NCBI GenBank assembly: GCA_032718475.1 | Contig: JAUCBJ010007486.1 | Coordinates: 72,244 to 136,243, forward strand | DNA: 64,000 bases | Reading direction: 5' to 3' | Origin: Nemertoderma westbladi | Lineage: Eukaryota; Animalia; Xenacoelomorpha | In this document: positions 1-64,000 of the stretch, piece by piece | How positions within the stretch are numbered: the stretch's first letter is position 1 | How the letters are laid out: each line of letters begins with the position of its first letter | Program-made: the position numbers and the translations under genes | The notes under the pieces: model-generated | The model's input: only the letters and a program-made list of their open reading frames with translations | Databases searched by the model: none | Told to the model about the DNA's origin: nothing

Positions 1-3000
1 GGTGGTTGGAATCACGGCTAGAGAAGGGCATTGTGGGAAGACGAGACCGTGGTAGCGTGATTGGGTGGTTGGAAGCACGGCTAGAGAAGGGCGTTGTGGG
101 AATACGAGACCGTGGTAGCGTGATTGGGTGGTTGGAAGCACAGCTAGAGAAGGGCGTTGTGGGAATACGAGACCGTGGTAGCGTGATTGGGTAATTGGAA
201 GCACGGCTAGAGAAGGGCATTGTGGGAATACGAGACCGTGGCAGCGTGATTGGGGGGTTGGAAGCACGGCTAGAGAAGGGCGTTGTGGGCAGACGAGACC
301 GTGGTAGCGTGATTGGGTGGTTGGAAGCACGGCTAGAGAAGGGCGTTGTGGGAATACGAGACCGTGGTAGCGTGATTGGGTGGTTGGAAGCACGGCTAGA
401 GAAGGGCATTGTGGGAATACGAGACCGTGATAGCGTGATTGGGTGGTTGGAAGCACGGCTAGAGAAGGGCATTGTGGGAAGACGAGACCGTGGTAGCGTG
501 ATTGGGTGGTTGGAAGCACGGCTAGAGAAGGGCATTGTGGGAATACGAGACCGTGGTAGCGTGATTGGGTGGTTGGAAGCACGGCTAGAGAAGGGCATTG
601 TGGGAATACGAGACCGTGGTAGCGTGATTGGGTGGTTGGAAGCACGGCTAGAGAAGGGCGTTGTGGGCAGACGAGACCGTGGTAGCGTGATTGGGTGGTT
701 GGAAGCACGGCTAGAGAAGGGCGTTGTGGGCAGACGAGACCGTGGTAGCGTGATTGGGTGGTTGGAAGCACAGCTAGAGAAGGGCGTTGTGGGCAGACGA
801 GACCGTGGTAGCGTGATTGGGTGGTTGGAATCATGGCTAGAGAAGGGCATTGTGGGCAGACGAGACCGTGGTAGCGTGATTGGGTGGTTGGAAGCACGGT
901 TAGAGAAGGGCATTGTGGGAATACGAGACCGTGGTAGCGTGATTGGGAGGTTGGAAGCACGGCTAGAGAAGGGCATTGTGGGAAGACGAGACCGTGGTAG
1001 CGTGATTGGGTGGTTGGAAGCACGGCTAGAGAAGGGCGTTGTGGGCAGACGAGACCGTGGTAGCGTGATTGGGTGGTTGGAAGCATGGCTAGAGAAGGGC
1101 GTTGTGGGCAGACGAGACCGTGGTAGCGTGATTGGGTGGTTGGAAGCACGGCTAGAGAAGGGCGTTGTGGGAATACGAGACCGTGGTAGCGTTATTGGGT
1201 GGTTGGAAGCACGGCTAGAGAAGGGCGTTGTGGGAATACGAGACTGTGGTAGCGTGATTGGGTGGTTGGAAGCACGGCTAGAGTAGGGCATTGTGGGAAG
1301 ACGAGACCGTGGTAGCGTGATTGGGAGGTTGGAAGCACGGCTAGAGAAGGGCATTGTGGGAATACGAGACCGTGGTAGCGTGATTGGGAGGTTGGAAGCA
1401 CGGCTAGAGAAGGGCATTGTGGGAATACGAGACCGTGGTAGCGTGATTGGGTGGTTGGAAGCACGGCTAGAGAAGGGCATTGTGGGAAGACGAGACCGTG
1501 GTAGCGTGATTGGGAGGTTGGAAGCACGGCTAGAGAAGGGCATTGTGGGAATACGAGACCGTGGTAGCGTGATTGGGAGGTTGGAAGCACGGCTAGAGAA
1601 GGGCATTGTGGGAAGACGAGACCGTGGTAGCGTGATTGGGAGGTTGGAAGCACGGTTAGAGAAGGGCATTGTGGGAATACGAGACCGTGGTAGCGTGATT
1701 GGGTGGTTGGAAGCACGGCTAGAGAAGGGCATTGTGGGAAGACGAGACCGTGGTAGTGTGATTGGGTGGTTGGAATCACGGCTAGAGAAGGGCATTGTGG
1801 GAAGACGAGAACGTGGTAGCGTGATTGGGTGGTTGGAAGCACGGCTAGAGAAGGGCGTTGTGGGAATACGAGACCGTGGTAGCGTGATTGGGTGGTTGGA
1901 AGCACAGCTAGAGAAGGGCATTGTGGGAATACGAGACCGTGGTAGCGTGATTGGGTAGTTGGAAGCACGGCTAGAGAAGGGCATTGTGGGAATACGAGAC
2001 CGTGGCAGCGTGATTGGGGGGTTGGAAGCACGGCTAGAGAAGGGCGTTGTGGGCAGACGAGACCGTGGTAGCGTGATTGGGTGGTTGGAAGCACGGCTAG
2101 AGAAGGGCGTTGTGGGAATACGAGACCGTGGTAGCGTGATTGGGTAGTTGGAAGCACGGCTAGAGAAGGGCATTGTGGGAATACGAGACCATGATAGCGT
2201 GATTGGGTGGTTGGAAGCACGGCTAGAGAAGGGCATTGTGGGAAGACGAGACCGTGGTAGCGTGATTGGGTGGTTGGAAGCACGGCTAGAGAAGGGCATT
2301 GTGGGAATACGAGACCGTGGTAGCGTGATTGGGTGGTTGGAAGCACGGCTAGAGAAGGGCATTGTGGGAATACGAGACCGTGGTAGCGTGATTGGGTGGT
2401 TGGAAGCACGGCTAGAGAAGGGTGTTGTGGGCAGACGAGACCGTGGTAGCGTGATTGGGTGGTTGGAAGCACGGCTAGAGAAGGGCATTGTGGGAAGACG
2501 AGACCGTGGTAGCGTGATTGGGAGGTTGGAAGCACGGCTAGAGAAGGGCATTGTGGGAATACGAGACCGTGGTAGCGTGATTGGGAGGTTGGAAGCACGG
2601 CTAGAGAAGGGCATTGTGGGAATACGAGACCGTGGTAGCGTGATTGGGTGGTTGGAAGCACGGCTAGAGAAGGGCATTGTGGGAAGACGAGACCGTGGTA
2701 GCGTGATTGGGAGGTTGGAAGCACGGCTAGAGAAGGGCATTGTGGGAATACGAGACCGTGGTAGCGTGATTGGGAGGTTGGAAGCACGGCTAGAGAAGGG
2801 CATTGTGGGAAGACGAGACCGTGGTAGCGTGATTGGGAGGTTGGAAGCACGGTTAGAGAAGGGCATTGTGGGAATACGAGACCGTGGTAGCGTGATTGGG
2901 TGGTTGGAAGCACGGCTAGAGAAGGGCATTGTGGGAAGACGAGACCGTGGTAGTGTGATTGGGTGGTTGGAATCACGGCTAGAGAAGGGCATTGTGGGAA

Positions 3001-6000
3001 GACGAGAACGTGGTAGCGTGATTGGGTGGTTGGAAGCACGGCTAGAGAAGGGCGTTGTGGGAATACGAGACCGTGGTAGCGTGATTGGGTGGTTGGAAGC
3101 ACAGCTAGAGAAGGGCATTGTGGGAATACGAGACCGTGGTAGCGTGATTGGGTAGTTGGAAGCACGGCTAGAGAAGGGCATTGTGGGAATACGAGACCGT
3201 GGCAGCGTGATTGGGGGGTTGGAAGCACGGCTAGAGAAGGGCGTTGTGGGCAGACGAGACCGTGGTAGCGTGATTGGGTGGTTGGAAGCACGGCTAGAGA
3301 AGGGCGTTGTGGGAATACGAGACCGTGGTAGCGTGATTGGGTGGTTGGAAGCACGGCTAGAGAAGGGCATTGTGGGAATACGAGACCGTGATAGCGTGAT
3401 TGGGTGGTTGGAAGCACGGCTAGAGAAGGGCATTGTGGGAATACGAGACCGTGGTAGCGTGATTGGGTGGTTGGAAGCACGGCTAGAGAAGGGCATTGTG
3501 GGAAGACGAGACCGTGGTAGCGTGATTGGGAGGTTGGAAGCACGGCTAGAGAAGGGCGTTGTGGGAATACGAGACCGTGGTAGCGTGATTGGGTGGTTGG
3601 AAGCACGGCTAGAGAAGGGCATTCTGGGAATACGAGACCGTGATAGCGCGATTGGGCGGTTGGAAGCACGGCTAGAGAAGGGCATTGTGGGAATACGAGA
3701 CCGTGGTAGCGTTATTGGGTGGTTGGAAGCACGGCTAGAGAAGGGCGTTGTGGGAATACGAGACCGTGGTAGCGTTATTGGGTGGTTGGAAGCACGGCTA
3801 GAGAAGGGCATTGTGGGCAGACGAGACTGTGGTAGCGTGATTGGGTGGTTGGAAGCACGGTTAGAGAAGGGCATTGTGGGAATACGAGACCGTGGTAGCG
3901 TGATTGGGAGGTTGGAAGCACGGCTAGAGAAGGGCATTGTGGGAAGACGAGACCGTGGTAGCGTGATTGGGTGGTTGGAAGCACGGCTAGAGAAGGGCGT
4001 TGTGGGCAGACGAGACCGTGGTAGCGTGATTGGGTGGTTGGAAGCACGGCTAGAGAAGGGCGTTGTGGGCAGACGAGACCGTGGTAGCGTGATTGGGTGG
4101 TTGGAAGCACAGCTAGAGAAGGGCGTTGTGGGCAGACGAGACCGTGGTAGCGTGATTGGGTGGTTGGAATCATGGCTAGAGAAGGGCATTGTGGGAAGAC
4201 GAGACCGTGGTAGTGTGATTGGGTGGTTGGAATCACGGCTAGAGAAGGGCATTGTGGGAAGACGAGAACGTGGTAGCGTGATTGGGTGGTTGGAAGCACG
4301 GCTAGAGAAGGGCGTTGTGGGAATACGAGACCGTGGTAGCGTGATTGGGTGGTTGGAAGCACAGCTAGAGAAGGGCATTGTGGGAATACGAGACCGTGGT
4401 AGCGTGATTGGGTAGTTGGAAGCACGGCTAGAGAAGGGCATTGTGGGAATACGAGACCGTGGCAGCGTGATTGGGGGGTTGGAAGCACGGCTAGAGAAGG
4501 GCGTTGTGGGCAGACGAGACCGTGGTAGCGTGATTGGGTGGTTGGAAGCACGGCTAGAGAAGGGCGTTGTGGGAATACGAGACCGTGGTAGCGTGATTGG
4601 GTGGTTGGAAGCACGGCTAGAGAAGGGCATTGTGGGAATACGAGACCGTGATAGCGTGATTGGGTGGTTGGAAGCACGGCTAGAGAAGGGCATTGTGGGA
4701 ATACGAGACCGTGGTAGCGTGATTGGGTGGTTGGAAGCACGGCTAGAGAAGGGCATTGTGGGAAGACGAGACCGTGGTAGCGTGATTGGGAGGTTGGAAG
4801 CACGGCTAGAGAAGGGCGTTGTGGGAATACGAGACCGTGGTAGCGTGATTGGGTGGTTGGAAGCACGGCTAGAGAAGGGCATTCTGGGAATACGAGACCG
4901 TGATAGCGCGATTGGGCGGTTGGAAGCACGGCTAGAGAAGGGCATTGTGGGAATACGAGACCGTGGTAGCGTTATTGGGTGGTTGGAAGCACGGCTAGAG
5001 AAGGGCGTTGTGGGAATACGAGACCGTGGTAGCGTTATTGGGTGGTTGGAAGCACGGCTAGAGAAGGGCATTGTGGGCAGACGAGACTGTGGTAGCGTGA
5101 TTGGGTGGTTGGAAGCACGGTTAGAGAAGGGCATTGTGGGAATACGAGACCGTGGTAGCGTGATTGGGAGGTTGGAAGCACGGCTAGAGAAGGGCATTGT
5201 GGGAAGACGAGACCGTGGTAGCGTGATTGGGTGGTTGGAAGCACGGCTAGAGAAGGGCGTTGTGGGCAGACGAGACCGTGGTAGCGTGATTGGGTGGTTG
5301 GAAGCACGGCTAGAGAAGGGCGTTGTGGGCAGACGAGACCGTGGTAGCGTGATTGGGTGGTTGGAAGCACAGCTAGAGAAGGGCGTTGTGGGCAGACGAG
5401 ACCGTGGTAGCGTGATTGGGTGGTTGGAATCATGGCTAGAGAAGGGCATTGTGGGCAGACGAGACCGTGGTAGCGTGATTGGGTGGTTGGAAGCACGGTT
5501 AGAGAAGGGCATTGTGGGAATACGAGACCGTGGTAGCGTGATTGGGAGGTTGGAAGCACGGCTAGAGAAGGGCATTGTGGGAAGACGAGACCGTGGTAGC
5601 GTGATTGGGTGGTTGGAAGCACGGCTAGAGAAGGGCGTTGTGGGCAGACGAGACCGTGGTAGCGTGATTGGGTGGTTGGAAGCACGGCTAGAGAAGGGCG
5701 TTGTGGGCAGACGAGACTGTGGTAGCGTGATTGGGTGGTTGGAAGCACGGCTAGAGAAGGGCGTTGTGGGAATACGAGACCGTGGTAGCGTTATTGGGTG
5801 GTTGGAAGCACGGCTAGAGAAGGGCGTTGTGGGAATACGAGACCGTGGTAGCGTGATTGGGTGGTTGGAAGCACGGCTAGAGAAGGGCATTGTGGGAAGA
5901 CGAGACCGTGGTAGCGTGATTGGGAGGTTGGAAGCATGGCTAGAGAAGGGCATTGTGGGAATACGAGACCGTGGTAGCGTGATTGGGTGGTTGGAAGCAC

Positions 6001-9000
6001 GGCTAGAGAAGGGCGTTGTGGGAATACGAGACCGTGGTAGCGTGATTGGGTGGTTGGAAGCACGGCTAGAGAAGGGCATTCTGGGAATACGAGACCGTGA
6101 TAGCGTGATTGGGCGGTTGGAAGCACGGCTAGAGAAGGGCATTGTGGGAATACGAGACCGTGGTAGCGTGATTGGGTGGTTGGAAGCACGGCTAGAGAAG
6201 GACATTGTGGGCAGACGAGACCGTGGCAGCGTGATTGGGTGGTTGGAAGCACGGCTAGAGAAGGGCATTGTGGGCAGATGAGACCGTGGCAGCGTGATTG
6301 GGTGGTTGGAAGCACGGCTAGAGAAGGGCATTGTGGGTAGACGAGACCGTGGTAGCGTGATTGGGAGGTTGGAAGCACGGCTAGAGAAGGGCATTGTGGG
6401 TAGACGAGACCGTGGTAGCGTGATTGGGAGGTTGGAAGCACGGCTAGAGAAGGGCATTGTGGGAATACGAGACCGTGGTAGCGTGATTGGGTGGTTGGAA
6501 GCACGGCTAGAGAAGGGCGTTGTGGGTAGACGAGACTGTGGTAGCGTGATTGGGTGGTTGGAAGCACGGCTAGAGAAGGACATTGTGGGCAGACGAGACC
6601 GTGGCAGCGTGATTGGGTGGTTGGAAGCACGGCTAGAGAAGGGCATTGTGGGAATACGAGACCGTGGTAGCGTGATTGGGTGGTTGGAAGCACGGCTAGA
6701 GAAGGGCATTGTGGGCATACGAGACCGTGGTAGCGTGATTGGGTGGTTGGAAGCACGGCTAGAGAAGGGCATTGTGGGCATACGAGACCGTGGTAGCGTG
6801 ATTGGGTGGTTGGAAGCACGGCTAGAGAAGGGCATTGTGGGAATACGAGACCGTGGTAGCGTGATTGGGTGGTTGGAAGCACGGCTAGAGAAGGGCATTG
6901 TGGGAATACGAGACCGTGGTAGCGTGATTGGGTGGTTGGAAGCACGGCTAGAGAAGGGCATTGTGGGACTGTGGGTAGACGAGACCGTGGTAGCGTGATT
7001 GGGTGGTTGGAAGCACGGCTAGAGAAGGGCATTGTGGGAATACGAGACCGTGGTAGCGTGATTGGGTGGTTGGAAGCACGGCTAGAGAAGGGCATTGTGG
7101 GACTGTGGGCATACGAGACCGTGGTAGCGTGATTGGGTGGTTGGAAGCACGGCTAGAGAAGGGCATTGTGGGAATACGAGACCGTGGTAGCGTGATTGGG
7201 TGGTTGGAAGCACGGCTAGAGAAGGGCATTGTGGGAATACGAGACCGTGGTAGCGTGATTGGGTGGTTGGAAGCACGGCTAGAGAAGGGCATTGTGGGAC
7301 TGTGGGTAGACGAGACCGTGGTAGCGTGATTGGGTGGTTGGAAGCACGGCTAGAGAAGGGCATTGTGGGAATACGAGACCGTGGTAGCGTGATTGGGTGG
7401 TTGGAAGCACGGCTAGAGAAGGGCATTGTGGGACTGTGGGCATACGAGACCGTGGTAGCGTGATTGGGTGGTTGGAAGCACGGCTAGAGAAGGGCATTGT
7501 GGGAATACGAGACCGTGGTAGCGTGATTGGGTGGTTGGAAGCACGGCTAGAGAAGGGCATTGTGGGAATACGAGACCGTGGTAGCGTGATTGGGTGGTTG
7601 GAAGCACGGCTAGAGAAGGGCATTGTGGGACTGTGGGTAGACGAGACCGTGGTAGCGTGATTGGGTGGTTGGAAGCACGGCTAGAGAAGGGCATTGTGGG
7701 AATACGAGACCGTGGTAGCGTGATTGGGTGGTTGGAAGCACGGCTAGAGAAGGGCATTGTGGGAATACGAGACCGTGGTAGCGTGATTGGGTGGTTGGAA
7801 GCACGGCTAGAGAAGGGCATTGTGGTCAGACGAGACCGTGGTAGCGTGATTGGGTGGTTGGAAGCACGGCTAGAGAAGGGCATTGTGGGACTGTGGGTAG
7901 ACGAGACCGTGGTAGCGTGATTGGGTGGTTGGAAGCACGGCTAGAGAAGGGCATTGTGGGAATACGAGACCGTGGTAGCGTGATTGGGTGGTTGGAAGCA
8001 CGGCTAGAGAAGGGCATTGTGGGACTGTGGGTAGACGAGACCGTGGTAGCGTGATTGGGTGGTTGGAAGCACGGCTAGAGAAGGGCATTGTGGGAATACG
8101 AGACCGTGGTAGCGTGATTGGGTGGTTGGAAGCACGGCTAGAGAAGGGCATTGTGGGAATACGAGACCGTGGTAGCGTGATTGGGTGGTTGGAAGCACGG
8201 CTAGAGAAGGGCATTGTGGGCAGACCGTACCGTGGCAGCGTGATTGGGTGGTTGGAAGCACGGCTAGAGAAGGGCATTGTGGGCAGACGAGACCGTGGTA
8301 GCGTGATTGGGTGGTTGGAAGCATGGCTAGAGAAGGGCATTGTGGGACTGTGGGTAGACGAGACCGTGGTAGCGTGATTGGGTGGTTGGAAGCACGGCTA
8401 GAGAAGGGCATTGTGGGAATACGAGACCGTGGTAGCGTGATTGGGTGGTTGGAAGCACGGCTAGAGAAGGGCATTGTGGGAATACGAGACCGTGGTAGCG
8501 TGATTGGGTGGTTGGAAGCACGGCTAGAGAAGGGCATTGTGGGCATACGAGACCGTGGTAGCGTGATTGGGTGGTTGGAAGCACGGCTAGAGAAGGGCAT
8601 TGTGGGCATACGAGACCGTGGTAGCGTGATTGGGTGGTTGGAAGCACGGCTAGAGAAGGACGTTGTGGGCATACGAGACCGTGGTAGCGTGATTGGGTGG
8701 TTGGAAGCACGGCTAGAGAAGGGCATTGTGGGCAGACGAGACCGTGGTAGCGTGATTGGGTGGTTGGAAGCACGGCTAGAGAAGGGCATTGTGGGACTGT
8801 GGGTAGACGAGACCGTGGTAGCGTGATTGGGTGGTTGGAAGCACGGCTAGAGAAGGGCATTGTGGGCAGACGAGACCGTGGCAGCGTGATTGGGTGGTTG
8901 GAAGCACGGCTAGAGAAGGGCATTGTGGGAATACGAGACCGTGGTAGCGTGATTGGGTGGTTGGAAGCACGGCTAGAGAAGGGCATTGTGGGCAGACGAG

Positions 9001-11904
9001 ACCGTGGTAGCGTGATTGGGTGGTTGGAAGCACGGTTAGAGAAGGGCATTGTGGGCAGACGAGACCGTGGTAGCGTGATTGGGTGGTTGGAAGCACGGTT
9101 AGAGAAGGGCATTGTGGGACTGTGGGTAGACGAGACCGTGGTAGCGTGATTGGGTGGTTGGAAGCACGGCTAGAGAAGGGCATTGTGGGAATACGAGACC
9201 GTGGTAGCGTGATTGGGTGGTTGGAAGCACGGCTAGAGAAGGGCATTGTGGGACTGTGGGTAGACGAGACCGTGGTAGCGTGATTGGGTGGTTGGAAGCA
9301 CGGCTAGAGAAGGGCATTGTGGGAATACGAGACCGTGGTAGCGTGATTGGGTGGTTGGAAGCACGGCTAGAGAAGGGCATTGTGGGCATACGAGACCGTG
9401 GTAGCGTGATTGGGTGGTTGGAAGCACGGCTAGAGAAGGGCATTGTGGGAATACGAGACCGTGGTAGCGTGATTGGGTGGTTGGAAGCACGGCTAGAGAA
9501 GGGCATTGTGGGACTGTGGGTAGACGAGACCGTGGTAGCGTGATTGGGTGGTTGGAAGCACGGCTAGAGAAGGGCATTGTGGGAATACGAGATCGTGGTA
9601 GCGTGATTGGGTGGTTGGAAGCACGGCTAGAGAAGGGCATTGTGGGAATACGAGACCGTGGTAGCGTGATTGGGTGGTTGGAAGCACGGCTAGAGAAGGG
9701 CATTGTGGGCAGACGAGACCGTGGCAGCGTGATTGGGTGGTTGGAAGCACGGCTAGAGAAGGGCATTGTGGGCAGACGAGACCGTGGTAGCGTGATTGGG
9801 TGGTTGGAAGCACGGCTAGAGAAGGGCATTGTGGGACTGTGGGTAGACGAGACCGTAGTAGCGTGATTGGGTGGTTGGAAGCACGGCTAGAGAAGGGCAT
9901 TGTGGGAATACGAGACCGTGGTAGCGTGATTGGGTGGTTGGAAGCACGGCTAGAGAAGGGCGTTGTGGGCAGACGAGACCGTGGTAGCGTGATTGGGTGG
10001 TTGGAAGCACGGCTAGAGAAGGGCATTGTGGGCAGACGAGACCGTGGTAGCGTGATTGGGTGGTTGGAAGCACGGCTAGAGAAGGGCATTGTGGGCAGAC
10101 GAGACCGTGGTAGCGTGATTGGGTGGTTGGAAGCACGGCTAGAGAAGGGCATTGTGGGACTGTGGGTAGACGAGACCGTGGTAGCGTGATTGGGTGGTTG
10201 GAAGCACGGCTAGAGAAGGGCATTGTGGGCAGACGAGACCGTGGTAGCGTGATTGGGTGGTTGGAAGCACGGCTAGAGAAGGGCATTGTGGGCAGACGAG
10301 ACCGTGGTAGCGTGATTGGGTGGTTGGAAGCACGGCTAGAGAAGGGCATTGTGGGACTGTGGGAATACGAGACCGTGGTAGCGTGATTGGGAGGTTGGAA
10401 GCACGGCTAGAGAAGGGCGTTGTGGGAATACGAGACCGTGGTAGCGTGATTGGGTGGTTGGAAGCACGGCTAGAGAAGGGCGTTGTGGGTAGACGAGACT
10501 GTGGTAGCGTGATTGGGTGGTTGGAAGCACGGCTAGAGAAGGACATTGTGGGCAGACGAGACCGTGGTAGCGTGATTGGGTGGTTGGAAGCACGGCTAGA
10601 GAAGGGCATTGTGGGAATACGAGACCGTGGTAGCGTGATTGGGTGGTTGGAAGCACGGCTAGAGAAGGGCATTGTGGGACTGTGGGTAGACGAGACCGTG
10701 GTAGCGTGATTGGGTGGTTGGAAGCACGGCTAGAGAAGGGCATTGTGGGAATACGAGACCGTGGTAGCGTGATTGGGTGGTTGGAAGCACGGCTAGAGAA
10801 GGGCATTGTGGGAATACGAGACCGTGGTAGCATGATTGGGTGGTTGGAAGCACGGCTAGAGAAGGGCATTGTGGGCAGACGAGACCGTGGTAGCGTGATT
10901 GGGAGGTTGGAAGCACGGCTAGAGAAGGGCATTGTGGGCATACGAGACCGTGGTAGCGTGATTGGGTGGTTGGAAGCACGGCTAGAGAAGGGCATTGTGG
11001 GCATACGAGACCGTGGTAGCGTGATTGGGTGGTTGGAAGCACGGCTAGAGAAGGACGTTGTGGGCAGACGAGACCGTGGTAGCGTGATTGGGTGGTTGGA
11101 AGCACGGCTAGAGAAGGACGTTGTGGGCAGACGAGACCGTGGTAGCGTGATTGGGTGGTTGGAAGCACGGCTAGAGAAGGACGTTGTGGGCAGACGAGAC
11201 CGTGGTAGCGTGATTGGGTGGTTGGAAGCACGGCTAGAGAAGGACGTTGTGGGCAGACGAGACCGTGGTAGCGTGATTGGGTGGTTGGGAGCACGGCTAG
11301 AGAAGGACATTGTGGGAATACGAGACCGTGGTAGCGTGATTGGGTGGTTGGAAGCACGGCTAGAGAAGGACGTTGTGGGCAGACGAGACCGTGGTAGCGT
11401 GATTGGGTGGTTGGGAGCACGGCTAGAGAAGGGCGTTGTGGGCAGACGAGACCGTGGTAGCGTTATTGGGTGGTTGGAAGCACGGCTAGAGAAGGGCGTT
11501 GTGGGAATACGAGACCGTGGTAGCGTGATTGGGAGGTTGGAAGCACGGCTAGAGAAGGGCGTTGTGGGAATACGAGACCGTGGCAGCGTGATTGGGAGGT
11601 TGGAAGCACGGCTAGAGAAGGGCGTTGTGGGAATACGAGACCGTGGTAACGTGATTGGGTGGTTGGAAGCACGGCTAGTGAAGGACGTTGTGGGAATACG
11701 AGACCGTGGTAGCGTGATTGGGTGGTTGGAAGCACGGCTAGAGAAGGGCGTTGTGGCAATACGAGACCGTGGTAGCGTGATTGGGTGGTTGGAAGCACGG
11801 CTAGAGAAGGGCGTTGTGGGAATACGAGACCGTGGTAGCGTGATTGGGTGGTTGGAAGCACGGCTAGAGAAGGGCGTTGTGGGCAGACGAGACCGTGGTA
11901 GCGT
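1..11904. repeat. 63-bp tandem satellite (~190 monomers in view, runs off the left edge)
   Basis: Consensus GGTGGTTGGAAGCACGGCTAGAGAAGGGCATTGTGGGAATACGAGACCGTGGTAGCGTGATTG repeats head-to-tail. A 71-bp variant with an 8-bp internal duplication appears from ~6961 to ~10690. The array ends abruptly at 11904. Confidence 0.99.
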
Positions 11905-12092
11905 CACAGAAACGGTATACACAATCTGGGGACAGATCGTGGAATGTCCTATAATTTATATTAATTATTTATTGTAAATTATTATTTATTTATTTATGAT
12001 TTATATTAATAATTATAATAATACTAATTAATTACTATAATGTTTTTTTAGTAGATTTATTTTCATAGCTTAATATATAATTTTTTTTTTAG

Positions 12093-12851
12093 AAATGTCA
12101 GCATATGTGAAATTGGTGATCAATGCTACCCCAGAAGAATGTTATAACTTCATAAATAATGAAGTGGCCGTGGAAGATTTTAAGAATTATATATTCGATT
12201 TTGCAAGGGAAACAGCAAAAATAAAAAGTATGAATATAAGTTGCGGATCAATCATTGCGGAAATTGAATTTATTGGAAACGTTCCAAATAGATCATTCAC
12301 TGATTTGAACAACGCATTGACAGAGCAGTTTGTAGTATTTTATGAAAGTGATTTTATGAATTTTATGAAATGTTAATATTGATGGAACACCGCATAGAAT
12401 CAAAGCAATAATCAACCAGGTTCCCCTTCAGTATAACATCACCTACTCCCCTTGTTCGGATTTTACAATTAGTGATATTATATTAGCTATCACAGCAGAA
12501 TGTACACAAGAAGTGGGAGTCCTTAATTACCTCATTGGGCAACTTGTTTGCTTTGGAACGGTAGACATTTATGGTACGATTTCTTTAACCATATTTGTTT
12601 ATGAAGATTTGAAGGGCATTTTGGAAAGAGGCATAGAAGAGGGCTTCGAGCAATATGTCGGCCATTCTCTCGTAAGAATATCCCTCAAACCAGTTACAAC
12701 CCCTGGCACTACTACTGAAACGACAACATTCAAAGGAACAACTACCATGAATGAAACCACTGAATCAACAACCACTACAGACAGTGCTCAATCAGTTGAT
12801 GTTCCCAAGTATATTATTTTCTTAATTACACCGCTTGTCTATTTGATTTAA
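12093..12851 (+). pseudogene. Probable terminal exon of a GPI-anchored SEA-like/mucin-stalk surface protein, broken by one frameshift near 12361-12370
   Basis: Poly-T+AG acceptor at 12081-12092. ORF 12095-12376 has a SEA-like ISCGSIIAEIEF motif. The second frame is open from 12369 to 12851, with a Thr-rich stalk and a hydrophobic C-terminus (DSAQSVDVPKYIIFLITPLVYLI). AATAAA at 12891. Family assignment is by motif resemblance only. Confidence 0.5.
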
Positions 12852-13341
12852 AACAAAATCAGATATTATCCTATATAAACCAGGATACAAAATAAAAAGC
12901 AATTCATCATTAGGGGATTGATGCGATATTGGCATTTTTCACCAAAGAAATTATAAGTTTATTCGAAACGCAATGTTATTTATATACGTGGGTGTATCAC
13001 CGTCAAAACAAGCGCAGAGTTGTTAGTTTTTGATATGCCGCAAAAGGTCTAGGCCACACTGGTCTATTAATTATTATAATATTAATTATAATAGTTTAAT
13101 TATAATAGTCTTATATTTAATTATTTTTTGTTCATTCAAGGTAAACGGATATTATATAGTAAAAGTGTCCAGCTCGGATAAAAACAGACAGAAAGGTACT
13201 CATTAAAATTAATTCAAATATAATGAATATATGACTTTAGTTGATAATACTTCACCATAGTCTGCATAGGTAGATGATGGTGAGCGGTCTACAGACGCTA
13301 CCATTAACTATACATAAAATTATATGTTGTTATTCACAATG

Positions 13342-16300
13342 CTATGAGAGCGCATTGACAGTGCTGTGAGAGCGCGTTGACAGTGTTGTGAGAGCGCGTT
13401 GACAGTACTGTGAGAGCGCGTTGACAGTGTTGTGAGAGCGCGTTGACAGTGCTGTGAGAGCGCGTTGACAGTGTTGTGAGAGCGCGTTGACAGTACTGTG
13501 AAAGCGCGTTGACAGTGTTGTGAGAGCGCGTTGACAGTGTTGTGAGAGCGTGTTGACAGTACTGTGAGAGCGCGATGACAGTACTGTGAGAGCGCGTTGA
13601 CAGTACTGTGAGAGCGCATTGTCAGTGTTGTGAGAGCGCATTGACAGTGTTGTGAGAGCGCATTGACAGTGTTGTGAGAGCGCATTGACAGTACTGTGAG
13701 AGCACGTTGACAGTACTGTGAGAGCGCGTTGACAGTGTTGTGAGAGCGCGTTGACAGTGTTGTGAGAGCGCGTTGACAGTACTGTGAGAGCGTGTTGACA
13801 GTACTGTGAGAGCGCGTTGACAGTGTTGTGAGAGTGCATTGACAGTGTTGTGAGAGCACATTGACAGTGTTGTGAGAGCGCATTGACAGTGTTGTGAGAG
13901 CGCGTTGACAGTACTGTGAGAGCACGTTGACAGTACTGTGAGAGCGCATTGACAGTGTTGTGAGAGCGCGTTGACAGTACTGTGAGAGCACGTTGACAGT
14001 ACTGTGAGAGCGCGTTGACAGTACTGTGAGAGCGCATTGTCAGTGTTGTGAGAGCGCATTGACAGTGTTGTGAGAGCGCATTGACAGTGTTGTGAGAGCG
14101 CGTTGACAGTACTGTGAGAGCACGTTGACAGTACTGTGAGAGCGCGTTGACAGTGTTGTGAGAGCGCGTTGACAGTGTTGTGAGAGCGCGTTGACAGTAC
14201 TGTGAGAGCGCGTTGACAGTGTTGTGAGAGCGCATTGACAGTGTTGTGAGAGCGCGTTGACAGTGTTGTGAGAGCACGTTGACAGTACTGTGAAAGCGCG
14301 TTGACAGTGTTGTGAGAGCGCGTTGACAGTGTTGTGAGAGTGCGTTGACAGTGTTGTGAGAGCGCGTTGACAGTACTGTGAGAACGCGTTGACAGTGCTA
14401 TGAGAGTGCGTTGACAGTACTGTGAAAGCGCGTTGACAGTGTTGTGAGAGCGCGTTGACAGTGTTGTGAGAGCGCGTTGACAGTACTGTGAGAGCGCGTT
14501 GACAGTGCTGTGAGAGGGCGTTGACAGTGTTGTGAGAGCGCGTTGACAGTACTGTGAAAGCGCGTTGACAGTGTTGTGAGAGCGCATTGATAGTACTGTG
14601 AGAGCTCGTTGACAGTGCTGTGAGAGCGCGTTGACAGTGTTGTGAGAGCGCGTTGACAGTACTGTGAAAGCGCATTGACAGTGTTGTGAGAGCGCGTTGA
14701 CAGTGTTGTGAGAGCGCGTTGACAGTGTTGTGAGAGCGCATTGACAGTACTGTGAGAGCGCGTTGACAGTGCTGTGAGAGCGCGTTGACAGTGTTGTGAG
14801 AGCGTGTTGATAGTGCTGTGAGAGCGCATTGACAGTGTTGTGAGAGCGCGTTGACAGTGTTGTGAGAGCGCGTTGACAGTACTGTGAGAGCGTGTTGACA
14901 GTACTGTGAGAGCGCGTTGACAGTGTTGTGAGAGTGCATTGACAGTGTTGTGAGAGCACATTGACAGTGTTGTGAGAGCGCATTGACAGTGTTGTGAGAG
15001 CGCGTTGACAGTACTGTGAGAGCACGTTGACAGTACTGTGAGAGCGCGTTGACAGTACTGTGAGAGCGCGTTGACAGTGTTGTGAGAGCGCGTTGACAGT
15101 ACTGTGAGAGCACGTTGACAGTACTGTGAGAGCGCATTGTCAGTGTTGTGAGAGCGCATTGACAGTGTTGTGAGAGCGCATTGACAGTGTTGTGAGAGCG
15201 CGTTGACAGTACTGCGAGAGCACGTTGACAGTACTGTGAGAGCGCGTTGACAGTGTTGTGAGAGCGCGTTGACAGTGTTGTGAGAGCGCGTTGACAGTAC
15301 TGTGAGAGCGCGTTGACAGTACTGTGAGAGCGCGTTGACAAGTGTTGTGAGAGTGCATTGACAGTGTTGTGAGAGCGCGTTGACAGTACTGTGAAAGCGC
15401 GTTGACAGTGTTGTGAGAGCGCGTTGGCAGTGTTGTGAGAGCGCGTTGACAGTACTGTGAGAGCGCGTTGACAGTGCTGTGAGAGCGCGTTGACAGTGTT
15501 GTGAGAGCGCGTTGACAGTACTGTGAAAGCGCGTTGACAGTGTTGTGAGAGCGCATTGACAGTGTTGTGAGAGCGCGTTGACAGTGTTGTGAGAGCACGT
15601 TGACAGTACTGTGAAAGCGCGTTGACAGTGTTGTGAGAGCGCGTTGACAGTGTTGTGAGAGTGCGTTGACAGTGTTGTGAGAGCGCGTTGACAGTACTGT
15701 GAGAACGCGTTGACAGTGCTATGAGAGTGCGTTTATGACAGTACTGTGAAAGCGCGTTGACAGTGTTGTGAGAGCGCGTTGACAGTGTTGTGAGAGCGCG
15801 TTGACAGTACTGTGAGAGCGCGTTGACAGTGCTGTGAGAGGGCGTTGACAGTGTTGTGAGAGCGCGTTGACAGTACTGTGAAAGCGCGTTGACAGTGTTG
15901 TGAGAGCGCATTGATAGTACTGTGAGAGCGCGTTGACAGTGCTGTGAGAGCGCGTTGACAGTGTTGTGAGAGCGCGTTGACAGTACTGTGAAAGCGCATT
16001 GACAGTGTTGTGAGAGCGCGTTGACAGTGTTGTGAGAGCGCGTTGACAGTGTTGTGAGAGCGCATTGACAGTACTGTGAGAGCGCGTTGACAGTGCTGTG
16101 AGAGCGCGTTGACAGTGTTGTGAGAGCGTGTTGATAGTGCTGTGAGAGCGCATTGACAGTGTTGTGAGAGCGCGTTGAAAGTGTTGTGAGAGCGCGTTGA
16201 CAGTGCTGTGTGAGTGCGTTGACAGTGCTGTGAGAGCACGTTGACAGTGTTGTGAGAGCGCGTTGACAGTGTTGTGAGAGCGCGTTGACATTACTGTGAG

Positions 16301-17925
16301 AGCACGTTGACAGTGTTGTGAGAGCGTGTTGACAGTACTGTGAAAGCGCGTTGACAGTGTTGTGAGAGCGCGTTGACAGTGTTGTGAGAGCGCGTTGACA
16401 GTACTGTGAGAGCGCGTTGACAGTACTGTGAGAGTGCGTTGACAGTGTTGTGAGAGCGCGTTGACAGTGTTGTGAGAGCGCGTTGACAGTACTGTGAGAG
16501 CGCGTTGACAGTGTTGTGAGAGCACGTTGACAGTGCTGTGTGAGTGCGTTGACTGTGCTGTGAGAGCGTGTTGACAGTGTTGTGAGAGCGCGTTGACAGT
16601 ACTGTGAGAGCGCGTTGACAGTACTGTGAGAGCGCGTTGACAGTACTGTGAGAGCGCGTTGACAGTGCTGTGTGAGTGCATTGATAGTGCTGTGAGAGTG
16701 CGTTGATAGTGCTGTGAGAGCGCGTTGACAGTGTTGTGAGAGCGCGTTGACAGTGTTGTGAGAGCCCGTTGACAGTGCTGCGTGAGTGCGTTGACAGTGC
16801 TGTGTGAGTGCGTTGATAGTGCTGTGAGAGTGCGTTGATAGTGCTGTGAGAGCGTGTTGATAGTGCTGTGTGAGTGCGTTGACAGTGTTGTGAGAGCGCG
16901 TTGATAGTGCTGTGTGAGTGCGTTGACAGTGTTGTGAGAGCGCGTTGACAGTGCTGTGTGAGTGCGTTGACAGTGCTGTGTGAGTGCGTTGACAGTGCTG
17001 TGTGAGTGCGTTGATAGTGCTGTGAGAGCGTGTTGATAGTGCTGTGAGAGAGCGTTGACAGTGCGTTGAGAGCGCGTTGACAGTGCTGTGAGAGCGCGTT
17101 GACAGTGCTGTGTGAGTGCGTTGATAGTGCTGTGTGAGTGTGGTGATAGTGCTGTGAGAGTGCGTTGATAGTGCTGTGAGAGCGTGTTGATAGTGCTGTG
17201 TGAGTGCGTTGACAGTGTTGTGAGAGCGCGTTGATAGTGCTGTGTGAGTGTGTTAATAGTGCTGTGAGAGCGCGTTGACAGTGCTGTGAGAGCGTGTTGA
17301 TAGTGCGTTGAGAGCGCGTTGACAGTGCTGTGAGAGCGCGTTGATAGTGCTGTGAGAGCGTGTTGATAGTGCTGTGAGAGAGCGTTGACAGTGCGTTGAG
17401 AGCGCGTTGACAGTGCTGTGAGAGCGCGTTGACAGTGCTGTGTGAGTGCGTTGATAGTGCTGTGTGAGTGTGGTGATAGTGCTGTGAGAGCGTTGACAGT
17501 GCGTTGAGAGCGCGTTGACAGTACTGTGAGAGCGCATTGATAGTGCTGTGAGAGCGTGTTGATAGTGCTGTGAGAGAGCGTTGACAGTGCGTTGAGAGCG
17601 CGTTGACAGTGCTGTGAGAGCGCGTTGACAGTGCTGTGTGAGTGCGTTCATAGTGCTGTGTGAGTGTGGTGATAGTGCTGTGAGAGCGTTGACAGTGCTT
17701 TGAGAGCGCGTTGACAGTGCTGTGAGAGCGCGTTGACAGTGCTGTGAGAGCGCGTTGACAGTGCTGTGTGAGTGCGTTGACAGTGTTGTGTGAGTGCATT
17801 GATAGTGCTGTGTGAGTGTGGTGATAGTGCTGTGAGAGCGCGTTGACAGTGCTGTGAGAGCGCGTTGACAGTGCTGTGAGAGCGCTTTGACAGTGCTGTG
17901 AGAGTGTGGTGACAGCACTGTGAAA
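13342..17925. repeat. 22-bp tandem satellite (~205 monomers)
   Basis: Consensus GAGAGCGCGTTGACAGTGTTGT with GTACTGT and GTGCTGT variants; continuous array. Confidence 0.99.
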
Positions 17926-18379
17926 TCGCAATGACACAACCTTTTCAGAAAAAAATTACATTTTTGATTGTTATGTAGAAATTTGTATTAAGGACGATGC
18001 CCCCTGGGCTAGCGTCCTGAGCCTTTATAAATAAATTAGAATAGTTTCACAGAATGTGATGAGTAGTTTACTCGTCCTGAATCTATCAGATATTATATTG
18101 GAGAATTCGAGAGACCCTGAACCTTTTGTGGCATAATGTAGAACTGAACTATTTGATATATGATGAAATAACTATATGATTGTTTTGACAGTCCCTAAAA
18201 CACCAGTAAATCTATTATTGCGGTTCCAATAAGCCTAATATCCATGCAATAAGATTAACATAAATTGGTCATCAACATTATTTATTAGTATGTTACCGGT
18301 TATGACACAATATTTTTTTTCTTCAGTTACTTATAATTATTGACATGTTAATACAAATTGGTTTGGGGTAACCAGTAAA

Positions 18380-20010
18380 TTTTATTTATTCAGAAATAAC
18401 TATATATATTATTTATCAAAAGTATTTTATTGGTAAATTACTGGGTATTATTTTTCAGAAACATATTTAAATGTAACCAATTTATCTTCACTTGACTAGG
18501 TATCATATATCAGCAACTTATAGTTATCGAGAAACCAATATACATTATTTATCAGTTAGTTCGTTGGGAAATGACTATATATTATTTGTCAGTTAGTTAT
18601 ATTTAGTTAGAAATTACTATATATATATATATATTTATGTTATTTATAAGTAAGTTATATTTATTTTAAAATGACCATATATTATTTATCAGTTTGTTAT
18701 ATTTATTGAAAATTGCCACATATTATTTATCAGTAAGCTATATTTATTAAGTAATAATATTTATCAGTGTGTTATATTAATCGAGAAATAATTATTATTT
18801 ATCAGTTAGTTATATATATTTAAAAATGGCCAGATATTATTTATTCAGAAATGACTTTAATTATTTATCAGATAGTAATATTTATTTAGAAATGATTATA
18901 TATTATATATTTCAGTTAGATATATTTATTTTAAAATGGTCATATATAATTTATCAGCAAGTTATATATATTGAGAAATGACTATATATTATGTAACAGT
19001 TAGTTTTATTGATTTAAAATGGTCATATATTATTTATCAGTAAATTAAATTTATTGAGAAATTCAATGACTATATATATTATTTAACATTGAGTTATATT
19101 TATCGAAAAATGGCCATGTGTTATTTATCAGTAAGTTATATTTATCAGTGTGTTAAATTAATCGAGAAATAATTATTATTTATCAGTTAGTTATATATAT
19201 TTAAAAATGGCCATATATTATTTATTCAGATCTGACACTATATCATTTTATCAGATAGTTATATTTATTTAGAAATAAATATATCAATTTTTCAATCAAT
19301 TCAATAAATTATATATCAATTATATTTAAAATGGTCATATATTATTTATCAGTTAGTTACATTTATTTAGAAGTGACTATATATTATTGTTCAGTACATT
19401 ATATTTATTGAGAAATTTAATGACTAGATATTATTTAACAGTTAGTTACATTGATTTAAAATGGTCATATATTATTTATCATTAAGTATATTATTTGAAG
19501 TGACTGTATATTGTTTAGGTATATTTATTGTAGAAATGCCTAGTTATTATTTATCAGTTAGTTATATTTATTGAAAATGGGCCTATATTATTTATCGGTA
19601 AGTTATATTTATTGAAATAAGACAATTGTGTTATTTGACAAGTAGTTATATATATTTAGAAATATATATTAGTAAGAGAAATTTGAGAAATTCAATAACC
19701 ATAATATTATAATTTATCAGTTGTATTTGTTCAAAGATCGTTATTATATTATTTAATAATGAGTTATATTCATTCGGAAATAACAACATGTTATTTATCA
19801 ATAAATAATATTGATTGAGAAATGACCCTATATTATTTAACAGTGAGTTATATTTAACAAGAAATCATTAGATATTATTTAATAGTTAGTTACATACATT
19901 CAGAAATGACTAGATATTATTTATCAGCCACCAACTTATTATATTTGTCGAGAAATTACTAGATATTGTATAGGTATCAGTAAATTATGTTTTATTTAGA
20001 TATAACTATA
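18380..20010. repeat. Old, degenerate AT-rich tandem repeat (~42-bp period)
   Basis: Recurring ATATTATTTATCAGTTAGTTATATTTATT(G/T)AGAAATGACTAT-like units with many substitutions. Confidence 0.8.
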
Positions 20011-20690
20011 TATAAAAATAAATAATAATAATATTATATTTATTAAAATAAAAGGCAGCAGTGACTTGCGACGTCAGCTCTGTAGCAGCCAAACACTCTT
20101 TGTTATCTCTTATTCAAATATTTTTATCCAAATAATTTTTTCACTTACCAACCCGATTATCTTCAATTATCTTCTGTGAGTAGGTTCGGTTGGGTCTACG
20201 TACAGTAGTTCGGAATCCTTCAACGATTCTTGTGCACTTCGCCGATAATAATATCTACCTCCTCATCTTAGTCAATCTCACTCTACTCTCCACCTGGGGC
20301 CCTGGTGTCGGTAAATCCAGTAGAGGGTTTGGTATCCAGTGGAGTGGGAGTGGATACCAGTGGAGTATCAATAAAAAATGGTTTTGTTGTTACGTTAACG
20401 TTATAAATTAGATTCAATATATCAAAACTATCTAAAGTACGTTGAGACTAGCGTAAATACTTCACCAATAACCAATAAGTCAATAAATACACCGAGAGGA
20501 AGTAAGTAAGTAAGTGAGGTGATATTTGATGTAGAGTATCAATATACAAGAATGAAACTACAAAATAACCGTTGCTTTCTATTTAACAAATTTTATGTTT
20601 ACCTTTATTTACTTTACTTTCTCGACTGAATACAATATAATCTCCTTGAATCTCCTTGAATGGCTTACTAACAATCTTACAATAAAAAAC

Positions 20691-20757
20691 ATGGGGGATT
20701 GAACTCGGTACCTAGAGATTCCAAGTCACACGCTCTGCCAACTGAGCCACTGGGGAC
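20691..20757 (-). mobile_element. tRNA-derived Pol III head (SINE fragment or tRNA pseudogene)
   Basis: Minus strand reads GTCCCCAGTGGCTCAGTTGGCAGAGCGTGTGACTTGGAATCTCTAGGTACCGAGTTCAATCCCCCAT: A box TGGCTCAGTTGG, B box GAGTTCAATCC. The anticodon and acceptor stems do not pair well. Confidence 0.6.
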
Positions 20758-20938
20758 GTATCAATCCTTAACCAAAACCTAGCGAGAAATTAACACGAAC
20801 AACAACAACGGAGTGAATACAAGAGGTCTCGTTACGCGGATCTAAAAATTATTATTATTAATCTGATTTATAAAATTATTGTTAACATACAAGTAAAGAA
20901 ATCACTGTGTTAATCCTCTTTACATATAAGCATATACT

Positions 20939-22171
20939 TCACGTTTTGTGTACATGTGGTTTAGGAAGTTTATTTGACTTTAACACATCGATTTGAATGT
21001 CATTCAACCGCATGTAGAGAGCTTCAGGTTCTTCCATAAACATATGATACAATTGCTCACCCATGGCCTCTCTCACCGCGGAATCCACCAATGGGAAAGT
21101 CCGCGCGATATGCTCCAAAGTCATACTCGCCTGCCGCTGACTGTCTGCGTGACGCACATTGGCCATAGCGACCATGAGTCCATGACAGCAACCCAGTTGA
21201 ACTAAGGTCTCGGTGAGGTCACCCTCGTCCAATTGGGCCAATATCCCTATTGTCTTACAGGCGGTGGCTTGTTGGACATGGTAGGGCAGTGGGGTTGATA
21301 GAATCTCTTTTTTGTCTTCATCATGAAAAATCATAGGTCTGTTTGTTTTATCTTCCTTTGGAGGAACCAATAACCCTACTAATCCCCCAAGCAACGGCAT
21401 TTTAACCTCCACGTAATCCATAAGCAGTTTGATAAGTTCTATAGCCTCGAATTGAACCTCTAAGTGCAATGTTCTGAGCAGATTGAGCACTGGTTCCACC
21501 AGGTTTGGGTGGGCGTGCTTCACAATGGGTTGTACGATGCGGAGCGTCTGAGCGGACAACTGTTGGGCACGGTAGGAGTTGCTAGGTAACAATGCGATGA
21601 GACCTTTATAGACTTGTATCTCGTACTTAGGGTTTCCCTGCGCTAACTCCTGAAGCAGTTGGCGGCAGTGTTGCTGAGTATTCAAAGTTTCCACTCGAGC
21701 AAGACACTCGGCAACAGCGCGGATACCGTAACTCTCGCATATCAATTCTTTGTACTTCCGTCCAGCCTGCGCTACAGTCAGCAACAACTTCAACGCTTCG
21801 GTTTTATCCGCGTCTTTGATTTGTTTCAACCCGAGAATCTCCAGTGACGTCATCACCCCTCCGACCTCCAGGAACTCGGCGAGGAAGCGGTGTCCGCTCG
21901 CTGCGTTCAGATAGATCCCGATCGCTTTGAGCTGCGGCCCCAGACAGGTGCCCACCATGTAGGTGAGTCGCAACCACGCAGTGAGTCTCGCTAGGAATAG
22001 ACTGGCCGCTTGAGCCATCTCCACCTCGAGTTCAGGGCCAGTTTTACCAGCGTTGACTCTGATGAAATCGGATAGGATTTGCGCTCTCACACTGGTACCG
22101 GCTCCCCTGTCCCATTCGGCTAACATGTCCATAACTTGAGTTATTGCCGTTTTAGCCTTACCTGACGCCAT
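20939..22171 (-). CDS. ARMH1: Armadillo-like helical domain-containing protein 1 (C1orf228 orthologue), single coding exon, 410 aa
   Basis: Protein matches recalled ARMH1 motifs along its length (EWD, GKTxPELE, ASLFLARLT, FLEVGGV, YKELICESYG, GNPKY..QVYKGLIALLP, LHLEVQFEAIELIK, SQRQASMTLE, FPLV). ATG at 22171 (MASGKAK) matches the expected N-terminus. Confidence 0.93.
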   Translation of the reverse strand: MASGKAKTAITQVMDMLAEWDRGAGTSVRAQILSDFIRVNAGKTGPELEVEMAQAASLFLARLTAWLRLTYMVGTCLGPQLKAIGIYLNAASGHRFLAEFLEVGGVMTSLEILGLKQIKDADKTEALKLLLTVAQAGRKYKELICESYGIRAVAECLARVETLNTQQHCRQLLQELAQGNPKYEIQVYKGLIALLPSNSYRAQQLSAQTLRIVQPIVKHAHPNLVEPVLNLLRTLHLEVQFEAIELIKLLMDYVEVKMPLLGGLVGLLVPPKEDKTNRPMIFHDEDKKEILSTPLPYHVQQATACKTIGILAQLDEGDLTETLVQLGCCHGLMVAMANVRHADSQRQASMTLEHIARTFPLVDSAVREAMGEQLYHMFMEEPEALYMRLNDIQIDVLKSNKLPKPHVHKT

Positions 22172-22295
22172 GTCAAAGAAATCAGTCCAAAGAAATAGAC
22201 AGCGTAAGGTAACTAAATATAAGATCTCTATAAATTTCACTAATTTCACTAAACATAATAATTACAATTATATACAATCCCAAGATTTATATTTT

Positions 22296-22320
22296 GTTGC
22301 TTAGCAACGAGTTATAAACA
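22296..22320. promoter_or_regulatory. RFX X-box (GTTGCTTAGCAAC) with adjacent forkhead-type ATAAACA in the ARMH1 promoter
   Basis: Palindromic GTTGC-N3-GCAAC at 22296-22308 and RYAAAYA at 22314-22320, ~125-150 bp upstream of the ATG. This is the usual arrangement in ciliary gene promoters. Confidence 0.65.
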
Positions 22321-23824
22321 CTTGCCTGGTTGGATATGAACAATAATCACTAATGTGAATATTTGATACACTTTCTTGGCATAGTAAGTATAGTACTGGA
22401 ATCTGGCTCAGTGATTGGATTTCACTCACTGTAATGTTTAGGCCTATGCAAGCTAACAAAAAAATTCAATGTCAGTTTGTGAATCACAATTTACAAATAC
22501 AGTATAAATCAATAATGAGGAAAAATAAAGAAAAGATAGATGTTATATTATTAATAACTGACACCGAGTGAAATAATTCATTTGGATTCATATATAAACG
22601 ATAAATATTACTTTACTTTTATTAGAATCGCAACACAGCAGTTTGATTTTTGAGATAGGTAAGTAACCTCCATAAAAAAGGAAAATATTAAGAACAATAT
22701 CAAATTAATTAATTATTAATTTAAAAAAATATAATATATTTAAACCCCCCACCCCTTTGTCATGGTTGTCACAGTTAATACTCGGTAACTTGGTACCGGT
22801 AACTTTTCATAAAGCAAGTTCGGAATCAAATTTATTCAAATTTTCGAAATGTCCAGAATCGATATTTTGATTCCGGGCGGAACCGGAACCGGAATTCAAC
22901 ATGCCGGAATTTTCTATAATTAGTAAAATACACTAAATGACCAATGGAACTTTAATAATTTTTTTGTGAAATAAGTGATTTTTTTTATTTCTAAAGCCAA
23001 GGCTACCAATGAGATCAATCAGCACCTCCGGGGGAGTTTTGGTGGGTGGAGTGGAGAGTGGTCTGGCCCGTTATGGCCTATTATGGGGACGGGATGGTAC
23101 TTTGGCCTTAAACGACAAGGAATTCAATATAATTTTTCTCTAAAATCGAAACATTGGCCAAAAGTTAGGTTTTTAGCCTTTAGACTCATACCTAAAAACC
23201 TACGTTAACCAAAAACCTATGGTTTCGCGTCATTAGGTCCTTTGGACGCTTTGGTGCAATATCCTGGTGTCTTTAAGGGAAAGGAGCAGGTTACCGTGAG
23301 ATGTTATTCAAACCAAAACAATAAACGAGGCCAATAGTACATGTTACAGTTTAATTATTGCTGGGAATAAATAGATTTACATACAGATTTACTATTTAGA
23401 TAGCTTTGCTGTAAATAGAATTAAAACTACTATTATGCAGCACCTACAACGCAGAACTGAACTAACGACCACTCGTGGACCTGTGCGTAGTGTAATCACA
23501 TTTTATAAAGTTTTAGGTTAGAATAGTGTATTTGTGTAATATTGTACAGTATTTGTAACTAAGTAGCATAAAGGACCCGTTTGGAAATAAGCAGCAAAGC
23601 TTTAGGGGTAATCCTACATTCCTACATGTTACGTTTGACAATACCGATAATCATTAAATTATCATATTCGAATTTGTTTAAATTAATTAATACCATAACA
23701 ACAAACATAAACAATAACAATACACATAAAAAATTAAGGGAATCTTCTGAGTAGGCCAGGCTATTAGCAACTATATAAACCGCCGTAGTTACTATAGCAA
23801 CTTATATGTACTGATGGCGTATGT

Positions 23825-24010
23825 TTATGAGGGGTTGCCTGGCATTCCCGCACCGTCTTCCAACCCAAGTCCACTTATCCACTTTGTCCTCGATCCCCTG
23901 AGACAGTGGAAAGCCCCGCGGATGACTGCCAGGTGGATCCGGGTTCTAACCCACCCCATCACGACGCTGTAGGGCCTGGCCCACCTCTGGTGAAGTTTTG
24001 AGGCAAACGT
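23825..24010 (-). mobile_element. 5'-truncated 3' end of a CRE-like (RLE) non-LTR retrotransposon
   Basis: Manual translation of the minus strand gives SKLHQRWARPYSVVMGWVRTRIHLAVIRGAFHCLRGSRTKWISGLGLEDGAGMPGNPS*, the typical C-terminus (YS..MGW.R......R....CLRGSR) of these elements. Confidence 0.75.
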
Positions 24011-24099
24011 ACTGAATATTTATATTATTAAATATTAAATATTTTTATTATTTAATTAATAATATTTGTAATATTATCATAATATTTAATAATTCAATC

Positions 24100-24210
24100 A
24101 AAGTAAAATAATGTAAAATCAATGCAAAAAAATTTAAAATCAATGTAAAATAATGTAAAATCAATGTTAAATAATGTAAAATCAATGTTAAATAATGTAA
24201 AATAATGTTC
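24100..24210. repeat. 10-11-bp AT-rich microrepeat (AATGTAAAAT(C))n
   Basis: About ten direct copies visible. Confidence 0.8.
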
Positions 24211-24286
24211 CATCTTCTGATATACAACTCACGAGTTATATACGGCCAGAGGCCTGTGATTGGTTAGTTTGGGTATAAATAGTAGT

Positions 24287-25514
24287 TGTAAAAGCCTTTG
24301 CTGAATTGCCCCGTTATTTTTATTATCTTTTACATTAAAATACTCTGTAGTTGATTTAATAAGTGTAAGAGACCGTATTATTGCTGTATCGGTGTTTTTA
24401 GAGGATCTAAGACCTATTTCCTCCGTATGTGTACTGTGAAAGGCATATTTTGTGATTCTATGGCAATTCGTGACGCAAAGGGGTGATAGCTACTCTTGAA
24501 CAGTAGTTACTATGACTACGGTTAACAGCTGACATTCATACGTGTTGATTTCCTTTGTTCTACGGCGTCTCTCAGTTCAGTCAGCCAATGAGAGCGTTTT
24601 TGTGGCTCCTTGTACAGAAAATTTCCGAGAAATGACGCAATGCCTATGTGCAGTGTTTACATTCAGTCTTGAGCCAAAGAAAGAACGGCTTGGAAGTATT
24701 TTGTGCTGTACTGCTTTTTAGTCGTACACTAGTAGGTTTAATTATAAAGGGCATATATCCTTTAACTGATGACTGCTGACTGATCATACATGCTGACTGC
24801 TGAAACATTGCAAACTCATAACAATCAGTGTTTTCATTGTTGTTTTATACTGCTATTTACCGTCAGTTCTTCATAATATGGTTGATGAATAATTATATTT
24901 GGAATAACGATAAACAACCCCTAAACCCAATATTCTTGATATACTGAAGGTAAGAGAGAAGGGTTACAAATAAACGATTGTGACTTATGTTAAAGTGGTT
25001 TGAAGTGAATCTAATGTTATTTGATAGACCCTACATGATTCAGTCTGTGTTCCTTTTATATGTGACTAAAATCAGTGAAGATTGGCAGATTAGTGTGCAG
25101 TATTGTGCAGCATTGTGTATGAGTGAGTCTGTTAAAGAAGCAATTCCTAAAGAATGCGCCATATATGTGAATTATAATTAAGCCATATCGTTGTGAGTAG
25201 TTTAAGTCATAACTCTGTTTATATAGATAAAGCGCCACGTCCTAAAGGAACTGTTAATATTACCGAAGGTGAATAATATTGTCAGAGATTATATAATACT
25301 GTCAGTCGAATAATACATTAGGCTTACATAGCAATAAAAATTAAACCGTCGAACCCAATCTCCCGGGAATATCCAGCGGGTGAATGGTCGCGCACGGATT
25401 GGTTTCGACTAGTGTAGTGAATCAAATACTTGTCATAGACTAAAAAGCGATTTATTATCTAGAAGACATTCTAATTTGGCGGGTTAAACTGCCAAAGGTC
25501 TGAAAGCGCGAACA
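24287..25514 (+). repeat. 5' LTR of BEL-A (1228 bp)
   Basis: Begins TGTAAAAGCCTTTG and ends GCGCGAACA, homologous to the termini of the TSD-defined BEL-B LTRs. Confidence 0.85.
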
Positions 25515-25525
25515 TTAAAGGATAT
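25515..25525 (+). promoter_or_regulatory. Non-tRNA primer-binding site of BEL-A, complementary to its own LTR
   Basis: TTAAAGGATAT abuts the LTR end; its exact reverse complement ATATCCTTTAA lies at 24755-24765. No TGG follows the LTR. Confidence 0.75.
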
Positions 25526-25796
25526 CGCTTCTTTATTGCAGTAAGCAATAAAGTCGAAAGTATCGGTCGACCGGTAACCAGTAGGCCTGACTGCCTGATC
25601 ATCCGGACCGGTACCTACTTCCGTATAAGTACAGCAGTATTATTCGATTTGATTATATATGCCGGTAGGTCTTAATAATTAATCGGGGACGCCTGGTTTT
25701 TATTGGGATTTTACTTAGGCCTATTTCTGTCAGTTTTATTTGTTTGTAGGCCAGTATTGAACAGAAGGCGTGTAAACCTGATCAGATTGTACAGAC

Positions 25797-26365
25797 AATT
25801 TGTAGGCTGAGCTGTTGTCTGATTGCTGTTAAGTCCGAACGAATTGCAGTGTGTGTAGAGCACTTGTCCGATTAAGTACGGTTAGGAAGTAGGGGCAGCA
25901 ACGCTGTAAGGTAAACCCCCAACTAAAGAATAAGTCGCACTACTGGGTTAGAGCGCATACTCCCTAATCATTTCGGAGTCTGCATGTCCTGTGGTTTATT
26001 TAGGCTTGAGAGTAGTCTGCCATCGTTTAGTCTGTACTTTGTTTGTGTCAGTCTGTACGGGTAGCGTATAATTTTATTTAAATAATTTGTAGGCTGGATA
26101 GTTGTCTGGCTGTTATTAAGTCTGAACGGATTGCTGCGTGTGTAGATCATCTGTCCGATTAAGTACGATTAGGCAGTAGGGGCAGCGAAGCTGTAAGGTA
26201 AACCCCCGACTAAAGAATATGTCGCACTACTGGGTTAGAGCGCATACTCCCTAATCATTTCGGAGTCTGCATATAACGTAGTTTGTTTAGGCTTGATAGT
26301 AGTCTGTCAGTGTTCGGTCTGTATTTTGTTTGAGTAGTTTGTACGCGTAGCGTAATATTTATTAT
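25797..26365 (+). repeat. ~287-bp tandem duplication in the BEL-A leader
   Basis: The unit starting AATTTGTAGGCTG occurs at ~25797 and ~26084; BEL-B has one copy (~40886-41170). Confidence 0.85.
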
Positions 26366-27683
26366 TCAGAGTTTATGCGATTATTCGCAACATTCAAGTC
26401 CCTAAGTTTGTTCCTACAGTAATTGTGTTTGTTATACATACCGTTATAGTTAAATTAACCTCGGTACTACACGGGCTGCTCGGCGTAGGTAAAGACTGGT
26501 GATTTTGTGCATCGGTCACTCCAGCAGATGCCGTGGTTCTTTTAGCTGTTCAAGTATATTTAATTACTGATTATCTGTTATACAAGTACTCGTACCTAAT
26601 TTAGGGTTTAGTGTACGGTACTTTCCGAAGTAATTATTGTAGGCATTATATTTGTGTTGTAAAGTGGTTGATAGGCACATTCGATTAGCTCTATTAACTT
26701 CTAGGTAGGAACACTCCGTGATACATAACGTAGAACCTATAGCGATACGGCTATAGGTCGTCAGGCGGTGGTATTTTCCTATCTAGACAACGCAGTGTAT
26801 TTACTACTACTTATTATTTCAAATACCGTAGTACCCTGTCCGCTGTAATAATCAGTTTTCTAACCCTTTGTTAGGCTGGTTTGTAGACTTCTTGTAAAAT
26901 TACCCTAAAAATTCGTATTTGTGTTTTGTAAAATTTTGTGTTTAGTTAGAGATTGTAATCTCAACCCAAATTGTACGTAATTTGTAGTATTAAGTAACTT
27001 AGGTAAATTAGTATTATTTGTTTTAGTGTCCTGTACGTAACACTTCACTGAAAGCGCACCGCTTTGTGTAGTGATTACTCCCCAGAAATAATAACATTTA
27101 TTTCAAACATTGACAAAACCCACTAAAACGGGTATATATATATTATAAATCAAATCTAACGATTTATAAATAGTAGGCCTACCATACAACCATTAGGTCT
27201 CAATATCAGTTGGATTACTGCTCAAATAACGGTAATAAAGTAAGTTAAGTAACCAAGTAACCCTAAAATACAGAAATTCAATTATTTAAAATAATTGATA
27301 TGCCGGTATTTACGATAGGCCTATTATCTTTATTTCTATAAATTTAGGCTGAAATTATACCGGTACTTGTAATTAATTCTATTTCAGAATTATATATCCT
27401 ACAAACTGTAAGCTGTATACCGGTATTCCGATAGGCCTATTATATATTTATATATATTTGTGCTAAAATTATACCGGCATTCTGTGATAAACCTAGTCTG
27501 TAATAATACTTATATAGTTATATATACTATAAGTATACCGGTATTCTAATATATTATATATATATCACGCTACACTGAGTAGCAGTAACGGTAATTAATT
27601 ACTAGGCTAGCAGTTCATACTGAGTTACTAGACTTGCTTAGACTGTAATATAGCAGTAGGCATTCAACTGTACATACCTAGTC

Positions 27684-30600
27684 ATGTCTGATACTAAGCA
27701 GAACCTGTCAGACAGTTTATTAGATGTAACTATCTGCGACTCAGATAGAGACGTACAACCGTCTGGTCGTAAATCCAGTTCACCTCCCACTGTGAGGAAA
27801 GTCATCCCTCCAGTAGTAATAACAGAACCTAGGCTGGTCCAACATCGTAGGTCTATCATAGGCACCCGAGCTCAGGTCAAGCGGGACCAACAAGCGGCGG
27901 AACAGCAACAACCCGCTAGTCAAGAACTTATTCCTCAACGGCCCAGCAGCTCCAGTAGTGAGGATACTGTAGAGCTGACACCCGAGAGCGGAGCAGAGAT
28001 GACGGATGCGGTTTATACGGATCCCCTTCTCATCCTTCCTGCAGCCGTGCTCGCTGGGTTATTGATCGCGGTGGAAGAACACCAGATCGATTGGGCAAGG
28101 AGTCAACGGACAACTAGAGATAGCTACGCGGGCTACACTAGTGAAGAACTGAAGTCTATTGTCGAGTCGCAATGGAACTTCCCCGGACCCGGACTCCCGT
28201 TTGATTTATCAGAAGCTGCCTGGGAAGACATACACCGGATGGGAGTAGCCAAGGAAACCATCGATCCAGCTGTGTGGAAGAGGTCCGCAGCCGGATACGC
28301 ACAGGGATTCTTCAGCTCTATGGAGCGAATAGAAAAGCAACTTTTTCAACAACCTCCAGGACCTCAAGAGCAGGGATCGCTGCTTTATCAAGTTAGAGAA
28401 AGAGTTCTGCGGATTAGGCTAATATTATCGGCCTTTGAGGAGGCTTCTAAACGAAGACAAGACACGTCGTTGCAAGTCGCCGTCAAGACTTGGTTTCAAA
28501 GGGTGAGTCGCCAGGTTCAAGGAGCAGCTCAGTGGAAAGCTCAATTGGAGGAGCGCTCAACCCATGGAGAATCAACGGACGCTATTTCTTCCCAAGTGGA
28601 AAGTGAAGCGACGGCAGAGAAACCGCATAAGAAGGATGCCATTGATATCTATCTGTCAGACTATCAGCGTTTTGTGGGAGATAAAGAGTTGAGGAGAAGG
28701 CTAGAGGGACTTAGCCCTAATAGCGAAGGAGCCAAACTTGTGTTAGATGCGATTGATGTGGATAGGTTAGCGGCGAACCAAGCTAAATTCGATGAACAAC
28801 TCCGCATCGCTAGAGAAAGGGAAGAACAAGTAAGGAAAAAACGTATAGAAGACAGAAAGGCCGCAGCAAAAGCAGAGGCAGAGGCAAAAGCGGCAGCAGC
28901 AGAAGCAGCGGCAGAAGCAAAAGCGGCAGTAGCAAAGGCAGAGGCAGAGGCAAAAGCAGCAGAAGCAGCGGCAGAAGCAAAAGCGGCAGTAGCAAAGGCA
29001 GAGGCAGAGGTAAAAGCGGCAGCGGCAGAGGCAAAAGCGGCAGCAGCAGAAGCAGAACGGAGAGCGGCTGAAGAGATCGCCCAACTGGAGTTGGAAACGC
29101 TTCAAGAGAAGCAAGACGACTTCAGTAAACAGTTAACAGCTAGTAATATGCAGATGATGAATCGATCTACTCCCAAAAGACAGGGATATACATCATCTGA
29201 AGAAGGCGATACCACCGATACTGAAGGCAAAGGAAATAGATCTCGTCAAAGCAGACGTAAAAGAACATTCCACCGGCAGAAATTGCCTGATTTGCCTCCA
29301 GCTGTTAGAAGGCAACTAAATAACACCAAAGTAGGTAGTACAGAGCCCGCAGACCAAATAATTAAAATAGAAAGACTCCCTACTATAGTAGATGAGCCTG
29401 AAATAATTAGGCCTGTTCTTGAAATCACCCCTTCGGTGATAGACACACCTGTGCTCCCTGAAGCTACTTCTAAATTCCCTCTACATAGCACTAAGCTACC
29501 TGTGCCCAGTAGAACTGCCCAGGCGACAGTTCAGGTCCTGGACCCCGAGCGAAATATTCCGGATTTGTCGCCCGTTGTCCCTCGTCCGCCCGCTACAACG
29601 TTGGCGACTCCCGCTTCGGCGGTCGAATGGGTGGACGAGAGACGACGGGGGATGGATCTCCTGCTCGGGCAGATGCAGGAGACTGTCCAACAATTCAAGG
29701 GCACAGTAAGGGAAAGTAGGTTAGAGTTGCAAGAAGTGCAGCAAAGTATCGCGCTTGAACGCGATAAATTAGTAAACACCCAAAAGGGTATACCACCACC
29801 CTCTGTAACAATGTGTCAACCTGTTAGGTCTGAAGTATCGCATGCGCAAGGTGTGGAGCCTACACGCATTTATACTGCTAGCGAAGTAGAAACTCCTATA
29901 GTGAACCCTATTAAGGGTAATTATAGACCTGTTGATAATGATATTCCCTATAGAACTGATCATAATCCGAGAAATTTATATACCGATAACTCGATATTAA
30001 ATAGCACGATGGCCCAAGAAAGTTTTACGCGTCAAATGGCTAGAACCGAAGCCCGGCAAGCGGTAAAGGTTGGAGAGATCGTCAAGTTCAATGGAGATGA
30101 GATGAAATGGTTACCTTTTAATGAATATTACAAAGATAACATACAGAACTCTGTACTATCTAATGGAGAAAAACTTAGATACCTCATCGAGTGCTTGGAA
30201 GGATCTCCCAAGTCAATGGCGTTAAAATTTATTGGACATCCAGATGGATTAAGACAAGTTTGGGATACACTAAACATCAGGTATGGTAATAGGACTAACA
30301 TAGCTAGGTATTTATATGCGAAATTAATGGCGCCCCGAAAGTTTCTTAGCAGCGGGATTATAGAGTTTTCCGATGAGATTCAGGAGATCTGTAGACAACT
30401 AGATTGGTTAGGTAAGTCTCATGAATACCAGAATTCTATGGTTGTAGGAGCCTTAGCATCTACTTTGCCCAAGGGTGGAGTAGGTACACGCTGGGATAAG
30501 AAGGTGTTATATATGATGGAACAACAACGACGAGACCCTACCATGACTGATCTCATGTCATTCTTAGATAGAGAAGTGAAATTGCAGCTCCTAAGGCAGT

Positions 30601-33600
30601 CCAGAGAGAAGACATTGGAAAACAAGGTAAGTGAGAAACCCGTTTCTAAGAGAAGGGTAACACCAGTATGTTATACCGACGACAGTGAAAGCCAAACTTC
30701 TCAAGGAGAGGACAGCGGGAAAGACACTGACAGATCTTATTATGTCAAAAAAATGCCTAAAGATCAGGTAAGTAAATCCGAGTCTCGACCCAATGACAGA
30801 AGGGAACCGGTACAAAAAACCCTTCCTACGTCTCCTAAAAGAATTCAGGTGAGAAAACCCGAAGAAAAGGCAAGTGTACACAATGTGACTCAGAATAAGG
30901 TAAGTAACATCAAGCCGAAATGTGTGCTGTGCTACGGGCCCCACCGTTTAAATGTGTGTGATAAATTCCTGAGGAAATCACTTGAGGATAGACGTGAAGT
31001 CATGTGGGATAAGCGGTTGTGTTATAATTGCCTCAGACGAGGACACCAACGGCGAACCTGTAACTCCGACGCAAGGTGTGCAAAGTGTGGTGCGAAACAT
31101 CATATCTTGTTGCACGCTGAATTCGATCGAAATGGTCCGAATCAGGTAAGTGATTCCGAGCTACATGTCCAATTCAGTGATGTGAACGACACTGATCAAT
31201 CTGAGATGGAAGGATTCTATACAGATGAGTTCTCTGACGAAAACGAATCCTGTTACATGATAAATACCGCAGTGTATCGAGCGCTAACATATGAGAAAGA
31301 TACAGAGAACGACTTTACTCTAACTGCTTCTGAACGACAACCACCTTGGAAAGAGACATCCTCCAATGTAGGGATCCGAGAGTTTCCTGTGGTACAGGTA
31401 AGGGTTCACGGACCTAAGAGGAGTTATGTAGTGAACGCCCTCCTGGACTCCGGCAGCACAGGAACATTTATCGATAAAGAGTTAGCCGAAGATATATTTG
31501 CTGGACAACCCAAGTTCCAAACTAAGCTCAACATGTCAGGCATTATGCAAGTTTGGAAATCTACAATAACAGCTGATTATTATGTCGGAGCGTTGTCCAC
31601 ACCCCAGGACGAACTAGGAGAACACAGCATAAGGTTAGTGAAAATGGTGGCTATAAAGAACTTCGCTACTACTCAAGCAGACCTTTATAATTGGGACGAG
31701 GATGAGAGCATCCAACATCTTAACATACCTCGATTTCAGACTGATTATCCTGGAGTGCAAATACTCATCGGCCAAAATGCGCATGAGGCGCTGGAGACAT
31801 TAGAGAAACGGCCTGCTCAACCGCAGCCACTACAGACCTATGCGGTAAGAACTAGAGTAGGTTGGTACTTTACTGGCCCTTCCCGTAGAACACTCAGAGA
31901 AAGACTACCGCAAGAGAGCGTATGCCAGGTGAGTGAATGGGAAGATGATACCAGTGAGGGAGACAACTCAACTGAGGGAATTCCATACTCCTCAGATAAC
32001 GACGATGTTCACCAGCTTTTTGATGAGGAGAATACCATCGATCTCCTTAAGGAAAACGAGGCTTGGCAAAATCAAGTTAACTTATGTCAACTTCTCTATC
32101 CATCTGAACGAGAAGCTTATAACGACGAGTTAAATGACGTCATTGAGCGTCATAATGCCAAGATTCGGGATGAACATGCTGTACGATTCTTTACGCAAGA
32201 GGCGGTAGAGCCCAATTCCTACGATAAAGCCTTGTCGGTGGAAGAGGAAAGGGCCAAGCAGATCCAAGAGACAACTACGTGTTTCCTCAAAGATCAAGGT
32301 AGGTATGAAGTCGGTTTACCTTTCCGCAAGAAAGAACCGAAGTTCATCAATAACAGACCTTTGGCGGAAAAAAGGATCGCGCAACTCCATCGACGCCTTA
32401 CGGCTAATTCATCAGCTAAAGCGATGTATCAAACACAGCTGGAAAAATTCATTAATAAGGGATATGCGGAGAGAGTACCGGAAGAAACACCTGTGACTGA
32501 AAGAACGTATTATTTAACTCACCATTACGTTCCGAAACCCGGTAAACCACACGAAGTGAGAGTAGTGTTTGATGGCTCCGCTCTTTACATGGGTCAATCC
32601 CTTAACTCTGAATTGTTACCCGGACCCAACTTACTTCAATCTTTGTTGGGAATTCTTTTAAGATTGAGACAATATTCGATTGCTTTCGCCTCCGATATAG
32701 AAGGCATGTTCTTGCAAGTCAAAGTGTTGGATAGGGATCGAGATAGCTTACGATTTCTATGGTGGCCCGAAGGAGACCTCAACCAGAAACCGGTGGAGTA
32801 CTGGATGACCATCCAGGCCTTTGGGATAATCTCAAGCCCTTCCAACGCCTGTTCGGTCGTGCGTACTACTGCAGAGGACAATCGAGAGGCATTCTCTAAG
32901 GAAGTAATCGACAACATCAAGAAAGACATCTACATGGACGACAATCTGAAGTCCCTCCCATCAGTTGAAGAAGCCATTGAGGTCGCTAAGGGAACGGTAG
33001 AGTGCTTAAAAAGAGGTGGTTTTCGATTAACAAAATTCACCAGCAACTCCCGTGAGTTTCTGGAGTCGATTCCTGCGGAAGAACGCGGAGCGAAAGATCT
33101 CGATTTGATCAAAGATGATCTGCCAGAAACCAAGACACTCGGCTTGAAATGGGACACAGAGAGAGATATCCTGTTTTTCCAACTAAAACAGCGAGATAAT
33201 CCAGTTCGAACCAAACGGATTTGCTTAAGTATACTGAGCACCTATTTCGATCCATTGGGATTTATTAGCCCAGTTATATTGATTGCTCGAAGTTTGGTAC
33301 AACAAATGTGGCTTGAAAACCACTCATGGGACGATCCACTTAAAGGGGAATTACTGAAGCAGTGGATGAAATGGGAAGATTCTCTACCGGCGATAGAGGA
33401 GTTTATAATTTCCCGTTCATATTTTGGTCATGTTCTCCCTACGTATTCCTATCAACTCCATGTGTTTGGAGACGCCAGCGATATGGGAATCGGTATAGTA
33501 GCCTACCTAAGAGTGGAAACTCCGGATGGAATCAAAGTCGCCTTGGTTACTTCTAAGGCATTAATCAACAACAAGTTGAAAGTTCCTCGAGCGGAGTTGA

Positions 33601-33911
33601 AAGCGGCTCTATACGCTACAGCCATCGGCCGGAATGTAACCGAACAGATTGACTATACATTAGAGAAAACTGTATATTGGACCGACGCTTTACTCGTGTT
33701 AGAGTACATAACCAATGAAGTCTGTCAGTTCAGCGTCTTCGTTACCAACAGAGTAGCCATCATACTTAGTCGCACGACGATGGACCAATGGAGACATTGC
33801 CCCGGAACGATTAATCCAGCGGACATCGCGTCCCGAGGAGCGACTCCAAAGGAATTGGTAAATACTCCCGAATGGTTAGGTGGACCCGATTTCGTTACTA
33901 GAATCCGGTAG
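27684..33911 (+). CDS. BEL/Pao Gag-PR-RT-RNase H polyprotein, 2075 aa, truncated before integrase
   Basis: Gag core (KFNGDEMKW...KLRYLIECLEG), three BEL-type Zn knuckles (CVLC..H..C, CYNC....H....C, CAKC...HH..LH), protease ALLDSGS, RT (RVVFDGS, GPNLL, DIEGMFLQV, YMDD), RNase H (FGDAS, PRAEL, WTDA, NPADIASRG). Confidence 0.95.
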   Translation: MSDTKQNLSDSLLDVTICDSDRDVQPSGRKSSSPPTVRKVIPPVVITEPRLVQHRRSIIGTRAQVKRDQQAAEQQQPASQELIPQRPSSSSSEDTVELTPESGAEMTDAVYTDPLLILPAAVLAGLLIAVEEHQIDWARSQRTTRDSYAGYTSEELKSIVESQWNFPGPGLPFDLSEAAWEDIHRMGVAKETIDPAVWKRSAAGYAQGFFSSMERIEKQLFQQPPGPQEQGSLLYQVRERVLRIRLILSAFEEASKRRQDTSLQVAVKTWFQRVSRQVQGAAQWKAQLEERSTHGESTDAISSQVESEATAEKPHKKDAIDIYLSDYQRFVGDKELRRRLEGLSPNSEGAKLVLDAIDVDRLAANQAKFDEQLRIAREREEQVRKKRIEDRKAAAKAEAEAKAAAAEAAAEAKAAVAKAEAEAKAAEAAAEAKAAVAKAEAEVKAAAAEAKAAAAEAERRAAEEIAQLELETLQEKQDDFSKQLTASNMQMMNRSTPKRQGYTSSEEGDTTDTEGKGNRSRQSRRKRTFHRQKLPDLPPAVRRQLNNTKVGSTEPADQIIKIERLPTIVDEPEIIRPVLEITPSVIDTPVLPEATSKFPLHSTKLPVPSRTAQATVQVLDPERNIPDLSPVVPRPPATTLATPASAVEWVDERRRGMDLLLGQMQETVQQFKGTVRESRLELQEVQQSIALERDKLVNTQKGIPPPSVTMCQPVRSEVSHAQGVEPTRIYTASEVETPIVNPIKGNYRPVDNDIPYRTDHNPRNLYTDNSILNSTMAQESFTRQMARTEARQAVKVGEIVKFNGDEMKWLPFNEYYKDNIQNSVLSNGEKLRYLIECLEGSPKSMALKFIGHPDGLRQVWDTLNIRYGNRTNIARYLYAKLMAPRKFLSSGIIEFSDEIQEICRQLDWLGKSHEYQNSMVVGALASTLPKGGVGTRWDKKVLYMMEQQRRDPTMTDLMSFLDREVKLQLLRQSREKTLENKVSEKPVSKRRVTPVCYTDDSESQTSQGEDSGKDTDRSYYVKKMPKDQVSKSESRPNDRREPVQKTLPTSPKRIQVRKPEEKASVHNVTQNKVSNIKPKCVLCYGPHRLNVCDKFLRKSLEDRREVMWDKRLCYNCLRRGHQRRTCNSDARCAKCGAKHHILLHAEFDRNGPNQVSDSELHVQFSDVNDTDQSEMEGFYTDEFSDENESCYMINTAVYRALTYEKDTENDFTLTASERQPPWKETSSNVGIREFPVVQVRVHGPKRSYVVNALLDSGSTGTFIDKELAEDIFAGQPKFQTKLNMSGIMQVWKSTITADYYVGALSTPQDELGEHSIRLVKMVAIKNFATTQADLYNWDEDESIQHLNIPRFQTDYPGVQILIGQNAHEALETLEKRPAQPQPLQTYAVRTRVGWYFTGPSRRTLRERLPQESVCQVSEWEDDTSEGDNSTEGIPYSSDNDDVHQLFDEENTIDLLKENEAWQNQVNLCQLLYPSEREAYNDELNDVIERHNAKIRDEHAVRFFTQEAVEPNSYDKALSVEEERAKQIQETTTCFLKDQGRYEVGLPFRKKEPKFINNRPLAEKRIAQLHRRLTANSSAKAMYQTQLEKFINKGYAERVPEETPVTERTYYLTHHYVPKPGKPHEVRVVFDGSALYMGQSLNSELLPGPNLLQSLLGILLRLRQYSIAFASDIEGMFLQVKVLDRDRDSLRFLWWPEGDLNQKPVEYWMTIQAFGIISSPSNACSVVRTTAEDNREAFSKEVIDNIKKDIYMDDNLKSLPSVEEAIEVAKGTVECLKRGGFRLTKFTSNSREFLESIPAEERGAKDLDLIKDDLPETKTLGLKWDTERDILFFQLKQRDNPVRTKRICLSILSTYFDPLGFISPVILIARSLVQQMWLENHSWDDPLKGELLKQWMKWEDSLPAIEEFIISRSYFGHVLPTYSYQLHVFGDASDMGIGIVAYLRVETPDGIKVALVTSKALINNKLKVPRAELKAALYATAIGRNVTEQIDYTLEKTVYWTDALLVLEYITNEVCQFSVFVTNRVAIILSRTTMDQWRHCPGTINPADIASRGATPKELVNTPEWLGGPDFVTRIR

Positions 33912-33946
33912 GCGGTATACTACTGGACTTATCTGCATGTGGACAT

Positions 33947-34245
33947 AAAAGTAAAGTAAAGTAAAGTAAAGTAAATTTTCTTCGGCCACTAGGCCAGGGA
34001 TTACGCACAAAGAATTACGCATCTGACGACTTATTTCCAGTGCGGTCCCCCCAGAACTTTACTCCCCAGAGGAAACTCTAGTACTCATTTAGCTACCACT
34101 TAACGATGCAAGGCAGAGATGCGCCCTGGCTGGTCCCTTTAAAGCATTCGTGCCGAAACGAAAACTGCCCTGGTCCATGTGAGGATCGAACCCACGACCT
34201 ACAGGAGATGTGAATTCAATGCAACCACTACACCAAGGTGGAACC
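33947..34245 (-). mobile_element. tRNA-derived SINE (~300 bp) with (TTTAC)n tail
   Basis: Minus strand: A box TGGTGTAGTGG, B box GGTTCGATCC, body containing AAATGAGTAC. The tail appears on the + strand as (GTAAA)5 at 33951-33975. Confidence 0.75.
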
Positions 34246-34634
34246 CTTGGTTAATAAGCCCGTTAATAAGCCACAGTCCGTATCTTGAAATAGCAAAAGG
34301 CAGTGATTTTTTATGTCAATTTATTTGACTTTTTTTGTCACTTTTTTTTACGAATTATGCATAATGACTTTTGTTGTCCATTTAATGACTTTTATTGTCA
34401 CTTTTTATGTATGTATTTCTTCAAACTGTCAGACTGCTGATTTCTGGACTGTCAGACAGTTGATTTCACTATGCCTGTGCCAAAACATTCCATGATTCCA
34501 TGATTTATAGACTATGAGATAGATTTCCATATGCGCCTGTGGTAAAAAGACTCTATATTTAATAGTTTGTGGTTGTTGTCGATAATCGATTACCACATGA
34601 CGTAGCAAAACACTCATTTTATAGCCAAAAACAA

Positions 34635-35212
34635 TTACCAATTGATGGAAAGGAGCAGGTTAAGGTCGAGTTTTCTAACCAAAACAATAAACAATCACTT
34701 TACCAAATCAGGGAAAGGAGCAGGTTACAGAGACGGGATTTTCTAACCAAAACAATAAACGATCATTTAACTAATTGAGGGAAAGGAGCAGGTTACAGAG
34801 ACGGGATTTTCTAACCAAAACAATAAACGATAACATTACCAATTGAGAGAAAGGAGCAGGTTACAGAGGCGGGATTTTCTAACCAAAACAATAAACGATA
34901 ACATTACCAATTGAGGGAAAGAGCAGGTTACAGAGGCGGGATTTCCTAACCAAAACAATAAACGATCACTTAAACTAATTGAGGGAAAGGAGCAGGTTAC
35001 AGAGGCGGGATTTTCTAACCAAAACAATAAACAGTCACTTTACCAAATCAGGGAAAGGAGCAGGTTACAGAGACGGGATTTTCTAACCAAAACAATAAAC
35101 GATCATTTAACTAATTGAGGGAAAGGAGCAGGTTACAGAGACGGGATTTTCTAACCAAAACAATAAACGATCATTTAACTAATTGAGGGAAAGGGGCAGG
35201 TTACAGAGGCGG
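34635..35212. repeat. 68-bp minisatellite, ~9 copies
   Basis: Unit AATTGAGGGAAAGGAGCAGGTTACAGAG(A/G)CGGGATTTTCTAACCAAAACAATAAACGATCATTTAACT. Confidence 0.95.
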
Positions 35213-36719
35213 GCCTTCTGTGCTGTTGGAAGTAGTGGAGCCGCTATCCGTAACACTACTCAGACAGTAGTCATGATCCATTATTGATTATAAAACTAAT
35301 ACAGTAAGGCCTAAATTATGTGAAAGGTATATCCACATTTTCCACAATCCTGCAATCCAGTTTCGCCTATCAATTATTTAAAATTTATTAGCACAACCGG
35401 TAGGCCTACCATTACCGTATTTAAATGGTAGGCTACACAGTAGGCCTATAGCAGTACCAGTGCCGGTACCGGTACTAAAATACAGAAATACCTGCTTTAT
35501 ACCTACATCTGTACATACAATACAGCAAAATACTGCTATATATATACTAACCGGTACTGATAGCCTGAGAGAACAGCAGTAGAGAAACCGGTAGCATGGA
35601 ACCTAACATTAGACTTTTGGATGACATAAAAAATCAAAAAAAATTGACAAAAAAAGGATAAAAATGGACAATAAAAATTATTGCGATAGCAAAATAGCAG
35701 AAAGAAGCCAATGAGATTATTACATATCAACAAACCAGTTATGAACCAGGTAAATGCTGTCCTACTAAATAGAACCAAAAAGAACCAATAAAACCGATAG
35801 AACCATTAACATTTTGAGCTAAATTTTGTGAAATTAGCTCGATTTCCAAGTGGAGGTTAGCTATAAATGGATGCTGCGGTTTTTTGATATTAACTTTTTG
35901 AAATTTGCTGATGTGAATGTAAATATATACACAACAATTTAGGCCACATTAAATAATTCACTGTAATTGTATACTTTTGTATATTTTAGGTGGTGAAATA
36001 AAACACTGCAAGCTTTTTTCACTAAATATCAACTTAATAGGAAGTGAATTAATTAAACTGGTTAAATAATTGTAATGTAAAATACTACTGTATTATTTTG
36101 CATCACATGCAGTTATAATAATATGAACAATATAACTCTGGTACTGTAGCATTACATGGTAAATTAACATAGACGCTATTGATTCAAACTTCTCTAGCTT
36201 TGCTATTCAGAATGACAAATATTGATTTTATTTCTCCTACTGTACTACACAGCACTTCATTCACTGAATGAATAAGAATTTAATAGTTTGTTGTCCTTGC
36301 TATATAGTGTAGAAATTCCTAATGGGAATGAGTCATCACTTTTTAATTTTAATTAGAGCTACGAACAGAAGTTTGTGAGGTCGAGAAAATTTGATGGGCG
36401 ATGCTACATTACGTACTGCTGTTTAGTAGATAAGTGGTGTTAATTAATCTTTTATTTTACCTACAAGTTTTACAGTTTATTAAATTATTAATATTATGAG
36501 TGTTATTTATTAATTGATACAGCTAATCAAGTCAACTTGATCTGTCAGCCTGTAAGCAGTAGGTAGTATAGCAGTACTGCAGTATAGCACCTTTGATATT
36601 GCCGACAGCCAGACTGCTTGGCGCCAAAATGAGGAGGCTACCATTACGGCGTTTGACATTGCTGACAACCCGGAACGTTTGTGGTTTGTGGACACTGCTA
36701 GCGATCAACCAGCACAGGG

Positions 36720-39411
36720 ATGCCCTCATGTTGCGGATGCGGTATTAACGGCACTTGCAAGCGCGGTGCGTGGTGCCCCTGCGTGAGGCCAGCCCGAGAA
36801 TGCTGGGACTGCATTCCCAGCAAGCGAAGACGGTGCCTGAACGGCGGAGTCAGTCCGCCGACAACCCAGACTCAACCCACCCCGATCATTGATGGACAAC
36901 AAGACGGGCCGGCAGCCGCCGCCTCCTTCTGAGTTGGGGAGGGGGGACGACTCTCTTGACGATACATTGTTGGACCTGTCTGACAGCGATTGTTCTTTTC
37001 ACTCGCTGAGTGACACGTTGGTGACACGCCGCTCCCCATACCATGTCAGTATGTTGGTCCCGGCGGTCGGTTTGTCTGTCCCCCCGGGTCCACCCATCGG
37101 TCTGTTTGCCCCCACTGGTCCGCCAGTCAGTTTGTCTGTCCCCACGGGTCCGCCTGTCGGTTTGTCTGTCCCCACGGGTCTGCCTGTCGGTTTGTCTGTC
37201 CCCACGGGTCCGGCGGTCGGTTTGTCTGTCCCACGGGTCCGCCTGTCGGTTTGTCTGTCCCCACAGGTCCGCCTGTCGGATTGTCTGTCCCCACGTGTCC
37301 GCCTATCGGCTTGTCTGTACCCACGGGTCCATCTGTCGGTTTGCAAACCGTGGGACAGCCGCAAGTTACTACGGATGGAACTGTGTTCGGCAACCAGTGG
37401 AGCACGGGTGGGGAGCCAAAGGAACACCGACCCTCATGACCTAATGACGAGGGCATATGGGGCCCCACTGGTAGGGAAGGGGGCCGCGCCGGATTGCCTG
37501 CTCCATCAGTGGAGACAGGCGACTCATCTTTGCGGTTCCAAATACAGACTACCAGGGGGTGCAGTGGGCTGTGACGTAGTTGCGACGCTGGCGGAGGAGG
37601 CGATGGCCTTTGTGTCTGGGTTGCGCCACAACATAGCCAACGCGCGTTCGGAGAGGATTGTACTTTTGGACGCATTGCTCTTCCACCGCAACCCAAAAGT
37701 TGTAAAGGCCGCGGATATCCAGCGCCTTCTGAGCCGCAGATTACAGATGTGGAATGCCGGGATTATGGAGGCCTTACTCCAGGAGGCGGAGTGCTGCTCC
37801 CTCAAGTTCAGGTCAGGGCGGCATGCGAGAAGCAAGCCGGCTGGTGAGGACAAGGATCACACGATCCGAGTTTTTACTCATCTGATGTTAGAAGGGAAGG
37901 TACGCAGCGCTGTATGCTGGGTGACTGGTCGGGAGAGCGGCGGTTTGTTAGACCCTGACCAGGAAGTCGACACAGGAGGTGGAAATGTTAAAGTCCTCAA
38001 TATCCTGAGAGCCAAGCATCCCCCTACCCCGACACCCCCCCCAGAATCTCTCCTCCAACCAGATGAAGAACTCCCAATCCACATCCAATCACAGCTAACG
38101 CCTCCGTGACGCCATCGCCGATATTGCGCAGTCCTTTGCCATCACTGTTATACTGTGGGAGTCCGCACGTGCCCTTATGTCGTGTCGGCTGATTGCCCTG
38201 GATAAATGCCCAGGAGTTCGGCCGATCGGGATTGGGGAGTGCTTGCGTCGAATTCTTGGTCGCTCAATGGCTGAAGCTACGGGGGATGACATTATGGCAA
38301 CCTGCGGCGCCGAATAGCTCTCCGCCGGCACATCAGCAGGGGTGGAGGCCGCTGTCCACACGATGGCAAATCTGTTCAACCAACGGAGTTTAACTCTCTA
38401 AACCAGACAGCCGCGCTGTGGAATGTGCGTCGGCTGTGGCCCCGATGCTCGCTGTTTCTGTTTAATAGTTACCGGGGGGATGGCATACTAACAATACGCG
38501 GGACCGAGGAGGTGATATTCAGTGAGGAGGGATCCATGCAGGGTGATCCTCTCGCGATGCTCGAGTATTCTTCAGGGATTCTCCCCCTCATTCACCTCCT
38601 GCGTAAACCACCGGATACTCAACTGGTTCAGAACTGGTATGCGGATAACTCAGGGGCGGGAGGTAGACTGGAGTTGGTTCTCGAATGGTTCATCAAGCTG
38701 CAGCGGTTTGGACCAACACTCAGGATACTTCCCGGAGCCAATGAAATGCTACCTCATAGTAGCCCCAGAGTTTGTCGAGGATGCCCGTAGAGTGTTTGCT
38801 GGCCAATCGATAAATATTGTGTCGGGTCATCGATTCCTCGGTGGGTACATATGCGGCGCTGTAGAGAGGAGGGGCCATGTCCGGGCTGAGGTAGCTGGGT
38901 GGGTTGCCTCTGTTGATCGTCTAGCTGAGATGGCAGAGGCCCAGCCCCAAGCCGCATTTGCAGCTATGGCCTGCTCCCTCCAGCGGGAGTGGGCCTATTT
39001 ACAACGGGTAACCCCGGACTGTGGTGAGGAATACGAGGTGCTGGAGGAGGCGATAACCGAACGGTTTCTCCCGGCAATCTTAGGAAGTGAGATATCCTCC
39101 CAAGAGTGAAAACTATTCGGTCTGTCCCCCCACAACGCTGGGCTCGGGCTGTAAAATCCGGTGTCCGAGGCCGCCCAGTCCTTCTCGGTTTCATAGAAGG
39201 GGACCGCTTCCCTTGCGGCAGCCATTCTTGGTAAGAGTTCACTCGTACACTCGGAGCATCTGGACTGTCTGAAGCGCGTGTGGAAAGAGGGTCGGGAACA
39301 GCAGATGTTGCGGGAGAAAGTCAACCTCGAATCCACGCTAGAGGAGTTAACGGACCGTCGCAGTTGGACAGTACGGCGTGTCGCCGATTTCCGCTCGAGC
39401 GGGTGTATTTC
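36720..39411 (+). mobile_element. Decayed CRE-like non-LTR retrotransposon, 5' part (Cys-rich N-terminus + RT)
   Basis: N-terminal CCGC...C..C.C...C..C cluster. RT motifs lie across frames (LIALDKCPGVRPIGIGECLRR, GVEAAVH, EGSMQGDPLAM, WYADN, GYFPEP.KC, GHRFLGG) with several stops, frameshifts and deletions. Clade call is from motif recognition. Confidence 0.85.
37055..37345. repeat. 30-bp minisatellite inside the CRE-like ORF (PTGPPVGLSV repeats)
   Basis: Unit CCCACGGGTCCGCCTGTCGGTTTGTCTGTC, about 9-10 copies; one 29-bp copy shifts the frame. Confidence 0.9.
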
Positions 39412-40599
39412 TGTAAAGGCTTTTGCGGATTTAGCTGGTTATTTTCCCCGCAAAGTACTCTGTAGGTGTTTTAGCGGACATAAAAAGCCGTTTCCTTACT
39501 GTACAGGTGTTTTAGTGGACATAAAAAGCCATTTCTTCTGTATGTGTACTTTAGCGGACATAACAAGCAATTTTATGCCGCAATGCACCAAAATACTCTT
39601 AATACAGTGTAGTTCAGATGACGACATCTATCAGCTGATATCTGATATGTCGACATGTAGCTTTTGGCTTTCTTTGTTCAGGCTCATTCACTCGACCAAT
39701 CAGAGCGATTTTCATTTTATTTGCACAGAGGCCTCCGGGAAATCGCGCAATGCATTATGGTCTTTGTTTACCTTTTTTCCTGAGCCCCGAACATCGGCTG
39801 TGGAATTATTCTATGTTTCAGACTTTAGCCAAACATTAGAACGGCTTTGATCATAGAAACGTATAACTGTTATTCTATCTACCACTTATCATATCATAAC
39901 TATATGTACCTTTCACCGCATTATTTTGCTGCTATTTACTGTCGGTTATTAATTGTATCAGTTGATGGAATATTGTTATATTTGGAGAATATCGATAAAT
40001 AATCAGAAACCCCCAATCTTCTTGATATACTGAAGGTTAGAGAGACCGGTTACATATAGCAATTGCGACTTACATTATAGTGGTTTTGGAGTGAATTGAA
40101 TGCTATTTCATAGAACCTACATGTGTCAGTTGCTGTTCTCCTTATATATGATTAAAATTAGTGAAGGTCGGCAGATCAGTGTGCAGCAGTGGGCGGTAGT
40201 GTGCATGAGTGTGATAGATAACAAAGCATCTCCTAAAGAATGCGCTTTATACGTGAATCAATAGCCATCCCGTTGTGTTTAGTGTAAGTCATAACTCTGT
40301 TTACATACTTAGAGCACCACGTCCTAAAGGAACTGTTAATATTTCCCGAAAGTGAATAATATTTGTCAGAGATTATATATTAATGATCAATCGAGTAATA
40401 CAGTAGGCCTATACCGCAATAAGGTCAGAGCATCCGAATCCAGTCTCCCTTAACCGTGGGTGAATGGTCGCGCATAGGCTGGCTTCGCCTAATGTAGCTT
40501 TATGTGTATCAAATACTTGTTATAGGCTAAAGTCGATTTATAACCTAGAAGACACCTAAATTGGCAGGTTAAACTGCTAAAGATCTAAAAGCGCGAACA
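39412..40599 (+). repeat. 5' LTR of BEL-B (1188 bp)
   Basis: Direct repeat of 60935-62128; by eye about 20 substitutions plus one 6-bp indel. Confidence 0.96.
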
Positions 40600-40610
40600 A
40601 TAACAGTTAT
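40600..40610 (+). promoter_or_regulatory. Non-tRNA primer-binding site of BEL-B, complementary to its own LTR
   Basis: ATAACAGTTAT abuts the LTR end; its exact reverse complement ATAACTGTTAT lies at 39863-39873 (and 61386-61396 in the 3' LTR). No TGG follows the LTR. Confidence 0.75.
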
Positions 40611-42532
40611 TGCTTCTTTATTGCAACGTAGGCAATAAAGGTAAAAGTACCAGTCGACCGGTAACCAGTAGGCCTAACTACCTAACCACCCGAACCGGAA
40701 CTTACAGCAGTACAGGTACAGCAGTATTATTCGATTTTGATAATTATATACCGGTAGGTCTTGATATTTAATCAGGGACGGCCACCCTGGTCTTTTATTG
40801 GGATTTTACTTATTTCTGTCAGTTTTATTTATTTGTAAGTTAATATTGAGCAGAAGGCGTGTAAGCCTGCTCAGATTGTACAGATAATTTGTAGGCTGGA
40901 CTGTTGTCTGGCTATTGTTAGGTCTGAAGAGATTGCAGTGTGTGTAGAGTGTATGTCCGATAAAGTACTAGTTAGGAACGTAGGGGCATCCAGTGCTGTA
41001 AGATAAATCCCCCCAGAAAGAATAAGTCGTACTACTCGGTTAGAACGCATACTAACTAACCATTTCGGAGTCTGCATATACTGTAGTTTATTTAGGCTTG
41101 ATAGTAGTCTGCCAGCGTTTGGTCTGTATTTTGTTTGTGTAGTCTGTACGGGTAGCGTAATATTTATTATTCAGAGTTTATGCGATTATTTGCAACATTC
41201 ACAACCCCAAGTTTATTCCTACAGTAATTGTGCTTGTTATACATACCGTTATAGTTAAATTAACCCCAGTACTACATCAGGGCTGTTTGGCGTAGGTAAA
41301 GACTGGTGATTTTATGCTCTGGTCACTCCGGCAGATACCGTGGTTCTTTTAGCTGTACAAGTATTTTTAACTGCTGGTTATTTGTTGTATAAGTACTTGT
41401 ACCTAATTTAGGGTTTAGTGTACAGTGCTTTCCGAAAGTAATTAGTTTGTAGGCAGTATATTTGTGTTGTAAAGTGGTTAATAGGCACGTTAGCCATAGT
41501 AGGCTGCGGTACTTAACTTCTAGGTAGAAACACTCCGGGTACATAACGTAGTACTTATAGCGCTACGGCTATAAGTCGTCAGACGGTGGTATTTTTCCTA
41601 TCTAGACAACGCAATATATTTACTACTGCTTTATTATTTTCAAGTACCGTAGTATCCTGTCCGTTTGTAATTCCAGATATTCCAGAATCCAGATATTCTA
41701 ACCCCTTGTTAGGCTGGTTTGTAGATTTCTTGTAAAATTAACCCTAAAAATTCGTACGTGTAATTTTTGTGTTTATTTAGAGATTGTAATCTCACCCGCA
41801 ATTGTACATAATTTGTAGTAATAAGTAACTTAGGCAAGTAGAATTATTTGTTTTAGTGTCCAAAACAATAGGTAGCACTCCACTGAGAGCGTACAGCTTC
41901 TGTGTAGTGACTCCTTCCCAGAAATAATAACATTTATTTCCAATATTGTAACAAAACCCATTAAAAGGGTATATATATATATATATTATAAATCAACTCA
42001 AACCGATTTATAAAATAGTAGGCCTGTCATACAACAATTAGGTCTTAATATCAGTTGGACTACTGCTTAAATAACGGTAATAAAGTAAAGTAAAGTAACT
42101 AAGTAACCCTAAAAATTCAGAAATTCAATTATTCTAAAATAATTGACATACCGGTATTTGCGATAGGCTTATTATATTTATTTCTATAAATTTGAGCTGA
42201 AATTATATACCGGTATTCTGTAATTAATTCTAGTCTATAATTATACTTATATACTATAAGTGTAAGTTGTATACTGGTATTCACGATAGGCTTATTATAT
42301 ATTTATATATACATGCGCTGAAATTATATACCGGTATTCTGTGACAAACCTAGTCTGTAATAATACTTATATATACTATAAGTGTATACCGGTACACTAA
42401 TATATTGTATATATATCACGTTACATAGAGTAACGATATCGGTAATTAATTACTAGGCTAACAGTTGATACTGAATTACTAGACTTGCTTCAACTGTAAT
42501 ATAGCAGTAGGCATTCAACTGTACAAACAAAC

Positions 42533-45500
42533 ATGTCTGACACAATGCAAAACCTGTCAGACAGTCTCCTAGATACAACCATCTATGACCCAGATAGGAG
42601 TGCTGAACGTTTGAGACCGAAGTTCAACTCACCTCCTACTGTAAGAAAAGTCATCCTTCCAGTAATAGTATCAGACCCTAGGCTAGTCAAACACCGTAGG
42701 TCTATCATAGGCACTCGGGCTCAAGTCAAGAGGGACCAAGAAGCAGCTGTTAAACAGCAGCAACACGCGAGCCGAGAACTTATTTCTCAGCGGCCCGATA
42801 GCTCCAGTAGTTCAGATACTGTAGAGCTGACACCCGAGCGCGGAGCAAAGATGGCAGATGCGGTTTATTCGGACCCCCTTCTCATTCTTCCTGCAGCCGT
42901 ACTCACTAGGTTATTGATTGCGGTGGAAGAACACCAAATCGATTGGGCGAGAAGTAAGCGATCGACCAAGGATAGTTATGTGGGATACACAAGGGAGGAA
43001 CTGAAATCTATTGTCGAGTCGCAATGGAACTTCCCCGGACCCGGACTCCCGTTTAACTTATCGGAAGCTGCCTGGGAAGACTTACACAGGATGGGAGTGA
43101 CAAAGGACACTAGTGATCCAGCTGTATGGAAGAGGTCGGCAGCAGGATATGTACAGAGATTCTTCAGCTCTTTGGAGCGATTTGAGGAACAACTGTTTCA
43201 ACAACTCCAAGGACCTCAAGAGCAGGGAGAGCTGCTTTATCAAGTTCGAGAAAGAATTCTAAGAATCAGACTAATCTTATCGGCCTTTGAGGAAGCTTCG
43301 AAAAGAAGACAAGACACGTCGTTGCAAGTTGCCGTAAAGACTTGGTTCCAGCGGGTGGGTCTCAAGGTTCAAGGAACGGCCCAGTGGAAATCTCAGTTGG
43401 CTGAGCGCCCAACCCATGGAGAATCAACAGACGCTACCTTTTCTCAAGTGGAAAGCGAAGCGACAGCAGAGAAACCGCAGAAGAGGGACGCTATTGACAT
43501 CTATCTGTCATACTATCAACGATTTCTAGGTGATGAAGAGTTGAGGAGACGGCTGGCTGGACTTCGCCCTAATAGTGAAGGAGCCAAGCTTGTGTTGGAC
43601 GCAATAGATGCGGAAATGTTAGCTGCAAACCAAGCTAAATTTGATGAACGCCTCCGCATCGCTAGAGTCCAAGAAGAACAAGTAAAGAAAAAACGTATAG
43701 AAGACAGAAAGACAGCAGCAGCGGCAGCGGCAGCGGCAGAAGTTGAAAGAAAAGCGGCAGCGGCAGCGGCAGCGGCAGCGGCAGCGGCAGCGGCAGCGGC
43801 AGCGGCAGTGGCAGAGGCAGAAGCGGAAAGAAAGGGGGTAGAAGTGGAAAGAAAGGCGGTAGAAGTGGAACGAAAGGCGGTAGAAGTGGAAAGAAAGGCG
43901 GTAGAAGGGGAAAGAAAAGCGGCAGTGGCAGCGGCAGAAGCGAAAAGAAAAGCAGCAGAGGCAGTGGCAGAAGCAGAACGGAGAGCGTCTGAAGAGACCA
44001 CCCAACTAGAGTTGGAAAATCTTCAAGAGAATCAAGACTACATAAATAAACAGTTAACAGCTAGTCAGATGCAGATGATAAGTTGATCTACTCCCAAAAG
44101 GCAGGGATTTACATCATCTGATGAAGGCGATACCACCGATCCTGAAGGCGGAGGAAATAGATCTCGTCTAAACAGGCGTAGAAGAATGCCCCACCATCAG
44201 AAATTGCCTGATTTGCCCCCAGCTGTGAGAAGGCAACTAGCTAGCACGGACTTAGGTAGTACAGAACCCACAGACCAAATTATTAGAGTAAAAAGACTCC
44301 CTACTATAGTAGATGAGCCTGAAATAATTAGGCCTGTTCTCGAAGCCACCCCCTCTGTGATAGAGACCCCTGTACTTCCAGAACCCAACTCTAAATTCCC
44401 TTTGCACAGCACTAAACTACCTGTGCCCAGCAGAACAGCCCCTGAGACAGCTCCTGTCCTGGACTCCGAGCGAAATATCAATGATTTGTCGCCCATTGTC
44501 CCTCGTCCGCCTGCTACTATGTTGGCGGCTCCCGCTTCGGCGGTCGAGTGGGTGGATGAGGGACGGCGGGGGATGGATCTCCTGCTCGGGCAGATGCAGG
44601 AGACTGTTCAACAGTTCAAGGGCACAGTCAGGGAAAGTAGGTTAGAGTTGCAAGAAGTGCAGCAAAGTATCGCGTTAGAACGCGATAAATTGGTAAATAC
44701 CCAAAGGGGTATACCACCAACCCCGGTAACAATGTGTCAACCTGTTAGGTCTGAAGTATTTCATGCGCCAGGTGTGGAGCCTACACGCATCTATACTGCT
44801 AGTGAAGTAGAAACTCCTGTAGTAAACCCTATTAAGGGTAATTATAAACCTGTTGACAATGATATTCCATATAGACCTAATCATAATCCGAGAAATTTAT
44901 ATACCGATAACTCGATATTAAATAACACGATGGCCCAAGAAAGTTTTACACGTCAAATGGCTAGAACCGAAGCCCGTCAAGCAGTAAAGGTGGGAGAGAT
45001 CGTCAAGTTCAATGGAGATGAGATGAAATGGTTACCTTTTAATGAATATTATAAAGATAACATACAGAACTCTGTGCTATCTAACGGAGAGAAACTTAGA
45101 TTCCTCATCGAGTGCTTGGAAGGATCTCCCAAGTTAATGGCGTTAAAGTTTATTGGACATCCAGATGGATTAAGACAAGTTTGGGATACACTAAACATCA
45201 GGTATGGTAATAGGAATAACATAGCTAGGTATTTGTATGCAAAATTGGTAGCGCCCCGAAAGTTCATTATCAGCGGGATTATAGAGTTTTCCGATGAGAT
45301 TCAGGAGATCTGTAGACAATTAGATTGGCTAGGTAAGTCTCATGAATATCAGAGTTCTATGGTTATTGGAGCTGTAGCATCTACTTTACCCAAGGGTGGA
45401 GTAGGTACACGCTGGGATAAGAAAGTGTTATATATGATGGAACAACAACGACGAGACCCTACCATGGCTGATCTTATGTCATTCTTAGATGGCGAAGTAA

Positions 45501-47307
45501 AATTACAGCTCCTAAAGCAGTCCAGGGAGAAGACACCGGAAAATAAGGTAAGTGAGAAACCCATTTCTAGGAGAAAGGTAACACCAGTGTGTTATACAGA
45601 CGACGGCGAAAGCCAGGCTTCTCAAGAAGAGGACAGCGGGAAAGACACTGAAAGATCTTACTATGTTAACAAAGCGTCTAAAGACGTAAGTAAATTCAAG
45701 TCTCGAAACAATGACAGGAGAGAACAGGTAAGAAAAACTCCTCCTACGTCTCCTAAGAGAATTCACGGAAGAAAGCCTGAGGAAAGAACGAGTGTGCACA
45801 ACGTTACCCAAAGTAAGGTAAGTAACATCAAACCGAAATGTGCGCTGTGCGACGGGCCCCACCGTTTAAGTGTGTGTGATGAATTCCTAAAGAAATCATT
45901 AAAAGATAGACGTGAAGTCATGTGGGATAAGCTGTTGTGTTATAATTGCCTCAGACAAGGACACCAACGACGAACCTGTTACTCCGACGCAAGGTGTGCA
46001 AAGTGCGGCGTGAAACATCATATCTTGTTGCACACTGAATTCGAAAGAAACAGCCCGAGTCAGGTAAATGAGTCCGAACTACATGTCCAATTCAGTGATG
46101 TGAACGACACTGACCAAAGTTCTGAGATGGAAGGATTCTATACGGACGAATTCTCCGACGAAAACAAATCCTGTTACCTAATAAATATCGAGCACTTACG
46201 TATGAGAAGGAAACCGACAATGAGCTCCCCCTAACTACTCCTGACCGACAACCATCTTGGAAAGCACCTACTTCCAACGTAGGAATCCGAGAATTTCCCA
46301 TAGTGCAGTTGAGAGTCCACGGGCCAAACAAAAGCTATATAGTGAACGCCCTCCTTGACTCCGGCAGCACAGGAACATTCATCGACAAAGAACTAGCCGA
46401 AGACATCTTTACTGGACAACCCAAGTTCCGAACTAAGTTAAACATGTCAGGAATTATGCAGGTTTGGAAATCTACAGTAATTGCAGATTATTATGTAGGT
46501 GCATTGTCCACCCCCCAGGATGAACTAGGAGAACACAGCATAAGGTCAGTAAAAATGGTGGCGATAAAGAACTTCGCTACCAGCCAAGTGGAACCTTATA
46601 ACTGGGATGAGGACGATTTCACCCAGCAGCATAAGATACCTAGATTCAATACAGACTATCCTGGAGTGCAAATACTCATCGGCCAAAATGCGCATGAGGC
46701 GCTTGAGACATTGGAGAAACGGCCTGCTCAACCGCAACCACTACAAACCTATGCGGGAAGAACTAGAGTAGGTTGGTACTTCACTGGCCCTTCCCGTAGA
46801 ACTCTCATAGAAAGGTTACCCAAAGAGCGGGTCTACCAGGTAAGTGAATGGGAAGAGGAGAACAGTGAGGTAGACGATACAACTGAGGGAACACCATACT
46901 CCTCAGATAATGACGACATCCACCAACTCTTCGACGAGGAGAAGACCATCGACCTCCTTACGGAAAACGAAACTTGGCAAAACCAGGTGAACCTATGTCA
47001 CCTCATTCATCCAGCTGAACAAGTCGAATACAATGACGAACTGAATGAAGTGATAGATCACTATAACGCGAAGACTCGCGATGAACACGCCGTACGATTC
47101 TTTACTCAAGAGGCTGTAGAGCCCAATTCCTACGATAAGGCCATATTGGTAGAAGAAGAAAGAGCCAAGCAGATCCAGGAGACAACTACACGTTTTCTTA
47201 AAGATCAAGGTAGATATGAAATTGGTCTGCCATTTCGAAAGCGAGAACCTAAATTTATAAACAACCGACCCTTGGCGGAGAAAAGAATTGCGCAACTACA
47301 TCGACGC
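42533..47307 (+). pseudogene. BEL-B gag-protease region, disrupted
   Basis: Collinear with the BEL-A ORF. In-frame TGA at 44084-44086 (CGA in BEL-A), a ~10-bp deletion frameshift near 46186, then interruption by BEL-C. Confidence 0.93.
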
Positions 47308-47759
47308 TGTCATAAAATATATATATTCAAGTAGGGAAATAAAGTTTGTTTTCGTTAATGATTTAATGTTAATGTGCATAGTACAGTAGTTGGCAACAGC
47401 AGGGGTTCATTGACATCAACTCATACATTATATCATTGATATACATACAGTATCGTCTATATTATTAACTATTGTTTGTACAACGCTAGAATTACCTCAT
47501 CGTTTGGAAGACATGCCCCTGCTGTTCGTCCTAATTAAAAGGGTCAATTAGTATTGCTACAATAATAGGAGTATACATAGAGTGTTGGTGCGGTGATGGT
47601 AAAACCAGTTGCTAATTGTCGTTGTAATATGTGTCATTTTTGTAATTAGTTAGTTAATTATTAAATTAGAGAAATATGTAATCATAATATTGTGTTTTTT
47701 TAAACTGTTCATGGGCGGTTCAACAATCAGAAGAATATACATTCATCCCGTTCATGACA
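47308..47759 (+). repeat. 5' LTR of BEL-C
   Basis: No differences seen by eye versus 53878-54329. Confidence 0.97.
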
Positions 47760-47769
47760 TGGCGCCCGA
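47760..47769 (+). promoter_or_regulatory. tRNA primer-binding site of BEL-C (tRNA-Lys-like)
   Basis: TGGCGCCCGA directly after the LTR matches the start of the tRNA-Lys(UUU)-type PBS. Confidence 0.7.
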
Positions 47770-48079
47770 TGTTAAACGGCAGTAATATTCAACTGGGTAA
47801 GTCAAACTTCATTAGGATTACAGAATCACAGTAATTATACTGTGTTAATTCATGTTGCGTTGGTATCTTCTATCTAATTGCAACAACCAAGGACAATATG
47901 AAATTATCGAAATCTGTTAATGCAAATTAGCGTCAACTACAGTAACTTCATAAACGTCTGACTTACTCAATTGTACTGGTACGTTACAGTAAGCACCAGT
48001 ACGACGCAAAACAGGATTGCTTCTGTCGCTTACATATTAATTCACAGGTTCAACACAGGATTTCCCAACATCAGAAAAC

Positions 48080-49612
48080 ATGTCAGAAATAGACGGGGAA
48101 TTAACACAACTCAAACGTTCTCGTGGAATACTACGGGGAAAAGTCACTAGAGCGCAGAAGAGACTGAATACGCAACTTGACGAAGCTGAGAGGACAACAT
48201 TGATGGAGACGTTTAAAGATTTGAATCAACGACTCTTAGAGGCCGATATGCAAATCGGTATACAGCTCGAAGATGACGAAATGGAAAGCGATCTGGACTA
48301 TTCAGATGAGTATCAAACAATAATAAACAATGCAATTGCTTTCTTACGCAAGTCACTACCCACCAATCAGCATCATGCTGGTTATCACTCAAATACCACA
48401 CTCAATGAACCTAGTTTTCAAGGTGTACATAATTCAACAGAATACATGTCCCACTTATCTATAATTCAAAATCAAACAGAAGGGAGAGTTTTAGCACGTT
48501 CAATGCTGTCCAAACTAAAACCCCCTACATTTGGTGGTAATTTGTTGGATTTCAAAGGCTGGCATGAAGCATTTCTCACAGCTATTGATGAAGCACAGGT
48601 GCCTGATGTTATAAAATTTCAGTACCTACGTCAGAGTCTCAAGGGCGAAGCCCTTAAGACTGTTGGAGGGCTAGCAGTAAACGGAACTAATTATTCAATA
48701 GCCATGAAATTATTAACTGAAAGATTTGGCAATGAAAGACAAATTATCAGGGCACACATAGAGCAAATAAGAGCCATTAGAAAAACCAAAACAACGTTAC
48801 GAGAAATTTATGATCATTGTCAATCGCATGCAAGGGCTTTAGAAGCACTAGGTGTTTCAACTGACAAATATGAGCTGACAGTAGTTCCAGATGTGTTAGC
48901 TGCACTTCCAGAGAGAATTGCACTAAGATTTTGTCGTAAAAATAAAGATAAAGTTGAAAACCTTGAATGGATAATGGAACAAATCAAGGGGGAGTTGGAA
49001 GCTCAGGAAATGCTATCCAATACAATAAACCCACCCCATTCAATAGACACTTCGTTGAGCAGTGATGGCCAAAACAGCTATCAACAATCGGTAGAAACCC
49101 CCAATGCACCCTTTCGTGATAAACTTAAGGAAAAACACGTCAACAGACACACATACGGCGCAACAGCTGCTAATTTTGTGGCTAGTGTAACAAATGATGG
49201 AAAGGCTCACGTAAATGCCCAGTCGAGCTCAAGTACAGCAAAATTGGGATCAAAACAAACAATTGTACCACATTGTTTGTTCTGTAGACAAATTCATTAC
49301 TCAGCTGATTGTTCGACAGTAACTGACCCTTTGGAAAGAAAGGAAATACTAAAAGAAAAAGGCCGTTGCTATATATGTTTAAGCAAAGAGCATATGGCAA
49401 ATAAATGCCAATCGATAAAACAATGCAAATTTTGCAACAATCGTTTTCACCATCCTGCAATCTGCCTGAAACGAGGTGTAGGCCCACAACGTCAATCTAC
49501 AGTACTTGTTACTTCAACAGAAACAACCAATACACAACTGGAAGTACCAAAACCTACAAATATTACGTTGTCATATTTATTTTACGGGAAGTGCTCGAAC
49601 GACATTCATTAA
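48080..49612 (+). CDS. BEL-C Gag (510 aa)
   Basis: LKPPTFGG..DF..W...F, KFQYLRQSLKGEA, LLTERFG and three Zn knuckles (CLFC..H...C, CYIC....H....C, CKFC...HH..IC). Confidence 0.92.
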   Translation: MSEIDGELTQLKRSRGILRGKVTRAQKRLNTQLDEAERTTLMETFKDLNQRLLEADMQIGIQLEDDEMESDLDYSDEYQTIINNAIAFLRKSLPTNQHHAGYHSNTTLNEPSFQGVHNSTEYMSHLSIIQNQTEGRVLARSMLSKLKPPTFGGNLLDFKGWHEAFLTAIDEAQVPDVIKFQYLRQSLKGEALKTVGGLAVNGTNYSIAMKLLTERFGNERQIIRAHIEQIRAIRKTKTTLREIYDHCQSHARALEALGVSTDKYELTVVPDVLAALPERIALRFCRKNKDKVENLEWIMEQIKGELEAQEMLSNTINPPHSIDTSLSSDGQNSYQQSVETPNAPFRDKLKEKHVNRHTYGATAANFVASVTNDGKAHVNAQSSSSTAKLGSKQTIVPHCLFCRQIHYSADCSTVTDPLERKEILKEKGRCYICLSKEHMANKCQSIKQCKFCNNRFHHPAICLKRGVGPQRQSTVLVTSTETTNTQLEVPKPTNITLSYLFYGKCSNDIH

Positions 49613-52600
49613 CAGTGATAGGAAGTGAAGTATTGGCACCGCAAGGTTTTGGATCAAGTGCAAAAGCTTCGGAATGTTTCACAATTGTTGAAATAAAATT
49701 ACAGTTAAGGAATTTGGAATTTGGAACAATTAAAGCATTAGTTATAGAAAAGATTTGTGATCCAATCTACAACATGGTTCCACATAACGTTATAAAACAA
49801 AGTAAAACGCTAAGCTCTCTGCAATTAGCAGACGCAACTGTAACCAATGCTGCATTGTTTAAAATCGAGCTTTTAATAGGTGTTGACGAGTATTGGAACA
49901 TTGTTTCAGGTTCCATAATTCGGGGCGCCCAAAACGAGCCGGTGGCCATAGACAGCGCCGTGGGCTGGTTATTATCCGGCCCCGCATATATCCCTGACTA
50001 CGAGGAAACTCTTGTAATCAAATCGAACCAACACCTTTCCCCATCAACCACCTTAACGCTTGAATCGCGGTTGATTGCAAACCAATGTGTTGACATCGGT
50101 GACTCAGTTAAAGATCCTGAGTCACAAATTCTAACTATGTTAAAACTATTCTGGTCCCTAGAGTCAATCGGAATTACAACACTTGGCGAAGAACTCAAAC
50201 CCATAATAACTGACATTAAATTCAAAGACGGAAAGTACGTAGTTCGTTTACCATGGAAGTTGGATCCATTCCAATTACCAGAACACTACCATAGATGCGC
50301 TACTCAACTGAAATCACTCATAACGAAATTGTCAAAAACTGGGTTGTTGATTAGCTACAATGACGTCATTGAGGACCACTTCAGTAAAGGGTATGTTGAG
50401 CTAGTCGATATTACGCAGCCGACTACCAATCCAATTCACTATGTACCTCATCATGGGGTAATAAAAGAAACACGCCAGACAACAAAACTCAGAGTGGTAT
50501 TCAACGCGTCAGCTATAGACACAAAGTACGGCATTAGTTTAAATTCATGTTTAAATTACGGTCCTAATTTCTTACCATTATTGTTTCAAGTATTAGTACG
50601 TCTTAGAACCAACCGCATTGCAATAGTCGCTGACATTGAAGCAGCATTTATGCAATGCGTAATACATCCTGACGATAGAGATATGCTACGTTTTCTTTGG
50701 GTTAAAGACATAAATGACATCGATGTAAATAACCCAAAATTGCAAGCATATCGCTATACGCTGGCGATGTTTGGACTCTCGCCATCACCAGATATTTTAT
50801 TTTCTATTGTCAGGAAACATTTACAAAGTAAATTAGATACTGCCAACGAAAACAAACGTATTGTAATTGAAAAACTATTGCGGGATATGTATGTAGATGA
50901 CTTTGCGTCTGGTGCAGACACTGTGTCGTCTGGTCTTCTCTTGTATGAGAATGCAAAGCAATTGATGTTAGAGGGTGGATTTAATTTAAGAAAATGGCTT
51001 ACAAATTCTGTCGAGCTACAACAAATTATAGATCAATTTGAAAAACCCAAAATCGTAAGTTTAAAAACAAATTCTGTACCAATATTATCAGAGGAAGACC
51101 AGACGTACGCAAAGGAGTCATTGTGTTTATCAACACCACCTAGCGGTGAAACAAGGATTTTGGGACAAGTGTGGGATATAAGTAAGGATTACTTTGGGTA
51201 TAACCTTGACCACGTCATATCCTTTGTTAAGAATCTAAAACCAACGAAAAGGGCTATATTGCAACTAACGGCTCGGATCTACGATCCATTAGGGCTTATA
51301 TCTCCCTTTTTAACGCCCTTAAGAATCGTATTTAGGGAATTAGCTAACAGTAAGGTAGACTGGGACGAACCACTACCTACTCATTTATTGAGCAAATGGG
51401 AATCATGGTTAAACAGTTTAGAAATTTTAAATAGCATTACAGTACCTCGATGTATTCTAGGTAATACAGACGATAACACTGTAGAAATACATGCTTTCTC
51501 AGACGCAAGCAAACAATTATACGCATGTGCCATCTACTCTAGAGTAGAACACTCGGACGGAACTTACACTACAAACTTACTATGTAGTAAAGTTAAACTG
51601 GCACCTAAACAAAAACAATCAGTACCACGGTTAGAATTACTTGGCGCACTAATACTGGTAAGACTAGTACTGTTAGTGTATCAAGGTTTGGTACTACAAA
51701 TAACACGTTCAGTATTTTGGACCGATGCATTAGACGTACTGTATTGGATACGACCAACAAATAATACTCACAAACAATTTGTACACAATAGAGTACAGGA
51801 AATCCGTGACGTAACACAGAAATTAGGAGCAGAATGGAGGTGGTGTCCAGGGCCGTGTAATCCAGCGGACATTCCAACAAGGACAATGGCACCAGACAAA
51901 TTATTAAATAACAAACTATGGTATGAGGGTCCAGACTTTATATCGGGGGAGGAATCTGGTTGGCCAGAGTCACCAGTGATTACTGAGGCTCAAGTATCCA
52001 AGTGTGCTCTGTTAGATATAAAGTCCACCCTCATAATGACAACGACAATTAAGACAATCAATACAGACGATACAGGATTATCTCAGATAATTAATGTAAA
52101 TAATTTCAGTACAAAAAGGGACGTACAACACAGAATAGCTTGGATTCTACGGTTTGTAGAAAATATTAAAGCAAAACGTTTACACAAAGACCCCGTGTTA
52201 TTACCATACTTAACAGCCAAGGAACTACATTTAGCCGAAATTAAAATAATTCTAGATTCACAACGTGTAAACTATTCTCGGGAATTGTCTTATCTTCGTG
52301 ATAAATCAACTCAGTGTCCTAACGTTGTTAAACAATTAAATCTTGTGTTAGATGAATTAGGTATGATCAGATGTCAGGGTAGAATAATCAATGATACTAT
52401 CCCATTCCATACCAGAAATCCTATTCTTCTTGCACCAGGTGACCATTTTACAAAACTCGTCATATTAAACTCACACGAGCGCGTTTCACATTCCCGAGTG
52501 AGAGACACACTAGTAGAGGTTCGTGAGAGATTCTGGATACCATCGGTGAGACGGAAAATTCAACAAATTTTGTCTTCGTGTGTCATTTGTAAAAGGTTTC

Positions 52601-53676
52601 AAGGAAAACCCTATACAATGCCAGCAATCAGCCCCTTGCCAGTTTCTAGAACGATTGAAACGCGCGGCCCCTTTGATCATTGCGGAGTCGATCTTTGTGG
52701 ACCACTTCATACAGTTGCCAAACCAACCGAGACCGAGACTGAGACAATACAACCAACAGAGAAGGCGTGGATTGTTATGTTTACGTGTGCTGTAATAAGA
52801 GCCGTTCATTTGGAAGTAGTAACGTCTTTATCAGCGGTCGCTTTCATTAACGCATTTCACAGATTCATAGCCAGAAGAGGAATACCGAGTATTATGTTTA
52901 GCGATAATGCTACAAACTTTAAGCGCAGTGCCAAGGAGCTAAGAGCGTACCGAATATTCTTGACAGATCCTGAGGTAGTCAGGATTTTTGGAGATCATAA
53001 TATTACCTGGGAAAACAATATTGCAAACAATCCAGCAGCGTATGGATTTATAGAACGTTTAATTGGCACTTGCAAATCCGGAATTCGTAAGTTAATAGGA
53101 CGAGCTGTCTTATCACTTGACGAGTTACATACTGTTGCGCTTTCGGTAGAAGCATCAGTAAATAGCAGACCAATCACATATGTTTACAGTAAGTTAGATG
53201 ACGATGTACAGCCTCTCACCCCGAGTCACTTTCTTGTAGGAAAACGGCTCTGTGCAATACCAGATTTATCAGATAAAGGGATTCTACCAAACCCTGAATC
53301 TAAATCTAAATCGGCAAGAAGAATGATACTTGATAGGGTTAAATATCAAGAGGCAGCGAAAAATTCAGTGTGGAAGTTGTGGCGTACAGATTATTTGAGA
53401 GAGTTACGTTCTTCTCACATTAGTAACAACGTAGCACCCAAATCAGACATCATCCCGAAGGTAGGCGCTATGTGTCTATTACATAACGAGTCTATTCCCC
53501 GTTGCATGTGGAAGTTGTGTAGGATAGATGAATTAATTGTTTCAAGGGACGGCCGTGTGCGGTCTGCGAGAATTTCAATAGCGCCCAGAAAGAAGGAAGC
53601 GAGATCACTCGTTAAATCCATACTACAATTATATCCATTAGAGGTATCTACTACAAATACACCACAAATAGATTAA
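49405..53676 (+). CDS. BEL-C Pol (partial protease, RT, RNase H, integrase); the listed start is not a true initiation site
   Basis: RT (KLRVVFNAS, ADIEAAFMQ, YVDD), RNase H (FSDAS, RLELLG, WTDA, NPAD), integrase HHCC and D,D,E (VDLCGP, SDNATNF, FIERL), C-terminal W..GR-type domain. Confidence 0.92.
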   Translation: MPIDKTMQILQQSFSPSCNLPETRCRPTTSIYSTCYFNRNNQYTTGSTKTYKYYVVIFILREVLERHSLTVIGSEVLAPQGFGSSAKASECFTIVEIKLQLRNLEFGTIKALVIEKICDPIYNMVPHNVIKQSKTLSSLQLADATVTNAALFKIELLIGVDEYWNIVSGSIIRGAQNEPVAIDSAVGWLLSGPAYIPDYEETLVIKSNQHLSPSTTLTLESRLIANQCVDIGDSVKDPESQILTMLKLFWSLESIGITTLGEELKPIITDIKFKDGKYVVRLPWKLDPFQLPEHYHRCATQLKSLITKLSKTGLLISYNDVIEDHFSKGYVELVDITQPTTNPIHYVPHHGVIKETRQTTKLRVVFNASAIDTKYGISLNSCLNYGPNFLPLLFQVLVRLRTNRIAIVADIEAAFMQCVIHPDDRDMLRFLWVKDINDIDVNNPKLQAYRYTLAMFGLSPSPDILFSIVRKHLQSKLDTANENKRIVIEKLLRDMYVDDFASGADTVSSGLLLYENAKQLMLEGGFNLRKWLTNSVELQQIIDQFEKPKIVSLKTNSVPILSEEDQTYAKESLCLSTPPSGETRILGQVWDISKDYFGYNLDHVISFVKNLKPTKRAILQLTARIYDPLGLISPFLTPLRIVFRELANSKVDWDEPLPTHLLSKWESWLNSLEILNSITVPRCILGNTDDNTVEIHAFSDASKQLYACAIYSRVEHSDGTYTTNLLCSKVKLAPKQKQSVPRLELLGALILVRLVLLVYQGLVLQITRSVFWTDALDVLYWIRPTNNTHKQFVHNRVQEIRDVTQKLGAEWRWCPGPCNPADIPTRTMAPDKLLNNKLWYEGPDFISGEESGWPESPVITEAQVSKCALLDIKSTLIMTTTIKTINTDDTGLSQIINVNNFSTKRDVQHRIAWILRFVENIKAKRLHKDPVLLPYLTAKELHLAEIKIILDSQRVNYSRELSYLRDKSTQCPNVVKQLNLVLDELGMIRCQGRIINDTIPFHTRNPILLAPGDHFTKLVILNSHERVSHSRVRDTLVEVRERFWIPSVRRKIQQILSSCVICKRFQGKPYTMPAISPLPVSRTIETRGPFDHCGVDLCGPLHTVAKPTETETETIQPTEKAWIVMFTCAVIRAVHLEVVTSLSAVAFINAFHRFIARRGIPSIMFSDNATNFKRSAKELRAYRIFLTDPEVVRIFGDHNITWENNIANNPAAYGFIERLIGTCKSGIRKLIGRAVLSLDELHTVALSVEASVNSRPITYVYSKLDDDVQPLTPSHFLVGKRLCAIPDLSDKGILPNPESKSKSARRMILDRVKYQEAAKNSVWKLWRTDYLRELRSSHISNNVAPKSDIIPKVGAMCLLHNESIPRCMWKLCRIDELIVSRDGRVRSARISIAPRKKEARSLVKSILQLYPLEVSTTNTPQID

Positions 53677-53877
53677 AATAGTCATAAAGAAATACAATAC
53701 GAACATTCTTCATACTTTATCATAATTGAAAATTATAATGTGCAATTAATTACACTAAACAATATAACATATTGTTTACTGTATATTAGTCATTTTTTGA
53801 AATTTTTTAAATGCAATAATGTATAACCCCCTACGTGGTGAAGGTTATGATTTGAAACTCTTAGTTTCAAGGGGGAG

Positions 53878-54329
53878 TGTCATAAAATATATATATTCAA
53901 GTAGGGAAATAAAGTTTGTTTTCGTTAATGATTTAATGTTAATGTGCATAGTACAGTAGTTGGCAACAGCAGGGGTTCATTGACATCAACTCATACATTA
54001 TATCATTGATATACATACAGTATCGTCTATATTATTAACTATTGTTTGTACAACGCTAGAATTACCTCATCGTTTGGAAGACATGCCCCTGCTGTTCGTC
54101 CTAATTAAAAGGGTCAATTAGTATTGCTACAATAATAGGAGTATACATAGAGTGTTGGTGCGGTGATGGTAAAACCAGTTGCTAATTGTCGTTGTAATAT
54201 GTGTCATTTTTGTAATTAGTTAGTTAATTATTAAATTAGAGAAATATGTAATCATAATATTGTGTTTTTTTAAACTGTTCATGGGCGGTTCAACAATCAG
54301 AAGAATATACATTCATCCCGTTCATGACA
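53878..54329 (+). repeat. 3' LTR of BEL-C
   Basis: Direct repeat of 47308-47759, preceded by the PPT. Confidence 0.97.
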
Positions 54330-54898
54330 GACGCCTTACGGCAAATGCTTCAGCTAAGGAAATGTACAAGACTCAGTTGAAGAAATTTATTGACAAGAGA
54401 TATGCGGAGCGAGTACCGGAAGAAACACCCATAACTGAGAGAACGTACTATCTAACACATCATTACGTTCCCAAACCCGGTAAACCCAACGAAGTCCGGG
54501 TAGTATTTGATGGCTCCGCCCTCTACATGGGCCAATCCCTCAATTCCGAGTTGTTGCCAGAACCCAACTTACTCCAATCCTTGTTGGGAATACTCTTAAG
54601 ATTACGACAATATTCAATCGCGGATTCAGATCTTCCACGTAAGCGGTGGCAGACAGGTCGCATCATCGAGACTCATATCTCGGATGACGGTTTAGTGCGA
54701 TCGGTAGAACTCGTCGTCATGCGATGTAACTTTAAGAAACCGGGAATTGTCTTCGAGACGCAGCAGCTCAATCGCCCAGTTGGTCGTTTTTGTTTACTGG
54801 AAAGAGACAGAGAACTCTCCGGAAACTATGGAAGGCAAGATACTCTTCCCACGACCACCTCCCTAATCCAACAAACATCTAGGGATTCCCCAACGTGA
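54330..54898 (+). pseudogene. Remnant of BEL-B pol: start of RT fused in frame to the integrase C-terminal domain
   Basis: RRLTAN...RVVFDGS...LRLRQYSIA matches BEL-A, then jumps at ~54620 to DSDLPRKRWQTGRIIETHISDDGLVRSVEL. Most of RT, RNase H and the integrase core are deleted. Confidence 0.9.
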
Positions 54899-55450
54899 CA
54901 GCGTCTGGAGTGGGTGTGTGACTATATTATTTTATATTTGTTTTTATTATTTTATATTTATGTATGTACTATTATGTAATTTTATTATAATCGTTTTCTT
55001 TAATTTTATTTAGTAGAATGTTATTTTAGCGATTATTTAGTAGATTAGTGCAATATATATTAGCGTTTATTACTTAATTACTTATATATTATATATTTAG
55101 TGCGACGGCGAGAAATAATTATTTTTCTCTTTCCTTACTGTCCGTATTACATTATAAATACGTGACTACAGTAAGATGAAATGTCCGTACTTATTAAAGT
55201 ACAATAAAGCTCCTACTATATTCAAGTATTATTGGTAAGTAGAGTATTAGGAATGCAAAATTCAGATCCTCGTGTCTCGGCTAAACCAAGCTCTGGGTAG
55301 ACCTTGGAAATGACTTGCCTCTTCTCACTGACATTGCTTCGTGCGATATTGCTCTCATACCGTATATTAAATAATACATATAGTAGCGTGATGTCCTTTT
55401 AACAGTACGTAAAACGCAAAATAAATCTGTTAAACCCTTTGACCATCTGT

Positions 55451-55801
55451 AATTCTAGTCGATTAAGATATCGCGGCACCCACCGATATACTTGAAAGAC
55501 AAAATTCTAGAATCAGTGGTTAACGTCCCCAGACAAGTTCTGGAATAAATTGGTGCCCATCTTAAATATTAACCATTAATATTTATAAAATCTGTCAAAC
55601 AGATACAATAGAGTAACTACGTATAAGTTAACTCTAGAAAATCTATAAATTAAAATCTGTCAAACTTAGATCCTTTAAAATTCTAGTCAATTAAGATATC
55701 GTAGCACTTACTGATACTCTTAAAAGGACAAATTTCCTAGAATCAAGGATCCCAGTCCCCAGACATGTTCTGGAATAAAATTGTGTCTATTTTAATATTA
55801 A
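55451..55801 (+). repeat. Diverged ~120-bp direct duplication in the BEL-B pol/cargo spacer
   Basis: AATTCTAGTC(G/A)ATTAAGATATCG...GTCCCCAGACA(A/T)GTTCTGGAATAAA occurs at 55451 and 55679. Confidence 0.8.
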
Positions 55802-56099
55802 ATAATAAAATTTACGGGAATAAATTTAAATTCATTTCTTTTAATGAATTTGATAAATTGTCATTTTTATACAATTTATAACATTCCCAAAATTCCATTA
55901 ATTAATAGATCATGGGAGCGGAGATTCACCCTATTAAGTGTATTAGTGTGCGAGAATCTCCAATATATAGTCAATAGCCGATAAAATTCATAAAATTATG
56001 TATAAGTGAGATATTGACAATTAAAGAATTACTATTAAATAGCATCCCAGATCTGTATGCATGAGAATTACCCTAATTCTACTGGTAGCTTTCCATAAT

Positions 56100-56113
56100 G
56101 TCACCATAGCAAC
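56100..56113. promoter_or_regulatory. RFX X-box-like motif ~490 bp upstream of the cargo ORF
   Basis: GTCACCATAGCAAC fits GTNRCC-AT-RGYAAC. Confidence 0.4.
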
Positions 56114-56602
56114 AACCACGCTAGAATTAGAAGCGAGTTAAAAGAACAATAGAAAGCTTGCCCCATTGAATAGCATAAGGAATAAATAGCACACTGCTAG
56201 TATCCAAGGATACATAATAATAACGTGGCATTCTGGAAGGCACTTGACTAACGGACAAATGGCCCAAATGTGTACAATTTGTGACAGTTGTGTGGAATTT
56301 GTGCGTTTATAGGTGAATGTTACTACTAAAGTGTGTTTACAGTAGCGAGTCGCAATTGTGAAAGTAGCCCTAACTCTGCAGTAAGAACCTGAAGTAAATC
56401 TAAGCCTTTGGGACGGACAGTGGAGTGACTTGTGCCGGTTATCGTTGTCATTGTGTAGCTACTACGTTGGCGAAAAACACAGCGATGACGGTACATCGGC
56501 GCTGAGGATCTTGCACTGTCCGGGGGCCGAGAGGGGTAGGCAGCGACGCCCGCTAGCCTAATTATAAACTCATTATAATATTGATAAACTCATATAGCAG
56601 CT

Positions 56603-59600
56603 ATGACTGAGTTGATAGAAGATGATCTTGGTATCAGGGAGCGATATACTCTACCTTTACAAGCGTTTGTTGATAGCTTGATATGCGGCGACGCTAGTCC
56701 AACTACTACGGAGGACGATGGTCGTTATATCGAACCGCCAATGTCCCAGGAGCGACTTACGCGTGAATTGGACTATAGAAAATTCACCGCTCGCTATACA
56801 CATCGTAATGGTACGTATATGGACTTCTTAACTACCGGCCATCATATCGATTTACACGATACGGATGATGTAGACACTGAAAGGGAAATGGTTTTATTTA
56901 AATATCATACCCAGCGGAGTCGGAACGATAAACCGAGAATAGAACACGAGAATTCTATTCGGAACCGACTCGAAAGAGAAGACGTTGAAGAGCCGGATAA
57001 ATGCAGCGACTTCAACGATTATCTGGAATTCCTGAGAGAAATATATCTCAATATTGCCAGTCAACAAAATCTAGAAACTCGATATCCTCAAGGTATACAT
57101 CATGACCCTATGATAGAACTCAAACGGCTCTATTTCACTATGATGTATCTTACCGCCGATCGACCGCTACCTGTCGTCCCAGATAGCTTGGAACAGATGG
57201 AGGAATATTGTAAAACTGGAGAACGATCACCCGCGTTTCCCCTGCAGGATGTGCTTCTTTGGTATTACTGCGACGAATGCCCTAGACCCAATCAGCAAAC
57301 GGAAAGACATAAACATCCGCGGAGACGTTGCGCTAAACACAGTTTTACACGATATACTTATGGGAGTTTCGAGCGAAACCTGTTCGACGTATCACCTACG
57401 CTCGCTCAACTCAAACGATCCTTAAATAAACCAATGATCAGAGTTCCGGAATACTCGGTCAGACCTACTCATTTCTTAGTGAGACCTCAAACACTTGATC
57501 CTAATAGTATAACAGATCCCCCTGAACTGTACTCACTATTTAAAGATCTTGTGTTACCCGAACAATTAATCGGTGGCACTCCGGTAGTGGGTTCGCTAGA
57601 TATTCGCCCATCCTATCTAGCCGGATTAGGACGCGGTCATCTAATATCGCCGTTCAACCCATACAACCGTCCAGGTTTAACCCTGATACAACCCGTTACC
57701 GAAGTCAAAGAGAGCGTTGTACGAAACGCGTTAGACGCTATTCGGCAGAAGATCGGAAAAGGAACTTACGATTGTTTAGAGAAACGCAAATTGCAGCAAC
57801 AAGTCTAAGCGGTGAAAGAATTAGCTTTACCCCAGTTCGATCGAGAAATGCAGAACCTCGAGGAAGACATCGAACGTGGACGAACCTATTCTCTACAAGA
57901 GTTCCTAGACGAGCGTTTACAACAACAAGCGGAGGAAAATCAGCTCGAGGAGAAACACATAGAAATGGATGAGAGAGAAGAAGCAGCTTTAGCCCAGCCA
58001 GAAGCTCAAATCCTTATGACTGATCTCTATTCTAAAACCATCATCCATCCTTCGATGGTTCCCCATTTCGGAGACAAGCTCTTCGCACCGGCACAACCTC
58101 AACCGGTTGATATCAACCTAAGATCTCGAGATCTTATCGCTGACGCTCCTATGTTGCAACGTCCGCCAATCGAGGCCGCTCGTGTCGACGGTATACTCGT
58201 TGAACCTCCGGACAATAGAGCGGATCTTGTCCGTCGTATGGTACACGAGGTCAACATACGCGCTAGACCTTTACCGAACTCATTTTATGGGATCAAAGAT
58301 CACTCTTATTATGTCAATCTAACTCAATATTACATGGTAAAACCGGAAGATCCTACACATAGTCTAAGGTTTCTACCACTAATAAATCCTCTCGTTCTTG
58401 TCGAACTCGAACAACTGCAGAAACATCTGGATCAGTTAGTGAAAGTAAAGTCATTCCGAAAACCCTACAATGTTTCCAGAATAGAGAAAGATACAATACC
58501 TCCGTATAATCTCGATGGATTTATCAAAACTCGATTAGTCCACTGGAATCTCGACGTGTTATTCGAGGAGGAAAGAATGCAACGATATGGAGATGTAGAA
58601 ACATATACTTCACAGTATTTGAAGTATAGAGATCTACCTAATGCTAGCGAATGCGCCACCTTGTGGCATCCAGTGGGAATGACTCTAGAAAACGCCACTA
58701 AAGAGTGGAACGAGACTCTTAACGTTATCGAGATGTATGGAGTTGTCACTTACGATAACGAAGGTAGCGTTCCGGTTGGAGAACTGGGAACTACGCGCAT
58801 GATACATATACGAGGACTAGCTGGTTCTACCCACGTATTTACTCGAGCGTGTTCCGATGTGATTGATTATTCTTTTGAGACCCTTACCGAGATACAAAAG
58901 AAACTCCGACATGGACAATTCGAACTCGCGCAGCGTTACGTCACTGACACCGAGCGCAAACCGGCCATGGGTATCGATGGATCGATGTTACCCCAGCCCG
59001 TGCTCGAGATGTTGTTTAACGAAAGAATCCTTAAAATCGGCTCAGCTGTTTATGAAGATCTCCAAAACGACTTTAGGAACATGGAGAATATCCCATATCC
59101 CTTTGTAGATACTCAGCTGATTGCTCCCTGGGCAGAAGGCCGAGGTTTCTTCCGCACTATGTATGCCAATACACCCAGCGGCATCACTAAAGTACAACGA
59201 ACCTCCATCGGACATCTTGCCTTTCAAGAATACGGATGGAATTTCAAGGTTGGAAATCCTATCAACTACCAACAAGTATATGGAGATCATTATTCTCGAT
59301 TATACTTTGACGGAGCATTGACCGCACCTGGCGCCGTGTATAGCTTTATGAGTGTTCCACTTCGTCCCTCCTTACCTATATACACGATCTTTGAAAACGC
59401 CGCACTTGCCGGTTGGCTAGCCGATGTGTGCAGTCGTACTATACGCGCCCATCCCTTAATACTTGGAACCAAACTCACCAAGCTAGATGAACACAATAAA
59501 TTCATCCGCTTCGAATGTTTCAGGCGCTTTCTGACTCCGTTCCGTAACGTTGATAGTCAGTTCAAGGACCGCGCTCTGACCAAGCTCAGCCTAAGAGACT

Positions 59601-60856
59601 CAGCTGCTGAGAAGTTAGACAGCGCTGGATTCGCCATTTTCAAGGACGTTTGTATACAGAACTTACATTCATCTGTTATACAAAGACCTCGAATACCCAC
59701 GGGTTATTCTATCGTGGAAGTTCAGACAGTGGGTTCGCTTGAGGAGACAGCCGCACCTACCTCAGCTATGCAATTGGAAGACGAACCAATATGCTTAGAA
59801 TCTGAGGAGATTCAGCCTACAGCGCCCCGGAGCAGCGACAACGACTACGTCTTAGAATGGTATCAAGGTCCACAATCTCTCACCGCATACGATTATCGGC
59901 ACGCCAACTATGTTTCTCGAAAACGTTGCCGATTATGTGCATCGAGAGATCATTTCACCCCCATGGACTCAGACGTGCCCTGCTCCTATTTCCATGAACA
60001 ACCGGTGATGGAGATCTATTGTGCGTATTGCAGACTCAATAACTTGCACATTTTCGCAGTCTGCCCCCAATTTATGACTCAATGCCATCATTGTCAACTT
60101 AAAGGACATGCCAGTTTTGATTGCCCTTTTAACCGCGATCTGGAAAGCGTAGATGAGATGATTACCCTGCGCTACATTCGAGCTTGGGTAGCGAATGCGG
60201 ATTTACATTGTGAGTCACGCCATCGCTATTACCCTGGACGCGCCTACGAAGGAGTTTATGCGTTCCATCCTTATCTATTCGCGTCTGTTGAACAAAAATC
60301 ACGCACACCAAGTTACGAACTAATGAAGCATGATGGTGAGTGTATTTCCACCAAATTTGTTCGTAAATATCTCAGGAACATCAATCCTAACGATATTAAT
60401 TCATACAACTTGATCAATTTCATACGTCAAGACCCGGAGTATGGCGATTTGTTCATCAACTCGCATCCAGAGTTACAGGAAGTACATCGACGGCCCTACG
60501 AATATCGAGCCCAAGAACGCGAGTTGGAAAGAACCATTAAACCGAGGAAGTTTCTCACCACTCACGGTCCACCTACCGCTATCGTTCAGACGACTCATCA
60601 GGGACCAGTAGGAGCTGCTGTCCTAAAACGCGCTCTAAAAGCCGTTAGACCTCGCTCCACTGAGGTTGATATCGATCAACCAGGTACCTCGACCGGCGGA
60701 TACACCGACCGTAATCCCAAACCTTCCGATGCAATTGTATTGCACCCTTCACCCAGGAGTTATAGCCCTCCTAGTAAAGTGGCTCGCCCCAAAGAGAAAA
60801 GGACTCTTGCTAGCCTCAAAAAACTGCGTAAACGCCATCCTCGCAAGAAAGACTAA
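56603..60856 (+). CDS. BEL-B cargo frame (~1,417 codons, one internal TAA at 57806-57808): DEDDy-type 3'-5' exonuclease plus CCHC zinc knuckles
   Basis: ORFs 56603-57808 and 57812-60856 share one frame. Exo I VVTYDNE, Exo II LPQPVLEMLFNERILKIGSAVYED, FVDTQLIA, SIGHLAFQEYG, Exo III PL...PIYTIFE (~58700-59420). Knuckles CRLC....H, CAYC.....H....C, CHHCQLKGHASFDC (~59927-60124). Basic C-terminus. Confidence 0.75.
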
Positions 60857-60934
60857 CTGTTTAGAGTATTCTTATATTTTAGAAACTGTGATTTTTTATA
60901 TTTTATAGAATTAAAACCCATTTTCTGGGAGCGG

Positions 60935-62128
60935 TGTAAAGGCTTTTGCGGATTTAGCTGGTTATTTTCCCCGCAAAGTACTCTGTAGGTGTTTTAGCGG
61001 ACATAAAAAGCCGTTTCCTTACTGTACAGGTGTTTTAGTGGACATAAAAAGCCATTTCTTCTGTATGTGTACTTTAGCAGACATAACTAGCAATTTTATG
61101 CCGCAATGCACCAAAATACTCTTAATACAGTGTAGTTCAGATGACGACATCTATCAGCTGATATCTGATATGTCGACGTGTAGCTTTTGGCTTTCTTTGT
61201 TCAGGCTCATTCACTTGACCAATCAGAGCGATTTTCATTTTATTTGCACAGAGGCCTCCGGAAAATCGCGCAATGCATTATGGTCTTTGTTTACCTTTTT
61301 TCCTGAGCCCCGAACATCGGCTGTGGAATTATTCTGTGTTTCAGACTTTAGCCAAACATTAGAATGGCTTTGATCATAGAAATGTATAACTGTTATTCTA
61401 TCTACCACTTATCATATCATAACTATACATACCTTTCACCGCATTATTTTACTGCTATTTACTGTCGGTTATTAATTGTATCAGTTGATGGAATATTGTT
61501 ATATTTGGAGAATATCGATAAATAATCAGAAACCCCCAATCTTCTTGATATACTGAAGGTTAGAGAGACCGGTTACATATAGCAATTGCGACTTACCGGT
61601 ACATTATAGTGGATTTGGAGTGAATTGAATGCTATTTCATAGAACCTACATGTGTCAGTTTCTGTTCTCCTTATATATGATTAAAATTAGTGAAGGTCGG
61701 CAGATCAGTGTGCAGCAGTGTGCGGTAGTGTGCATGAGTGTGATAGATAACAAAGCATCTCCTAAAGAATGCGCTTTATACGTGAATCAATAGCCATCCC
61801 GTTGTGTTTAGTGTAAGTAATAACTCTGTTTACATACTTAGAGCGCCACGTCCTAAAGGAACTGTTAATATTTCCCGAAAGTGAATAATATTTGTCAGAG
61901 ATTATATATTAACGATCAATCGAGTAATACAGTAGGCCTACACCGCAATAAGGTCAGAGCATCCGAATCCAGTCTCCCTTAACCGTGGGTGAATGGTCGC
62001 GCATAGGCTGGCTTCGGCTAATGTAGCTTTATGTGTATCAAATACTTGTTATAGGCTAAAGTCGATTTATAACCTAGAAGACACCTAAATTGGCAGGTTA
62101 AACTGCTAAAGGTCTAAAAGCGCGAACA
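60935..62128 (+). repeat. 3' LTR of BEL-B (1194 bp)
   Basis: Direct repeat of 39412-40599, followed by TSD ATTTC. Confidence 0.96.
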
Positions 62129-62388
62129 ATTTCTGTTGTCCCGCTAGCCGACCACCACCTAGACTTGTCCCCACAGGAGTTCCGGGACGCCCTGGCGATC
62201 CGCTATGGTCGCCCCTTTGGGGCAGTTCCGAGCAGGTGCGATGGGTGTGGGGCCGCCTTTGATTTAACCCACGGTTTAAATTGTAAAAAAGGCGGTCTTG
62301 TCATCCAACGCCATAACGAACTGCGGGATGTTTTAGGGGATCTCACCGTGCTCGCATTTGGACCGCGTAAAGTGGTGCGTGAGCCGAT
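62129..62388 (+). mobile_element. Continuation of the CRE-like element (CCHC + RHN region before the RLE nuclease)
   Basis: DLSPQEFRDALAIRYG...CDGCG.....H...CKKGG....RHNELRD...VVREP; similarity stops before the PD..D/E.K nuclease motif. Confidence 0.88.
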
Positions 62389-63957
62389 TGTTAAACAACC
62401 GCGACACCTATACTAACAGCAGAACTGTTGAACAGACAAATACCCGTATACCTCTCTGCCAACCTAATGAGCTCTCGCCTAACCAATAAGACACAAAGAC
62501 TGCTCTACTGTTAAGTAAAGGGGATCAGGAGTGTGCTATTACTAAATTGTAAGGGTTGCTAAATACAAAACCGCTACTTACCGTTGGATGGCGCTAATCT
62601 GCCGTCCGCTAATATATTTTACTAAATTTACACAGCTCCTGCAAAATCGCTTGTTCCTTTCTCTACCGATCGCTCGATAGAGAGCTAACTGTTCGAATCT
62701 ATGAGCCACGCGGGAATAACCAAAACAATAAACCCGAGTCGGCTCCCTAAGCTTACTTAAGACGAGTGCGAGGGGCTTTGCACTCAGAGTATATTCTTAC
62801 GCCTAATTTTACTACTGAAATACGCCAATGCTTACGTCTTTTCTAATCGCGAATACTGAGGGTTCCCTAACGGAATGTGTGAATGCGAGAATATTTAAAA
62901 TAATCAAAATTGGTACAGTACAATGTCTTTCGTAGGTGATACCGCTCTGGGTCTAAACTTGCCTGCAGCTGGCTTTAGGCCAGCAACTTACTAGTGTCTT
63001 GCGTACTGACTATTGCGATCTAGTTTATTGCCCGCTAATTCAAATAACCGCTCAGCGTGAATAGTTTACGGTACTCTAATTATTACCTTAGCTACTCTCC
63101 GCTATGCTGCGTACTAATTCTTAATTTTACTAATTAATTACAGTCACAAATATGTAACAGCCTAAAATACTGTATTACTTTGACCTAATCAGTAATTATT
63201 TACAGTAAACTAAGAGATAGAAATCAATCAAAGGGAAAAGAGCGCCTATCTAAGCATTCGTAATCTTAGGCACACTTTAGTAACACATCAATCAGAGTCA
63301 GCAATCACGGATCACAATAGCACGACTTGCAATTATACAATCTGCAATTATATAATTCGCAACTTACTTACGTACTTACCCCCTTACTTACTTACTTACT
63401 GTAAGGTATGCAGGCCCCTCCCGGGTACATCTAGGCCTCCTAACTAACCCAATTCCTGCCCCCCTAATACTAAATAGAGACAAAACCTTGGATCATCAGC
63501 CCCTTAATTACTGTACCAGCGAGCGGTCTCCAACCTACAGTCCAAATCGCCCGACCGCAACGTTGACCCCCCGCCAGCGTTGCCCGCCTTTGAATCCTCC
63601 GCTCTCCCTTCGTCGCCCAACCCCCCGATGCGCCCACCGCCTACTGGCACCTTAGCCCTCCATTATGCTAATAGCTACCGTAGCGGCGCATGCAAATCAC
63701 AAAGTCTGACAGTCTCAGAAATCCCTTAGGATTATTGCGCAGAAAGGAATCACGTAGAACCATTAATCAAAAGGTAGAAATCATAGTTCAGTTGTAATTA
63801 GCAGTAATCGACAGGAATTAATTGAGAAACACAAGCAAGAATAATCGCACTCGAATTATTTTAAGAAACTAATCAAAATTAGCAAATTGCAGAAAATCAG
63901 TCAAAAAATACATAGGGACAGCTCAGCAAGTACAACAGCAATAATTGGGGTGTCACA
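62389..63957 (+). mobile_element. Probable 5' LTR (~1.57 kb) of a fourth LTR retrotransposon running off the right edge
   Basis: The CRE frame gives way at TGTTA... to unrelated non-coding DNA ending GGGGTGTCACA, immediately followed by PBS-like TGGGGTTCTACCGG. The partner LTR and TSD are not in the window. Confidence 0.5.
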
Positions 63958-64000
63958 TGGGGTTCTACCGGCACGCCGTCAATTTATAGGTGATCCGAGT

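Follow-up and report, generated by a model that had tools for sequence, protein, structure and literature searches.

Two BEL/Pao elements of Nemertoderma westbladi with features of a probable reverse transcription primed by their own RNA

Self-priming of reverse transcription is established for Tf1 and Tf2 of Schizosaccharomyces pombe, which belong to the Tf1/sushi group of Ty3/Gypsy elements (PMC7175516, PMC10085805; partial texts). In Tf1, the 5' end of the transcript acts as the primer and is freed by RNase H. Self-priming has also been predicted from sequence for the plant TAR lineage (Houba, Osr-1) of Ty1/Copia and for the Tcn1 clade (PMC6317226, partial text). The ICTV profile of the Belpaoviridae describes tRNA-primed replication from an 18-nt primer-binding site (PBS) for tRNA-Arg or tRNA-Gly (PMC8742986), and no report of self-primed BEL/Pao elements was found in the literature searched.

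Two elements of the xenacoelomorph Nemertoderma westbladi, termed A and B, resemble the Tf1/sushi elements in lacking a tRNA site and in carrying, beside the 5' LTR, an 11-nt PBS that is the complement of a site within the LTR (PMC7175516, PMC10085805; partial texts). They lie with a nested element, C, in a stretch of 64,000 nucleotides (contig JAUCBJ010007486.1, positions 72,244 to 136,243), referred to here as the window. Their features are as follows.

24287..25514, + strand: 1228-bp 5' LTR of A (TGT...ACA), aligned to both B LTRs
24755..24765, + strand: predicted self-primer of A, exact complement of 25515-25525, occurring once
25515..25525, + strand: non-tRNA PBS of A, adjoining the LTR, with no TGG
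25531..25553, + strand: hairpin immediately 3' of the PBS of A in minimum free energy (MFE) and centroid folds; the B counterpart is at 40616-40640
27660..33911, + strand: open 2083-aa gag-pol frame of A, covering Gag, protease, RT and RNase H as assigned from PF03564, PF05380 and motifs
39412..40599, + strand: 1188-bp 5' LTR of B, 97.8% identical to its 3' partner; the target duplication is ATTTC
39863..39873, + strand: predicted self-primer of B, a homologue of the A site with 4 of 11 positions different
40600..40610, + strand: non-tRNA PBS of B, exact complement of 39863-39873
42500..54898, + strand: decayed gag-pol of B with stops, a frameshift, C inserted and pol mostly deleted (open reading frame list, Pfam)
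47308..54329, + strand: BEL element C, nested in B, with identical 452-bp LTRs and a TGG-type PBS at 47760
56588..60856, + strand: additional 3' reading frame of B, interrupted by one in-frame stop
60935..62128, + strand: 3' LTR of B, with a purine tract ahead of it and the same 11-mer at 61386-61396

The LTR ends of B are fixed by its LTR pair and the 5-bp target duplication. Element A is truncated ahead of the integrase, and of its LTRs the window includes just the 5' one, the borders of which were set by alignment to B; it agrees with both B LTRs at 61% ahead of the self-primer site and at 80% from 24850 onward. The alignment of A with B stops at 54621, within the decayed gag-pol region of B. 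In A, a YMDD motif at 32931 and RNase H-type motifs at 33462-33840 presumably mark the RT and RNase H. Judged from their sequences, both are BEL/Pao elements: A matches PF05380 (E 3e-36) and PF03564 (E 1e-13), B matches PF03564 and PF18701, and all 120 homologues among the matches listed carry PF05380. The LTR pair, target duplication and purine tract that are hallmarks of BEL/Pao are all present in B. Membership of the Tf1/sushi clade was rejected, as it requires a Ty3/Gypsy chromovirus Pol and the proteins of A and B are of BEL/Pao type. As in the ICTV description of the Belpaoviridae, there are LTRs of up to 1.2 kb, a single gag-pol frame, an animal host, a purine tract and the order PR-RT-RH-IN (PMC8742986). 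Unlike that description, A and B have no tRNA PBS (C has one), and B carries an extra 3' frame and measures about 15.7 kb without C. A tRNA-complementary PBS belongs to the ICTV profile, but the family is not defined phylogenetically by it. The extra frame of B, for which a single-sequence structure model reached pLDDT 30, encodes zinc knuckles and a candidate 3'-5' exonuclease-like segment, noted here as a lead only.

The original prediction had proposed that the PBS of each element is the exact complement of an 11-mer within its own LTR, and both pairs were confirmed at their coordinates, with the LTR sites at offsets of 469 (A) and 452 (B). Each of the four 11-mers is unique in the window except the B site, which recurs at 61386 in the B 3' LTR. 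Also borne out were the lack of a TGG tRNA site in the first 8 nt after either LTR and the fit of each PBS to its own LTR. The two PBSs differ, and neither comes closer than three mismatches to any part of the other element's LTR. The A and B sites are homologous, both lying 5-6 nt behind a shared block, and wherever they differ the PBS carries the opposite change. Such a set of four compensated changes has a probability of about 1e-5 under independent drift. Under Markov orders 0-3, the expected number of exact matches per LTR is 0.0007-0.004 for A and 0.001-0.009 for B; empirically, 5 of 8345 other internal positions in A and 2 of 6660 in B reach at least 11 nt, and the chance of an exact match is about 1e-3 per element. 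Calculated duplex energies are -10.3 and -10.1 kcal/mol for the self pairings and +0.9 and -0.5 kcal/mol for the cross pairings, so cross duplexes would not form. Both elements have at least 10 bp of complementarity placed 0-5 bp after the LTR, which is the self-primer criterion also applied to TAR and Tcn1 (PMC6317226, partial text). The TAR lineage belongs to another superfamily and another host kingdom, and the partial text of PMC6317226 does not describe a splice-assembled primer for TAR or Tcn1.

The pairing reaches 12 bp in B when the last A of the LTR is included. In A, position 25526 is A rather than C in 407k of 437k family depth in run X1 and in 220k of 243k in run X3; pairing in most A-type depth therefore extends to T24754, which leaves a start exactly at A24755 unfixed. 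The contig variants listed include none inside either 11-mer and are uninformative on covariation. Element C, which shares 33% amino acid identity with A in RT-RNase H, provides the internal contrast that had been proposed for it, having a TGG site and a longest match of 5 nt between its PBS and its own LTR. ARAGORN found no tRNA anywhere in the window, and Rfam gave no match in 24200-27700.

Related BEL elements on public contigs extend the pattern. Among ten in which an LTR pair defines the LTR end, at 38-44% amino acid identity, eight show complementarity of 10-15 nt to their own LTR, two contiguously and six solely across the junction of a GT-AG intron. This count follows a scoring rule widened after a first look from offsets of 0-3 to 0-5, and includes L055 under a looser splice filter only. 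Controls with swapped PBS and LTR matched in 3 of 156 cases, two of which pair L006 with L009, where the same 11-mer occurs in both. None of the eight has a TGG in the first 8 nt, while L078, with a TGG 5 nt past its LTR, has a self-match of only 4 nt; both TGG elements, C and L078, thus have short self-matches only. The count leaves out L059 (of the L055 family), L029 (a repeat without a CA end) and all loci without a pair-defined LTR end. Within 12 loci of undefined LTR end, an 11-nt spliced match occurs in L011, L033, L037 and L052, two of which are copies of families already counted; L045/L049, also of undefined LTR end, have a 10-nt contiguous match. With 51-84 candidate ends each, these loci remain uncounted. 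In most relatives the complementarity appears only once an LTR intron is removed, a feature invisible to the original prediction. An RNA beginning at the primer would give these spliced relatives a first exon of just 4-9 nt, which is unusual. A splice-junction primer was rejected for A and B themselves, where the best spliced matches are 8 and 10 nt at poor sites and none is needed. The viral contigs searched contained no relatives. In a quick tree built without references for the named BEL clades (Sinbad, Sparrow, Surcouf, Suzu, Tas, Pao, Bel, Dan, Flow), A falls on a long unresolved branch, so a common origin with these relatives is not established.

RNA folding bears on where the transcript may start. 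The helix between site and PBS appears in the MFE and centroid structures of both elements. Its mean pair probability is 0.80-0.96 if the RNA begins at the site or a few nt before it, and at most 0.08 with at least 20 added 5' nt, in predictions that ignore pseudoknots and are unreliable across about 750 nt. The folding favours a predicted RNA start at most about 6-15 nt away from the site. A TATA box 25-30 nt upstream of the site is absent in A, B and all 10 relatives examined; a TATAAA lies 12 nt before the site, at 24743, in A only, and transcription directed by it would begin downstream of the primer. Of 10 self-matching loci examined, 8 have a poly(A)-type hexamer downstream of the site, which fits a site on the 5' side of R. 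For the two flanking helices of the 'pretzel' in Tf1, homologous candidates occur in the right order but are no stabler than shuffles (7-31 of 100).

Elements A and B probably prime minus-strand DNA synthesis with the stretch of their own RNA that matches the PBS. The core of the original prediction, a primer drawn from the element's own RNA independently of tRNA, draws good support from position, compensation, predicted folding and the matching signature of distant relatives. Its exact start at A24755 does not, given the missing TATA box at -25 to -30 and the additional base paired in most A-type copies. The best reading is a Tf1-like self-priming within a BEL lineage, of which A and B represent an intron-free form. 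The RNA would start at the site, or no more than about 6-15 nt from it, and fold back across about 750 nt, bringing the site onto the PBS. By analogy with Tf1, the RNase H of the element would cut the duplex at its 3' end, RT would extend the released 3' OH across U5-R, and the primer would be copied into the new PBS during plus-strand strong-stop synthesis; this last step would account for the PBS and the LTR site drifting together. In many relatives the primer would instead be assembled by splicing out an LTR intron that A and B lack. Slightly favoured is the broader proposal of a large BEL/Pao lineage without tRNA priming, in which most members splice a tiny first exon inside the LTR, host splicing acts as a replication switch, and A and B show the intron-free state with pairing over some 750 nt. 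The parallel with Tf1 has limits: the proteins are BEL/Pao, the primer lies about 750 nt from the PBS, the three-duplex pretzel is unsupported, and in many relatives the match arises only through splicing. A putative strand-transfer footprint, consisting of a contig from X5, which may be an RNA set, and a loose end from X4 that both diverge from A just after 24766-24767, was not used, because this stretch is the most variable part of the LTR.

An improbable alternative is that the helix exists but has a structural role, holding the leader shut for packaging, dimerisation or the control of translation, while another primer is used. Compensation proves that pairing is kept and no more, and the flanking helices of Tf1 find no support here. 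Against this, the paired stretch sits exactly at the primer-binding position in A, B and the same eight of ten relatives, has the Tf1 length, is missing from both TGG elements, and has no alternative PBS apparent beside the LTR.

It is quite unlikely that the PBS pairs instead with the copy of the site in the 3' LTR and that a cut or trimmed RNA 3' end primes, perhaps with the help of the exonuclease-like protein of B. The identical 11-mer in the B 3' LTR would allow this, no promoter motif fixes the start, and the extra frame of B is likened to PF01612-type proteins by language-model features (score 0.92), with one homologue sharing its two segments. That assignment, however, falls below Pfam significance, the site is followed by poly(A)-type hexamers in 8 of 10 relatives, and the predicted pairing collapses when upstream LTR sequence is added.

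Binding of the PBS to a host RNA, either a tRNA half or another small RNA, with the LTR match incidental or secondary, is very improbable. Half-tRNA priming without TGG is known in some Copia lineages (PMC6317226, partial text), but a fixed host primer would keep the PBS constant, whereas it varies across A, B and nearly all relatives, each tracking its own LTR. Chance is effectively excluded by the per-element and compensation estimates and by the self-matches of the relatives set against the swapped controls, even though the 11-mers are AT-rich in a 1.2-kb LTR, that of B is near-palindromic, and A and B are related and hence non-independent.

If priming by the element's own RNA is correct, a third LTR superfamily would join those with self-primed reverse transcription, contradicting the tRNA-primed ICTV description of the Belpaoviridae. 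It would account for unannotated primer sites in such elements, supply a sequence rule for locating their transcript starts and possibly offer an escape from tRNA-fragment control; replication of the splice-dependent relatives would depend on host splicing. These elements are also relevant to whether self-priming is ancestral to LTR elements or arose repeatedly, a question posed in PMC3601003 (partial text). As a separate observation, no protein among the matches listed exceeds 65% identity to the ARMH1 neighbour.

The window contains three BEL/Pao elements (Pfam PF05380, PF03564, PF18701), A, B and C, which lie together with a host-type reading frame as follows.

Features of the window
20939-22171, minus strand: ARMH1 (PF17741), single exon, 410 aa
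24287 (start): 5' LTR of A, 1228 bp
27660-33911: gag-pol of A, open frame of 2083 aa that ends before the integrase
39412 to 62128: B, LTR pair 97.8% identical, 5-bp target duplication
47308-54329: C, nested inside B, LTRs identical, TGG-type primer site
56588-60856: extra 3' frame of B, one in-frame stop, zinc knuckles, and a segment that may be of 3'-5' exonuclease type

No second LTR of A is present within the window, and the pol of B is decayed and partly deleted. The RT-RNase H of C shares only 33% identity with that of A. The 5' leader of A exceeds 2 kb and includes a tandem duplication of ~287 bp (25797-26354) that is absent from B.

As the original prediction held, the 11 nt past the terminal CA of the 5' LTR (the PBS; 25515-25525 in A, 40600-40610 in B) are the exact complement of an 11-mer in the LTR itself, at offset 469 in A (24755-24765) and offset 452 in B (39863-39873). 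Chance would supply 0.0007-0.004 such matches for A and 0.001-0.009 for B, and other internal positions match equally well in 5 of 8345 cases (A) and 2 of 6660 (B). Because they lie 6 nt (A) and 5 nt (B) behind a block common to both LTRs, the two sites are taken as homologous, although a global LTR alignment places a gap there. Four of the 11 site positions are not shared between A and B, nor are their 4 partners in the PBSs, with flanks that are 18/20 and 13/14 identical; under a simple model of independent drift, this compensated pattern would arise about once in 1e5. Duplex energy is about -10 kcal/mol for each self pairing and about zero when A and B are swapped. We regard the feature as real. 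C, the internal contrast with its TGG-type site, lacks a comparable self-match. The PBSs of A and B depart from the ICTV description of Belpaoviridae, which gives tRNA priming through an 18-nt PBS (PMC8742986).

Contigs from public sequencing runs, none of which is catalogued as RNA, show a high-copy family. Position 25526 reads A in most of the depth (407k/437k in run X1, 220k/243k in run X3), which would give 12 pairs beginning at T24754. The stretch directly after the A primer site (24766-24840) is the most variable of the LTR, and one contig from run X5 and one contig end from run X4 depart from the A sequence at 24766-24767.

For Tf1, PMC7175516 describes how the opening 11 bases anneal to the PBS, with RNase H cutting between bases 11 and 12. 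By analogy, the element RNA of A and B would fold back to pair site and PBS, and the paired RNA would be cleaved, extended as a primer and copied into the next PBS; from this last step, we infer, site and PBS would drift together. What can be read directly is the sequence signature and its spread among relatives, and we consider it likely that A and B use Tf1-like self-priming within BEL/Pao. Descriptions of self-priming exist for Tf1/sushi elements, and Tcn1 and TAR are predicted to use it as well (PMC6317226, PMC4600332, PMC10085805, PMC7175516). Neither PBS nor tRNA nor self-priming came up in term searches of three BEL surveys (PMC554778, PMC3118150, PMC6238403), and BEL self-priming is absent from passages of PMC3601003, PMC13524379, PMC8220671, PMC7472051, PMC5443660, PMC3286476 and PMC6934838. 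Our searches of openly available literature found no paper on a self-primed BEL element; Repbase, GyDB, subscription journals or supplements may contain a previous mention.

Metagenome contigs scanned with a profile provided the best 80 of at least 569 confirmed BEL loci (38-44% identity). A repeat pair suggested the LTR end in 12 of the 80, from which L059, a member of the L055 family, and L029, which lacks a CA end, were left out. Contiguous and GT-AG-joined matches were scored under a consensus splice filter at offsets 0-5, a range enlarged from 0-3 after inspection of L051. Self-matches of 10-15 nt were found in 8 of these 10 relatives, contiguous in L046 and L067 and formed only across an intron junction in L006, L008, L009, L050, L051 and L057. 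L055 reaches 10 nt only with a loose splice filter, and L078, with a TGG 5 nt past its LTR, lacks a self-match. When LTRs and PBSs were exchanged among 13 elements, 3 of 156 combinations matched, two of them between L006 and L009, which have an 11-mer in common. In a quick tree (L051 entered under the label 'none'), spliced types are scattered through a 70-row group (SH-aLRT 99) and contiguous types are confined to one subgroup (92); L078 falls outside the group and A sits on a long unresolved branch. Speculatively, splicing may be of use in that an unspliced 3' LTR copy could not pair. In L006 (7363-8014), L009 (6490-7107) and L033 (847-1218), the predicted primer is preceded at 0-9 nt by another acceptor-like site; what looks like a 'first exon' could then be a microexon of 7-13 nt within a longer RNA.

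Where the RNA begins is addressed by promoter motifs and folding. A TATA box 25-30 nt upstream of the site is absent in both A and B, as is a TATA motif near -30 in all 10 self-matching loci examined; A has TATAAA 12 nt upstream, B does not, and in both a CCAAT stands about 170 nt ahead of the site. Of the 10 loci, 8 have a poly(A)-type hexamer downstream of the site, and the sole clear late AATAAA of A (25333) is AATAAG in B. For an RNA begun at the site, MFE and centroid folds of both leaders contain the PBS helix, and a hairpin common to A and B comes after it. Mean pair probability in A is 0.80-0.95 when no more than 6 nt are added at the 5' end, and 0.22-0.23 at 10-15; in B it is 0.90-0.96 with up to 15, and in both it is at most 0.08 from 20 on. 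These predictions, which span 750 nt, only suggest a start near the site, and whether it falls on exactly the first paired base is an even call. The Tf1 pretzel has two flanking helices (PMC10085805); homologous candidates in A and B, situated 183 and about 130 nt from the end of the LTR on its 5' side, do not rise above shuffles (7-31 of 100 equally good). Both LTRs conserve, 3' of the primer site, a donor-like sequence that reads GTAAG in A and GTTAG in B, with an acceptor-like TAG ~80 nt after it (24950-25029, 40036-40112), a pair that may represent a leader intron or a subgenomic-RNA donor.

In the extra frame of B, residues 290-620 of the second part resemble 3'-5' exonuclease clusters in language-model features (0.92), half of whose members carry PF01612; Pfam support for the segment itself is not significant (E 0.2). 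The sole representative-library match, the distant homologue P0121, has exonuclease-like (30%) and zinc-knuckle segments. This putative segment is a lead only. The host is an animal, and the neighbouring ARMH1 is at most 65% identical to any of the 120 homologues listed, and its single exon possibly reflects a retrogene or intron loss. At 1-18000, ahead of the elements, lie long arrays of satellite repeats whose units measure 63 bp and 22 bp.

Follow-up and report, generated by a model that had tools for sequence, protein, structure and literature searches.

The carrier element and its third gene

The window, a stretch of 64,000 nucleotides of a Nemertoderma westbladi contig, holds a BEL/Pao retrotransposon with a large cargo gene in the position where env would be expected. 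The features of this carrier element and its cargo are listed in order along the window.

39407..39411 (left) and 62129..62133 (right), target-site duplication ATTTC
39412..40599, + strand, carrier 5' LTR of 1188 bp (TGT...ACA)
39863..39873, + strand, candidate self-primer, 11 nt of the LTR that can pair with the primer-binding position
40600..40610, + strand, primer-binding position, with no TGG tRNA site
40616..40640, + strand, 9-bp leader hairpin just after the primer site, predicted also in the sister copy
42533..46234, + strand, carrier gag with DUF1759 and two knuckles, broken by a stop codon (44084-44086)
46126..47307, + strand, protease and start of pol, in a frame that differs from gag in the carrier copy
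47308..54329, + strand, nested, unrelated BEL/Pao element (LTRs 453 and 452 bp with 0 mismatches, duplication GACGC)
54335..54898, + strand, pol remnant in which the RT start meets the DUF5641 end near 54620
54899..56602, + strand, AT-rich spacer upstream of the cargo (1704 bp, 34% GC)
56603..60856, + strand, cargo gene of 1417 codons in the env position (ATG 56603, stop 60856)
57269..57340, + strand, N-terminal Cys/His cluster of the cargo (CxxC...H.H....C..H), no family match
57806..57808, + strand, in-frame stop TAA, private to this copy
58730..59420, + strand, RNase D/DEDDy-like domain
59927..60124, + strand, three Cys/His knuckles (Cx2Cx4Hx9C, Cx2Cx5Hx4C, Cx2Cx4Hx4C)
60785..60853, + strand, basic, NLS-like tail
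60925..60934, + strand, short purine-rich stretch just ahead of the 3' LTR
60935..62128, + strand, 3' LTR (1194 bp)

The carrier is placed in BEL/Pao by its Gag DUF1759, Pao-type pol, DUF5641 end and LTRs within the range of 0.2-1.2 kb. Domain matches were obtained in the carrier for DUF1759 (E 4e-11) and DUF5641 (E 3.5e-6), and for Peptidase_A17 (E 3.2e-36) in a sister copy that ends at 33911 in the window, retains an intact Pao-type pol and is ~80% identical to the carrier in protein. The carrier copy itself is defective: gag has a stop, the frame changes between gag and protease near 46190 (the sister copy has one frame), a second BEL element is nested within it, and a deletion from the RT start to the integrase end has removed the RT core, RNase H and integrase. 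The nested element has a TGG tRNA-type primer site and no cargo gene. The two carrier LTRs align with 1168 matches, 20 mismatches and 1 gap, the non-coding leader is ~1.9 kb long, and the carrier measures 15,690 bp after subtraction of the nested insert, with most of pol gone. An earlier note on this DNA had described a 4.25-kb exonuclease cargo inside BEL LTRs; the placement stands, and the defective state of the copy was left unstated there.

The cargo frame lies on the sense strand between the carrier LTRs, and its 3' end (60856) is 78 bp short of the 3' LTR (60935), as had been claimed. What had been read as a single open frame is interrupted in this copy by the TAA at 57806-57808, which was missed and which divides it into parts of 401 and 1015 codons. 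The AT-rich spacer is presumed to be the location of a cargo promoter or splice acceptor. The ordered motifs, the CDEC cluster, the three knuckles and the basic tail were all recovered where they had been described, with starts at 57269 (CDEC), 58751 (YDNE), 58988 (LPQPVLE), 59027 (ILKIG), 59102 (FVDTQ) and 59204 (SIGHLA), and at 59927, 60020 and 60083 for the knuckles, only the last of which is the canonical CX2CX4HX4C. One spacing has to be corrected, in that the proposed PL-x5-Y pattern has no match and the true ExoIII is PL-x6-Y-x3-E, where x6 is the RNase D register. The domain residues are the ExoI Asp 58754 and Glu 58760, the ExoII Asp 59057, the DTQ at 59108, and the ExoIII Tyr 59381 and Glu 59393. 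The knuckles match zf-CCHC_3 at E 5.7e-4, below the gathering score, and in PDB sequence searches they match nucleocapsid and Air2 only, the remaining matches being at chance level.

The highest 19-residue Kyte-Doolittle mean of the cargo is only 1.07, so the protein has no transmembrane segment, and its N-terminus is acidic and by inspection lacks a signal core. This agrees with the earlier statement that the gene has neither a signal peptide nor a transmembrane segment and is not env. The env identity was rejected because the cargo has no hydrophobic segment. No homologue or family match was found for the first 700 codons.

Evidence for an RNase D/DEDDy-type domain

Profile searches point to RNase D. 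The cargo matches the NCBIfam model TIGR01388 at E 1.7e-4, with 21 bits compared with a whole-protein family cut-off of 298.95, and a custom RNase D profile gives the exonuclease region 23.0 bits, compared with 5.2 for the best of 1000 shuffles (544 of which received any score). In hhalign the probability is 79-89% over 41-46 columns of the ExoII region, and the custom profile and hhalign together place the ExoII Asp and the DTQ strand that follows it as in DEDDy proteins. In a blind search of 301 genomes, a two-sequence profile of the cargo and P0001, the single homologue found, had matches at E <=0.1 in 49, and the 30 best loci were all RNase D genes (30/30). The nearest named clusters in the ESM Atlas are PF01612, as leads only. 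The RNase D/DEDDy-like domain of the earlier note is thus recovered by profile search, and the description of the cargo as an RNase D/DEDDy-type domain plus zinc knuckles is supported at the sequence level over the ~46 residues of the ExoII-DTQ region, to which the profile support is confined.

The other motifs were placed with the help of P0001. The YDNE of the cargo corresponds to SIDVE in P0001 and to the DTE of RNase D, giving the ExoI D-x-E; in direct alignment of the cargo to RNase D, ExoI is misplaced, and its position is reached through P0001, across an insertion of ~35 residues. ExoIII reads Y-x3-E in both the cargo and P0001, compared with D at the last position in 29/29 RNase D sequences, so the earlier observation that the last catalytic Asp appears as Glu is correct. 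This Glu may cripple catalysis. Since P0001 has it too, it is not decay, and no replacement of it reaches at least 75% of the family depth in run X1.

P0001 is ~30% identical to the cargo and shares with it the exonuclease with three knuckles, the four acidic positions, the Tyr and a basic C-terminal run. Its global alignment to RNase D has ExoI, ExoII, DTQ and ExoIII all in register, and it scores 11.9 bits for PF01612 (cut-off 23.6). The first ESM match of P0001, a lead only, is a Euglenozoan PF01612+CCHC cluster at 0.86, which is plausibly the TbRND family. In a full HMMER search, 1.84 billion representatives yielded a single match, and the two-sequence profile found P0001 alone among 7989 candidates. 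Word-based searches returned no homologue of residues 250-800 of the 1015-codon part among 6730 candidates and none of the exonuclease region among 426. Scans of metagenome and viral contigs gave no relative, tblastn of P0001 found none in phages, and the PHROGs search gave chance-level matches only.

Other searches were negative within their scope. The Pfam scan for PF01612 gave no match in the cargo, short bacterial PF01612 proteins did not match it, and PDB sequence searches returned no solved DEDDy structure and, at E 10, no TbRND-like chain. The Rrp6-HRDC type was rejected because HRDC was not found, with a profile built from the HRDC regions of 29 RNase D sequences scoring -2.3 and -1.4 bits and no Pfam HRDC match.

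Family copies, selection and the self-primer

Copies of the family were studied through public contigs of at least 80% identity in runs X1, X3, X4 and X5, the last of which may be RNA. All four runs (4/4) have such contigs (59,941, 18,256, 669 and 350, respectively), and depth extends across the cargo in 30/30 bins in X1, X3 and X4 and in 29 in X5; summed contig depths were excluded as copy numbers. Many diverged copies are represented along the cargo gene. Among the best-supported sites listed (the top 40 rows in a list of 2044 and the top 40 in one of 107), 40/49 segregating sites are synonymous, compared with ~34% expected for transitions (p 8e-12). The sites private to this copy are synonymous in 1/13 cases, which differs from the segregating sites among the 62 in-frame sites listed (Fisher p 1.5e-6). 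Within the exonuclease region 11/13 of the segregating sites listed are synonymous, and within the knuckles 7/7. This pattern of substitutions shows that the cargo is maintained by purifying selection across a multi-copy family, and the one-off capture without purifying selection that the earlier note had named as fatal to its claim is not what the diverged copies show.

At codon 57806 nearly all depth differs from TAA (63, 40 and 7 contigs in X1, X3 and X4). Because the family lacks this stop, a split into two genes and a programmed read-through were both rejected. The GC3 of the cargo (0.42) equals that of the carrier gag/pol (0.42-0.44), which fits long residence; the nested element has 0.31-0.34 and a DUF5578 frame 0.54. 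Recent capture of a host gene was rejected on the selection across copies, the gag/pol-like GC3 and the single intronless frame. None of the contigs listed reaches from the cargo into pol or an LTR; for the other copies, linkage is deduced from the unbroken cover by short contigs. Contigs that skip most of the cargo gene are also present in the family.

The self-complementary primer site mentioned in the earlier note holds up. Pairing of 11 nt within the carrier has a chance of 0.0022 in 5000 Markov LTRs, and in the sister copy 4/11 positions have changed, with 4/4 compensated at the equivalent LTR place (chance 0.001). Cer7 has a self-encoded tRNA-like primer; here there is no sign of one, since neither a tRNA gene nor a credible match to Rfam was found in the element.

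Possible roles and known systems

The reading we prefer, with confidence a little short of even, is that the cargo is an element-encoded, knuckle-guided 3'-5' exoribonuclease directed against host RNA surveillance. It would be built like TbRND, the mitochondrial RNase D of Trypanosoma brucei, in which the exonuclease is joined to four CCHC fingers required for the trimming of guide RNAs (PMC7797062). The cargo would have a subgenomic RNA of its own, made behind the 1.7-kb spacer, and its two-metal site would still be functional. By analogy with TbRND, the knuckles would hold single-stranded RNA ends and pass them to the active site, and the basic tail would direct the protein to the nucleus. 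We infer that the substrates would be host small guide RNAs or the tailed RNA ends used by the host for silencing or degrading the element. The protein would act in trans, with derivatives lacking the gene riding along; free riders on a trans-acting suppressor should weaken the selection on it, which counts against counter-defence. More doubtful is the wider proposal of a giant self-priming BEL/Pao lineage whose TbRND-like D-E-D-E trimmer, of an enzyme class spread among mobile elements, would destroy piRNA/siRNA guides or mature its own 11-nt primer.

It is rather unlikely that the protein serves instead as a replication helper that matures the self-primer, trimming the single-stranded 3' overhang left by a cut in the looped transcript until it reaches the 11-bp duplex, where RT could then start. 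The compensated pairing of the self-primer is real, RNase D-type enzymes work on the 3' ends of structured RNAs, and the knuckles resemble retroviral nucleocapsid. However, the cut in Tf1 self-priming is made by the RNase H of RT, as a study cited in PMC4600332 reports, and is not known to involve an extra nuclease, and the available text on Juno and Vesta does not mention priming (PMC5408684). The basic tail also suits the nucleus more than a cytoplasmic particle, and since DEDDy cargo recurs in unrelated mobile elements (Juno, Vesta, Athena and Dada), it is not necessarily tied to a single mechanism of priming. The protein could also be an adaptor that binds RNA, in the manner of EXD1, Maelstrom, Egalitarian or a Rev-like exporter; it would keep the DEDDy fold with little or no activity and protect, export or localise the long RNA, a reading that we regard as improbable to a similar degree. 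The ExoIII Glu in both known members fits such a role, as do the basic tail and the ~1.9 kb leader and 1.7 kb spacer, which could hold binding sites, and inactive RNA-binding DEDD derivatives are known (PMC5408684, in the part available). The retention of four acids and the Tyr at ~30% identity nevertheless suits a working metal site more than a pseudo-enzyme.

That coincidence accounts for part of the motif match, or that the fold is a different one in a conserved accessory protein with another job, is quite unlikely. Significant profile support covers 41-46 columns only, AlphaFold pLDDT is 29.5 and 34.2 (each from a single sequence only), and no Pfam or PDB match reaches threshold; against this, NCBIfam, the shuffle-controlled custom profile, the blind genome search and ESM features agree on one family, and P0001 has all motifs in order. 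A proofreading exonuclease for the RT of an oversized genome, comparable to nidovirus ExoN, is very improbable, and most errors of the retro cycle could come from host RNA polymerase II. The carrier, at 15,690 bp with most of pol missing, does exceed the 4.2-10 kb family range, and ExoN offers a precedent (PMC7968707); planarian gypsy elements of >30 kb, however, have no exonuclease named in the accessible part of their description. Proofreading is the weakest of the roles proposed in the earlier note: the cargo is a gene apart from pol, it carries knuckles, and the profile closest to it is that of an RNase.

DEDDy third genes in rotifer retrotransposons are already known. The addition here is purifying selection on a DEDDy cargo in a multi-copy family of another superfamily, the rotifer cases having no proof of selection or activity. 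The preferred reading, with small RNAs as the target, would make the cargo an element-encoded counter-defence enzyme in animals. The knuckles suggest a mode of RNA choice, and the self-priming signal is a second candidate substrate; primer trimming would mean one more step in reverse transcription that does not depend on tRNA. In both cases a two-domain protein and simple RNA substrates make it possible to test what cargo nucleases do.

The BEL/Pao carrier is unlike Juno and Vesta of bdelloid rotifers, which form Ty3/gypsy-like clades, and the likeness of their cargo is one of described features. The precedent named in the earlier note is sound: Juno, Vesta and Athena/Terminon carry a DEDDy ORF3 (Rodriguez et al. 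2017, PMC5408684). As far as the available text goes, this ORF3 is likewise a non-env third gene downstream of pol, for a putative RNase D-like DEDDy exonuclease with one Asp-to-Glu change and no transmembrane segment, and some rotifer DEDDy ORF3 proteins carry a Cys-His-Cys motif (PMC5408684). The cargo differs in its motif order (D-E-D-E, compared with DEED), its 1417 codons, its three C-terminal knuckles and its long N-terminus with no family match, and in its purifying selection, where the part of the rotifer paper available gives no significant departure from neutrality within a genome (PMC5408684). Alignments in PMC5408684 and PMC3706591 bear on kinship with the cargo domain. Dada DNA transposons also carry DEDDy cargo, which the authors of that work interpret as processing DNA ends. 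Malik et al. (2000) reportedly described an accessory domain resembling RNase D in the Cer elements of nematodes.

TbRND is an architectural model and not a shown homologue. Like the cargo, it has tandem CCHC knuckles behind its RNase D-type domain, where HRDC would otherwise stand, and it differs in being cellular, ~375 residues long and equipped with four knuckles (PMC7797062). The earlier note did not recognise an architecture of this kind; exonuclease plus CCHC does have this cellular precedent. No exonuclease gene of a BEL/Pao element and no D-E-D-E-plus-knuckle case was found in the searchable literature (Repbase lying outside the search), although a prior annotation may exist, and the word exonuclease has 0 occurrences in PMC3118150, PMC2774666 and PMC13524379.

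Bacterial RNase D (TIGR01388) and Rrp6/EXOSC10 give the best profile match in ExoII-DTQ and share the motif register through ExoIII; unlike them, the cargo has no HRDC, has Glu at ExoIII and has insertions between motifs. The Belpaoviridae are described as elements of 4.2-10 kb with a host-tRNA primer and, where present, an env-like third gene (PMC8742986). The carrier resembles this family (Semotivirus) in its ~1.2 kb LTRs, Gag DUF1759 with knuckles, protease, Pao-type pol and third-gene position, and departs from its profile in a length of >15.6 kb, a self-complementary primer site and a nuclease-like third gene. In pairing its primer site with its own 5' LTR it is like the chromoviruses Tf1 and Tj1, whose primer site is complementary to a segment of their own 5' LTR; unlike the BEL/Pao carrier, these belong to the Ty3/gypsy class and have no accessory nuclease known in the available text (PMC4600332).

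The carrier element and its surroundings

The cargo is a real, selected, non-env gene in the env position of a defective retrotransposon (the carrier, 39412-62128). Its LTRs (39412-40599 and 60935-62128) show 1168 matches, 20 mismatches and 1 gap in self-comparison, with TGT...ACA ends and an ATTTC target duplication. By domain content the carrier belongs to BEL/Pao, since its Gag matches DUF1759 (E 4e-11), its pol end matches DUF5641 (E 3.5e-6), and a Pao domain (E 3.2e-36) is found in a sister copy at 24287-33911. The sister copy has gag-pol in one frame and its protein is ~80% identical to that of the carrier; it stops at 33911 and so gives no information on the cargo. In the carrier copy, gag contains a stop, the frame changes, and a deletion in pol has fused the RT start directly to the integrase end near 54620. 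A nested BEL element at 47308-54329, with 0 mismatches between its LTRs, a TGG tRNA-type primer site and no cargo, is a young insertion. Without this insert the carrier spans 15,690 bp, which exceeds the 4.2-10 kb given in the ICTV profile of Belpaoviridae (PMC8742986).

Immediately downstream of the carrier's 5' LTR, 11 bases (40600-40610) contain no tRNA site and pair with LTR positions 39863-39873 (chance 0.0022). The corresponding bases of the sister copy (25515-25525) carry four differences and are a perfect complement of 24755-24765, the equivalent place in its LTR (chance 0.001), so that the changes are compensated in 4/4 cases. A 9-bp hairpin follows the primer position in both. This covariation is good support for a putative tRNA-independent priming. 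The arrangement is similar to Tf1/Tj1 self-priming, where the primer site is likewise complementary to part of the element's own 5' LTR (PMC4600332).

Several other features accompany these elements. Upstream of DUF1759, Gag of both BEL copies carries a very long N-terminal extension with alanine/glutamate/lysine-rich repeats (42533-44086 and 27660-29100). In the nested element, gag and pol occupy overlapping frames, and public contigs of the carrier family run on at 54330 without this element. The segment 54905-55210, which directly follows the pol stop, has a purine-rich run with TGTG, followed by an AT-rich tract that includes TATAAAT (55153) and AATAAA (55203), and could be the relic of an internal LTR or promoter upstream of the cargo. 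The spacer upstream of the cargo holds an imperfect 160-bp duplication (55423-55585 and 55653-55814, 77% identical). The carrier itself sits within a degraded GC-rich element (36841-39406 and 62134-62400). The frame to the right of its 3' LTR has no match in a Pfam search and contains a CxxC...H..C..H-like motif of a kind known from non-LTR elements with a restriction-like endonuclease. Large tandem arrays at 1-12700 and 13200-18000, built from units of 63 bp and 22 bp and showing strong GC skew, hold long open frames that are a by-product of the repeats. One further frame, uninterrupted and matched over its full length, is probably a host gene or exon:
20939-22261, minus strand, DUF5578 frame (E 9e-117)

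A family gene under purifying selection

The earlier note described one sense frame of 4.25 kb at 56603-60856, ending 78 bp before the LTR. Position and distance hold, but the frame is interrupted: the six-frame listing gives two same-phase frames, 56588-57808 and 57809-60856, split by a single TAA at 57806-57808, which is codon 402 of the 1417 counted from the ATG at 56603. The motifs named there are all present in the same order, with ExoIII, the last exonuclease motif, spaced instead as PL-x6-Y-x3-E. Its view that the product is not an envelope protein is borne out, because hydropathy peaks at a mean of 1.07 over 19 residues. GC3 of the cargo is 0.42, like that of carrier gag and pol (0.42-0.44) and unlike that of the nested element (0.31-0.34) or of the DUF5578 frame (0.54).

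The window contains a single copy of the cargo. Of seven public runs listed, 5, from 4 studies, contain all or part of the stretch; the top one could be the run from which the window derives, and one bears a second organism label. In four runs, 59,941, 18,256, 669 and 350 contigs were placed on 53900-62300 at 80% identity, most of those in the two large runs being 90-99% alike to the window. Depth, which is not a copy number, extends over 30, 30, 30 and 29 of 30 bins, and the cargo is not limited to this copy. The 12 insertions or deletions with the best support (145 more lie beyond these) are all outside the cargo frame; among the contigs listed, none bridges the cargo to an LTR or to pol. 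Across 57770-59420 at a 75% threshold, essentially all depth at the stop codon differs from the window (63, 40 and 7 contigs in three runs). The stop is therefore private to the window's copy; in the family the frame stays open at that codon. Contigs joining across 56971-59776 (two runs), 57954-60507 and 57965-60694 skip most of the cargo, which points to family derivatives without most of it.

Selection across family copies, a check proposed in the earlier note, was assessed on 62 distinct in-frame sites, the stop site being left out: 29 from the best 40 of 2044 rows over 53900-62300 and 33 more from the best 40 of 107 rows over 57770-59420. Segregating sites are synonymous in 40/49 cases, where random transitions would give 34% (p 8e-12), while only 1/13 sites private to the window copy is synonymous (Fisher p 1.5e-6). 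At these best-supported sites, the family gene is under purifying selection and the window copy is decaying neutrally. Synonymous sites clearly prevail in the exonuclease region (11/13) and the knuckles (7/7), and before the stop the signal is thin (3/5).

An RNase D-like domain

A Pfam search of the cargo gives no exonuclease match, and NCBIfam matches it to RNase D (TIGR01388, E 1.7e-4, 45 residues). As a lead, residues 270-600 of the long cargo part lie, by their ESM Atlas features, beside PF01612 clusters (0.92; 50% of members carry the family). One match, P0001 (E 1.4e-5), came from a scan of 1.84 billion representatives; it is an unnamed, single-member protein of 648 aa from an ENA contig of 9449 bp. 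It is 30% identical to the cargo domain over 150 residues and, like the cargo, carries three CCHC knuckles and ends in a basic stretch. Against an RNase D profile of 29 domains picked by Pfam model alone, the cargo scores 23.0 bits and P0001 11.5, the best of 1000 shuffles reaching 5.2; hhalign gives 79% for the cargo, 26% for P0001 and 89% for both together. Run blind over 301 proteobacterial genomes, a profile of the two found matches at E 0.1 or better in 49 of them; its exonuclease part was used in 46/51 matches listed, and the best 30 loci are RNase D genes (30/30). In global alignment P0001 coincides with RNase D at ExoI (D, E), ExoII (D), DTQ and ExoIII (Y). The cargo Y-x3-E after PL keeps the register of P0001, through which alone the cargo ExoI is placed, ~35 residues further upstream.

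These comparisons suggest that the domain very probably has a DEDDy-type fold. Another fold is improbable. A profile from 21 short PF01612 proteins gives no match, no HRDC is found after the domain, and two single-sequence AlphaFold models were of low confidence (pLDDT 29.5 and 34.2). RNase D has Asp at ExoIII in 29/29 domains, whereas P0001 and the cargo have Glu, the substitution the earlier note had seen. In run X1, all places of the change types able to turn this Glu into Asp are among the rows shown and lie elsewhere, so the Glu is not private to the window copy; a family minority with Asp is possible, and 25 bases of the compared stretch lie beyond the site. In the 'ED' motif of the earlier note, the Glu is a private change of the window copy and the following Asp has no listed change. 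The domain is probably catalytically active. An inactive RNA adaptor, with the departure at ExoIII in its favor and the conserved remaining motifs against it, is unlikely.

Proposed function and known systems

The product is probably a knuckle-guided 3'-5' exoribonuclease, because its nearest profile is an RNase, it bears knuckles, which resemble nucleocapsid and Air2 fingers, and its design recalls that of TbRND, the Trypanosoma brucei mitochondrial RNase D. Its candidate target would be host surveillance, in the form of small guide RNAs or tailed ends. DEDDy-type exonuclease domains were also taken up by Juno, Vesta and Athena (PMC5408684, in the part consulted) and by Dada DNA transposons, for which DNA-end processing was proposed by the authors. 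Host surveillance is tentatively favored, at somewhat under even chances, because such domains occur in elements with very different replication, the tail of both the cargo protein and P0001 is basic, and there are derivatives lacking the gene. Trimming of the self-primer, which would suit the priming proposed for the carrier, is unlikely. Proofreading is very improbable; viral ExoN offers precedents for proofreading and for immune evasion (PMC7968707, relevant text).

Nematode Cer elements reportedly have an RNase D-like accessory domain. Literature searches found no exonuclease gene in BEL/Pao; the word 'exonuclease' is absent from the consulted text of three BEL surveys (PMC13524379, PMC2774666, PMC3118150), and env is the only concern of the relevant text of the Atlas virus preprint. 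The precedent named in the earlier note is in print: DEDDy third genes are published for rotifer LTR elements (PMC5408684) and Terminons, with a DEED motif and, in the text consulted, selection and activity not demonstrated (PMC5408684, PMC6431247, PMC5718144). The two-part design has its counterpart in TbRND, which likewise joins an exonuclease to CCHC fingers; as described in the relevant text, it trims guide-RNA tails and needs its fingers for activity (PMC7797062).
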